The notes below the pieces were generated by a model. It was not told where the DNA came from. It saw only the letters and a list, made by a program, of their open reading frames with translations, and ran no database searches. The translations under genes were made by a program, and so were the position numbers. From NCBI GenBank assembly GCA_030390025.1, contig CM059453.1:7316001-7380000 (forward strand): a stretch of 64,000 nucleotides of DNA, written 5' to 3'. Of the stretch, positions 1 through 64,000 are shown one piece after another. Source of the stretch: Squalus acanthias. Taxonomy: Eukaryota. Positions within the stretch are counted from its first letter, which is position 1. Each line of letters opens with the position of its first letter.

Positions 1-161
1 TGAGTTCAAGTGTAACATTGAAAAGAAACAATGTTCCCTCCTGCTAACGGCTATCAGGAGGAGTGATCAGGGTAAATACCAACTCAGAATCGAGATCGCT
101 TCGGCCATATATATTAATAGACCTCGGCCTCTGCATGCTGAGGTATTTCTTTCTGTTTTAG
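1..161 (+). CDS. Gene A V-set Ig exon (3' part)
   Basis: Frame from nt 2 reads EFKCNIEKKQCSLLLTAIRRSDQGKYQLRIEIASAIYINRPRPLHAEVFLSVL, donor G|GTGAGT at 161/162. Siglec hallmarks: E-strand CSL, no F-strand Cys, DxGxYxxR with Arg codon AGA at 86-88. Confidence 0.9.
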
Positions 162-329
162 GTGAGTTTTCCCTTTGTTCCTTTTGTACATTTTCACTCC
201 AGTGCTTCAGTACGATTCAACCTATGTGCAAACTTGCCAAATATTATAATATCCCTGACCGATCTCAACCGGTAGTTGAAACATAGGGTGCAGGGATACT
301 GATAAGTGTCGCAGATGTCTGATATCCGA

Positions 330-1600
330 AACAGAGATGTATATTGAAATTACAGCAGTAAAACAGGCCGTTCGGCCCAGAGACTCAGTGTGGCTGTTTG
401 TCCTTCACATGAGCAACACTCCGAATCGCATGTGCCTGCTCAGTTCCCATATCCCTTTATTGCAATTCCCTTCCAACACCTGTCGAACCTATTCTGAAAA
501 TGTCCACATGAGGATAGATTAGTACTTGTTGACTGAACCTAAAACTGACGTTGTTGGTCGTACATACAATACATTAACTAGCAGCTCATTATTTCCAATG
601 AAATGAAAGGCAATTAAACTAGGTCGGTTGCTAGAGTGGGTGACTTATCTGGAATGAGAGATTTGACCAGGGCGGACATTTCAAATTCTACTTCAGTCTC
701 CTTCTATCGCCTCTGTCCCGTTGCTTAATAAATTTAAGCACTTCTGTCAAATCATCACAAAATCATTTTTAAACTCATAAGATCTGCAATTTTTAACTAT
801 TTTCTTCTAATTTAAATGTTCTCATACCTGCAAGAAACTACGTGAATCCACCCTAAATCCTTCCTATAGACTGGAACCCCATACCCGCATTCTTACTCCA
901 ACTGTGAAATAACTGCTGTTCGCGTTAGAATCTCCACTAATCTCGAATTTATATTATTGATCTCCTACCATTAAACCCAGAGCTCCAGAAACATCTTCAT
1001 ACACTTTCCCACTGGAGGTGCTACTTTTACTGTCTCATGAACCTGACCCCAAATTCCTCTGCTCTTCCACTTCTCCCAGCTTCCTACGGTTCAAATGAAC
1101 ATCTACCACCTCATATTTTCTGAACTTGAATTATATCTGCCTCTTATGTCCCCATTCTACTATATATCCAGTAGCCGTTTGTAACTCCCTTTTGTTGTCT
1201 CGTTATTTCCTGGGAGTTGTACTTGCAACTTTTTCATGAGTGTCAAACTTGCGATATTGGATACGCCTCTCATTGTACAAAACGCCCAATTTTCATTTTG
1301 TTGGAATCTAAATAAATCCTAACGGGAAATTTGAACATCATTCTATTTAGCGCCATCTCCAAGTTATTGATGCACCCAGTGAGTTGAAGCAATCCCACAG
1401 CACGACTCTTTGGGACACCGAACTCGGATCCAACTATTCTGAGCAACTGCAATTAACGGCGACTCACTGCATCCTCCCTTCTAAACTGTTTGTTTTGCAA
1501 CTTTTACATTATCTTTAATTCCAAACCTCTTAATATCTTCTCCAATAATCTCCTGTGTTTACCGTCGGCAATGGCTTCCTGATTACATTTCAAGTTACTT
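330..1600 (-). mobile_element. Old degraded CR1-type LINE fragments in gene A intron
   Basis: Minus strand shows degraded RT-region motifs (GSEFGVPKSRAVGLL at 1270-1452) and a LINE-like 3' end near 340-400; shared with the paralogous intron at 63.2-64 kb. Confidence 0.55.
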
Positions 1601-1857
1601 TTTGATGAAGCGTCTTTGGACATCGCGAGGACTTAAAAGGCGCTGAATTAATGCAGTCTTTGTTCCTGCCTTTCCCTATCCAGCGCTCAGTTATCCAGCT
1701 TTCAATTAGATCTTAATTAAAAAGTAGATGTTTCAGTAACGGGAAAATCAGTTTAAGTGATAATTTATTTGTTCATTCTAATCCCAAGGTAAACCATCAC
1801 TCGCCCGCTCTAACATTGAAATGTACCTAACACGATGGCTTTCTCCCGTTTTAATAG

Positions 1858-2169
1858 AAACGCCACATATTTCAAGTTATGGCGTTCTGATCGCTGGAAA
1901 AACTGCACGACTGACCTGCTCCATCAGACACAACTGCCCGAATGGCAACCTTCAACTGAAGTGGATTAATTATAATGTGTCCCTTCCTCTTCAATGGGAT
2001 ATACAAGAAGGAGTACGAATGATCAAAGAACGTTCAGGTTCTCGGACAGTTTCATCCGTGCTGACCTTCACTCCATCATCTGCTCATCACGGGAAAATTC
2101 TGGGATGCACAATTCTAATTGATGGTATCCCAGCTCCTTCAGCACAAAATCTTATCTTGGAGATTAAAT
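1858..2169 (+). CDS. Gene A C2-set Ig domain 2
   Basis: Acceptor TTTTAATAG|, donor T|GTAAGT. LTCSIRHNCP...LKW...SVLTFTPSSAHHGKILGC matches the Siglec/MAG domain-2 pattern, including the extra Cys for the D1-D2 disulfide. Confidence 0.92.
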
Positions 2170-2555
2170 GTAAGTGTCCGGTCTAAAGTAAACACACTTA
2201 TCCTGTCGGCCAACGGCCTCAAAATTTGCACTTTTACCACAAGTAATTTATTAAGTGTTAGAACTGCATCAAAGAATGCATCATGAAAAGCTCAGCCTCT
2301 GTACCAGTAGAGCTCACTTCGATAATCAATGGTTCGGAATGGCTCTCATCTAATTCTGATTAGTCATATTTCATTAGTAACATTCATATGCATGAATCAA
2401 TGATGGTGCCTCCAAGAGATTTTTTAATGTGAGAGTTAATCTTTATTCTAACAACTTACAGTCAGGTTCTCAGTTTAGTCAGTGATAAATGCAAGCAACA
2501 AGGCCATGCCGAGTGAGGATCTGAAGCTATGACACCAGATCTCAGCTCTGTTTGT

Positions 2556-2690
2556 GCATAATAAGAATTTAAGAATTAGGAACAGGACTCGGCCATACGG
2601 GCCCTTCGAGCCTGCTCCGCCACATCGGCAATCATGGCTGATCATCAAACTCAACTCCAAATTCCCGCCCGATCCAAATACCCAATATAA
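2556..2690 (-). mobile_element. CR1-type 3' terminal fragment
   Basis: Reverse complement of the same 3' hairpin and TTCTTA tail seen at 12245-12339. Confidence 0.7.
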
Positions 2691-2755
2691 TGAATTAATT
2701 AGGAGATCAATTATTCTTATTCAGCAATCACGTTTTTCTTTAACGCTTGCTTCAG

Positions 2756-3012
2756 ATGGATTGGAAATCCCAACCGTCAACTCCTCTATAGTAGCTGTGA
2801 AAGGAAGTTCATTATTATTGTACTGCACGGCCTGGGGGAAGCCCCTGGTCAGCTTAAGTTGGGTGAAAAATGGTGAAGAGACCAGCAGGTCTTCCACTGG
2901 TGAACTAAAGCTGATATTCCACAACATTCGTTCTGAAGACGCGGTGAATATTGGTGCATAGCTGAAAATGCCCTGGGCACCTCAAAACGTTCCACACAGA
3001 ATTCAGTACATT
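2756..3012 (+). pseudogene. Gene A C2-set Ig domain 3 exon with 1-nt deletion
   Basis: Acceptor TTCAG|, donor T|GTAAGT, length 257 nt (not a multiple of 3). Reads ...LYCTAWGKPLVSLSW...IRSED, then after GC at 2941-2942 resumes as GEYWCIAENALGTSKRSTQNSVH in another frame; the uncorrected frame hits TAG at 2959-2961. Confidence 0.9.
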
Positions 3013-3937
3013 GTAAGTATGTATGCATTTTCAATTAGCTAGTAGCCTTTCACTTCAAGAATTCTGCATTAATTCCAATTTTCTCTTGCCTGCTTGCTGG
3101 AAGGCGCCCATGTGCATGAGTTTGGGACAGTTTCACCCCTTCCCGCGGAAATAGCGGCAAACTACCTCGATGGCTCCAATAATGGAAACTAACCTGGTAT
3201 CTCGCTCAGTATGACAGGAGTGGAATATGGCACAATGTCTCATAAATGCAGCAGACCTTACATTTATGAGGTTGCGACACAAGCACATTAACTGGGACCT
3301 TTATTCTACAACTAATTATTCATAAATTATACTCGTAGTCTGAAAGAGACAATTTTCCAATCCTTAGAACTGATTTGCAGCAATTTAATGAGCACAGATT
3401 CTCTCGAAAAAAATCTAATTAAATCGTGTTAAGCTAACTTCTGTTACTTGTATTAACGTTGAGTTAATAGTGTAATATTCTCGATACTTGGTTCTTTGAA
3501 GTGTCCCCTTGTTAGCCGGACGTTTATTGAAGAATCACGTCAGTCCACCACAAAGGAAGATGTTGAAAATAGTACACAAAGTGAAGACATTGACATGAAT
3601 TGACCTTTTAAAACAGTGACGGATGAGACACGTTTGTGTGTATATTATACATAATCAAATCTCTGAGCTAGCTCCATCTGAGGGCCCCTCACAACATCTG
3701 TCAGGAGATGTATTGATGGACTGAACACTCATTGGATTTATTATGGAATTGTTCCTAACGAGCTCACCTGTTATAAGTGAAAATATAAGAAGCCATGAAC
3801 TGGTGAAACACAGCCTGCTTCATCTTAAAATATAACAACCAGAACTATTATTGTTAGTTCAACTCATTACTTAATTGTATTTCGACACTACAACTGTTTT
3901 CATGATCATTTCCTATTGAAGTTTACATTTTTTTTAG

Positions 3938-4225
3938 ATAAAGCCACAATTTTAGCAGGCCCGACATGCACCAACTCTGAAAATTGGACGAATTGTAACT
4001 GCCGGATGAGAGCCAATCCCCCGGGAAACATCACGTGGGGCCTCAATGGGAGAATCCTCACTGGGGACAGGTCAGATGTGGAAATCATCTGCTGGGCGGT
4101 GAATAGTCTCATCATGGAGAGCTCCCTGAGATTGACTCACCCAACTGGAACCGGAAACCTGATCTCATGTGTTGCAGCAAACGAGCACGTTGATTCTGTC
4201 AGTAAATACCAGCTCCACTCTAAGG
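3938..4225 (+). CDS. Gene A membrane-proximal Ig domain 4
   Basis: Acceptor TTTTTAG|, donor G|GTACGT, 288 nt. GPTC...CNCRMRANPPGNITW...ISCVAANEH resembles the membrane-proximal domain of MAG and several CD33-related Siglecs. Confidence 0.9.
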
Positions 4226-5049
4226 GTACGTGTTTGATTTGTCTGTAATTTAATACTATAAGGATTTGGTCCATCACTGGTCAGTCACTTACTGAACATT
4301 GTTAGTTTCAGCTAATACCAGCTCCATTCAGCAGGTCCACACTGAATCTCTCTCGAATTAGTGTAAGGAACTCTTTCCATCAGTGGTCAATCACCAACTG
4401 AAAGGTGCGGTCGGAATTTTCCATTTAAACTTTCAGTCTTCTGATACTGGCTCGGTTTATATTTTTAGATATGATGGAATTATCTGAACACCAGAAGTAG
4501 CCATTGATCTTGGAAAACAAATTCTTCTGAATTAAGATAACCCCATTAGCAAATCCAAATTAATCTTAATACATGATAACAAACTGCAATCTACCCTTTT
4601 GTATGTACATGCTCATTTCGATCTTGTTCAGACTCATTTAAGTATGTAATGCCGATATTTAATAAGCTATGTCAAACTGAATTATCTCTATAGATTATAA
4701 ATCTTACCGCTGTAACTGGTGATCTTGGCGGGCCGGTATTCTGATTGGTTTGTGCCCAATGTTTTTCCGAGGGTGGGTTGTCGCATGAACTTCATTTTTC
4801 AATTATGATTTTTACACCAGCGTATCTGAAATTATTTATTTAAAAATTACGCCAGGCCGCAACACAGGAATAAAATGCTGTTTTGCAATTATCATCAGGT
4901 TATGACAAGCGGAGTGCCTCACTTTCCATTAGCTTTCTGATCCGAACATAAAGGAAACTTGATACCTCACACTCATAAATGTGCTTCGAAGACTGTTGTT
5001 TAAATCGACTTCCCTAAGGTAGAGCAATGTTTCTTTCCGACTTTTTTAG

Positions 5050-5143
5050 GAATATTCTCCAGGACAATTCTTCTCATCATCAGAGGAGGAGCCAGTGGGA
5101 TGTTGTTACTAATTGCAGTCGTGCTCCTGCTGAAGATACAAAG
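5050..5143 (+). CDS. Gene A transmembrane exon
   Basis: Acceptor CTTTTTTAG|, donor AG|GTATGA. In phase with exon 4: GIFSRTILLIIRGGASGMLLLIAVVLLLKIQ(R). Confidence 0.85.
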
Positions 5144-6278
5144 GTATGAGTGATTCCTAATTACATAGAATGGAGTTTTAAAGGGGATCCTGCATCAGAA
5201 ATTCCGTGTATAAAAAGCTCGTTGAAATTAATCTCCGTGAGTAGAGTGAGCACCTGCCATAATCGAAGCGGAAAGGAGGAGGGTCAATCGTCACCTGACC
5301 AGTCGCTTGCATCTCCCAGCTTCAGCTATAGACCAATATTAGTGGCTACTTGAACGAGGCTATCTGTGCATTCTTCTTGTTATATTATTGCTGTTTTTTT
5401 CCTTATGTTTAAACTGAAATTTTTGGACTTCTGATCGCTGGCGCGCTATTTGAGAGGGATTGTTTTCACCTACCGTGTAATCTAGGAAAAATGCTCAGTA
5501 TGCTCGAAGAATGAACAGAGAAAACCGTTCAGTTCGTTTCTGCTGCTGGCTTTACGGGGCACCCTCACACAAGCCTCCTTGCCATGTCAGGCTCCCAGCA
5601 TAAAACTAAACCAGAATGATATTAAGTTCTAACAATCAAGCAAGACCAGCAAACTGTAAAACAACAAACAAATAGTAAAGTTAACGTGACACATATGTTT
5701 ACAGTAGTGATTCAGTTTGTTTGGCTCCTGGATTAGAATAATATATTTCAAAATTGGGTGTGACTGATGTGCTAAAGTATGATATAAACGTTTATTTATG
5801 TTGGGCTCGTTATCTTATTCTTACCAGTGACTTAATCTATTTGGCCTGACGAGCTCTCACTGAAAGCTCTCGACAGAATCCACGCTTATAATGGATAGGC
5901 TGATAATTAGCTTCAAGGAGGTGAATGGCTCCAAGTGAATTCCAATTATATCTATTCGGTTTACAATGTGCTGCAAACCAAAATTACTCTTCAACAAATC
6001 ACAAACGATGTTTACAATGGAAATCAGTGACGGGCTCCTCAGGTAGGCGCCCTCCACAACAGATAATGATTCGGCAACAGACATAACAAGATGAGTTAGA
6101 GCACTCTTGTGAGTGGTGCTCGATTATAACCCTTCATATACCATGACATTATTAAAGATGCCAATTCCATGCTAACTAATATATAAAAGCTTCTTTCAGT
6201 GATACTGAGGTAGGATCTCAATGTGGTTATTGATGAAAATTGTATATTCCCCATTTCACACTCAAAATTTGATATATA

Positions 6279-7060
6279 ATAATGACTTGGCCTTGGGGGT
6301 ACAGGGCACAATTTCGAACTTTGCAGGTGACACCGAACGTGGAAGTGTAGTGAACAGTGAGGAAGATTGTAATAGACTTCAAAGGGACAGAGACATGCTG
6401 GTGGAATGGGTGGACACATGGCAGATGAAAGTCAACACAGAAAATTGTGAGGTGTTAGATTTGGGTAGGGAGAATGAGGAGAGACAAGACATACTAAATG
6501 GTACACTTTTAAAGGGGGTGCGGGAACAGAGAGATTTGGGGCTGCTTGTGCACGACACTTTGTAATTGGCAGGACAGGTGAACAAAGCAGTCAATAAACA
6601 TTATGGAAGCCTGGACTTTATAAATATTTGCATAGAGTACAAAAGCGAGGAAGTTGTGCTAAACCTATAGAAAACATTGTTTCGGCCCCAGCTGGAGTAT
6701 TGTGTACAATTCTGGGCACCACACTATAGGAAGGAGGTGAAGGCTTTGGAGAGGGTGCAGAAAAGATTTACTAGAATTGTTCCAGGGACGAGGGATTACA
6801 GTGATGTGGATAGGCTGGAGAAGCAGGGGCTGTTTTCCTTAGAGCAGCGAAGGCTAAGAGGAGATTTGATAGATATGATCAAAATCATGAAGGGTTTAGA
6901 TAAAGTAAATAACGATAAACTGATTACAATGCCTCAAATGTCGTTAACCAGTTGCACAGGTTTCAGGCAATTGGCAAATCAACCAAATGCGACATCAGGA
7001 CACACTTTTGTTAAGCAAAAAGTGGTTAGCATTTGAAATGCACTAACTGAAAGGGTTATG
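6279..7060 (+). mobile_element. 5'-truncated CR1-type LINE (ORF2 C-terminus)
   Basis: ISNFAGDT...WQMKVN...RPQLEYCVQFWAPHY...LEQRRLRGDLI, with stops. Confidence 0.9.
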
Positions 7061-7405
7061 GCTCTAGTAATGATAGATTGTAATGTGTTTGCACGTTGAA
7101 ACTCTTCCATCTGCGACGTAATGAGGTGTTAACATATTGAATGATCCTCCTATGTCCAAACAGCTCAATCAGCTTTCAACATGAGCAAGCAACACCGCGC
7201 CATTAACGAGCTTCATCGATAAAGTCAACAGTTCCCTTTTGAAATGTAGGCAGATGGACATTGAAAAGAATTGGAGAGCGGACGTGGTCTGTGCTAATCG
7301 GAAAACCTAAAAGACATCTGTCTCTCCTGACCTACGGACGTCCTTCACAGTATACATTAAGTAAACATTTAAGTAATATATTATCTATTATTTGTTATGT
7401 TTTAG

Positions 7406-7484
7406 GAAGAAGAGCAGTGAGACTGCATGTGTGCCGTAAACGGCTGGTGGTGCGATGGTGTACACTGGGGATCTAAACGGTGAG
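7406..7484 (+). CDS. Gene A first cytoplasmic exon with in-frame stop
   Basis: Acceptor TGTTTTAG|, donor GAG|GTAAGT. Phase-2 join gives RKKSSETACVP* (TAA 7437-7439), followed in frame by TAGGAMVYTGDLNGE. Confidence 0.7.
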
Positions 7485-7944
7485 GTAAGTTAAGCCAAGC
7501 TGGAGTGACAGTAGTAGAATGTTTGTTGTGTTTTCAACGAGCGAGTGACCCAGAACAGGCAAAAACCCAATAGATAAATGGGACTTTCAGAAATTTGGTC
7601 ACTCGTGTTGTTAAGGGAGGACTAGCCACTTAGAGTGAAGTATTTCGACGGACGCTGTGGATTGTATTTTTAAAACGTTCCTGGGATGTGGGCGTCGCTG
7701 GCAATGACAGCAATTATTGCCTATCCCTAATTGCTCTTGTAAATATGGTGTTGAGCCGCAATTTGGATGTTATTTATTTCTTGCATTAAGACCTCAAAAC
7801 GCATATCTCATGAATGAGCTCCATTTGAAAAGTTACCAGAGATTAAATAGTTAGCTTTGCTCTGGTGCAGACAGCGCACTCCCATCGTGTTCAGCTCTAA
7901 ATCTGCAATCGCTCCATATCTAAGACGAATGTCTTCCGTTACAG

Positions 7945-8092
7945 AGAGACGATCACCTGAGCCTCGCAATCGACTCAACCAGCTCAGAATGAAGAAATTG
8001 TGAACGTGACTGTCAATGTCTCACACATCCGCAATCATGAATCATATAGCCCAAATAAGAAGACCTGCGATTAGGCACCAATTAAACATAAG
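7945..8092 (+). pseudogene. Gene A fossil terminal ITIM/ITIM-like exon
   Basis: Acceptor TTACAG| at 7944. Frame from 7982 reads AQNEEIV[N]VTVNVSHIRNHESYSPNKKTCD[*]APIKHK; removing the LINE at 8093-8639 joins it to TGA at 8647-8649. Confidence 0.7.
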
Positions 8093-8639
8093 AAAAGAAG
8101 AAATAGGTGCAGGAGAAGGCCATTCGGCCCCTCGAGCCTACTGAGCCATTCAATAATATCATGGCTGATCTGATCTTGGCCTGAACTCTACTTTCCCGCT
8201 CTCTCCCCGTAACACTTGACTCCCCTGTAGTTAAAATATCTGTCTATCTCCTCCTTGAATATATTCAATGACTCCGCCTCCACAGCTCTCTGGTTTAGAG
8301 AATTCCAAAGATTCATGGCTCTCTGAGAGAAGAAAATCCTTCTCATCTCCGTCTTCAATGGGCGACCCCTTATCCTGAAACTATGCCCCCTAGTTATAGA
8401 TTCCCCCACGAGGGGAAACATCGTCTATGCATCCTACCTGTAAAGCCCCCTCAGAATCTGATATGTTTCAATAAGTTCTTCTAAACTCCATTCAGTATAG
8501 TCCCAACCTGCTCAACCTTTCCTCATAAGACAACCCCTTCATCCCAGGAATCAACCTAGTGCACCATCTCTGAACTGCCTCCAATGCAAGTATATCCCTC
8601 CTGAAATAAGGAGACCAAAACTGTAAGCAGTACTCCAGT
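8093..8639 (-). mobile_element. 5'-truncated CR1-type LINE with 7-bp target-site duplication ACATAAG
   Basis: Minus ORF 8188-8421 (TRGHSFRIRG...FFSQR...LWNSL); ACATAAG at 8086-8092 and 8640-8646. Confidence 0.9.
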
Positions 8640-9741
8640 ACATAAGTGAAAGTTAACTGTTAGCGCGGATGGTCTTGAAACAGAAAATGCCTGAACACAC
8701 CTGATGTTATGAAGTAAAAGAGACAGCATTACAATGTAATGAAGACTATGAGAATGGAGAACTTTCAGCATATAAGTGGATTTGTTTGATTTAAATTCAC
8801 AATCTCGAGTTACTTGAAATACAGTAGGGAGTTTGAATTTTTTGTGAATGTAACTGTTCAACATTTTTCTCTATTCTGTGAAAATAACCATTTTACAAAG
8901 CATTTCTAACATCGTCTTTGTCTGTTAATCTGCTGAAATGTATTGGCCCACAGTATGAACCCTCAAAACCGTGTAGCAGGTGCCAAAAAAATTACAATTA
9001 AACAGCAGAAAATACACTTTATTTTCGACTGCGCCTGAAAATCAGGTGCGAATTACAAGAGAACCATGAATATGGGCGTAGACGAGTTCATGCGAGAGTT
9101 CCAGACAATTGTCACTACTCATTCATCTGGACATATTTGATTTGTGCCCCGATTGTGAACCTGGACAGGTATTCCCAGGGCATTTCATTTAGTTTTCCGC
9201 TCAACCAGCACAACACTCGAGTTTCTGCTTGTTTCCTCTAGTTATGTCATCACAATTCAGGCAAATTGATCGAATCAGAGCTGAAGAGCAAGGAATTTTA
9301 AACATAAGTGAGCTACGCCCATGACCACTTACGCTCAATTTTTTCCTTCATCTTTTACGCAGTTTCAAGTTTTCATTTTATCCAATCAGGTTCCGCCCAC
9401 GAAACTGGCCTTGCACGCAGGTCGTAATGTGAGATTGCGCTGATTCTGAAAGGCTCATAAAATTGCGCTCATTTTCTTAGGCGCAAAGGCAGTATAAGGC
9501 ATATTTTAATAGTTTTCTCATAACAAAACAAAGTTAATTTCTAAGCCACAGTCTGCTGTACAACAATTAAACTATTAAATGTTTCAGTATCATACTTTTC
9601 GTCATTTTCTGTTATGTTAAATCAGTTTACGCACAGGTGGAGGACTGGTCACCCTTAAGAAATATGTGTATTTGCTGATTAATCCATTTAAAGCTGTCTG
9701 AATAGGACTGCGCGAGGATACATTCTTAGAAGGAATACATG

Positions 9742-23163: not shown

Positions 23164-23729
23164 TGAGGGTCCAGTTTGGTTTTACTGACTGGTTTACTGA
23201 CGTGTGTTCAGGTCGAGGTCCCACTTTGTTTTTGACTGAAAGATTAGGGATTTTGGTACTGATTCAGGCCAATCCTGGTATTTGACTAGTTCATTGATTT
23301 ATCTGTTTACATCTGTGACCCAGTTTGGATTTAAGACTGTCGCTTCACAGGAAGCATCTTCTGTGTCTCGCCCACTGCTCTCTTTCGATGTGCCTGCTCC
23401 GAGGTGGTTTTGTTTACCGCTATTGCCAGTACAGCTCCAGAGCAGAGGCGTGAGCAGCTCGGTTCTATTTGGAGCCCAATTAGTTGTGGTGACTAAAGGC
23501 CATCTATTACGTCCTTGTGTGGAGATGATGTTGGGCAATTGAACGATACTGAGATTACTTGTTAGTCAGGCAGCATCCGGTTATATGCTCTCTTGCATTG
23601 TGAAAAGACCCTCAGTGTTTCCAGCTGTATGTTTAAACTGTAATGTAAAGTGAGAGCTCAGATTATCCATATTAATAATATATCCACGTAGTAACTAATA
23701 CTGGCTAATCATCATCACGCTATTAAGCT

Positions 23730-24170
23730 GTCAGCTGTCGTTCAATTGGTAGCACTCTCGCCTCTGAGTCCAAATGTCGTACTCCAGAGACGTGAGCAGA
23801 AAAACGAGGCTGGCACTCCCAGTGCAGAACGGAGGGAGAGCTGCACAGTCGAACGTCACCTTTTTCAATTGAGACGGTAAAACATGGCCCCGTCTACTCT
23901 CTCTGGTGGACCTAACCAATGCGCTGCCTCTATTTAGAAGAAAAGCCACAGAGATCTCCCTGGTGTCCTGGGCCAATATTTATCCCTCAATCACTCTCGC
24001 CAATAAAATAATATCACGTTGCTGTTTGTCGGAGCTTGCTGTGCTCAATTGGGTGCCGCGTTTCCTACATTACAACACTGACTACACATCAAAAGTACTT
24101 CTTTCGATGTAAATCGCTTTAGGAGGCCTTGAGGTCGTGAAAGGCCCTATAGAAATTCAATTTTTTCTCT
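23730..24170 (+). mobile_element. tRNA-headed Deu-domain SINE (SacSINE1/AmnSINE1-like)
   Basis: tRNA-like head (TTCAATTGGTAGCACTCTCGCCTCTGAGTC), core GGTGTCCTGGGCCAATATT, tail GAGGTCGTGAAAGGCCCTATAGAAAT. Family name is from memory of the consensus. Confidence 0.65.
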
Positions 24171-24934
24171 ACTGTCTCCTCGAAGATGTTGCTTTATAGC
24201 GTTAATTTTTTTAATGTATTCGTTCATGCGATGTGGGTGTCGCTAGCAAGGCCAGCATTTATTGCCCATCCCTATTTGCCCCTTGAGAAGGTGGTGATGA
24301 GCCGCCTTCTTGAACCGCTGCAGTCCGTGTGGGGAAGATACTCCCGCAATGACACACCTTTAACGTCTTTATCCCGAATTTCTCTACTCCAGTAATTCAC
24401 AATGGTATAATTTTCTTTGAAATAAAGGGAACATAAGCTTGCAATTCACTTTCAGATGCTGCTCGACCCGCGGTGTATTTCAACATTATATCTCTTGTTT
24501 TAAGAATGGATTGCCTCTGCTGGGATTGTAATATATTTCTTTCAACAGAGAGAAAAGCCATATTTGGTTCCTTTATCTGACACTAAGCATTGCAACCAGA
24601 CCCACTCCCACACAAAACATATTCCACCAGCCATCTCCAACTGTCAACTGCAACCCACTAGGCCATGAGGTCACACATTCCCGCACACAATGGACAGGAC
24701 AATACATCAAAACCACCAATGCAGCGCAGTTCTGACTGATTCGCAAAATGCTGCAGGGAATGGCTTTAAGATGGTTCGGGTAGCATGTGGAATATGAATG
24801 GCATCTCTCACTCCCTGCATCCTCATTGTGTTGAATTTAAAGTTCGTCACATCAACTCCCACATTACCTCTATCCGTTCTCAAGAACTCCAATACGTGAA
24901 GCTCTACCGTGTTCCCCCTCCCAATCTAGATCCA

Positions 24935-27900
24935 AAGAATCATAGAATGGGTTACAGCACTGAAGGAGGACATTCGGCCCGTCGAGCCCGTGCCAGCTCT
25001 CTGCAAGAGCACTTCAGCTAGACCCACTCCCCCCGCCCTTTTCCGGTAGCCCTGCATTTGTTTTCCTTAAGTTACTCAGACAGTTCCCTTTTGAAAGCCA
25101 CGATTGAATCTTCCTTCACCACCCTTTCAGGCAGTGCATTGCAGATCATAACCACTCGCTGCATATACAAAGTTTTTCTGCATGTCGCCTTTCTTTCTTC
25201 TGCCAATCACCTTGAATCTGTGTCTTCTGGTTCTCGACACCTTTCGCCAATGGGAACAGTTTTTCTCCATCTATTCGGTCTGGACCCCTCATGATTTTGA
25301 ACACCTCTATCAAATCTCCTCTCAACCTTCTCTGCTCTAAGGAGAACAACCCCTTCTTCTCCAATCATAATTTAATAGGACAAAGTCAGCATGGTTTTAC
25401 GAAGGGGAAGTCATGTTTGACAAATTTGCTGGAGTTCTTTGAGGAAGTAACATATAGAGTGGATAAAGGGGAACCAGTGGACGTAGTGTATTTAGACTTC
25501 CAAAAGGCATTTGACAAGGTGCCACACAAAAGATTATTGCTTAAGGTAAAAAATCACGGGATTGGGGGTAATATTCTGGCATGGATAGAGGATTGGCTAT
25601 CTAACAGAAAGCAAAGAGTTGGGATAAATGGTTCATTCTCAGACTGGCAATCAGTAACTAGTGGTGTTCCACAGGGGTCAGTGCTGGGTCCCCAACTCTT
25701 CACAATCTATATTAACGATTTGGAGGAAGGGACCAAGTGTAACATATCAAAATTTGCAGATGATACAAAGATGGGAGGGAAAGTAGTGAGTGAGGAGGAC
25801 ATAAAAAACCTGCAAGGGGACATAGACAGGCTAAGTAAGTGGGCAGAGATTTGGCAGATGGAATACAACACTGGAAAGTGTGAGGTGATGCACTTTGGCG
25901 GGAAAAATCCTAGAGCAATTTATTATCTTAATGGCAAGAAACTGGAGAGTACTGAAGTGCAAAGGGATCTGGGGGTCCTGGTGCACGAAATTCAAAAGGT
26001 TAGTATGCAGGTGCAGCAAGTGATTAAGAAGGCAAATTGAATGTTGGCTTTCATTGCTAGGGGGATAGAATATAAAAATAGGGAGGTATTGCTTCAGTTG
26101 TACAAGGTATTGGTGAGACCGCACCTGGAATACTGCATACAGTTTTGGTGTCCTTACTTAAGGAAAGACATCCTTGCTCTCGAGGCAGTGCAAAAAAGGT
26201 TCACTCGGTTAATCCCGGGGATGAGGGGGTGGTCATATGAGGAGAGGTTGGGTAGATTGGGACTCTACTCATTGGAGTTCAGAAGAATGAGAGGCGATCT
26301 TATTGAAACATATAAGATTGTGAAGGGGTTGGATCGGGTGGATGCGGGGAGGATGTTCCCGATGACGGGTGAGACGAGAACTAGGGGACATAGTCTTAGA
26401 ATAAGGGGCTGCTCTTTCAAAACTGAGATGAGGAGGAACTACTTCACTCAGAGGGTGGTAGGTCCATGGAATATGCTGCCACACAAAGCTGTAGAAGCTA
26501 CAACATTAATTAAATTTTAAACAGAAATAGACAGTTTCCTGGAAGTAAAGGGCATTAAGGGTTACGGGGAGCGGGCAGGAATTTGGACATGAGTCTAGGT
26601 TCGGATCGGTCATGGCCCTGTGGGTAGTGGAGCGGGCCCAGGGACTGTGTAGCCTGATTCTGCTCCTATTTCGTGTGTGCAATTCTGTTAGATGCAGGAG
26701 ATGGTTCTGTGATAGATAGTAGATTGGCGGTTAGGATCAGATCAGCCATGATCTTATTGAATGGCGGAGCAGGCTCGAGGGGCCGATTGGCCTACTCCTG
26801 CTCCTATTTCTTATGTTCTTATGTTCTTATGTAGTCTATCCACGTAACTGAAGGCCCCCATCCATGGAAGCCTTCTTCTCATCTTTTCTGCACCCTCTCC
26901 AAGTCCTTCACATCCTTCCTAAAGTGCAGTTCCCAGAATTGGACATAATACCTCAGTTGAGGCCGAACCTGTTTTGTTTAATCTTCAGAATGTCTTCATA
27001 GCATTTGAATTCTAAGACTCTATTTATGAAGCCCAGAATCGCGTAGGATTTTTAGTTATTTAAACAGGATTTGTCTTTAACATGTCCGTGCTGGCTTTCC
27101 TTAATTAATCCACACTTGTCTTAGTGACTGTTAATTTTGTTCCTGAGTATTGTTTCTAAAAGCTTCCCCACTACCGAGGTTAATCTGACTGGCATGTAGT
27201 TGCTGGGTTTAACATCACATTCTTTTTTGAACAAGGGTGTAACATTTGCAATTCTCCAGTACTCTGGCACCACCCCCATATCAAAGGAGGATCGAAAGAT
27301 TATGGACAGCACCTCCGTGATTTCCACGTTTCCATCCCTCAGCATCTTAGGATGCATCCCATCCGGTCTTTTTGACTTATCTACGTTTAGTACAGCCAGC
27401 CTTTCTAGTACCTCCTCCTTATCAATTTTAAACCCAACCAGTATCTAATTACTTCCTCTTTTACCACGAATTTGGCAGCATCTTCTTCCTTGTAAAAGGC
27501 AGATGCAAAGTACTCATATAGTTCCACAGCCATGCCCTCTGCCTCCATGCGTAGGTTTCCATCTTGTTCCTTAATCGGCCCCACCCCTCCTCTTACTACC
27601 ACTTTCCTATTTATATGCCTATTCAACACTTTTGAATTACCTTTTATGTTAGCTGCCAACCTATTCACATATTCTCTCTTTACCCCTCTTATTTCCTTTT
27701 ATACTTCCACTCTGAACTTTCAATATTCAGCCTGGTTCTCACTTGTATTCTCAACCTGACATCTGTTATACGTGTCCTTTTTCTGCTACATCTTACTCAC
27801 TGTCTCTTTCTTCACCCAGGGAGCTCTGGCTTTGGTCGGTCTACCTTTCCCCCTCGTAGGAATGTACCTCGACTGTACCCGAACCACCTCCTCTTTAAAG

Positions 27901-28500
27901 GCAGCCCATTGTTCGATTACAGTTTTACTTGCCTAAATATTTAATTCCAATTTACCTCTGCCAGATCCATTCTCAACCCACTGAATCTGGCCTTTTTCGA
28001 ATTAAGTATTTTTACTCTAGATTGCTCCCTGTCATTTTCCATTGCTAATCTAAACATTCTTCTACTGAGATCACTTTTCCCTAAATGTCCCCCGACTGAC
28101 ACTTGCACTACTTGACCCACCTCATCTCCCAGAACCAGAACCAGCCATGCGTCCTTCCTCGTTGGGCCAGAAACATGCGGATCAAGAAAGATTTCCTGAA
28201 CAGACTATAGAAATTCTTGCCCCTCTCTGCCCTTTACACTATTACTATCCCAGACTATATTAGGAAAGTTGAATTTCCCATTATCAATACTCTAAATTTC
28301 TGGCACCTCTCTGTAAATTCCCTGCAAAGTTGCTCCTCTATATATTACCCACTAGTTGGTGTCCTATAGAATATACCTGGAAGTGCAAAGGCACCTCTAT
28401 TATTTCTCAACTCTAATCAAATAGATTCTGTCCTTGGCCCCGCCATGATATCCTTTCTCTCCAGCACTGTAATATTCTCATTGTGCAATTCTGCCACCCA
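24935..28500 (-). mobile_element. CR1-type LINE with RT core deleted, array unit 1 (interrupted by nested LINE)
   Basis: Endonuclease and linker motifs on the minus strand run into the post-RT region at ~27050. Confidence 0.88.
25364..26832 (+). mobile_element. Young CR1-type LINE nested in array unit 1 only
   Basis: ORFs 25291-26040 and 26041-26520 (QHGF, YLDFQKAFD, VPQGSVLGP, FADD), (TTCTTATG)n tail. The empty site CTCCAGTCT is seen in units 2-4. Confidence 0.96.
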
Positions 28501-28720
28501 CCTCCTTTTTTCCCTTCCCTGCCTCTTACACTCTAATGAAATGTAAAGCACTAATCTGTCCAAAAAAACTGATTCAGTTGTCTCAGCTTCATTCCTACTT
28601 TTCCCTGCTTCAGCGGATTTCTCTCTGCAAACGAAAACATCTGCTTAGCTACCCCAACTGTAAAATTCCATTTCACAAGCTCATCTATTATTAGCGTAAA
28701 TTTCTCTATTTTATCTAAAA

Positions 28721-29515
28721 GGTAATGCATTTGGGGAGCGCTAACAAGGAAAGGGAATATACATTAAATATTAGGACACTGAATAGTGTAGAGGAACAAA
28801 GGGACCATGGAGTGCATGTCCACTGAACCCTGAAGGAAGCAGGCCAGGTAGATGAGGTGGTTAAGAAGGCATACGGAATGCTTGCCTTTATCAGCCGTGG
28901 CATAGAGCACAAGAGCAGGGGGGTTATGCTTCAACTGTACAAAACACTAGTTAGGCCTCAGCTAGAGTACTGCGTGCAGTTCTGGTCAGCACATTATAGG
29001 AAAGATGTGATTGCACTACAGAGGTTACAGAGGAGATGTACAAGGATGTTGCCGGGAGTAGAGAATCTTAGCAATGAGGAAAGACTGGAAATGTTGGGTC
29101 TGTTTTCCTTGTAACAAAGGAGGCAGACGGGAGACCTTATAGAGCTGTATAAAATTATGAGGGGCACAGATAAAGTGGATAGAAAGGACCTATTTCCCTT
29201 AGCAGAATGATCACAAACCAGGGGACACAGATTTAAAGTAATTGGTGGAAGGTTTAGAGGGATTTGAGGGGAAATGTCTTCACCCACAGTGTTGCGGGGT
29301 TCTGGAACTCACTGCCTGAAAGGGTGGTAGAGGAAGGAACACTAACCACATTTAAAAAGTACTTGGATGTGCACTTGGAATGCTGTAACCTGCAGGGCTA
29401 CGGACCAAGAGCTCGGAAGTGAGATTAGGCTGGATAGCTCTTTGTTGGCCAGCGCGGACACGATGGGCCGAAATGGCCTCCTCCCGTGCTGTAACATGCT
29501 ATGATTATATGACTC
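28721..29515 (+). mobile_element. CR1-type 3' fragment, array unit 1
   Basis: KKAYGMLAFISRGIE...RPQLEYCVQFW; GLFSL* stop shared by all four units. Confidence 0.9.
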
Positions 29516-30459
29516 TAAAAAGAAAGACATTGCATTTATATCGCACTTTTCACTACCACCGAACGTCCAAAGTGCTTTACAGCCAGTGAAGTTCTTTTGA
29601 ACTGCAGCAATTTTGCAATGTAAGCAACGCGGCATCCAATTAGCACTCAGCAAGTTCCCACAAACAGCAACGTGTTACCTCGGTCCTAAGCTCTGGAATT
29701 CCCTGCATAATCCTCGCCGCCTCGCTACCTCCTTTCCTCCATTAAGACATTCCTTAAAACCTACCTCTTTGACCAAGCTTTTGGTCACCTGCTCTAATTA
29801 ATCCTTACGTGGCTCGGTGTCAGTTTGTTTTTCTTAAAATACTCCTGTGCAGCGCCTTGGGAAGTTTTATGTCGTTAAAGGCGCTCTATCAATACAAGTT
29901 GTTGTTATTGTTGTTGTTGAGTAATTTAGGGAATTTGGTACAGATTCATGCCCCAGTTTGGTTTTAATGACTAGTTTAGGGACATTTTTTCTCACCCAGG
30001 TACTAGTTCTGTTTTTGACTAGTTTAGGGATGTGCGTTTAGGTTTGAGACCCAGTTTGGGTTTAATACTGCTGGTTGATATGAAGCATCTTCAGTTTCTC
30101 ACCCATTGTTCTCTTCTGATGTGCTGCTCCGCGGTGGGTTTGTTTACGGCTAGTGCGTGTAGCAGCTCCAGAGCAGAGGCGTGCAGAGCTCGGTTCTATT
30201 TAGAGCCCAAATAGTTGTGGTGACTGCAGGCCATCTGTGATGTCTTAGGGTATAAATCATTTTGGACAATTGAACCCGAATGAGGTTAATTGTGGTCAGG
30301 CAGCATCCGGTTATACATTGTGCTGTATTGTGAAATGACCTATAATGTTTGCAGCTTCATGTTTATGCTGTAATGTAAAGTGAGAGCCCATAGCATCCAT
30401 GTTAATAATATATGGAGATAACAAATAATACCTGCTGATAATTATCGCGCTATTAATTA

Positions 30460-30860
30460 ATCAGCTGTGACTAAAAGTCCAGAGACTTCAGCTCACATTC
30501 TGAGCTAGCACTTCATTGCAGTGCTGCACTGTCGGACGTGCTGTCTTTAAGATGAAACGATGAAGCTTGGCCCGTTCCGTCCTCAAGGTCGTCCTAAAAA
30601 TAAGAGCATGCCACTATTTCGAAGAAGAGCAGCAAATATCTCGGCGGTGTCCTGGGCCAATATTAATCCTTCAACCAACAAAACCAAAACAAATTATCCA
30701 GCTATTATCAGATAGCTGTTTGTGGGAGCTTGCTGTGCTCAAATGGTCTGCCACGTTTCATACATTACAAAAGTGACTACAGATCAAAAGTACTTAATTG
30801 GCGGTAAAACGTTTTGGGTCGTCCTGAGGTGATGAAAGAATCCATATAAATGTAACTTCT
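30460..30860 (+). mobile_element. Deu-domain SINE remnant in array (copies at ~35560, ~40645, ~45705)
   Basis: Homologous to 23730-24170. Confidence 0.6.
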
Positions 30861-31496
30861 TTCTTCCATTGTATCTTCTATGTTCTCCACTTAGATGTTG
30901 CTGCATGTGACGTTATTAACAAATCAATAACATCTTTATGCCACAATTACCCCTCTCCAGTACTAATAAAAGTTGCAAATTTATTTGATAAAACGGTTGA
31001 AAAACTTTGTCTTCACTTTCAGGCGCTGGCCGACCCGCGGTGTATTTCAAATTTTTTATCTATTTTTTTTAAGATTGGATTGCCTCTGCTGGGATTGTAA
31101 TATATTTCTTTCAAACAGAGACAAAAGCCATATTTGGTTCCTTTATCAGACACTAAGCATTGCATCCAGACCCATTCCACACAAAATATATTCCACCAGC
31201 CATCTCTAACTGTCAACTGCAACCCACTAGGCCATGAGGTCGCACATTCCCGCAGCCAAAAGACAGGACAATACATCAAAACCACCAATGCAGCGCAGTT
31301 CTGACTGATTCACAAAATGCTGCAGGGAATGGCTTTAGATGGTTCGGGTAGCATGTGGAATATGAACGGCATCTCTCACTCCCTGCATCCTCATTGTGTT
31401 TAATTTAAAGTTCGCCACATCAACTCCCACTTTCCCTCTATCCTTTCTCAAGATCTCCAATCAGTGAAGATCTACCGTATTCCCCCTCCCAACCTA

Positions 31497-33600
31497 GAAT
31501 CAAAGAATCATAGAATGGGTTACAGCACTGAAGGAGTACATTCGGCCCGTCGAGCCCGTGCCAGCTCTCTGCAAGAGCACTTCAGCTAGTCCCACTACCC
31601 CCGCCCTTTCCCCGTAGCCCTGCAATTCTTTTTTCCTAAAGTTACTCTGTCTGTTCCCTTTTGAAAGCCACGATTGAACCTTCCTCCACCACACTTTCAG
31701 GCAGTGCATTGCAGATCATAATCACTCGCTGCGTATAAAAAGTTGTCCGCATGTCGCCTTTGATTCTTCTGCCAATCACCTTGAATCTGTGTCTTCTGCT
31801 TCTCGATACCTTTCGCCAATGGGAACAGTTTTTCTCCATCTACTCGGTCTAGACCCCTCATGATTTTGAACACCTCTATCAAATCTCCTCTCAACCTTCT
31901 CTGCTGTAAGGAGAACAATCCCTGCTTCTCCAGTCTATCCACGTAACTGAAGGCCCCCATCCATGGAAGCCTTCTTCTCATCTTTTCTGCACCCGCACGA
32001 AGTCCTTCACATCCTTCCTAAAGTGCAGTTCCCAGAATTGTACACAATACCTCAGTTGAGGCCGAACCTGTGTTGTTTAAATCTTCAGCATGACTTCCTA
32101 GCATTTGAACTCTAAGACTCTATTTGTGAAGCCCAGGATCCCGTAGGCTTTTTAGTTGTTTAAACAGGATTCGCCTTTAACATGCCCGTGCTGGCTTTCC
32201 TTAATTATTCCACACTTGTCTTAGTGACTGTTAATTTTGTTCCAGATTATTGTTTCTAAAAGCTTCCCCACTACCGAGGTTAAACTGACTGGCATGTAGT
32301 TGCTGGGTTTATCCTCACATATTTTTTGAACAAGGGTGTAACATTTGCAATCTCCAATAATCTGGCACCACCCCCGTATCCAAAGAGGATCGAAAGATTA
32401 TGGACAGTACCTCCGTGATTTCCACTTTTCCTTCCCTCAGCATCTTAGGATGCATCCCATCCGGTCTTGTTGACTTATCTACTTTAAGTACAGCCAGCCA
32501 TTCTAGTACCTCCTCCTTCTTAATTTTTATCCCATCCAGTAGCTCACTACTTCCTCTTTTACCACGAATTTGGCAGCATCTTCTTCCTTGTTAAAGGCAG
32601 ATGCAAAGTACTCATTTAGTTCCTCAGACATGCCCTCTGCCTCCTTGCGTACTTTTCCATCTTGGTCCCTAATCAGCCCCACCCCTCCTCTTACTTTCCG
32701 TTTACTATTTATATGCCTATTCAACACTTTTGAAATACCTTTTATGTTAGCTGCCAACCTATTCACATATTCTCTCTCTGCCCCTCTTATTTCCTTTTAA
32801 ACTTCCCCTCTGAATTTTCAATATTCAGCCTGGTTCTCACTTGAATTCTCAACCTGACAGCTGTTATACGTGTCCTTTTTCTATCCATCTTACTCACTGT
32901 CTCTTTCGTCACCCACGGAGCTCTGGCTTTGGTCGGTCTACCTTTCCCCCTCGTAGGAATGTACCTCGACTGTACCCGAACCACTTCCTCTTTAAAGGCA
33001 GCCCAATGTTCGATTACAGTTCTGCTTGCCAATATTTAATTCCAATTAACCTGGCCCAGATCCATTCTCAACCCACTGAAATTGGCCTTTTTCCAATTAA
33101 GTATTTTTAATCTAGATTGCACCCTGTCCTTTTCCCTTGCTAATCTAAACCTTCTGATACTGTGATCACTTTTCCCTAAATGTCCCCCTACTAACACTTG
33201 CTCTACTTGACCCACCTCATTCCCCAGAACCAGATCCAGCCATGCGTCCTTCCTCGTTGGGCCAGAAACATCCGGATCAAGAAAGTTTTCCTGAACAGAC
33301 TATAGAAATTCTTGCCCCTCTCTGCCCTTTACACTATTACTATCCCAGACTATATTAGGAAAGTTGACGTCCCCCATTATCAATACTCTATATTTCTGGC
33401 ACCTCTCTGTAATTTCCCTGCAAAGTTGCTCCTCTATATATTTCCCACTGGTTGGTTTCCTATAGAATAAAACTAGAATTGCAATGGCACCTCTATTATT
33501 ACTCAACTCTAATCAAATATATTCTGTCCTTGGCCCTCCAGGATATCCTTTCTCTCCATTACTGTAATATTCTCCTTGTGCAATTCTGCCACCCACCACA
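31497..33600 (-). mobile_element. RT-deleted CR1-type LINE, array unit 2
   Basis: Copy of the unit 1 element without the nested insertion. Confidence 0.88.
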
Positions 33601-33819
33601 TTTTTTTCCTTCCCTTCCTCTTACACTCTCGAGAAATGTAAAGATCAAACCTGTCCAAATCTAACTGATTTAGTTGTCTCAGCTTCATTTCTACTTTTCC
33701 CTACTTCAGCGGATTTCTCTCTGAAAGCGAAAACTACTGCTTAGCTACCCCAACTGTATAATTCCATTTCACAAGCTCATCTATTATTAGCGTTAATTTC
33801 TCTATTTTATCTAAAATAT

Positions 33820-34610
33820 AATGCATTTGGGGAGCGCTAACAAGGAAAGAGAATATACATTAAATATTAGGACACTGAATAGTGTAGAGGAACAAAGGGA
33901 CCTTGGAGTGCATGTCACAGATCCCTGAAGTAAGCAGGCCAGGTAGATAAGGTGGTTAAGAAGGCATACGGAATGCTTGCCTTTATTAGCCGTGGCATAG
34001 AGCACAAGAGCAGGGGGGTTATGCTTCAACAGTACAAAACACTAGTTAGGCCTCAGCTAGAGTACTGCGTGCAGTTCTGGTCACCACATTATAGGAAAGA
34101 TGTGATTGCACTAGAGAGGTTACAGAGGAGATGTACAAGGATGTTTCCGGGAGTAGAGAATCTTAGCAATGAGGAAAGACTGGAAAGGCTGGGTCTGTTT
34201 TCCTTGTAACTGAGGAGGCAGACGGGAGACCTTATGGAGGTGTATAAAATTATGAGGGGCACAGATAAAGTGGATAGAAAGGACCTATTTCCCTTAGCAG
34301 AAGGGTCACAAACCAGGGGGCACAGATTTAAAGTAATTGGTGGAAGGTTTAGAGGGATTTGGGGGGAAATTTCTTCACCCAGAGGGTTGCGGGGGTCTGG
34401 AACTCACTGCCTGAAAGGTTGGTAGAGGCAGGAACCCTAACCACATTTAAAAAGTACTTGGATGTGCACTTGGAATGCTGTAACCTGCAAGGCTACTGAC
34501 CAAGAGCTGGGAAGTGGAATTAGGCTGGATAGCTCTTTGTTGGCCGGCGCGGACACGATGGGCCGAAATGGCCTCCTCCCGTGCTGTAACATGCTATGAT
34601 TCTATGACTG
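33820..34610 (+). mobile_element. CR1-type 3' fragment, array unit 2
   Basis: ORFs 33952-34209 and 34234-34425. Confidence 0.9.
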
Positions 34611-36578
34611 TCAAAAGAAAGACATTGCAATTATACCGCACTTTTCACGACCGCCGAACGACCCAATGTGCTTTACAGTCAGTGAAGTTCTTTGGAAGTG
34701 TAGCAATTTTGCAATGTAAGAAACGCGGCATCCAATTGGCACTCAGCAAGTTCCCACAAACGGCAACGTGTTGCCGAGGTCCTAAGCTCTGGAATTCCCT
34801 CCATAATCCTCGCCGCCTCGCTACCTCACTTTCCTCCATTAAGACAATCCTTAAAACCTACCTCTTTGACCAAGCTTTTGGTCACCTGCTCTAATTTATC
34901 CTTTTGTGGCTCGGTTTCAGTTTGTTTGTCTTAAAATACTCCTGTGCAGCGCCTTGGGACGTTTTATGTCGTTAAAGCGCTATATCAATAAAAGTTGTTG
35001 TTATTGTTGTTGTTGAATAATTTAGGGAATTTGGTACAGATTCATGCCCCAGTTTGGTTTTAATGACTAGTTTAGGGACATTTTTTCTCACCCAAGTACT
35101 AGTTATGTTTTTGACTAGTTTAGGGATGTGCGTTTAGTTCTGAGACCCAGTATGGGTTTAATACTGCCGGTTCATATGAAGCATCTTCAGGTTCTCACCC
35201 ATTGTTCTCTTCTGAGGTGCTGCTCGGCGGTGGGTTTGTTTACGCCTAGTGCGTGTACCAGCTGCAGAGCAGAGGCGTGCAGAGCTCGGCTCTATTTAGA
35301 GCCCAAATAGTTGTGGTGACTGCAGGCCATCTGTTACGTCTTAGGGTGTAAGTCATTTTGGACAATTGAACCAGAATGAGGTTAATTGTGGTCAGGCAGC
35401 ATCCGGGTATACATTGTGCTGTATTGTGATATGACCTATAATTTTTGCAGCTGCATGTTTAAGCTGTAATGTAAAGTGAGAGCCCATAACATCCATGTTA
35501 ATAATATATGGAGATAACAATTAATACCTGCTGATAATTATCTCGCTATTAAGTAATCAGCTGTGACTGAAAGTCCAGAGACTTCAGCTCACATTCTAAG
35601 CTGGCACTTCATTGCAGTGCTGCACTGTCGGAGGTGCTGTCTTTAAGATGAAACGATAAAGTGTGGCCGGCTCCGTCTTCAAGTTCGTCCTCATAATAAA
35701 AGCATGCCACTATTTCGAAGAAGAGCAGCAAAGATCTCGGCGGTGTCCTGGGCCAATATTAATCCTTCAACCAACATAACCAAAACAAATTATCCGGCTA
35801 TTATCAGATAGTTGTTTGTGGGAGTTTGCTGTGCTCAAATGGTCTGCCACGTTTCATACATTACAAAAGTGACTACACATCAAAAGTACTTAATTGGCTT
35901 TAAAACGTTTTGGGTCGTCCTGAGGTGATGAAAGGCTGAATATAAATGTAACTTATTTCTTCCATTGTATCTTCCACGTTCTCCACTTAGATGTTGCTGC
36001 ATGTGACGTTATTAACAAATCGATAACATCTTTATGCCACAATTACCCCTCTCCAGTACTAATAAAAGGTGCAAATTTATTTGATAAAACGGATGAAAAA
36101 CTTTGTCTCCACTTTCAGGCTTTGGCCGACCCTCTGTGTTTTTCAACACTTTATCTCTTTTTATTAAGAATGGATTGCCTCTGCTGGGATTGTAACATAT
36201 TTCTTTCAAACAGAGACAAAAGCCATATTTGGTTCCTTTATCAGACAGTAAGCATTGCAACCAGACCCACTCCCACACAAAACATCTTCCACCAGCCATT
36301 TCTAACTGTCAACTGCAACCCACTAGGGCATGAGGTCACACATTCCCGCACCCAATGGACAGGACATAGATCAAAACCACCAGTGCAGCGCAGTTCTGAC
36401 TGATTCTCAAAATGCTTTAAGATGGTTCGGGTAGCATGTGGAATATGAACGGCATCTCTCACTCCGTGCATCCTCATTGTGTCGAATTTAAAGTTCGTCA
36501 CATCAACTCCCACTTTCCCTCTATCCTTTCTCAAGATCTCCAATCAGTGAAGCTCTACCGTATTCCCGCTCCCAACCT

Positions 36579-38690
36579 AGAATCAAATAATCATAGAATG
36601 GGTTACAGCACTGAAGGAGGACATTCGGCACGTCGAGCCCGTGCCAGCTCTCTGCAAGAGCACTTCAGCTAGTCCCACTACCCTAGCCCTTTCCCCGTAG
36701 CCCTGCAATTCTTTTTTCCTTAAGTTACTCAGTCAGTTCCCTTTTGAAAGCGACGATTGAATCTTCCTCCACGACCCTTTCAGGCAGTGAATTGCAGATC
36801 ATAACCACTCGCTGCGTATCAAAAGTTTTTCCGCATGTTGCCTTTGATTCTTCTGCCAATCACCTTGAATCTGTCTCTTCTGGTTCTCGACACCTTTCGC
36901 CAATGGGAACAGTTTTTCTCCATCTACTCGGTCTAGACCCCTCATGATTTTGAACACCTCTATCAAATCGCCTCTCAACCTTCTCTGCTCGAAGGAGAAC
37001 AACCCCTTTTTCTCCAGTCTCTCCACGTAACTGAAGGCCCCCATACATGGAAGCCTTCTTCTCATCTTTTCTGCACCCTCTCTAAGTCCTTCACATCTTT
37101 CCTAAAGTGCAGTGCCCAGAATTGGACACAATACCTCAGTTGAGGCCGAACCTGTGTTGTTTAAATCTTCAGCATGACTTCCTAGCATTTGAATTCTAAG
37201 ACTCTATTTATGAAGCCCAGGATCCCGTAGGCTTTTTAGTTATTTAAACAGCATTTGCCTTTAACATGCCCGTGCTGGCTTTCCTTAATTATTCCACACT
37301 TGTCTTAGTAACTGTTAATTTTGTTCCAGATTATTGTTTCTAAAAGCTTCCCCACTACCGAGGTTAAACTGACTGGCATGTAATTGCTGGGTTTATCCTC
37401 ACATTCTTTTTGGAACAAGGGTGTAACATTTGCAATTCTCCAGTACTCTGGCACCACCCCCATATCCAAGGATGATCGAAAGATTATGGACAGTACCTCC
37501 GTGATTTGCACTTTTCCATCCCTCAGCATCTTACGATGCATCCCATCCGGTCTTGTTGACTTATCTACTTTAAGTACGGACAGCCATTCTAGTTCCTCCT
37601 CCTTAACAATTTTTATCCCATCCAGTATCTAATTACTTCCTCTTTTACCACGAATTTGACAGCATCTTCTTCCTCGTTAAAAGCAGATGCAAAGTACTCA
37701 TTTAGTTCCTCAGACATGCCCTCTGCCTCCATGCGTACATTTCCATCTTGGTCCCTAATATGCCCCACCCCTCCTCTTACTTTCCGTTTACTATTTATAT
37801 GCCTATTCAACACTTTTGAAATACCTTTTATGTTAGCTGCCAACCTATTCACATATTCTCTCTCTGCCCCTCTTATTTCCTTTTACGGTTCCCCTCTGAA
37901 CTTTCAATATTCAGGCTGGTTCTCACTTGTATTCTCAACCTGACACATGTTATAAGAGTCATTTTTCTGCTCCATCTTACTCACTGTCTCTTTCGTCACC
38001 CAGGGAGCTCTGGCATTGGTCGGTCTACCTTTCCCCCTCGTAGGAATGTACCTCGACTGTACCCGAACCACTTCCTCTTTAAAGGCATCCCATTGCTCGA
38101 TTACAGTTCTGCTTGCCAATATTTAATTCCAATTAAACTGGGCCAGATCCATTCTCAACCCACTGAAATTGGCTTATTTCCAATTATGTATTTTTACTCT
38201 AGATTGCTCTCTGTCCTTTCCATTGCTAATCTAAACCTTCTGATACGGTGATCACTTTTCCCTAAATGTCCCCCTACTGACACTTGCTCTACTTGACCCA
38301 CCTCATTCCCCAGAACCAGATCCAGCCATGCGTCCTTCCTCGTTGGGCCAGAAACATACGGATCAATAAAGTTTTCCTGAACAGACTATAGAACTTCTTG
38401 CCCCTCTCTGCCCTTTACACTATTACTATCCCAGACTATATTAGGAAAGTTGAAGTCCGCCATTATCAATACTCTATATTTCTGGCACTTCTCTGTAATT
38501 TCCCTGCAAAGTTGCTCCTCTATATATTTCCCAATAGTTGGTGGCCTATAGAATACACCTAGAAGTGCAATGGCACCTCTATTATTACTCAATTCTAATC
38601 AAATAGATTCTGTCCTTGGCCCCGCCAGGATATCCTTTCTCTCCAGCACTGTAATATTCTCCTTGTGCAATTCTGCCACCCACCTCCTTT
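36579..38690 (-). mobile_element. RT-deleted CR1-type LINE, array unit 3
   Basis: ORFs 36799-37065, 37305-37541, 37613-37852, 38386-38592 (GVFYRPP, MADFNFP). Confidence 0.88.
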
Positions 38691-38903
38691 TTCTCCTTCC
38701 CTTCCTCTTACACTCTAGAGAAATGTAAAGCTCTAATCTGTCCAAACGTAGCTGATTGAGTTGTCTCAGCTTCATTCCTACTTTTCCCTGCTTCAGCGGA
38801 GTTCATTCTGAAAACGAAAACTTCTGCTTAACTACCCCAAATGTATAATTCCATTTCACAAGCTCATCTATTATTAGCGTTAATTTCTCTATTTTATCGA
38901 AAA

Positions 38904-39700
38904 GGTAATGCATTTGTGGAGCGCTAACAAGGAAAGGGAATATACATTAAATATTAGGACACTGAATAGTGTAGAGGAACAAAGGGATCATGAAGTGCGT
39001 GTCCACAGAACCCAGGAAGGAAGCAGGCCAGGTAGATGAGGTGGTTAAGAAGGCATACGGAATGCTTGCCTTTATTAGCCGTGGCATAGAGCAGAAGAGC
39101 AGGGGGGTTATGCTTCAACTGTACGAAATACTAGTTAGGTCTCAGCTAGATTACTGCGTGCAGTTCTGGTCACCACATTATAGGAAAGATGTGATTGCAC
39201 TGGAGAGGTTACAGGGGAGATGTACAAGGATGTTGCCGTGAGTAGAGAATCTTAGCAATGAGGTAAGACTGGAAAGGCTGGGTCTCTTTTCTTTGTAACA
39301 GAGGAGGCAGACAGGAGACCTTATGGAGTTGTATAAAATTATGAGGGGCACAGATAAAGTGGATAGAAAGGACCTATTTCCCTTAGCAGAAGGATCACAA
39401 ACCAGGGGACACAGATTTAAAGTAATTGGTGGAAGGTTTAGAGGGATTTGAGGGGAAATGTCTTCACCCAGAGGGTTGCGGGGGTCTGGAACTCACTGCC
39501 TGAAAGGGTGGTAGAGGCAGGAACACTAACCACCTTTAAAAAGTACTTGGATGTGCACTTGGAATGCTGTAACCTGCAGGGCTACGGACCAAGAGCTTGG
39601 AAGTGGGATTAGGCTGGATAGCTCTTTGTAGGCCAGCGCGGACACGATGGGCCGAAATGGCCTCCTCCCGTGTTTTAACTTGCTATGATTCTATGACTCT
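38904..39700 (+). mobile_element. CR1-type 3' fragment, array unit 3
   Basis: ORF 38990-39241. Confidence 0.9.
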
Positions 39701-41643
39701 AAAAAGAAAGACATTGCATTTATATCGCACTTTTCACTACCACCGAACGTCCCAATGTGCTTTACAGCCAGTGAAGTTCTTTTGAACTGTAGCAATTTTG
39801 CAATGTAAGAAACGCGGCATCCAATTAGCACTCAGCAAGTTCCCACAAACGGCAACATGTTGCCTCGGTCCGAAGCTATGGAATTCCCTGCATAATCCTC
39901 GCCGCCTCGCTACCTCGCTTTCCTCCATTAAGACAATCCTTAAAACCTACCGATTTGACCAAGCTTTTGGTCACCTGCTCTAAGTAATCCTTATGTGGAA
40001 AGGTGTCAGTTTGTTTGTCTTAAAATACTCCTGTGCAGCGCCTTGGGACGTTTTATGTCGTTAAAGGCGCTCTGTCAATACAAGCTGTTGTTATTGTTGT
40101 TGATGAATAATTTAGGGCATTTGGTACAGATTCATGCCCCAGTTTGGTTTAATGACTAGTTTAGGGATATTTTTTCCCACCCAGGTACTAGTTCTGTTTT
40201 TGACTAGTTTAGGGATGTGCGTTTAGTTCTGAGACCCGGTATGGGTTTAATACTGCCGGTTGATATGAAGCATCTTCAGTTTCTCACCCATTGTTCTCTT
40301 CTGATGTGCTGCTCCGCGGTGGGTTTGTTTACGCCTAGTGCATGTACCAGCTCCAGAGCAGAGGCGTGCAGAGCTCGGTTCTCTTTAGAGCCCAAATAGT
40401 TGTGGTGACTGCAGGCCATCTGTGACGTCTTAGGGTAAAAATCATTTTGGACAATTGAACCCGAATGAGGTTAATTGTGGTCAGGCAGCATCCGGTTATA
40501 CATTGTGCTATATTGTGAAATGACCTATAATGTTTGCAGCTTCATGTTTAAGCTGTAATGTAAAGTGATAGCCCATAGCATCCATGTTAATAATATATGG
40601 CGATAACAAATAATACCTACTGATAATTATCGCGCTATTAATTAATCAGCTGTGACTAAAAGTCCAGATACTTCAGCTCACATTCTGAGCTAGCACATCA
40701 TTGCAGTGCTGCACTGTCGGAGGTGCTGTCTTTAAGATGAAACGATAAAGCGTGGCCCGTTCCGTCTTCAACGTCGTCCTAATAATAAAAGCATGCCACT
40801 ATTTCGAAGAAGAGCAGCAAATATTAATCCTTCAATCAACATAACCAAAACAAATTATCCGGCTATTATCAGATAGTTGTTTGTTGGAGCTTGCTGTGCT
40901 CAAATATTCTGCCACGTTTCATACATTACAAAAGTGACTACATATCAAAAGTACTTAATTTGCTGTAAAACGTTTTGGGTCGTCCTGAGGTGATGAAAGG
41001 CTCAATATAAATGTAACTTCTTTCTTCCATTGTAGCTTCCACATTCTCCACTTAGATGTTGCTGCATGTGACGTTATTAACAAATCGATAACATCTTTAT
41101 GCCACAATTACCCCTCTCCAGTCCTAATAAAAGGTGCAAATTTATTTGATAAAACGGATGAAAAACGTTGTCTTCACTTTCAGGCGCTGGCCGACCCTCG
41201 GTGTTTTTCAACACTTTATCTCTTTTTTTTAAGAATGGATTGCCTCTGCTGCGATTGTAACATATTTCTTTCAAACAGAGACAAAAGCCATATTTGGTTC
41301 CTTTATCAGACACTAAGCATTGCAACCAGACCCACTCCCACACAAAACATATTCCACCAGCCATTTCTAACTGTCAACTGCAACCCACTAGGCCATGAGG
41401 TCACACATTCCCGCACCCAATGGACAGGACATAGATCAAAATCACCAGTACAGCGCAGTTCTGACTGATTCACAAAATGCTTTAAGATGGTTCGGGTAGC
41501 ATGTGGAATATGAACGGCATCTCTCACTCCGTGCATCCTCATTGTGTCGAATTTAAAGTTCGTCACATCAACTACCACTTTATGTCTATCCTTTCTCAAG
41601 ATCTCCAATCAGTGAAGCTCTACCGTATTCCCCCTCCCAACCT

Positions 41644-43755
41644 AGAATCAAAGTATCATAGAATGGGTTACAGCACTGAAGGAGGACATTCGGGACGTCG
41701 AGCCCGTGCCAGCTCTCTGCAAGTGCACTTCAGCTAGTCCCACTACCCGCGCCCTTTCACCGTAGCCCTGCAATTATTTTTTCCTTAAGTTACTCAGTCA
41801 GTTCCCTTTTGAAAGCCACGATTGAATCTTCCTCCACCACCCTTTCAGGCAATGAATTGCAGATCATAACCACTCGCTGCGTATCAAAAGTTTTTCTGCA
41901 TGTCGCCTTTGATTCTTCTGCCAATCATCTTGAAGCTGTGTCTTCTGGTTCTCGACACCTTTCGCCAATGGGAACAGTTTTTCTCCATCTACTCGATCTG
42001 GACCCCTCATGATTTTGAACACCTCTATCAAATCGCCTCTCAACCTTCTCTGCTCTAAGGAGAACAACCCCTGCTTCTCCAGTCTCTCCACGAAACTGAA
42101 GGCCCCCATACATGGAAGCCTAATTCTCATCTTTTCTGCACCCTCTCTAAGTCCTCCACATCCTTCCTAAAGTGCAGTGCCCAGAATTGGACACAATACC
42201 TCAGTTGAGGCCGAACCTGTGTTGTTTAAATCTTCAGCATGACTTCCTAGCATTTGAATTCTCAGACTCTATTTATGAAGCCCAGGTTCCCAAGGGCTTT
42301 TTAGTTATTTAAACAGGATTTGCCTTTAACATGCCCGTGCTGGCTTTCCTTAATTGTTCCACTCTTGTCTTAGTGACCGTTAATTTTGTTCCAGATTATT
42401 GTTTCTAAAAGCTTCACCACTACCGAGGTTAAACTGACTGGCATGTAGTTGCTGGGTTTATCCTCACATTCTTTTTTGAACAAGGGTGTAAGATTTGCAA
42501 TTCTCCAATAATCTGGCACCACCCCCATATCCAAAGAGGATCGAAAGATTATGGACAGTACCTCCGTGATTTCCACTTTTCCTTCCCTCAGCATATTTGG
42601 ATGCATCCCATCCGGTCTTGTTGACTTATCTACTTTAAGTACAGCCAGCCATTCTAGTACCTCCTCCTTATTAATTTTTATCTCATCCAGTATCTAATTA
42701 CTTCCTCTTTTACCACGAATTTGGCAGCATCTACTTCCTTGTTAAAAGCAGAAGCAAAGTACTCATTTAGTTCCTGAGACATGCCCTCTGCCTCCATGCG
42801 TACGTTTCCATCTTGGTCCCGAATCGGCCCCAACCCTCCTCTTACTACCCGTTTACTATTTATATGCCTATTCAACACTTTTGAAATACCTTTTATGTTA
42901 GCTGCCAACCTATTCACATATTCTCTCTCTGCCCCTCTTATATCCTTTTACACTTCCCCTCTGAACATTCAATATTCAGCCTGCTTCTCACTTGTATTCT
43001 CAACCTGAAAGCTGTTATACGTGTCCTTTTTCTGCTCCATCTTACTCACTGTCTCTTTCATCACCCAGGGAGCTCTGGCTTTGGTCGGTCTACCTTTCCC
43101 CCTCGTAGGAATATACCTCGACTGTACCCGAACCACTTCCTCTTCAAAGGCAGCCCATTGTTCGATTACAGTTCTGCTTGCCAATATATAATTCCAATTA
43201 ACCTGGGCCAGATCCATTCTCAACCCACTGAAATTGGCCTTTTTCCAATTAAGTATTTTTACTCTAGATTGCTCCCTGTCCTTTTCCATTGCTAATCTAA
43301 ACCTTCTGATACTGTGATCACTTTTCCCTAAATGTCCCCCTACTAACACTTGTTCTACTTGACCAACCTCATTCCCCAGAACCAGATCCAACCATGCGTC
43401 CTTCCTCGTTGGGCCAGAAAGATACGTATCAAGAAAGTGGTCCTGAACAGACTATAGAAATTCTTGCCCCTCTCTGCCCTTTACACTATTACTATCCCAG
43501 ACTATATTAGGAAAGTTGACGTCCCCCATTATCAATACTCTATATTTCTGGCACCTCTCTGTAATTTCCCTGCAAAGTTGCTCCTCTATATATTTCCCAC
43601 TGGTTGGTTTCCTATAGAATAAAACTAGAATTGCAATGGCACCTCTATTATTACTCAACTCTAATCAAATATATTCTGTCCTTGGCCCTGCCAGGATATC
43701 CTTTCTCTCCAGCACTGTAATATTCTCCTTGTGCAATTCTGCCACCCACCGCCTT
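41644..43755 (-). mobile_element. RT-deleted CR1-type LINE, array unit 4
   Basis: ORFs 41864-42130, 42370-42606, 42969-43391 (DLVL, SDH), 43452-43658. Confidence 0.88.
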
Positions 43756-43969
43756 TTTTTCCTTCCCTTCCTCTTACACTCTCGAGAAATGTAAAGATCT
43801 AATTTGTCCAAATCTAACTGATTGAGTTGTCTCAGCTTCATTCCTACTTTTCCCTGCTTCAGCGGATTTCTCCCTGAAAATGTTAACTTCTGCTTAGCTA
43901 CCTCAACTGTAAAATTCCATTTCACAATCTCATCTATTATTAGCGTTAATTTCTCTATTTTATCTGAAA

Positions 43970-44765
43970 GGTAATGCATTTGGGGAGCGCTAACAAGGAA
44001 AGGGAATATACATTAAATATTAGGAAACTGAATAGTGTAGAGGAACAAAGGGACCTTGGAGTGCATGTGCACAGATCCCTGAAGGAAGCAGGCCAGGTAG
44101 ATAAGTTGGTTATGAAGGCATACGGAATGCTTGCTTTTATTAGCCGTGGCATAGAGCACAAGAGCAGGGGGGTTATGCTTCAACTGTACAAAACAGTAGT
44201 TAGGCCTCAGCTAGAGTACTGCGTGCAATTCTGGTCACCACATTATAGGAAAGATGTGACTGCACTGGAGAGGTTAAAGAGGAGATGTACAATGATGTTT
44301 CCGGGAGTAGGGAATCTTTGCTGTGAGGAAAGACTGGAAAGGCCGGGTCTGTTTTCCTTGTAACTGAGGAGGCAGACGGGAGACCTTATGGAGGTGTATA
44401 AAATTATGAGGGGCACAGATAAAGTGGATAGAAAGGACCTATTTCCCTTTGCGGAAGGGTCACAAACCAGGGGGCACAGATTTAAAGTAATTGGTGGAAG
44501 GTTTAGAGGGATTTGGGAGGAAATTTCTTCACCCAGAGGGTTGCGGGGGTCTGGAACTCACTGCCTGAAAGGTTGGTAGAGGCAGGAACCCTAACCACAT
44601 TTAAAAAGTACTTGGATGTGCACTTGGAATGCTGTAACCTGCAAGGCTACTGGCCAAGAGCTGGGAAGTGGGATTAGGCTGGATAGCTCTTTGTTGACCG
44701 GCGCGGACACGATGGGCCGAAATGGCCTCCTCCCGTGCTGTAACTTGCTCTGATTCTATGACTCT
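43970..44765 (+). mobile_element. CR1-type 3' fragment, array unit 4
   Basis: ORFs 43974-44363 and 44388-44579. Confidence 0.9.
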
Positions 44766-47384
44766 AAAAAGAAAGACATTGCATATATATATCACTTTTC
44801 ACGACCACCGAACGTCCCAATGTGCTTTACAGACAGTGAAGTTCTTTTGAAGTGTAGCAATTTTGCAATGTAAGAAACGCGGCATCCAATTAGCACTCAT
44901 CAAGTTCCCACAAACGGCAACGTGTTGCCTCGGTCCGAAGCTCTGGAATCCCTGCATAATCCTCGCCGCCTCGCTACCTCACTTTCCTCCATTAAGACAT
45001 TCCTTAAAACCTACCTCTTTGACCAACCTTTTGGTCACCTGCTCTAATTTATCCTTGTGTGGCTCGGTGTCAGTTTGTTTGCTTTAAAATACTCCTGTCC
45101 AGCGCCTTGTTACGTTTTATGTCGTTAAAGGCGCTATATCAATTTTGTTATTGTTGTTGTTGAAAAATTTAGGGAATTTGGTACAGATTCATGCCCCAGT
45201 TTGTTTTTAATGACTAGTTTAGGGACATTTTTTCTCACCCAGGTGCGAGTTATGTTTTTGACTAGTTTAGGGATGTGCGTTTAGTTCTGAGACCCAGTTT
45301 GGGTTTAATACTGCCGGTTCATATGAAGCATCTTCAGTTTCTCACCCATTGTTCTCTTCTGATGTGCTGCTCCGCGGTGGGTTTGTTTACGCCTAGTGCG
45401 TGTACCAGCTACAGAGCAGAGGCGTGCAGAGCTCGGTTCTATTAAGAGCACAAATAGCTGTGGTGACTGCAGGCCATCTGTTACGTCTTAGGGTGTAATT
45501 CATTTTGGACAATTGAACCAGAATGAGGTTAATTGTGGTCAGGCAGCATCCGGTAATACATTGTGCTGTATTGTGAAATGACCTATAATGTTTGCAGCTT
45601 CATGTTTAAGCTGTAATGTAAAGTGAGAGCCCATAGAATCCATGTTAATAATATACGGAGGTAACAAATAATACCTGCTGATAATTATCTCGCTATTAAG
45701 TAATCAGCTGTGACTGAAAGTCCAGAGACTTCAGCTCACATTCTAAGCTAGCACATCATTGCAGTGCTGCACTGTCGGAGGTGCTGCCTTTAAGATGAAA
45801 CGATAAAGCGTGGCCCGTTCCGTCCTTAAGGTCGTCCTAAAAATAAAAGCATGCCACGATTTCGAAGAAGAGCAGCAAAGATCTCGGCGGTGTCCTGGGC
45901 CAATATTAATCCTTCAACCAACATAACCAAAACAAATTAACCAGCTATTATCAGATAGTTGTTTGTGGGAGCTTGCTGTGCTCAAATGGTCTGCCACGTT
46001 TCATACGTTACAAAAGTGACTACACATCAAAAGTACTTAATTGGCTGTAAAACGTTTTGGGTCGTCCTCAGGTGATGAAAGGCTCCATATAAATGTAACT
46101 TCTTTCTTCCACGTTCTCCACTTAGATGTTGCTGCATGTGACGTTATTAACAAATCGATAACATCTTTATGCCACAATTACCCCTCTCCAGTACTAATAA
46201 AAGGTGCAAATTTATTTGATAAAACGGATGAAAAACTTTGTCTTCACTTTCAGGCGCTGGCCGACCCGCAGTGTTTTTCAATATTTTACATATTTTTTTA
46301 TGAATGTATTGCCTCTTCTGGGATCGTAAATTTGTTTTCAAATAGAGACAAAAGGCATATCTGGTTCTTTAATCAGATTCTAAATTTTGGAAACTGGACC
46401 ACTCTCACCCACAACATATTCCACCGCTACCTCTTAGAGTCAACTGCAACCCATTAGGCAATGAGGTCAGACATTGCATTTCACTTTGGACTAGGCAAAC
46501 ATTAATAGCAGTAAGGCAGCGTATTTCTGAATAATTTGCACAATGTTGCAGGAAAGGGCGGTTAAGATGGCTTGGGTAGAATGTGGAATATTAATGGGTA
46601 GTTCTTGCACGCTCATCGTGTTGAATTCAGGGTTCATCAAAAAACCACCCACTCCAAACCTATTCTTACGCAAGTTCTCAAAACAGTGAAGCTCTTCCAT
46701 ACGCTCCTCTCCAATCTTCACTTCCACCTACAATCTAGAGATATTTAAAGCCATAGTCAGTCCTAATCAAACTCCTTGAGTTATCTCAACATCATTACAA
46801 CTTCATTGGGTTTCTCTGTGAAAACTAAAACGTTTACTTATCTATCCCCAATGACATCTTTCATTTCGCAAGTTCAATTCTTTCTACCATTACTTTCTCT
46901 ATTTGTTTCTTATCTTTTCTTGTTCACTGTGGCTTTTGTTTACTCTCTCTCGCACACTGTCTTCCTCTCCCTTTCTGTCTCTCTCACTCTCCGTATCTCT
47001 CTCAGTTTAGCAAAGATGGCATGGAGTTTGCGCTGGGGGTGCAATCAGGAAAATGCTCCCAGAATGCACTGAACACTGCATCGGCTTTGACGAGCTAAAG
47101 TTGCGATCAAGAGTTCACGAGAACTCATTAACATATGCCCAGGCGTAAACTTCCCCATGAATCAGCGAGCAGCTTAATTGATCAGAATCGATTTGTGTCT
47201 GGAACAGTGACATTTCTACAACATCACAAAGCGGGGCAGTGTTCCGAGGAAATAAGCCTCTCTGATTGGTCAATGAGGGTGACGTCTCACCAGTCAAATT
47301 CAAATGTCCAAAAGTGCTCCCTTTTTGAAGACGCACAAACAATAAAGTTCAAATTGTCAGTGATTGACAGGAAAAACATTTTTA

Positions 47385-47935
47385 CATTATAATATTACTG
47401 GTCGTGTCGTCTATGCACTTTAGTCCCACCATTTCCCACTGGTCGTGGAATGCCTCAACCGCACCTGCGGACACCGCGTGTTCCCTCTTCAATGATACCT
47501 GGCTGTGGACATAGCTGCGGAGGAAATCATTCGGACCGAATGATCGCCTCGACCACGTGCTGACTGGACCTCTTAATGGCAATCTTGGTAAGGCCCAGGA
47601 TCACACCCACAGGAGGTCCACCGACCTGCCGGCCCACCACCACACGGTCTGGACAAAGATCAGGACCATGGGAATCAAGTGCAGCCGGAAATTGTCGACC
47701 AGATCCTTCAAACAGTGGCAGAAAGGCTGCAACATTTCACACTCCAGATTGATGTGAAACACGGACTCATCTATGCCTTCAAAATGCAGGCAACCTGGGA
47801 GAACGCGATACTGTTTCGATATCTGTCCAGCTGACTGCTCCGTGCATTACTCTTCACAGAGAGGCCCGATAGAAGAGAGAAGGGCTCCCGCGTAGAGAGT
47901 TCTCCACTGGGGAGCTGGGCCTCCGCCGCATTTAA
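47385..47935 (-). mobile_element. Tx1/L1-clade LINE ORF2 C-terminal fragment
   Basis: Minus strand pieces: PQWRTLYAGAL, a degraded zinc-finger region (ESVFHINLEC) and FLRSYVHSQVSLKREHAVSAGAVEAFHDQW. Confidence 0.75.
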
Positions 47936-48555
47936 AACAAGCCATTGTTCTAACTGATTTTATGCTCTTGCCTTCAATTGACTGCTGGTACATCTTGGTA
48001 CATAAGACCTGTGACCGGCAGTCACTTGGAATCAAACTGGTGTGCCCTGCTCTGTTCTAAGTGAATGAATGTAGATGCATTTAAAGGAATGTATCGTAAT
48101 AACACCAGCAGGAGAAAGACAGCAGTGTCCAGCTTCATTGCTTGCTGGTCCTGGCAGATCCAAGTCAATAACGCTGGATTGCTGTGACAACGGGTGCCTG
48201 TACGCCCGAGTTTCTGTGTACAATCTGATGAACATCTCCAAACGGATTCACTCTGCCGAAACAGGCCCAATTTTGTCAGCTGGTCTCCTTCGTTCGAACG
48301 GCAAATGGGGAGGAGGCGATGTTTCTGGAGGAAGGGGAGGGGTGAGAAGTAGTTGATAGGGAGTGGGGGAAGACCACATACAGAATAAGTGACCTACAAA
48401 GTGGTCCGATGCAGAACAGGAACTAAATACATGGCGGAAGTGAAAATAGTGTAAAACGAAAGAGAAAAGAGCCCCAGCACGTTCAATCTTTCCTGATAAA
48501 TGTAACCTTTCGATCTCCCCCCAAATTTTGCTGATATCTGTGCTTTAGTCATGGT

Positions 48556-48812
48556 AAGGGGAGGGCGGGACTGGGGAGGGGAGAAGGGGAAGGGGAGGAA
48601 TGGGCGGGAGGTGAGGGAGGTGGGGAAGTGTGTGGACGGGCTTTAAGAGATATGAGTGGGAGGGGAGAAGGTGATGGGGAATTGGGGGATAGGGAGGAGG
48701 GGGAGGAGGGGAGATTGGGTGGCGGGGAAGGGTGAAAGGGAAAAGGAGGTGGAAAGAGGCGGAGAGGAGAGAAGGAGAGGGTGGGGTCGAGGGGAGGGGG
48801 ATGGAGTAGGGA
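48556..48812 (+). repeat. G/A-rich polypurine low-complexity tract
   Basis: Many G3-G6 runs separated by short A-rich linkers. Confidence 0.8.
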
Positions 48813-48844
48813 AAGACCACATAACGATAAAATGACCTGTGAAG

Positions 48845-49907
48845 TGTAAGGACATTTTTATGGATCAGGGCAGAAAAGCCCTGAGGAAAAATGACTTTGC
48901 ATGAACCCCTGCAGTCAATCCAACCAAAGAGGATGAGCCTCAACCAAAACCTCACAAACTCATTCAAAAGTGAATAATCCAAGACCCCTTTTGAAATCCT
49001 AAGGCCCAAACAGGATGCTAGAAGCCTGAATAAAACCGGAAGCCATCAGGACAAGTTTACACCAAGGTAAAATCATGAAACTTAACGAGCCCGTCAAAAC
49101 CTAAGAGAATAGAATGAACAGGCCTCAACTGAAACCCAATTCACTTCAAAACGAAACGGATTTAGTTAAGCGGTTTTGGCGCGAAAAACACAATAAGGCC
49201 ACTTCAATTTATTATAATTGAAGGCCCATCAAACAGTTACAGTTCAAGTTCAACAGAAGGCAGTTCTGCAGTTCAATCAAAAAGCCTTTTTTTCAGCAAG
49301 ATGTCAGGGCTGGAGTTACAGAGTTCAGGACAAGCAGGCAGAAGGCAGTTTCCACAGTTCTGCAAGAAGGCAGTTCCACAGCTCGGAAGAAGACAGTTTA
49401 AACAGAGGCAGAGTTGCAGCAAGAAGTTCAACAAAGAAGGCCAGCAACTTCAGAAGCAGACCGACACGCAAGAAGAAACCAGAGCAACTGCCTCAGTGAC
49501 CTTCGGACACCTCGCGGCAACAAGGGCCTTATGAAACCTTTTACTCAAAAGACTCGAAACCCTAACTCCCAACTGTCAAGGATTCGTTTTGTGAGCATTA
49601 TCTCTGGTTCTCCAGAGTCCACCCTAGCTCGAGAAGTGGGATTGGGAGGTGTGAAGTATTCTTCTAATGTTATTTCCCTCGCCTGTTCCGCGTGTTCTCC
49701 AACCTGTGTATAAGTGTTAGTGTGTTTTAAGTTTGTTACCTTTTTCTTTTAATAAAGTCAAAATTCTTTCATCAGAACCTGTTGTCTACTGCATCTTTGT
49801 TCACAACCCCTAAATAAGTCCAAGGTCTAGAACAAGGGGAGTGGGAGCGATTCCATCCACTCACTGAGTCAGAGGTGAGGCTGACCCCTACCACTCCACC
49901 CCCTACA
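48845..49907 (+). repeat. 5' LTR
   Basis: TG...CA termini, AATAAA at ~49751, collinear with 53148-54501. Confidence 0.88.
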
Positions 49908-50137
49908 TAATGCCGAACGTGGCAGGAGTTTGGCAAAAATGTTATGAAGCATTTAACACTGGTTTTGAGGAGAGAACTGTAATGGAATAGAGGTTTTCAG
50001 ATTATGTGTTCAGCAAGGTGATTTTGGAAAAGAAGTGGGGCACTACTGTTAAAGACTGGGCGCCCGGTAGATGCAGCAGCTAAATGGACAGAAGGTAAGG
50101 ATCATAAAAAAATCCTTACAAAAAGGCAGTCTGGCTG

Positions 50138-51310
50138 ATGTGCTTCAAGAAACAGATCCAACTTTTGGACAGACTCGTTGAAGCACAGGCAGCCGAGATT
50201 CGGGAGTCAGCCCTGGAAGTCCAAACAAAGGCCCTAGCAGGGGAGAAGTTACTGTTAGCATTGCAGGCTCTAAAGCAGGAAAGGGTGCAGTTTGTGTGGG
50301 AGCATAATACCCGGCAGGAATATTTACAGTGTCACGTCACAGAGGCCAATAATAATGAGCTGAGGTTGCAGGAAAAGAAAGCCCGCCTGTCAAAACAAGT
50401 AAGAGAGCAGGAGGAGACAGTAAAAGGCTTACAGGTAGCCTATAAGGTAATGAGCGCACAGGGGTTTGAGGATGCAGACCATGGCCCCTGCCAGAAGCAG
50501 GTAGAGAGTCTGAACCTTGCTCTAAGTAAGGCAAAAGGCATGGTGAGCCTCATAAACCCGAGTGCAGCCAAGGTCGACTTTACAGGGAACCTGGGGAGAA
50601 CGGTTCAGACAACACAGATAGTGCCAAGGGGCGACGCGGTTGAGGAGCAGGAGGGCCCACGACCACCACCAATAGCGCCAAACTTTAGCGACGTCTGACA
50701 AGAAGCGGGGTGGAGTTAGGGGCAGAAGCTGAGGTGGAAAAACCCCCACAAGAGAGGCTGGGACCGGGGCCGATGTGCCCGGCCCGGCAGCAAATGATTG
50801 GCCCACCCGCTGACAATGGGGTTGGGGGACCCCTCCAAAATCACTTCATGGCTCCCCACGGTACACAACAGCTTAGGGCTTTGGTAAGTAAACTCACCCA
50901 ACAGGGGGACCCCTCAGTCCACTTCATGGAAGTGGCACAGGCAGAAGGCATCAATGACTGTGATGATGCCTTGTGGCAAAAATGCTCCTGCTCTCACTGG
51001 ATGGCAAGTTATCCCAGTCCCTCTCTGCTGAGAGCAAGAGAGGACAGAAAGGGTATGCTGCCGTCAGAGAGGAAGTTTTTGAGGCCATGGAGATAAATGA
51101 AGGAAGTCCTTTCTCCCGGGTGGATAAAACAGTGCAGCTCGAATGGGAGACCCCACAGGCTTTCGCAGACAGGCTGTGGCCTGTGTACAGGAGTGCTTTT
51201 AATGGGGATCTCGATCGAGCGAACCTAAACCGGGACGAGCTGGCCCACTGGCTCCGAAGCCTAGTGGTAAACAGCTTGGCACGAATCAAAACCAAGTCTG
51301 AGCTTTAGTT
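50138..51310 (+). pseudogene. Disrupted gag-like ORF (coiled coil plus capsid-like region)
   Basis: ORFs 50138-50698, 50710-51096, 50973-51308; QLEWETPQAFADRL fits the gag major-homology-region pattern QxxxExxxxFxxRL. Confidence 0.72.
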
Positions 51311-53147
51311 TGACCCGAGGGACCCCCGGTGCACCGAAGAGGCAGTGGTCAGACAGCTGACCCTGGCCTACCGGAACAGTAGAGGGGCTGAAGAGCCCCA
51401 ACAAAAAGGGAAAGTGCATGAAATGAAACCCGCCCAGGGTAGGAAAGGTGGCATCAGTAAGGTAATAACCCTTCCAGCACAAGGCTTAACTTTTCCGGGT
51501 GTGGGAAGGATGGATACTGGAGGAAGGAGTCTAAGAATCCTTGGAAAGATAACAATGGTAAGAATTCCTCAACCCCATCCCAAAAGGCAGAGACAGGGAT
51601 CCCTCCCGCCACGGTCGAGTCATTTTTGGACGCCATGAGTACCAAATTGACTGGCCCAGGGAAGGTAGCAGCAACCACCGGTGCTCTGACACCATCTGCC
51701 TAATACAACCCAGACCTATGACTAGAACCAGCGCAGCCTGTCTACCTGTGTCCCCTTGAAAGACACGCAGAGGAAGAGACCTGCTGTAAGGAGGCCAGGT
51801 TAAATGAGCAGGCCTTACGGGAGGAGAACGCCCGCTAAACGGGTAAAGTAGACGGGCTAGAGGGGCAGCTTAGAGACATAAAGGCAGCCTACAGGGTAGC
51901 CAGGAGCAGTGGTTATGAGGATTTAAACCATGGGCACTGTAAGGAAAGGATAACAGGTCTGACCCAAGCCCTAACCAAAGCCAGAGGGATGGTTTGCTTA
52001 AGAACCCCGGGGGAATTCACCACCCGGCAGTTGCAAGCCATGGTAGCAGAGTTGCCGAAACAAAAAAAGGATGGAAATCCCCAGCCAGCAGCTGTGGCAG
52101 ACTCGCACACTGCAGCGGTGAGGACAGGGGCCTGTATCACAGAAGGGTACACTACAACAATCATGTGTGACTCAGGCAACCCTCAGTGGCCAGAGCCCTA
52201 AGAAAGTCTCCCCGCACACCACAGCCTAAACCAACCTGGTCTCCAGTGTACCAGTTTAAAGTGTCCCAACCAAAGAGGGTTGCAACCCGTAAAGAAACGC
52301 CCAAGTTCAGGGATCAGTCTGAGGACAGGGATCCCCAGCCTACAGCCTCCTGCAGAGAGGATCTCACAGAGGCAGCTGTGAGCCAAGAACACAAGAAGGG
52401 CCCTGTGGTCTCAGGCTGGGAGGAACCCACAGGACAGGACAGGGACTCAGAAGCAGCCACACCAAAGGAAGCAGTGTGCTGTAGATGAAGGACTCTCAGG
52501 ATCCTGCGGTACAGTCTACCTTATCGGCTGCCCTGAAGCAGCAAAAGGCAGAGCCCGAACAGGGTTCAGTCTTGCCGCTCGGAGACAGGGGGCGAATGTA
52601 CAGAGTTTTAATGTATTTTAGTGCTTTACTCTTTGGTAGTTTTAGGATTTTTAAGAATTAAGGATGTTAGTGAGTATGTTTGAAAGTTTCTCGAGAATCG
52701 ATTACCTGCCCAGACAGAGAACCTTCTCGGGACATGGCTGTCTGTTTTTTGTGTCCCTACAGAAAGGAAATCGGCAGGGAAAGGACAAAGTGCACCGGTC
52801 CCGAAATGAGAAAGCATGGGATCAGCATTGCAATAAATCCTATGACCATGTTTAGGGCGAGCCTTATTTGTTTTTATTAAAATGAATAAAATTTGTGATC
52901 GTGTATCATTTTACTATGTATGTACTATAGTTTTCCAAGTAGTGTGGGGGTGTTGGGCGCCCTCCGTGCTTGGATGTGTATGTATTATTGATTCTTACCT
53001 GTATGTAATTGAAACACCACATTTAAAGTGGAATGTATGTTTGGGTTTTCAGATTAGGTAATACAGGGGAAGGTTGGCTTTCAGGGATCAGGCATTTTGT
53101 CCAACCAGGACGATACTGTTGTGAACGAAAAGTATCCAAGGGGGCAC

Positions 53148-54501
53148 TGTAAGTTTTCCAAAATTTGCAGATCCGCAAAACCCACGGAAAAAGAACGTTT
53201 TAACTACCCCACAGTGATAAAAATACATGTGGGCCTAACATAAGGAATTTAAGACCAAAAACCAAGTTTTGGCATTTTAAAAACATGTCTGGGCTTGTAA
53301 AGGGAGAAAAGGCTTTTAAGGAATTTGAAGTCAAAACCTCAGTTTTGGACATTTCTGAGGATCAGGGAAGAAAAGCCCTGAGGAAAAATGACATTGAATG
53401 AAACCCTGCAGTCACAGAAACAATACAGGCTGCGGGCAGGGGGTGGTGAGGCAGTGGACTGCTTTTGGGTATTGGGTCCCAGTCAAGCTGTCTGGAAGAT
53501 GTTTGCACTGCAATCCAACCAAGGCTGATGAGCCTCATCCAAAACCTCAGAAACACATTCAAAAATGAATAATACAAGACCCCTTTTGAAATCCCCAGGC
53601 CCAAACAGGATGCTAGAAGCCTGAAAACAATCGGAATCCATCAGGACAAGTTAACACCAAGTTAAAATCATAAAACTTAACGAACCTGCCAAAAACTAAG
53701 ACAATAGAATGAAAAGGCCTCAACTGAAACCTAAATCACTTCAACACGCAACCGATTTAGTAAAGCGTTTTTTTGCGAAAAACACAATAAGGCCAATTCA
53801 ATTTAGTATAATTGAAGGCCAATCAAACAGTTACAGTTCAAGTTCAACAGAAGGCAGTTCTTCAGTTCAATTAAAAAGCCTGTTTTCAGCAAGAAGTCAA
53901 GGCTGGAGTTACAGAGTTAAGGACAAGCAGGCAGAAGGCAGTTTCCACAGTTCTGCAAGAAGGCAGTTCCACAGCTCGGAAGACGACAGTTTAAACAGAG
54001 GCAGAGTTACAGCAACAAGTTCAACAAAAGTGGCCAACAACTTCACAAGCAGACCGACACGCCAGAAGAAACCAGAGCGACTGCCTCAGCGACCATCGGA
54101 CACCTCGCGGCAACAAGTGCCGTACGAAACCTTTTACTCAAAAGACTCTAAACCATAACTCTCAACTGTCAAGGATTCGTTTGGTAAGCATTATCCCTAG
54201 TTCTCCAGAGTCCAACTTAACTGGTGAAGTGGGATTGGGAGGGGTGAAGTATTCTTCGAATGCTAATCCCCTCGCCTGTACCGCGTGTTCCCCAACCTGT
54301 GTTTAAGTGTTAAGTGTGTTTTAAGTTTGTTACCTTTTTCTTTTAATAAAGCCAAAATTCTTTCATCAGATCCTGTTGTCTACTGCATCTTTGTTCACAA
54401 GCCCTAAATAAGTCCAAGGTGTAGAACCAGGGGCTTGGGAGGGATTCGAACCGCTCACTGAGTCAGAGGTGAGGCTGATCCCTACCACAAAACCCCCTAC
54501 T
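53148..54501 (+). repeat. 3' LTR
   Basis: Starts TGTAAG after the purine tract, ends CCCCCTAC(T); has ~200 bp and ~100 bp segments absent from the 5' LTR. Confidence 0.88.
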
Positions 54502-56429
54502 GAGGTGATTAGGTGGAGAACAGGAGTGGATTTAATTACAGAATTGATAATAGCGTAAAATGAAAGTAGCAATAATGAGACCAAAGGGAATCTTCCCTTT
54601 AAATGTTCCCTGGGTAAATTTACTTCCTAGAAAGTGTTTTGAAAGTGGAAGTCGCTGCCACATGGAGTAGTTCAGGTGCATTTCATAGATGAATTTAAGG
54701 GGGAGCTAGATAAGCTCAAGAGGGAAAAAAAGAATATAAGGTTATGCTAATATCGTGAAAAGAAGAGCGGTGGAAGGAGGCTTGTTTGAGCCATGGACCA
54801 GTTGGGCAGTGTAGCCTCTTTCGGTGCTGTGAACGCAATGTAAGTACACACTGTCACTAACACACATAGAAATTCTTCCCACTATACTAGCACCATCAAG
54901 AACACAGAAATCGTGCGCTTAGTATGAAATGAAATGATATAAAATACACCCGTTTCCAATGACATTGCTGCGTATGTCAACATGACAACACCCGGGTCCG
55001 GTATGACTCTGCCAGTATTGATCAGTGGGACTGAGTTCAGGTGGTGGAGCAAACTGCCCGCAGAATTTCTTTCATTAGCAGGTGGATTTACCCTTTGAAC
55101 CGAAATGAAAATGACAAACCAATGCACTGGGATGTAATCTTCTGGTGCTAGAACTGAAACATTTAGAGCTGGGAAAAGGAACCAGATTGCAAAAATGTTT
55201 CATTCAGGCATTACATTTACAAAATGCGGAGAAAATACAACTTGCCCATTACGCCGATGGATTCCTATCCCTGTCCTCAGTACCTTTGAAACGGGAAAAT
55301 TTTGCACACCGCCACACGTTCTTTCTGCAGGATGCATTCCTAATTCTACCTCTTATCCCTTTCGAATCAATTGTGCACATTACGAAAAATGCCTGCATGT
55401 CGCAAAGTCACCTCAGGAAGTGATAACGTCACCCAATTTATTAAGTAAATCATCGAAGTTCGCTGGGAAGAGAACTGCTGGGAGCTGGGATTAGACGAAC
55501 ACTTCTCCCAACAACCTCACAACAACAAAGTAAATCCCACATTCCAACAGCGTGATAATGTCCAGATAGTCTGTTTAGTGACTTTTGGTTGAGGCAATTA
55601 GGGACGGGCAATACATACAGGCTACGCCCGCCTCCCAGGAACGAATAAACAATAAATTAAAAAAATATTGACGTTGAGTATTTGTGAGTGGCTGAAAATA
55701 ATTTTGATACAGCGAACAGCTCACCAGAGATTTCTGTTGAATGTTAGTGCTGCATGTTTTTTTCCAATTAGATAGTTGCATTTCATTTCCTGGAATCGGC
55801 GTTAAAATATAACTTTCCCTTGCCTATTTGGAGTAAATCCGTAATGTGAAATCAAATCGAGACAGTCTAGTTAACCCACAGCAACCTCAAAACAACCTCG
55901 ATGTCTCCAATCACACAAAGTAAATTGGTCGACTCGTTCAGGGTGACAGGTGCTCCAGATGGCAGAAAGTGGTAGCAATCTAGCAGTTGGCGCTTTTCTG
56001 AAGTTGCTTCAGTAGCACGTTTACTGGTAGCCTCATTCTCCATCTAACACAAACATTAATAATATTGCATTCCCCAGAACTGAACTCTTCACATTCATGA
56101 TTACAGATTCCACACAAACATCCAAAATATTGTGGGAAACTCAATCAATGTTTTGTGTATAAATACAATGTTCAAAATTTAATAATCAGAGGCTCCATCA
56201 TTTGCACTATATATATATGTTAGGTGCACATCTATAGAAGCAACATGTCCATCCAGCACAAAGGGAAGATGTTTAAAAAAATACATCAAGTATAGAAATT
56301 GAAATTGATTGTGCTTTCTCGCTGACTGAAAGGTGAGGCTCATTGGTCGGTATATTATATAAAGATAACACTCTGAGCCTCCACTCATTCTGAAAACACC
56401 ACAAGTTTTGCCAGGAGAAGTATTGTTTT

Positions 56430-56780
56430 GTTTTTTGTTCCTGGGATGTCACTGGCAAGCCCAGCATTTATTGTCCATCCCTAATTGTCCTTGAGAAGGT
56501 GGTGGTGAGCCGACTGCTTGAACCGCTGTTCTTTACAACTGAGTGGCTTGCTAGGTAAATTCAGAGGGAAGTTAAGAGTCAACCACATTTCTGTGGAGTC
56601 ACATATTGGCCAGACCAGGTAAGGACGGAAGGTTTTCTTGCCTAAAGGATATTAGTGAAACAGATGGGTTTTTACAACAACCTGATAGTTTCACGGTCAC
56701 CATTATCTGATACTAGCTTTTACATTCCAGATGTATTTATTTAACTGAATTTAAATTCCACAGCTGCCGTGGTGAGATTT
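56430..56780. repeat. Interspersed repeat also at ~7670-7760 and ~24215-24330
   Basis: Shared core GGCAAG.CCAGCATTTATTG.CCATCCCTA.TTG.CCTTGAGAAGGTGGTG.TGAGCCG; family not assigned. Confidence 0.7.
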
Positions 56781-57083
56781 AAACTCACGTCTTCCAGATC
56801 TTTAACCAGATTTTTGGATTACATATTCAGTAACATAACTCATTAGCTAACGTTCCCGATTGAATTATACACTCATTGGATTGAATATGAAGGTGCATCC
56901 AACGTGCTGAATTGTTACCAGTGGAAACAAGTAATCAGTTACTAAACTGCAGTAACATCGGCTGCTTAATATTTAACTGGACTGTGCCAGGATCTCCTCG
57001 AGAGTGTAACACCAAAATCATATGTTTCCATACATCGCAACTCTTTGACACAAACACGTTTCATACAGAAATGTTTTTTTTAG

Positions 57084-57376
57084 ATAAACCCAGAATAATA
57101 TCAAGTTCCAGCTGTACCAGCGCTGAGAATTAGACTGATTGTATCTGCAGCGTTTGAAGCATCCACCCCGCCCAGCAAACCTCACTTTGGTCTATAATGG
57201 GGGAATCATCACTGGGAACAGCCCACATGTCGAATGCATCTCCTGGACATTGAACAGTCACGTGGTGCAGCGTTCCCTGAGAATGGGTCACTCAACTGAA
57301 ACAGTAAAACTGATCTCATATGTTGCAGTTAACGAGCACAGTGTTACTGTTATCAAATATCAGCTCCATTCAGCAG
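57084..57376 (+). pseudogene. Orphan pseudo-exon paralogous to gene A Ig domain 4
   Basis: Acceptor TTTTTAG|ATAAA; KPRIISSSSCTSAEN*TDCICSV*, a frameshift, then PANLTL...ISYVAVNEH...KYQLHSA. Donor changed from GT to AT; downstream intron resembles 4230-4450. Confidence 0.88.
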
Positions 57377-57784
57377 ATACATTCTGAATTCACCTGTAAT
57401 TTAGATCATGTATAGATCTGGTCCATCAAGACCAGCCACTAAGCAAATGGTGTTATTTGCAGCAAAAAACAACTCAATTCAGCAGGAAAATATTGAGTTT
57501 ATCTGGAACTTAGATACTTGAAGGGGAGCTGGTCCATTAATGGCCGCTCACAGACTGAAGGCTGTGGTCGGGATTATTCCTTTTAAATATCAGTTTCCCA
57601 TCTGTTTGTAATTCTCAATATAGGAAGAACGTAATTAAATACCTGGGAGAGCCTCTGACCTTTAATAACATACATCTTTCTGAACTGATTTAAAACCTGA
57701 AGAAAATCAGATTTCTTCCTATGGTACTGTTAAAAAAAAATCAAATCATCGCTAAACAGCTAAACAGTGAAGTCACCCATTCCG

Positions 57785-58560
57785 GATGGGATGCATAATA
57801 TTAATAAATATTGAGAAATATATAAATGTTGGTTTTCAGAGACATTTATGTGTCCTCGTACAGGTAAATCAGAGAGTTAGCATGCAGGTACAGCAAGCAA
57901 TTAGGAAGGCAAATGGCATGTTGGCCTTTATTGCAAGGGCTTGGATTACAATGGTAAGGAGGACTTGCAACAATTGTGCAGGAATTAGGTGAGACCACAT
58001 CTGGACTATTGTGCACAGTTTTGGTCTCCCTATCTGAGGAAGGATATACTTACCTTTGAGGCATTGCAAAGAAGATTCACTAAATTGATTCCTGGGATGA
58101 GAGGTTTGTCCGATGTGGAGAGATTGAGTAGATTGGGCCTATACTTCTGGAATTTAGAAGAATGAGAGGTGATCTAATTGAAACATATAAGGTTTAGAGG
58201 GGGATTGACAGGGCAGATGTTGAGAGATAGGACCCCTGACTGGAGAGACTAGAACTAGGGGGCACAGTCTCAGGATAAGGGGTCGGCCATTTAAGACTGA
58301 GAAAAGGAGACATTTCTTAACTCAGATGACTGAGAATCCTTGGAATTCTCTACTCCAGAGTTCTGTGGATGCTGAATCGTTGAATATCTTCAAGGCTGAG
58401 ATCGATAGAATTTTTAAACTCAAGGGGCATCAAGCGACAAGGGGATCAGGCTGTAAAATGGAGTTGAGGTCAAAGATCAGCCATGGTCTTATTGAATGAC
58501 AGAGCAGGCTCAAGGGGCCGTATGTCTTACTGCTGCTCTTAATTCTTATGTTCTTATGTA
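57785..58560 (+). mobile_element. CR1-type 3' fragment
   Basis: QVQQAIRKANGMLAFIAR, 3' hairpin, TTCTTATGTTCTTATG tail. Confidence 0.9.
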
Positions 58561-59364
58561 ATAGGAAGTATTTCCTCTTGTCTCTGTTTTGTAGAGAGTG
58601 TAGAAATATTGGGAAAATTCCTTCCAATCTATGTGATGTAAGGGAGCTGCCGATATAGTTGGAAGATTCTCTCTGGTATATGTATTGCAGTGGCAGTGTC
58701 CAAATAGTCGGAAGATTCTCGCTGCATTATATTTTGGTGAACAATCTCCTGATCAGCCTTAGTCTTTACACAAATTGCTGCACTATTTGGGGCACGTGAA
58801 TGCTTGTGCCTGCAACTTAGTCACCAGGGCTGCTATTTATTACAGGTGCTATAATTTGCTATGAGGCTTTCATCCCTTTCTATCTCTTCGTTCTATTGAC
58901 CAATGCTCCTAGCACTCAGTAATCAGAGCAAAAAGTCATGATTTCCTTTGTCTCACGGAGTAGAATCCAAAGACCAATGAGAACTGCACAAGTTACACTA
59001 ATTTAATGTGGCCCATTGTCCGCCTATCTCTATCATCAATGTTCTTTAATTTTCACAACATTGGCGATTTCTTACGGAAGAATGCCAGCCTCATTTATAA
59101 AGAGACATTCAGTTATTAATGGTGAAGAGGACACAGATAACCCAACACACCTGGTGACTTACAGCATTGACTTCAACTGGCGGCCTACTGAGCGGTCCTG
59201 GTGTCCTCTGCAAGACAAAAAACGACGAAGGGCAGAGGTGGGCACTCGTAGTGGTGATACAGTTGACTAACTCAATAAACTGCCTGATGTTTGTACTGAC
59301 TTATTGGGCTGGAAATTGTGGTTGGCGTCTTCTCAAGGGCGAAAGCCTCCCAACAGCCAGTAAA

Positions 59365-59770
59365 CTCTGATCTCGCTGTCCTCGGCATCTTACAATGAAG
59401 CTCAACGTAAGCTCGAGGAACAGCACCTCATCATTCGATTAGGCACTTTACAGCCTTCTGGATTGAACATTGGTTTCAACAGTTTCAGGCAATAAGCCCT
59501 GCCACCATTTTTCAGGCTGTTTATGATTCTGCCATCCCCATTTGCAACAGTTAATCTTTCCTTCCTCCTACCTTAGCACATGATATACATTTAGTTCCTT
59601 CCTCCTCTCCCCTCCCCCTTTCCCTGCCTCTGCACCTGCTTAAAATCTGTTACATCTCTCGCCTCTTCCAGATCTGATGAAATGTCCCAGACCGGAAACG
59701 TTTACTCTGTTTCTCTCTCCACGGAAGCTGCCTGGCCTGCTGAGTGCTTCCAGCTTTTTCTGCTGTTATT
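59365..59770 (+). mobile_element. Penelope-like element 3' remnant
   Basis: RKLEEQHLIIRLGTLQPSGLNIGFNSF (59407-59487) resembles the end of the Penelope GIY-YIG domain; followed by a pyrimidine tract and a CTGATGA...GAAACG motif. Confidence 0.75.
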
Positions 59771-60879
59771 TTAAACTCTGCACCTACCTGCTGCCTCAGC
59801 ACCTTCGGACTCTTGCGGCCCTGAGCCTGCAGGCGTACGCCTGCGTAAAAGCCCACCTATCCCAGGAGCGCAGGCGGTTCATAAGCCTCCCTGGGATCAG
59901 GTGGGCTAGCCCAATCTTTCAAGATGGGGCTTTCCCATTATGCTTAAAGAATTCCATTTACGTACAGAATCCCCTTAAGCATCTTAGAAATCACCTAAAA
60001 AACACACTGAAATAAACATAAATCATCTCAATGGTCAAAATTAGTTAAAATACAATTTACTTAAACATTTGAAACAGCAATTTATTTTTTGAAAAATAAA
60101 TTTAATCATTTTCAAGGGCAAAAATAACCTAAACTAACTTTAAAGATTTTTGTATAGTTAAATAACTGAAAAACATTTTTTTTAATATATATTTAAGCCC
60201 TTATGCTTGTTAAAGAATGTGTTACACTTTTTTTTGCTCAGCGTATGGGTTCCGTGGGGATTCGCTGGGCAGCAGTTGGGCAAATAACATTACAATGTGC
60301 AAGCGAATGTCCATTTCCTGCAGATGGGTACGATCTGAAAAGGACAATTTTGACAGATCGCAAGTTCCGTGTTACAGCCCATGGACATTGCACGCGGAAA
60401 CTCAGAAATTGCGGGGCCCTTACGGTCGCGTATGCTGTGTGTATCTAGTCATAAGCCCTGGAAAGTCCGGGCCATTTTATTTGTGTCGCGATTTGAACTA
60501 AAGCTTGTGATATTCCAAGGCTAAACCTAGCTAATCGTGATAATAGCCGGAGGGAAATTATGGGGGATTCATGTAACGTTTGATCAGGAGTGTAGAAAAT
60601 GTGATATGGATCGGCCGCCTGTTACACGCCTCCAGGATTGTACCTCACTGATCAGTTTGCAGGACCAGTTGTTTCAATCACCTTAAGCTATTTATTTTCT
60701 AGCGCTCTTTGCATTTATGACATAAACCTCAAGTCCGTTTAACACGTCCCAGACCTCATGTCGAAATTTGCAACAAAAAAAGTACTGTGCAAATAGAGAT
60801 GAATTTTGGTTAATTTGGATAATTTAGAGAGCGTGTCCGTGAATGTAAAGTGTTAATTCAATTCGAAAAAAGGCTGTTT

Positions 60880-61481
60880 ACCACAGAGTCAAACTGTTTA
60901 CTGTCAAACAGCTCAGTTCTATGACGTCACAGATGCATGGTGGAGCGTTTGTTAATGAAGGTGTCGAAACCACACGTCTACAGACTGCAGCAAGCTAACT
61001 AACTGAAGTCACACCGCTGCAACATTCATCTCGTATTAGCTGCCAGAAAACTGAATGTGTGTGAAATGTGTGTCAGAGGCGCCTGCAAGCGTGGATGGTG
61101 CGAATCTGTCGTAGACTTCAATTATTAATATCATATATAACAGTGCATGTGTGTGTTTGTGCATGAAACAGTGAGATGTTTTTTCTGTAGTAAGTATTCT
61201 TCAGCAACTGTTAGAAATACTATAACATCATATTCAGTAACAGTCGTTCACAAGCAGCCCATGTACATGATGTGCTGGCTGACTACCTCAGCAACGGAGC
61301 TGAGGGAGTGAGCACTGTTCCTACAGATTGGTAGGAACCGAATCGGACTTCCCCGAAAGTCTGATGCTGATTAGCAAAGAAATCCAAGATGTGACTGGAA
61401 AGAAGAATGCAAAAACCTGAATGGTCTTAGTTGTGAAGCAGGTTCCTCATTTTCAGAGCGAAATCGTCGGCTTTTCCAGCC
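60880..61481 (+). promoter_or_regulatory. Putative gene B promoter/5' UTR
   Basis: Directly upstream of the leader ATG; CRE TGACGTCA at 60922-60929, RUNX-type ACCACA at ~60880 and ~60968, ETS/PU.1-type TTCCTCATTTT at 61443-61453. Motif matches only. Confidence 0.4.
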
Positions 61482-61524
61482 ATGAGCACTTGCATGTTGT
61501 TTTCTCTCATGATATTGACCGAAG
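61482..61524 (+). CDS. Siglec-like gene B signal-peptide exon
   Basis: GCCATG context; MSTCMLFSLMILTE then G|GTACAT, phase 1, in frame with the exon at 62148. Confidence 0.8.
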
Positions 61525-62147
61525 GTACATTTCTTACGTTTTTACTAATTTCTAAAACAGCTGATTTATATCTGGTGGTAAAAGAACAGGACAGTACCTA
61601 ATATAATTGTTTTTAATTCATTGTAGCAATGGTGAGTTGGTATTCCATAAGTGTTTTATTGCATGTGATTGCCTATTCAAACAATATTTAAATATATGGC
61701 TTTTCAAGTTATATTTAATAAGAATTGTAATGCACATTTAATAGCATGCTAATTCATATTGATTGCGTAATTCAAAGGAGAATCAATGGAAGTGTAAAGT
61801 TCATTCTAATTAATATTAATTTTAATTTATATTTAACGAAGATTTTATAGGGCATTCACTTGCTTCTTGGTGGATATGTGTTCGATTTTTAGATGAGTAT
61901 TAAATATGCATATTATTTGTTCATAAATCTACTATCAAATATATATTCCAATGGACATGTCAATAGTTTTTGCGATTGGTATTTAGTCAGTATTTTACTT
62001 GATTTTGAATAGTATTTAACTGATATTTAAATTGCTAATGTGCTGGGAGGTTTTTAATCAATCAACAAGCAATTTTATGGATGCTTAAGCAATTGCAATG
62101 CTTTTTGAATGGATACTTAAAGGCCGTCTAATCTTTTATTTTCTCAG

Positions 62148-62528
62148 CCTTTTGTAGTGTTCAATGTTCTGTTGTGATGCCAAAAGTTGTGTCGGCGGTG
62201 TTGGGTTCTTGTGCAGAGATCCCGTGTAAATTTGATAACATAGGCTACATCGCCAACCTGAACGGGCGGTGGATAAAGAGGAATCCTGGTCCTGGAACAC
62301 ACAATGACTCCATTATCTATGATTCGAATGATCCATTCAGGCAGCATTATAATTTTAGTGGCAGAGCTGAGTTCAAGGGCAACCTTGAAAAAAGACAATG
62401 CTCCCTCCTGATAAAGGATATCCGAAAGAGTGATGAGGGTGCATATCAGTTCATCACAGCCATCACCTCGGGCAGAAATTCTATAACACATCGCATTGCC
62501 CGTTCCGAAGTCTTTCTTTCTGTTTTAG
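62148..62528 (+). CDS. Siglec-like gene B V-set Ig exon
   Basis: Acceptor TTTTCTCAG|, donor G|GTGAGT, 381 nt open. MPKVVSAVLGSCAEIPCKF...W...GRAEFKGNLEKRQCSLLIKDIRKSDEGAYQFI has the Siglec Cys pattern. Confidence 0.93.
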
Positions 62529-62587
62529 GTGAGTTTGCCATTTATTGTTCTTGTACATTTTTATTCCATTGTTTTAGTATGAATTAA

Positions 62588-63094
62588 CATAGAGTCACAG
62601 AGTTATAACGGCACAGAGGGAGGTTATTCGGAACATCGAGTGCGTGCCGGGTCTTTTTAGAGCAATCGAGTCAGTCCCATTTCCCCGCTCTATCCCCGTA
62701 GCACTGCAAGTTTATTTCCCTCAAGTGCCTATCCAGTCTCCCCTTGAAAACATTGAGTGTCTCCGCTTCCACCACTTCCGTCGGCAGCAAGTTCCAGGAC
62801 CTCACCACTCGCTGCGTTACAACGTTTTTACTCACATTCCCCCTGTATCTCTTGCCCAAAACCTGAATACTGTTTCCTGGTCCTGGTACCATCAACTAGT
62901 AGTAACAGCCTTTCCCCGTCTAGCCTATCCAAACCCGTCATAATATTGTACATCTCTATCAAATCACCCCTCAACCTCCTTTGCTCTAATGAAAACTAAT
63001 CCAGATTCTCTAAGCTGTCCTGTTAGTTAAGATCCCCCATCTGCCGGAACCATTCTGGTAAATCTCCTCTGCACCCTCTCCAGGGCCTTCACAT
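62588..63094 (-). mobile_element. CR1-type 3' fragment specific to gene B intron
   Basis: Minus ORF 62671-62895 (TQRVVRSWNLLP); absent at the homologous gene A position near nt 220. Confidence 0.88.
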
Positions 63095-64000
63095 CCTATT
63101 TGTAAAGTGGGCAATTTTTTTGATTTCTCTGGCCGAACATTAAGGTTAGTGGAAACATAGCGGACAGGGGTACTGATAAGAGACGCAGGCATTCATATAT
63201 TAAACACAGAGGTATATAGAAATTACAGCAGTAAATCAGGCCGTTCGGCACAGACAGCCCGTGTTGCTGTTTGTACTTCACATGAGCAACACTCCGAATG
63301 GCATGTGCCTGCTCAGTTCCCACATCTCTTTATTGCAATTCCCTTCCAACACCTGTCGAGCCTATTCTGAAATGTCCACATGAGGATACATTTACTAAGT
63401 GTTGACTGAACCTAAAGCTGACATTGTTGATCGTACTTATAATACATAAACCAGCAGCTCATTAGTTACAATGAAATGAAAGGTAATGGAACTAGGTTGG
63501 TTGCTAGAATGGGTGACTTGTCTGGAATGACAGTTTTAACCAGGGCGGCCATTTCAAATTCTATCTCAGTCTGCTTCTTTCTCCTCTGTCCAGATGCTTC
63601 AAAAGTTTAAGCACTTCTGTCAAATCATCCCAAAATCTCTTTTCGCCTAATAAAATCTGGCTCAATTTTTAAATAATTGTACTTCATCATACCAGACAGA
63701 AACTACGCGAATCAACCCTGTAGCCTTCCTATAGACTGGCGCCCAATACCCGTATTCTTACTCCAAATGCGAACTAACTACTGTTCTCTTTTGAATCGCC
63801 ACTAATCTCGAATTTATATTTCAGAACTCCTGCCATTAAACTCAGAGCTCCAGAAACATTTTCATACACTTTTACACTGGAGGTGCTGCTTTTACTGTCT
63901 TATGAAGCTGACCCCAAATTCCTCTGCTCTTCCACATCTCCCAGCTTCCTACGGTCCAAATTAACATCTACCACCTCATATTTTCTGATCTTGAATTATA
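63095..64000 (+). repeat. Paralogous copy of gene A intron (~221-1135)
   Basis: Collinear, roughly 85-90% identical by eye over 63210-63500 versus 335-620. Confidence 0.92.

Follow-up and report, generated by a model that had tools for sequence, protein, structure and literature searches.

A probable young activating module among Siglec-like receptor genes of the shark Squalus acanthias

The gene at the start of the window (the whole stretch of 64,000 nucleotides that was analyzed) encodes a Siglec-like receptor with an arginine in its membrane segment and a tail that ends early, which raises the question of whether an inhibitory receptor has been converted here into an activating one or whether the gene is decaying. 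We conclude that the module carried by this gene is likely (probability about 0.6) to be a young activating module of a shark paired-receptor cluster. The module has a single origin, in a copy that carried ITIMs, and is present in 11 gene copies; the window copy (g1, termed gene A in the preliminary description) is frameshifted and may be dead.

Results

The genome contains at least 43 close copies of the window gene (subfamily A) and 24 copies of a second subfamily (B), which bears out the earlier suspicion of a shark cluster. The pairs g8/g9, g7/g10, and g26/g27 are near-identical and may each be duplicates or haplotypes. The designation Siglec-like also holds. The V domain of g2, which is near-identical to that of the window gene, matches Pfam V-set and Ig_CD22 above the cut-off, its best matches among solved structures are sialoadhesin (E = 4e-11) and then MAG (2e-7), and the exon order gives the structural architecture of a Siglec: an N-terminal V-set domain that most resembles domain 1 of Siglecs, then C2-type domains, a transmembrane (TM) segment, and a tail. 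Siglec V domains have cysteines in the B and E strands in place of the B and F strands, and an extra N-terminal cysteine. The shark V domain follows this pattern, as three of its cysteines line up with those of sialoadhesin and none follows the D-x-G-x-Y motif. An Arg aligned with the sialic-acid-site position of sialoadhesin is present in 3 of the 41 subfamily-A V exons (g1, g2, and g4); the other 38, including that of the intact copy g5, have no F-strand Arg.

The features of the window gene are listed in the table. Its leader exon is intact and lies a further 681 nt upstream of the V-set exon. The frameshift reported in the preliminary description is the 1-nt deletion in the third Ig exon (C2), and sequencing error is ruled out as its source because g2 and g4 have the same deletion. 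The C2 exon has phase 1-1 and can therefore be skipped in frame; such skipping would restore the C2-damaged copies g1, g2, g4, and g7–g10. Production of a protein from the window copy, which would be possible only if this frameshifted exon were skipped, is doubtful.

Table. Features of the window gene, in window coordinates
Feature	Position	Strand	Remarks
V-set exon, 3' part	1..161	+	full exon 387 nt, starts 225 nt before window
AGA codon at sialoadhesin sialic-acid-binding Arg position	86..88	+	alignment to sialoadhesin
Second Ig exon (C1)	1858..2169	+	open
Third Ig exon (C2)	2756..3012	+	1-nt deletion near 2941; phase 1-1
Fourth Ig exon (C3)	3938..4225	+	open
TM exon	5050..5143	+	AG..GT borders
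Gly-to-Arg codon (AGA)	5082..5084	+	fixed in 11/11 clade copies
Recombination breakpoint, approximate	5500..6000	.	informative sites switch from g2-like (upstream) to g7-like (downstream); trees
First tail exon	7406..7484	+	79 nt (88 in ITIM copies); TAA 7437-7439, otherwise only in g7 and g10
Last exon	7945..8092	+	17-nt deletion, with a stop at 7990-7992 in the new frame; decayed motifs at 7997-8014 and at 8066-8083
Repeat insertion at old stop codon	8093..8640	-	~550 nt; target site duplicated
Duplicated target site and displaced ancestral stop	8641..8649	+	TGA 8647-8649

The TM exon translates to IFSRTILLIIRGGASGMLLLIAVVLLLKIQ, and the Arg described earlier was read within it. This residue is not private to a dead copy: it is found in all 11 copies of the window gene's clade, the intact g5 among them. 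The expectation that it would be absent from ITIM-keeping paralogs failed in part, as g20, g21, and g28 carry the Arg and retain one or two canonical ITIMs each; g28 is predicted to be a dual receptor. An Arg one column earlier occurs in g29, g36, g42, and g43, most of which are damaged, and because of these recurrences we regard the Arg codon as easily reached. The Gly-to-Arg replacement is a single transition (GGA to AGA), and in g13, the nearest of the non-Arg copies, the GGA lies in a CpG context. The Arg is residue 6 of the hydrophobic stretch, near the outer membrane face; in NxxR-type LRC receptors the TM Arg likewise lies toward the outer end of its helix. An NxxR preceded by DYT was sought in the TM and not found, the corresponding residues being LIIR in subfamily A and MPIR in subfamily B; NxxR is the motif of FcR-gamma-associating LRC receptors (PMC6557307). 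Changes on the stem of the module include a Thr-to-Leu replacement in the TM, and the segment apart from its Arg is slightly more hydrophobic in the Arg clade (2.97 versus 2.79, with overlapping ranges).

The 11 Arg copies are monophyletic in a tree of the TM exon and its flanks (100/100) and in a tree of the tail (100/99). Monophyly of the same copies is rejected for V (p-AU 3e-58), C1 (1e-46), and C3 (0.013), and their outer exons are scattered among those of ITIM-bearing paralogs. The clade has inhibitory paralogs with near-identical ectodomains, as in g5 and its neighbor g14 (V 95.8%, C1 96.5% identity) and in g9 and g38 (V 99.5%, C1 99.0%); for the window gene's V exon, the 41 V exons that were compared include no close ITIM-type partner. 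Two mosaic joins are present in the window copy, which acquired its TAA later. Derivation from an inhibitory, ITIM-bearing form, as originally proposed, is supported, but the conversion took place in the ancestor of the 11 copies and not within gene A.

The ancestral tail had three tyrosine motifs, one of them within the exon that the TAA interrupts. As the preliminary description stated, this TAA shortens the window gene's tail to RKKSSETACVP, and remnants of a double-ITIM exon lie downstream (IVNVTV and CD*API, corresponding to IVYATV and to CEYAAI or CEYAPI in intact paralogs). The TAA was not the converting lesion, however: 8 of the 11 copies have AAA at this site, and the TAA, present in 3, was recombined into gene A. 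The clade-wide lesion of the tail is the deletion in the last exon, which is left with 148 coding nt in place of 165. It is common to all 11 copies (one has a further deletion), and it shifts both distal tyrosine motifs out of frame. A canonical ITIM is retained by none of the 11 Arg-clade copies, versus 24 of the 25 subfamily-A copies that have no Arg at the clade column or the preceding one, so that the Arg was co-inherited with ITIM loss. As a single event lies behind the 11 copies, this contrast is one observation and not eleven, and the result of a Fisher test on the loss of ITIMs (p = 2e-8) was discarded as evidence because of their shared origin. The predicted tails of the Arg clade have 10–42 aa, and a degenerate MVYTEV or MVYTGV motif is left in 5 of the 11 copies. 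The repeat, which we take to be the 3' end of a LINE, has its 5' junction in all 11 copies and its 3' junction in 10; it is ruled out as the destroyer of the ITIMs, because it sits past both motifs.

Subfamily B is an independent repeat of the pairing of Arg with ITIM loss. An Arg at the same or an adjacent aligned column is present in 12 of 23 subfamily-B TM exons, and the tails of these copies, where extracted, have a stop codon closing the first tail exon, with a decayed last exon behind it, whereas a canonical motif survives in 10 of the 11 copies that lack the Arg. An intact B-type Arg copy lies near 6.91 Mb on the minus strand. The B-type Arg TM groups (100/95) with those of basking shark XP_078392811.1 and smooth-hound XP_078093181.1. 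In the Squalus genome, 3 lesions were counted in the B-type Arg TM exons, versus 2.5 expected under neutrality. Annotated long-tailed homologs of horn shark and smooth-hound (P0011, P0014) carry an Arg near the same position.

The genome has FcR-gamma-like and zeta-like TM exons, each with an Asp. No ITAM of the FcR-gamma-like gene was found in the 25.6 kb up to the contig end, one partial ITAM motif lies near the zeta-like exon, and a DAP10 profile search gave zero matches. A lone match to an ITAM exon downstream in the window, at 16928, lies inside repeat-like sequence and is attributed to chance. A complex prediction that combined the window TM and a pair of FcR-gamma-like TMs, made without controls, scored 0.04, which decides neither for nor against association. 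Three RNA runs, chosen by species label, did not cover the TM exons or the tail exons in either subfamily; their matches were confined to repeats and to two pieces at low depth, about 85% similar to the C1 exon, and weigh neither for nor against expression.

Discussion

Judged from its sequences, the Arg clade carries the structural marks of an activating member of a paired-receptor family: a basic TM residue, a short tail with no canonical ITIM, and a near-identical inhibitory paralog. The module originated by replacement of Gly with Arg in the TM, loss of 9 nt and decay of the motif in the first tail exon, the 17-nt deletion that shifts the frame of the last exon, and insertion of the repeat at the old stop codon. 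Recombination or conversion next joined it to several different ectodomains, 95–99% identical to those of ITIM copies; the window copy, a double mosaic, has the C2 frameshift and gained the TAA later. The intact representative is g5. Such a receptor is predicted to reach the cell surface, to pair its Arg with the Asp of an adaptor, and to activate, the likely signaling partner being an ITAM adaptor, for example FcR-gamma; the Arg copies would be the activating partners of the ITIM paralogs, and pathogens that exploit the inhibitory copies may have provided the selection.

The same features could have arisen by neutral decay, if a dead ancestral copy acquired the Arg, along with the deletions and the repeat, by drift and was then multiplied and mixed with live genes by cluster-wide duplication and conversion. 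Consistent with this explanation, dN/dS is 0.6–1.4 across all Arg-clade exons, none differing from 1 by parsimony counting, 10 of the 11 Arg copies have some ectodomain lesion, about a third of the non-Arg copies are damaged as well, the Arg needs only the one transition, for which g13 offers a CpG context, and further Arg gains occur in damaged copies (g20, g36, g42, and g43). A dN/dS near 1 had been named beforehand as a result that would speak against function; it was found, but in intact ITIM copies too, and so it does not distinguish copies with the Arg from those that lack it. The distribution of lesions argues against decay. Leader and C1 are open in 11 of 11 Arg copies and V in 9 of 11; g5 alone is open in leader, V, C1, C2, C3, and TM, and in 7 of the remaining 10 copies the ectodomain lesions are confined to the skippable C2 exon, which has 11 distinct lesions versus 4 in C1 and C3 together (p = 0.0007) and is missing in g18/g19 and in several annotated shark homologs. 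The TM exon has no lesion in the 11 copies, where about 3.7 would be expected from the rates in its flanks (P = 0.024; cautious rates lower the expectation). Its divergence is also low (0.15 versus 0.31–0.41 per site in the flanks), but this is not protein-level constraint, because synonymous changes are depressed as well (3 seen, 8.3 expected). Subfamily B moreover repeats the coupling of Arg with ITIM loss, and its membrane segment has been kept in three shark lineages. We consider neutral decay rather unlikely.

Still less probable, in our judgment, is that the receptors function without signaling, as membrane-bound decoys or as adhesion or uptake receptors in which the Arg is tolerated and recruits nothing. 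The position of the Arg at only residue 6, with no NxxR, would fit such a role, as would its occurrence nearby in the long-tailed horn shark and smooth-hound homologs and in the ITIM-keeping g20 and g28. Tolerance does not readily account for two independent modules that pair Arg with ITIM loss, and when all canonical motifs were lost in a non-Arg copy (1 of 25 in subfamily A, 1 of 11 in subfamily B), neither copy expanded.

If the module is activating, as we favor, the inhibitory-to-activating switch of primate KIR, rodent Ly49, and primate Siglecs has a counterpart in cartilaginous fish, where it has occurred more than once within one large Siglec-like family. Two earlier studies state that ITIM-bearing CD33-related Siglecs are absent from fish genomes, in a study of teleosts (PMC7226832), and that FcR-gamma was not found in sharks, in a 2014 survey (PMC4016189); the Squalus genome contains dozens of ITIM-bearing Siglec-like genes and an FcR-gamma-like TM exon. 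Stages that are old, young, and intermediate (with both Arg and ITIM) coexist in the cluster, and the order of the steps can therefore be tested on natural genes. A broader picture, which taken whole we hold to be a long shot of about the same standing as neutral decay, is that the roughly 70 Siglec-like shark genes form a KIR-style paired-receptor system in which an activating module had two origins at one and the same position in the membrane, the first predating the split of the major shark lineages and the second recent. The young module would have spread over many ectodomains, and the window lineage, having regained the sialic-acid Arg and dropped the third Ig domain, would be an activating sialic-acid sensor that works through shark FcR-gamma.

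The nearest parallel in evolutionary mode is with the short-tailed activating KIR and with activating Ly49. As set out by Abi-Rached and Parham 2005 (PMC2213150), inhibitory forms became activating there by a few changes (a charged TM residue and ITIM loss), and spread was mainly by recombination, which left a monophyletic signaling domain attached to ligand domains of mixed descent; intermediates with both a charged residue (Arg or Lys) and an ITIM exist, and activating copies are short lived. The shark genes differ in that they have a Siglec-type V-set ectodomain and Arg instead of Lys, lost their ITIMs through a frameshifting deletion, and include two separate modules of very unlike ages within one cluster. 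With Siglec-5/-14 and Siglec-11/-16 they share a Siglec-type V domain, near-identical ectodomains maintained by conversion, the contrast of ITIM with short tail, relaxed constraint in the exons subject to conversion, and an activating partner that is often a dead allele (PMC13358205, PMC5701461). The human system comprises two pairs, as against tens of shark genes, and its activating Siglecs signal via DAP12; in subfamily A, the sialic-acid Arg is missing from most V domains. The likeness to CD33-related Siglecs described here is structural.

LILRA, FcalphaRI, GPVI, OSCAR, and NCR1, the NxxR-type LRC receptors, resemble the shark copies in their short tails and in having FcR-gamma as the likely adaptor, but the shark TM lacks NxxR and DYT, and the subfamily-A Arg is a point mutation of an inhibitory TM, whereas that of the LRC receptors belongs to an old conserved TM type (PMC6557307). 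The MDIRs of clearnose skate are likewise multigene activating and inhibitory Ig receptors of a cartilaginous fish; by their description they are set apart, as they resemble CD300, TREM, and pIgR (PMC3031540), whereas sialoadhesin, MAG, and Pfam Ig_CD22 are the matches of the V domain in the Squalus family. Searches of the main texts of openly accessible articles turned up no account of shark Siglec-like paired receptors, and the cluster is apparently new to the literature. Homologs in RefSeq carry inconsistent labels, including Siglec-5/8/11/12/13/14, MAG-like, and hemicentin-like.

Structure and family of the window gene

The window opens inside a multi-exon gene (g1) on the + strand, whose leader and V-exon start lie just upstream and are both open. 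The preliminary description had reported an Arg codon in the transmembrane (TM) segment, a stop codon cutting the tail, decayed ITIM motifs, and a frameshift; we confirmed all four, as AGA at 5082–5084, TAA at 7437–7439, decayed motifs in the downstream exon, and a 1 nt deletion near 2941. Its Siglec-like assignment also held, as the closest named homologs, which are shark proteins, carry Siglec-like or MAG-like annotations. The V domain of a paralog, g2 (near-identical to that of g1), matches V-set and Ig_CD22 in Pfam, and sialoadhesin was its first match among solved structures, with Cys positions and an F-strand Arg aligning.

Exons of g1 in the window
Feature	Position	Strand
V-set exon (V), 3' end	ends 161	+
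Second Ig exon (C1)	1858-2169	+
Third Ig exon (C2)	2756-3012	+
Fourth Ig exon (C3)	3938-4225	+
TM exon	5050-5143	+
First tail exon	7406-7484	+
Last exon	7945-8092	+

With the TM exon as query, the genome yielded 39 matches, of which 36 lie on the same contig as the window. The fourth Ig exon matched 83 times; this search added four TM-bearing copies (g40–g43) and revealed a more distant group, subfamily B, of which 24 copies (51–58% identity) were fetched. Exons were extracted for 43 subfamily-A copies (g1–g43), a count that excludes two further close fourth-exon matches lacking a TM in the DNA fetched. Many near-identical gene pairs link two blocks of contig G000:C30 (6.2–6.9 Mb and 7.2–7.7 Mb) and would represent either recent segmental duplication or unmerged haplotypes. 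A more distant member (L152, G000:C30:6137748; 38% in the fourth Ig exon) has an uncharged TM core.

A shared membrane and tail module

AGA occupies the TM Arg codon in 11 copies (g1–g11, the Arg clade), whose monophyly has support of 100/100 in the tree of TM plus flank and of 100/99 in that of the tail, where g18 and g19 are sister. Some near-identical pairs may be haplotypes, and the 11 copies may amount to about eight lineages. The co-occurrence of TM Arg with tail truncation proposed earlier for testing was borne out within this clade when TM and tail exons were compared: all 11 copies have shortened, ITIM-less tails. The first tail exon is 9 nt shorter (20 nt in g11) and the last exon 17 nt shorter (more in g6) in 11/11; the latter change moves the frame, so that translation stops ahead of both distal motifs. 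A repeat of ~550 nt lies at the old stop codon (5' junction in 11/11, 3' junction found in 10/11). Predicted tails have 10–42 residues and no canonical ITIM (0/11), with MVYTEV or MVYTGV retained in five. Among the 25 copies without Arg at the same or preceding column, 24 (including g38 and g39) keep at least one canonical ITIM, and most ITIM-keeping non-Arg copies have an 85-residue tail. The TM exon of g38 (G000:C30:7470350) and g39 (6186330) is 6 nt shorter and encodes Glu and a different Arg in the helix, with ITIMs kept.

The TAA, in contrast to its proposed role in the tail conversion, is restricted to g1, g7, and g10; the other Arg-clade copies have AAA, except g11, which is frameshifted earlier. 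At informative sites g1 resembles g2 as far as about 5,500 and g7 beyond about 6,000, indicating that the TAA entered g1 by recombination. Nor is the Arg private to a dead gene, being common to 11 copies of which g5 is open in every exon. In seven others (g1, g2, g4, and g7–g10) ectodomain lesions are confined to the third Ig exon, and g3, g6, and g11 are broken outside it. Across 40 copies (g36, g42, and g43 were omitted as decayed), this exon holds 11 distinct lesions and the Ig exons on either side of it four between them (p = 0.0007; p = 0.0008 with V included). It is absent from g18, g19, and several annotated homologs of other sharks, and its skipping preserves the frame. We hypothesize that it is skipped, which would rescue g1; two observations speak against skipping, namely that g1 retains intact splice sites for this exon and that in non-Arg copies the lowest dN/dS is found there (0.59).

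Exchange of ectodomains

In V, C1, and C3 trees, Arg-clade copies are dispersed among ITIM-bearing copies, and constrained monophyly of the 11 was rejected (p-AU 3e-58, 1e-46, and 0.013, respectively). In V and C1, g5 is 96% identical to its neighbor g14, and g9 matches g38 at 99%; along the contig, Arg copies alternate with non-Arg copies. Activating KIR and Ly49 arose by a single functional shift that recombination then spread (Abi-Rached and Parham, PMC2213150), and the Arg clade resembles them in combining one shift with recombination onto different ectodomains. Siglec-11/-16 are reported to show relaxed constraint and frequent dead alleles (PMC5701461).

Arg at the sialic-acid-binding position (AGA, window 86–88) occurs only in g1, g2, and g4 among 41 subfamily-A V exons and is possibly a regain on an Arg-clade lineage; most of the others have AGC or ATC. 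The subfamily-B V domains examined have Arg, Lys, or Ile there.

A parallel module in subfamily B

A TM exon is present in 23/24 subfamily-B copies, 12 SFWRIVMPIRAAVAV-like with Arg and 11 TFPWEIVISVLAAAA-like without; the Arg aligns at the same column as that of subfamily A or an adjacent one. The first tail exon was extracted for nine of the 12 Arg copies and, in the seven parsed in full, is 86 nt with a stop at its end; in all last-exon remnants displayed, stops precede the ITIM. A canonical motif is kept by 10/11 non-Arg copies. In one Arg copy V, C1, C2, C3, and TM are all open, and the V domain lies near those of ITIM copies; another that was checked has a stop in C1. The Arg TM clusters (100/95) with basking shark and smooth-hound RefSeq models in a tree with a short alignment and flagged long branches, and shares with them a one-residue deletion, a PIR motif, and an SHR end. 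This grouping and these features indicate that distantly related sharks have retained an Arg-type TM in this family. The subfamily-A Arg is a separate, younger gain.

Subfamily B lies at G000:C30 6.89–7.16 Mb and 7.70–8.02 Mb (L128–L151), and its ITIM copies have a 49 nt first tail exon with the tyrosine motif lost. In a set of shark homologs (P0020/P0001/P0014), TM Lys with a short tail (zebra shark) and a TM Arg placed elsewhere (cloudy catshark and smooth-hound) are possible further independent gains.

Activation, decay, or decoy

We favor an activating role for the membrane-plus-tail module (probability about 0.6). The proposed derivation from an ITIM-bearing ancestor stands, but the change is common to 11 copies and not g1's own. 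The sequences show that the Arg module derived from this ancestor, carries shared lesions, expanded, and exchanged ectodomains, that one copy is intact, and that subfamily B has a parallel module. Expression, adaptor pairing, activation, and pathogen-driven selection would complete the scheme.

Neutral decay, the less probable explanation, draws on dN/dS: computed by parsimony, it is 0.6–1.4 in the Arg clade and never different from 1, a result named beforehand as counting against an activating gene. Values near 1 also hold for ITIM copies, in their V, C1, and tail exons. Divergence of the TM exon, with 14 changes in 94 sites, is lower than that of its flanks (p = 0.003 versus the downstream flank), but because the exon's synonymous sites are equally slow (three changes observed versus 8.3 expected), this could reflect conversion or chance. 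Arg-clade TM exons carry no lesions in 11 copies versus 3.7 expected (P = 0.024, a weak signal); in subfamily B, three were observed versus 2.5 expected. A non-signalling decoy is less probable still.

The concern that ITIM-keeping paralogs might carry the Arg was justified outside the Arg clade only: g20, g21, and g28 (AGA, CGA, and CGA at the same column; G000:C30 6841933, 206070, and 246175) each have one or two canonical ITIMs. They would represent a second Arg gain and are candidate dual or intermediate receptors. With g29, g36, g42, and g43, which have Arg at the preceding column, they can be read as intermediates, for which rat Ly49 gives precedent (PMC2213150), or as proof of easy codon drift.

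FcRγ is favored over DAP12 as the predicted adaptor, since an Arg placed toward the helix's outer end fits the FcRγ pattern. The genome contains two TM exons of the zeta/FcRγ family, both with Cys and Asp: one best fits FcRγ (E = 1e-11 versus 3e-9 for zeta; L166:1504-1593, - strand, G000:C1222), and the other is zeta-like (L165, G000:C5). ITAM exons of the FcRγ-like gene were looked for in the 25.6 kb up to the end of its contig and not located. A 2014 survey did not find FcRγ in sharks (PMC4016189). The NxxR motif, described in PMC6557307 as a mark of FcRγ-binding LRC receptors, does not surround the shark Arg.

Paired activating and inhibitory receptors are already known as a kind (PMC13358205, PMC2213150), and the MDIRs of skates are another such family (second-hand, in PMC3031540). 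Our search of openly available main texts found no account of shark Siglec-like paired receptors; the paper on the whale shark genome refers to Siglecs a single time, in passing (PMC8455134), and a teleost study describes fish as without ITIM-bearing CD33-related Siglecs (PMC7226832).

Other features of the window

A tandem array of four to five ~5.1 kb repeat-rich units (~92% identical) spans 24361–46701. Two direct repeats of ~990 nt (48916–49906 and 53511–54500; 90% identical) with a GC-rich interior between them look like an LTR-bounded element. A decayed fourth-Ig-exon fragment (57084–57371) precedes the next gene, the ITIM-type g26, whose leader, V exon (62148–62528), and intron lie in 61482–64000.

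Follow-up and report, generated by a model that had tools for sequence, protein, structure and literature searches.

How does a gene of an inhibitory receptor family come to have a last exon in which neither signalling tyrosine is left, and is such a gene dead? The question is raised by positions 7945–8092 of a 64,000-nucleotide stretch of the Squalus acanthias genome (the window), which an earlier note, made from the letters alone, had described as a fossil exon for an ITIM and an ITIM-like motif. Two codons of this stretch, AAC at 8003–8005 and TAG at 8072–8074, stand where the motif tyrosines are expected, in the contexts EEIV-N-VTV and TCD-stop-APIKHK. As that note pointed out, they share one frame and lie 23 codons apart, which can be seen directly in the sequence. 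However, a loose pattern of two near-tyrosine motifs separated by 23 codons fits 175 of 123,360 positions in the window and is therefore common, so that the claim of a fossil exon rests on homology.

That homology is clear. A tblastn search with the chondrichthyan gene model P0008 matches 7865–8089 (E 7.6e-10), and a profile of homologous tails, built with the window excluded, has its best match at 7850–8092 (iE 7.2e-11). The same profile picked up the exon only once in the 64-kb window, and a Pfam search found no domain in the exon or in the LINE piece that follows it. We compared 18 homologous chondrichthyan tails, which are not independent of each other, several being close Heptranchias paralogues. 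Tyrosine occupies the AAC site, the middle one of three motif positions, in 16 of the 18 tails, and the TAG site in all 13 tails that reach it; the other five end before it, P0012 exactly before it. Both tyrosines are present in 11 of 18 tails, always with a spacing of 23, and no tail among the 18, all of them open, lacks both. The set leaves out isoforms and close paralogues, four models whose sequence ends ahead of the motifs of the last exon (P0001, P0006, P0073 and P0160) and more distant sequences (the second tail of P0004, and P0051, P0089, P0090, P0098, P0138 and P0142); the MAG proteins P0105 and P0108 were treated apart. Single tyrosine-motif losses or early ends occur in the open models P0012, P0004, P0011, P0002, P0005, P0014 and P0140. 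Intact relatives thus have tyrosine at both sites, as the earlier note had predicted, and the exon is a true fossil of an ITIM/ITIM-like exon. We conclude that 7945–8092 is the genuine terminal exon of a Siglec-like gene copy in a shark and that it is no longer translated.

The gene lies on the forward strand at 1–8092 and consists of a V-set exon, three C2-set exons, a transmembrane (TM) exon and two tail exons, with V-set domain, C2-set domains, TM segment and tail in the order of the Siglec family. The window begins within the V-set exon, which leaves the leader and the first half of that exon outside. The 3' part of this exon (1–161) ends in a GT donor, gives weak matches to the Pfam Ig_CD22 and V-set models and aligns with sialoadhesin (E 0.08). 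The Arg of its YQLRIE motif aligns with those of YNFRFE in sialoadhesin and YFFRME in CD33, a weak match (E 0.08–0.3) over a 53-residue piece. In Siglecs, a conserved Arg on the F strand of the V-set domain has a role in sialic-acid binding. Of nine aligned homologues only two have this Arg; the window gene retains it. C2-set exon a (1858–2169) is open with phase 1-1 and was placed by tblastn and acceptor context. Ig exon b (2756–3012) is one base short near 2941, where the tblastn match splits into 2758–2940 and 2943–3017, and as assembled its reading frame stops inside the exon. The ectodomain frame is therefore not open as assembled; exon b is phase-symmetric, and only when it is skipped does the frame stay open, up to the stop in the tail. 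Ig exon c (3938–4225) is open, resembles the last Ig domain of MAG and is 60–71% identical to ten shark proteins, which have been named automatically as Siglec, MAG, hemicentin or 'uncharacterized'. The TM exon (5050–5143; phase 1-2), placed by tblastn and the tail profile, has an Arg codon at 5082–5084, near the outer edge of the TM segment, and in three models that bear tyrosine motifs a basic residue lies at most a few positions away from it (P0009, Lys; P0011 and P0014, Arg). The first cytoplasmic exon (7406–7484; phase 2-0) was placed by the tail profile and codon reading. All 12 splice sites within the window are canonical and the exon phases fit.

The terminal exon begins after a ttacag acceptor in phase 0, as set by the previous exon, and in this phase it is out of frame with the tyrosine motifs, in agreement with the earlier note, which had placed the first part of the exon out of frame with the motif reading. 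There are 58 nucleotides before the AAC codon compared with 25 codons (75 nucleotides) in P0008 and P0009, a shortfall of 17 nucleotides that is counted against these two models, with their exon boundary taken from the alignment. In addition, a TGA at 7958–7960 interrupts the motif frame. The lesions that the earlier note listed are real; it had not seen an upstream stop, a damaged third tyrosine motif, a LINE insertion and a frameshift in an Ig exon.

The upstream stop is in the first tail exon, which reads KKSSETACVP and then, ten residues in, an in-frame TAA (7437–7439), 45 nucleotides upstream of the last exon junction. Behind this stop lies the third tyrosine motif, MVYT, which has lost its hydrophobic residue at +3 through a three-codon gap; in the family, 15 of 18 tails have tyrosine at this position. 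With the first tail exon skipped, translation would run into the TGA at 7958–7960 and leave a tail of five residues, so that the tyrosine motifs lie beyond the reach of both splice forms examined. The ITIM consensus is I/V/L/SxYxxL/V, as given in the part of PMC13358205 that we consulted. The window gene has no translated sequence of this form, as a stop precedes the motifs and the two sites read Asn and stop; it encodes a short tail without an ITIM.

We examined whether these lesions might be artefacts by comparing contigs from four of nine sequencing runs with matching sequence (X1, X6, X7 and X8) over 1700–8800. An X8 contig, from another sample and study, covers 7944–8076 with neither mismatch nor gap, although the TAG lies only two letters from its end. 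Its depth is 2.9 and its first 60 letters are unplaced; 2.9 × 60/237 gives 0.73, which equals the depth of X8 in the bin that holds the preceding exon, and on this depth arithmetic the contig is most likely spliced to that exon. An X7 contig (7729–7983) crosses the intron–exon border unspliced, with two other letters and no gap. None of the runs listed with matching sequence is recorded as RNA, and taking X7 and X8 to be RNA is a guess. An X6 contig from organism B covers 7829–8080 with six other letters and without a gap, from which it follows that organism B shares the 17-nucleotide loss. The window does contain N gaps, and the best X1 contigs differ from it by 2–3%. Nevertheless, the identity of the X8 contig means that the terminal-exon lesions are no assembly error, and with X6 and X7 also free of gaps we regard assembly or sequencing error in this exon as a virtually negligible prospect. 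The X7 and X8 contigs cover the tail region, with the Ig and TM exons outside their reach. At the exon b frameshift, an extra A behind 2941 is found in three X1 contigs (243.7 of 543.5 depth, 45%) and two X6 contigs (11.5 of 29.8, 39%), which may or may not include the allele of this copy itself.

The terminal exon ends at 8092, which is exactly the last native codon of the ending APIKHK. A 5'-truncated LINE 3' end lies directly behind it in antisense orientation (8093–8639, minus strand), 70–74% identical to four other copies in the window, and is flanked by a 7-bp target-site duplication, ACATAAG, with a left copy at 8086–8092 and a right copy at 8640–8646. The right copy is followed by a TGA (8647–8649), the displaced native stop, and then by the old 3' UTR. 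The native protein therefore ended in IKHK-stop, similar to the IKHN, IKFK and IKWK of homologues. An alternative in which KHK (8084–8092) is the tail of the LINE, suggested by other LINE copies that align from 8085, was rejected, both on the homologous endings IKYN, IKHN and IKFK and on the identical seven bases plus TGA at the far end of the insert. ACATAAG occurs six times on the forward strand of the window, two of these exactly at the LINE ends, and it also matches the 8-bp tail repeat of the LINE family, which suggests that pairing between target and tail guided the insertion. The insert, which we take to belong to a CR1-like clade, has the 3' end of a 5'-truncated RT element, a short tandem tail and a flanking direct repeat. 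One of its four relatives forms the 3' end of a longer element of this family (9692–12340), which has a (TTCTTATG)3 tail and both an endonuclease and an RT domain. At the right boundary, many LINE contigs have loose ends at 8638 and an X1 contig rejoins at 8640; five X1 contigs span 8682–8685, to the right of the LINE. The rejoining contig (depth 84.5) goes from 7815 to 8640 across a stretch of unknown letters, and perhaps represents a LINE-free paralogue in which the last exon is diverged or missing. The consulted part of PMC3747384 describes no target-site duplications of shark LINEs.

To which Siglecs is the family related? The earlier note had taken the spacing and the C-terminus as signs of CD33-related Siglecs, and was right that the pair in Siglec-7 is 23 residues apart: the part of PMC7226588 that we consulted gives Y437/Y460 for Siglec-7 and Y433/Y456 for Siglec-9 as ITIM plus ITIM-like pairs. 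However, gecko and frog MAG also have a spacing of 23 and end in YAEIRVK, so that neither feature singles out the CD33-related Siglecs. Among PDB structures, the family profile matches MAG best (5lf5, residues 311–478, E 3.4e-40), with a far weaker match for the CD33-related Siglec-8 (E 2.9e-16), and P0008 is colinear with gecko MAG over the last Ig domain and everything behind it, with all three tyrosines in register. By similarity ranking alone, the family thus appears closer to MAG than to CD33-related Siglecs, and membership in the CD33-related group is not supported by the sequence comparisons. The likeness to MAG (Siglec-4) has limits. MAG and P0008 are only 26% identical over the colinear part, and MAG, a single conserved gene, has five Ig domains, whereas the shark family is multi-copy and variable with three or four. 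With Siglec-7 and Siglec-9 the family shares the spacing of the pair and the clustering of paralogues. According to the part of PMC7226832 that we consulted, fish MAG carries an ITIM and fish genomes are without inhibitory CD33-related Siglecs, sharks being unmentioned there.

The closest comparison is with chondrichthyan models named automatically: P0008 from Pristiophorus ('Siglec-12'), P0009 and P0010 from Heptranchias ('Siglec-13') and P0011 from Heterodontus ('Siglec-8'). They share with the window gene the domain order, a colinear TM segment and tail and three tyrosine-motif positions, and with the window exon the spacing of 23 and an ending of the form IK-x-x-stop. By contrast, the stop in the first tail exon, the lack of any intact tyrosine motif, the LINE and the exon b frameshift are peculiar to the window copy, which also differs from seven of the nine aligned homologues in keeping the V-set Arg. 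In intact members, the first tail exon encodes one tyrosine motif and the last exon an ITIM/ITIM-like pair. The distal motif does not have the strict ITSM form TxYxxI/V, as homologues have Cys, Ser or Asn two residues before the tyrosine, and is thus ITIM-like. Overall, sequence comparison points to an expanded shark family of MAG-type Siglecs whose intact members carry three tyrosine motifs. The family tail is predicted to work like an inhibitory Siglec tail and, by analogy, may recruit SHP-1/SHP-2.

The tail of the window gene is more decayed than its ectodomain. Compared with family rates, conserved columns are lost in excess in the last tail exon (7 of 13, P 0.006) and in the first (4 of 8, P 0.016), whereas losses in the V, C2a, C2b, C2c and TM exons are within family rates (P 0.14–0.93), with 26 of 28 conserved columns kept in exon a and 33 of 37 in exon c; the counts are small and the tail was chosen because it looked broken. 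ORF-breaking lesions show the same trend: three (TAA, frameshift and TAG) fall in the 227 nucleotides of the tail exons and one in the 1,111 nucleotides of the Ig and TM exons, so that 17% of the bases hold three of the four lesions (post hoc binomial P 0.017, falling to 0.0036 when a fourth tail lesion is included). The ratio of window to family distances is 1.38 for the tail and 0.89 for C2a (bootstrap P 0.025); against C2c the difference is not significant (1.25 versus 0.93, P 0.09), and divergence of the V exon exceeds that of C2c (1.62 versus 0.93). Exon b (0.99) is no more decayed than exon c (0.97), and the idea that it is an old pseudo-exon, prompted by 9 of 55 conserved columns lost (P 0.135), is unsupported on these same-taxon distances. 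Among 40 listed of 707 differences from other copies, seven of nine exon positions are non-synonymous, near the neutral share; these nine positions compare paralogues and are a small, filtered set. Several conserved Ig residues are also changed in the window gene (E>K, R>S, P>A and G>V).

We propose that the tail was cut off first and decayed passively, and that the copy is now probably a transcribed, spliced pseudogene. The analysis shows the homology, the lesions, the LINE boundaries and the recurrence of the exon sequence in a second study; from these we infer the order of events, the passivity of the tyrosine losses and the present lack of protein. The first step would have been an early truncation of the tail, caused by the 17-nucleotide loss or by the TAA in the first tail exon, whichever came first. 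The untranslated tail would then have drifted, acquiring the three-codon gap, losing both tyrosine codons and five other conserved residues and receiving the LINE at the old stop. The ectodomain would have stayed near family-level conservation for longer, consistent with a phase as a short-tailed, ITIM-less receptor; its mRNA could have escaped nonsense-mediated decay (NMD), the stop lying 45 nucleotides before the last junction. A later one-base loss in exon b would finally have broken the ectodomain. The title of the earlier note, in which both tyrosines were 'knocked out', suggests a targeted loss. This does not fit an exon that lies behind a TAA and has lost 7 of 13 conserved positions, two facts that make the loss of both tyrosines unremarkable. 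Of the nine possible single-base substitutions in a Tyr codon, eight abolish the tyrosine, two of them giving a stop, and the chance of losing both tyrosines, given the general decay of the exon, is 0.21–0.29. Nothing points to a targeted removal. Selection against inhibitory signalling that took out both tyrosines while the exon was still translated is accordingly very improbable to us: single motif losses do recur in the family (the middle site is gone in 2 of 18 tails and P0012 ends before its last tyrosine), but loss of both is expected at the above rate from decay, the TAA and the frameshift each leave the exon untranslated and none of the 18 open tails has lost the pair.

Two other readings deserve more weight than selection on the tyrosines. 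The gene may be alive as an ITIM-less, short-tailed Siglec, of the form V-C2-C2-TM if exon b is skipped, an option that arises because skipping this phase-symmetric exon opens the frame, or V-C2-C2-C2-TM if the loss at 2941 is a null allele or an assembly slip. Such a receptor would be a putative decoy or an activating partner of inhibitory paralogues, signalling in the latter case by way of the TM Arg and an ITAM adaptor. Several observations are in line with a live gene: P0008, P0011 and P0014 naturally lack the exon b domain, Ig exons a and c are as conserved as in the family at large, the V-set Arg is retained where only two of nine homologues have it, the locus appears transcribed and spliced with every splice site inside the window canonical, and the family includes the short-tailed or tail-less models P0006 and P0167. 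Moreover, the part of PMC13358205 that we consulted defines activating paired Siglecs by a short tail and a charged TM residue. On the other hand, exon b, with intact splice sites and decay equal to that of exon c, does not look like an old pseudo-exon, and the conserved Ig residues named above are altered. The TM Arg lies at the outer edge of the segment and its codon context would fit a CpG transition; it argues only weakly for a live gene because relatives with tyrosine motifs (P0009, P0011 and P0014) have basic residues beside its position, and it was rejected as proof of an activating receptor on the same grounds. We consider a live gene possible but doubtful; on this reading, one stop in the NMD-blind zone would have turned an inhibitory MAG-type Siglec into an ITIM-less receptor that is still expressed. 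The remaining reading is that the whole copy died at once and its Ig exons were refreshed by gene conversion or unequal crossing-over, or that the lesions cluster by chance. Many copies share the Ig half at at least 88% identity, and summed X1 depth is about 260–615 in the non-repeat bins of 1700–5017, introns included, and 104–194 in the non-repeat TM–tail bins, with about 35 for single long contigs; summed contig depth is not copy number, however. Broken Ig fragments of another copy lie at 55670–57384, and conversion of extracellular exons has a precedent in SIGLEC11/16, where, in the consulted part of PMC5701461, it took place between the gene and a non-functional allele. Every aligned contig differs from the window at several Ig positions, so that this copy is not freshly homogenised, and we judge simultaneous death to be unlikely. 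Tail-first decay remains the reading that we prefer.

The window gene can also be set beside Siglec-14 and Siglec-16/16P, which likewise have an ITIM-less short tail next to inhibitory paralogues (PMC13358205, in the part consulted). The parallel may extend to a possible null allele and a possible conversion of extracellular exons (the consulted parts of PMC13358205 and PMC5701461). Unlike Siglec-14 and Siglec-16, the window gene has its basic residue at the TM edge, matched in inhibitory relatives, its ectodomain is frameshifted as assembled and it has kept its dead ITIM exon, which apparently continues to be spliced into the transcript.

The rest of the window contains further pieces of the cluster. 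The V-set exon region of a downstream paralogue lies at 62093–62591 and 63092–64000; it has YQFITA in place of YQLRIE, without the Arg, and its V-set intron is 84% identical to 218–1135. Yet another copy has left remnants of its Ig exons b and c, broken by stops and a frameshift, at 55670–55741 and 57044–57384, and neither tblastn nor the tail profile found a TM or tail exon behind them in the window. Positions 26833–46701 hold about four head-to-tail copies of a unit of about 5.1 kb, 91–93% identical and made up mostly of LINE fragments. A 990-bp direct repeat (48916–49906 and 53511–54500, 90.5% identity) flanks a GC-richer stretch with broken ORFs, two of which gave no Pfam match; 48916–54500 is possibly an LTR element. 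Four N gaps (1,954 bases) lie among short tandem repeats at 13059–15193.

A shark family of MAG-like, ITIM-bearing Siglecs is known here solely from automatically named gene models; as judged from literature listings, with subscription journals mostly outside the search, we found no published description of it. The pseudogene exon itself is a case of ordinary birth-and-death turnover in a cluster of immune-receptor genes, and decay that starts at the tail offers a testable route from an inhibitory receptor to a decoy or an activating partner. If the window gene is in fact expressed without an ITIM, a receptor with both the V-set Arg and the TM-edge Arg would be such a decoy or activating partner, with its dead ITIM exon preserved as 3' UTR, and a paired-receptor system would have been built independently from MAG-like genes in sharks.

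Follow-up and report, generated by a model that had tools for sequence, protein, structure and literature searches.

In the spiny dogfish, Squalus acanthias, a large family of Siglec-like receptors most probably carries the fastest-diversified part of its V-set domain in a segment of 18 codons, which spans the end of the F strand, the F-G loop and the start of the G strand. Amino acid change in this segment runs at about twice the synonymous rate, likely as a result of selection on a predicted ligand-binding face, the ligand of which is probably not canonical sialic acid. Two members of the family, referred to as gene A and gene B, are found in the window, that is, the whole stretch of 64,000 nucleotides that was analysed. 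A fast-evolving V-set face is in itself an already known principle, as it is textbook knowledge for the mammalian CD33-related Siglecs. The analysis adds a case measured in a cartilaginous fish, for receptors that are mostly unable to use the canonical sialic-acid pocket, and the short list of codons involved allows the ligand question to be put to a direct test.

Gene Structure and Identity of the Family

The features of the two genes are presented in Table 1. In gene B, the Ig exons are open, the transmembrane (TM) segment is neutral, and the tail carries two ITIM-pattern motifs with a stop before the third motif. The insertion of about 500 nt in its intron was absent from the earlier description of this DNA.

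Table 1. Features of genes A and B in the window, with the basis of each assignment.
Feature	Position	Strand	Basis or remark
Gene B F strand end, F-G loop and G strand start	62453..62506	+	Alignment, model, family site posteriors
Gene B V-set exon, phase 1-1, 381 nt	62148..62528	+	Open frame, AG/GT intact, Pfam V-set and Ig_CD22
Gene B predicted signal-peptide exon	61482..61524	+	ATG, hydrophobic, phase-1 GT donor; gene A upstream layout alike
Repeat insertion of about 500 nt in gene B V-C2 intron	62592..63091	.	Common to six gene-B-like copies (L001-L006)
Gene B V-C2 intron, neutral yardstick	63092..64000	+	Homologous to 218-1135
Gene A V-set exon, 3' part	1..161	+	5' part precedes the window; locus L039
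Gene A F-G segment	86..139	+	AGA codon (Arg) at 86-88, aligned to sialoadhesin R97
Gene A V-C2 intron block used in the earlier note	218..1135	+	Aligned to 63092-64000
Gene A second Ig exon, C2-type, intact	1858..2169	+	
Gene A third Ig exon, frameshifted	2756..3012	+	Single base missing near 2941-2942; lesion shared with L041 and L042
Gene A fourth Ig exon, intact	3938..4225	+	
Gene A transmembrane exon	5050..5143	+	Arg (5082-5084) within hydrophobic stretch
Gene A last cytoplasmic exon, decayed	7964..8092	+	ITIM Tyr lost, stop ahead of last motif

A genome search returned 133 matches (150 of 219 candidates were scored), most of which lie within a 2-Mb stretch of contig C30. Ninety loci with 91 V exons were taken, and weaker matches on other contigs were excluded. 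Removal of 35 exons with stops, frameshifts or a lost donor, and of two identical duplicates, left 54 unique intact exons, from the alignment of which two insertion columns were deleted.

The V exons of both genes exceed the Pfam cut-offs for V-set and Ig_CD22. Their closest solved relatives by sequence are sialoadhesin and MAG (E 1e-10 and 1e-7), and a Foldseek search with an AlphaFold model (mean pLDDT 83.7) places sialoadhesin/MAG folds at ranks 1-11. In this model, the 18 codons correspond to residues 102-119, with the F strand at 97-106, the F-G loop at 107-114 (pLDDT about 72) and the G strand at 115-125. The genes consist of a signal exon, the V exon, three further Ig exons, a TM exon and a tail; the Siglec-type order of an N-terminal V-set domain followed by C2-set domains is thus present according to Pfam, PDB and fold matches and the three further Ig exons, and gene B also has the single TM segment and ITIM-type tail. 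Within the 10 kb obtained per gene, 18 of the 35 genes of clade 1 contained the first ITIM exon. Among 63 database candidates, two relatives were matched, both of them shark proteins (from Heptranchias and Scyliorhinus) with ITIM-pattern tails; the catshark protein bears the NCBI label 'Schwann cell myelin protein-like'. A literature search, with subscription journals largely outside its coverage, found no paper on this shark family.

Divergence of the Gene A and Gene B Segments

According to the sequence-only reading, the ungapped F-G segments of genes A and B share 3 of 18 residues and differ at 26 of 54 nucleotides, and the recount gave the same values. Hidden compensating indels were ruled out as the origin of this divergence, as a gapped realignment scored no better than the ungapped one. 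The flanks show 18 differences in 85 positions (1-85) and 2 in 21 (140-160). Intron identity, estimated earlier by eye at 85-90%, amounts to 86.5% over aligned bases (779/901), or 84% with gaps counted, when measured on the two intron blocks of Table 1. The segment pair is more diverged than the intron downstream, which has 151/984 differences (Fisher p=5e-8), and than the rest of the V exon (83/321; Fisher p=0.002), both p-values being uncorrected and referring to a window picked after it had been seen.

The B-C loop, compared by means of the full gene A V exon obtained as locus L039, is equally diverged in this pair, with 2 of 12 residues identical and up to 24 differences in sliding 54-nt windows, against 26 in F-G. 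Moreover, the F-G dN/dS of the pair is 1.29 (Nei–Gojobori). The A/B pair alone proves little about selection.

Gene Conversion and the Intron Yardstick

Gene conversion, which is known in Siglec clusters according to the available part of one account (PMC6288428), could create a similar picture if the introns had been recently homogenised or if the F-G segment had been pasted from a more distant paralog. The Nei–Gojobori exon dS of the pair (0.54) lies well above the intron distance (about 0.15), a PHI-type test indicates some recombination (p=0.024 for the exon, 0.075 when flanks are included), and there are shallow conflicts between the trees of exon and intron. The sequence-only reading had itself named intron-only conversion as the circumstance that would undo its claim. 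This possibility, prompted by the dS of 0.54, was dropped once fourfold sites matched both introns. The high dS is due to multi-hit codons; at clean fourfold sites in otherwise identical codons, 6 of 28 differ, a small sample that nevertheless agrees with the downstream intron (p=0.42) and the upstream intron (301/1361; p=1.0). Between the gene-B clade and the main clade, divergence is 0.21 at fourfold sites, 0.16 and 0.21 in the introns, and 0.45 in F-G. The exon tree and both intron trees agree on the deep groups.

Segmental conversion, which had also been proposed from the sequence, finds no support either. None of the 91 exons is a donor for either F-G segment, and F-G distances track the rest of the exon. 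The nearest F-G neighbours of genes A and B belong to their own clades, and the next-nearest to gene B outside its clade has at least 22 differences in 54 positions among the 91 exons. Gene conversion in either form is therefore a very improbable source of the divergence.

Probable Diversifying Selection across the Family

The GY94/F3x4 codon models were run in an own implementation, not in PAML or HyPhy, and its M0 log-likelihood matched that of IQ-TREE; site posteriors are empirical Bayes values, and branch lengths were rescaled rather than re-optimised. Over the 54 exons, the M0 omega of the whole V exon is 1.0. The 2dlnL is 46 for M2a versus M1a, 45.4 for M8 versus M7 and 41.1 for M8 versus M8a, with 29% of sites at omega 2.1. 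Eight of 125 sites have a posterior above 0.95, and five of the eight fall within the 18 F-G codons; in columns of the V alignment, the top codons are 108, 110, 112, 113 and 116, plus 17, 44 and 52.

When dS is shared across the 54 exons, omega reaches 2.00 in F-G (LRT 37, p=1e-9), 1.44 in B-C, 1.66 in C-C' and 0.69 in the remainder. Selection extends to the B-C and C-C' loops, with omega 1.4-1.9 over the data sets, and the framework has an omega of 0.6-0.7. The shared-dS value for F-G is 2.09 in clade 1 (35 exons), 1.79 in clade 2 (19 exons; p=0.013) and 2.03 in the 16 genes whose four Ig exons are all open; a splice lesion affects the third Ig exon in three of these genes. When the eight exons that belong to the A and B lineages are removed, the value is 2.06 (LRT 34.5; 46 exons). 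Among 37 windows scanned, F-G has the highest omega. The earlier suggestion of diversifying selection is thus carried by the family, with an F-G omega of about 2.0, and not by the pair from which it was drawn.

The same contrast appears in a tree-free comparison, in which the diversity of F-G is 0.30, versus 0.15 +/- 0.04 in 44 intron windows; one of these windows is as diverse as F-G, and none is once four rows have been dropped, of which two are partly non-homologous upstream. With segment-specific trees, the 3' half has an LRT of 24.8 and the 5' half one of 9.95. In 40 simulations of neutral evolution with recombination, in which F-G was fully neutral and three different segment trees were used, none reached the observed omega of 2.09 and LRT of 29.5, the maxima being 1.47 and 9.3. 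The three other Ig exons have omega values of 0.81, 0.48 and 0.54, with M8 versus M8a p-values of 0.5, 0.06 and 0.04, against 4e-6 for the V exon in this comparison.

Relaxed Constraint and Local Mutation Rate as a Possible Alternative

The excess could also be ascribed to relaxed constraint combined with raised local mutation: the pocket would drift after the loss of Arg, many copies would be pseudogenes, and the CpG-rich loop would mutate faster. Relaxed constraint is indeed large in this family, since the whole-exon omega is 1.0, about 57-63% of V-exon sites are near neutral and 35 of the 91 exons are broken; with over half of the sites near neutral and over a third of the exons broken, drift in dying copies contributes as well. 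The F-G segment holds 4.5 CpG per 54 nt, compared with 1.1 in the intron. If the 18 codons are the sole source of the dS estimate, the F-G omega is 1.71 in the 54 exons (p=0.006), 1.50-1.66 in clade 1 (p=0.03-0.07), 1.45-1.61 in 25 main-clade exons (p=0.11-0.19) and 1.16 in the 16 intact genes (p=0.61). In the latter, the local synonymous rate, when left free, fits as 1.73x (p=0.071), and omega goes down to 1.16-1.27.

However, a free local synonymous rate is unneeded in the sets of 54, 35 and 19 exons (p=0.38, 0.38 and 0.97). CpG-poor F-G codons evolve as fast as CpG-rich ones (omega 2.14 vs 1.89), and the transition/transversion ratio of F-G is low rather than high (0.43, below the 0.55-0.71 of the intron). 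The excess is concentrated at codon positions 1-2, with a diversity of 0.31 and 0.37 versus 0.22, and the neutral simulations never attained the observed value. CpG hypermutation and double-hit mutations were each considered as the source of the signal, and neither removes the F-G excess; under a double-hit model, an LRT of 37.4 remains, with the same eight sites. Relaxed constraint with raised mutation is already disfavoured on these grounds and is an unlikely explanation, and selection on the exposed face is the preferred one.

Comparison with CDR3

The F-G loop occupies the same position in the V fold as the CDR3 of antibodies and T-cell receptors. The sequence-only reading had compared the segment to a CDR3-type hypervariable loop, and this comparison stands as far as topology is concerned. 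In contrast to CDR3, the shark F strand, F-G loop and G strand are encoded in a single unsplit germline exon, with no V-J split, the loop has an identical length in 54/54 intact exons, and selection also acts on the two remaining surface loops. The V(D)J-formed, length-variable F-G loop of a rearranging antigen receptor is thus not found in this family. A true CDR3-like device, with a loop diversified by rearrangement or somatic mutation, has the topological match between F-G and CDR3, also seen in the model, as the single point in its favour; with differences that are inherited by clade through the germline, it is hardly conceivable.

The Sialic-Acid Arginine

The first codon of the segment aligns with sialoadhesin R97 and encodes Arg (AGA) in gene A and Ile (ATC) in gene B. 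The canonical Arg is found in 7 of the 54 unique intact exons, including gene A, and is missing in 47, including gene B. By the F-strand Arg that is essential to a Siglec, the family as a whole does not qualify as one, and the Heptranchias and Scyliorhinus relatives are both without this Arg. Because Arg is gone from most copies, a canonical sialic-acid ligand is improbable, and the receptors probably bind something other than sialic acid held in the canonical way. In MAG, the sugar site comprises the CC' loop together with strands F and G, with R118 being essential, as stated in the available part of one structural source (PMC5150538). The term 'ligand-binding', used earlier for this face, is a prediction from Siglec homology, and the sialic-acid Arg is missing from most exons.

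The Arg codon is always AGA, a single base away from the codons seen in neighbouring clades, AGC (Ser) or AAA (Lys), so that Arg in the seven exons may have been regained rather than retained. All seven Arg-bearing V exons (L039, L041, L051, L053, L057, L058 and L066) belong to genes with a downstream frameshift or stop, the damage being a lesion in a later Ig exon. Elsewhere in the genome, further multi-copy Siglec-like V exons (L149-L175, on contigs C3542, C17, C3426 and C3486) keep the Arg in 7 of 8 read. Their F-G loops are visibly different, and they form a natural control family for the selection test.

Proposed Mechanism and Relation to Known Siglecs

Tandem, birth-and-death duplication would supply the gene copies, and point substitutions on the exposed face (in F-G most, then in C-C' and B-C) would be fixed because they change binding. 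The driver would most plausibly be a race with microbes that exploit ITIM-type receptors or are caught by them. A microbe-driven race is the usual explanation for the speed of Siglec V-set domains in the available parts of two accounts (PMC6288428, PMC13358205).

The mammalian CD33-related Siglec cluster, as portrayed in the available parts of these accounts (PMC6288428, PMC13358205), shares several features with the shark family: a tandem cluster with birth and death, a V-set domain that evolves more rapidly than the C2 domain next to it, an essential Arg that has been lost repeatedly, and ITIM-bearing and possibly activating forms. The shark family differs in a V domain that is closer to sialoadhesin/MAG than to CD33, in a far larger number of copies (91 V exons examined), and in the absence of Arg from 47 of the 54 intact exons instead of from a handful of members. 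CD33-related Siglecs are said to be missing from fish, a statement that concerns teleosts only in the available part of its source (PMC7226832).

Sialoadhesin (Siglec-1) and MAG (Siglec-4) are the best matches in both sequence and fold, and the gene A Arg takes the place of R97. Both are conserved single-copy genes with an invariant Arg, whereas the same face is the most variable part in the shark family. Judged from its sequences, the family appears to work like a CD33-related Siglec cluster; it lacks the Arg of a Siglec in most copies, and its similarity favours sialoadhesin/MAG. A more far-reaching and rather doubtful possibility is that a MAG/sialoadhesin-type lectin has become a germline repertoire of about 90 mostly Arg-less receptors with all three CDR-equivalent loops diversified. 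Such a repertoire would include inhibitory forms, activating forms (with a TM Arg) and truncated two-domain decoys, and would make up a far bigger, separately evolved equivalent of the CD33-related Siglecs for non-sialic microbial ligands. The comparison suggests an independent origin of large pathogen-driven Siglec-like clusters in sharks.

Transmembrane Types, Exon Loss and Genomic Surroundings

Two TM types occur in the family: a neutral type with ITIM tails and an Arg-bearing type, which makes up 8 of the 30 TM exons read and has tails that are partly decayed. Three more TM exons have an Arg on the neutral type. The tail Tyr is lost in L030, L031 and L039 and kept in L041 and L042. Arg-TM members beside neutral-TM members with ITIMs would represent a possible paired-receptor layout.

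In 34/34 clade-1 genes (loci L091-L124), the second Ig exon and its two splice sites are intact. As to the third Ig exon, 12 genes have it broken (by a stop, frameshift or insertion), 3 show a splice lesion and one lacks it, which amounts to about 9-10 independent losses; the fourth shows 2 lesions among 29 fully read genes. The pattern of third-exon damage suggests exon skipping or secreted V-C2 decoys. A third-exon lesion is present in 8/8 Arg-TM genes, and skipping is not evident in these genes, as the splice sites there are intact. Two presumed RNA runs labelled as the same species gave no contig on the V exon, and a third presumed RNA run, from another organism, yielded pieces of relatives that were confined to exons and showed no exon joint; these runs were left out of the evidence.

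Broken clade-2-type V exons recur 2-3.5 kb ahead of clade-1 V exons in near-identical blocks. The recurring pairs on C30 (L039b with L039, L078 with L041, L079 with L042, L083 with L030, and L087 with L031) point to multi-gene segmental duplication. Within the window, an orphan broken fourth Ig exon lies at 57074-57594, with no V or C2 exon nearby, and positions 26833-46701 hold a tandem array of about four 5.1-kb units with 90-93% identity and LINE-like reverse-transcriptase fragments.
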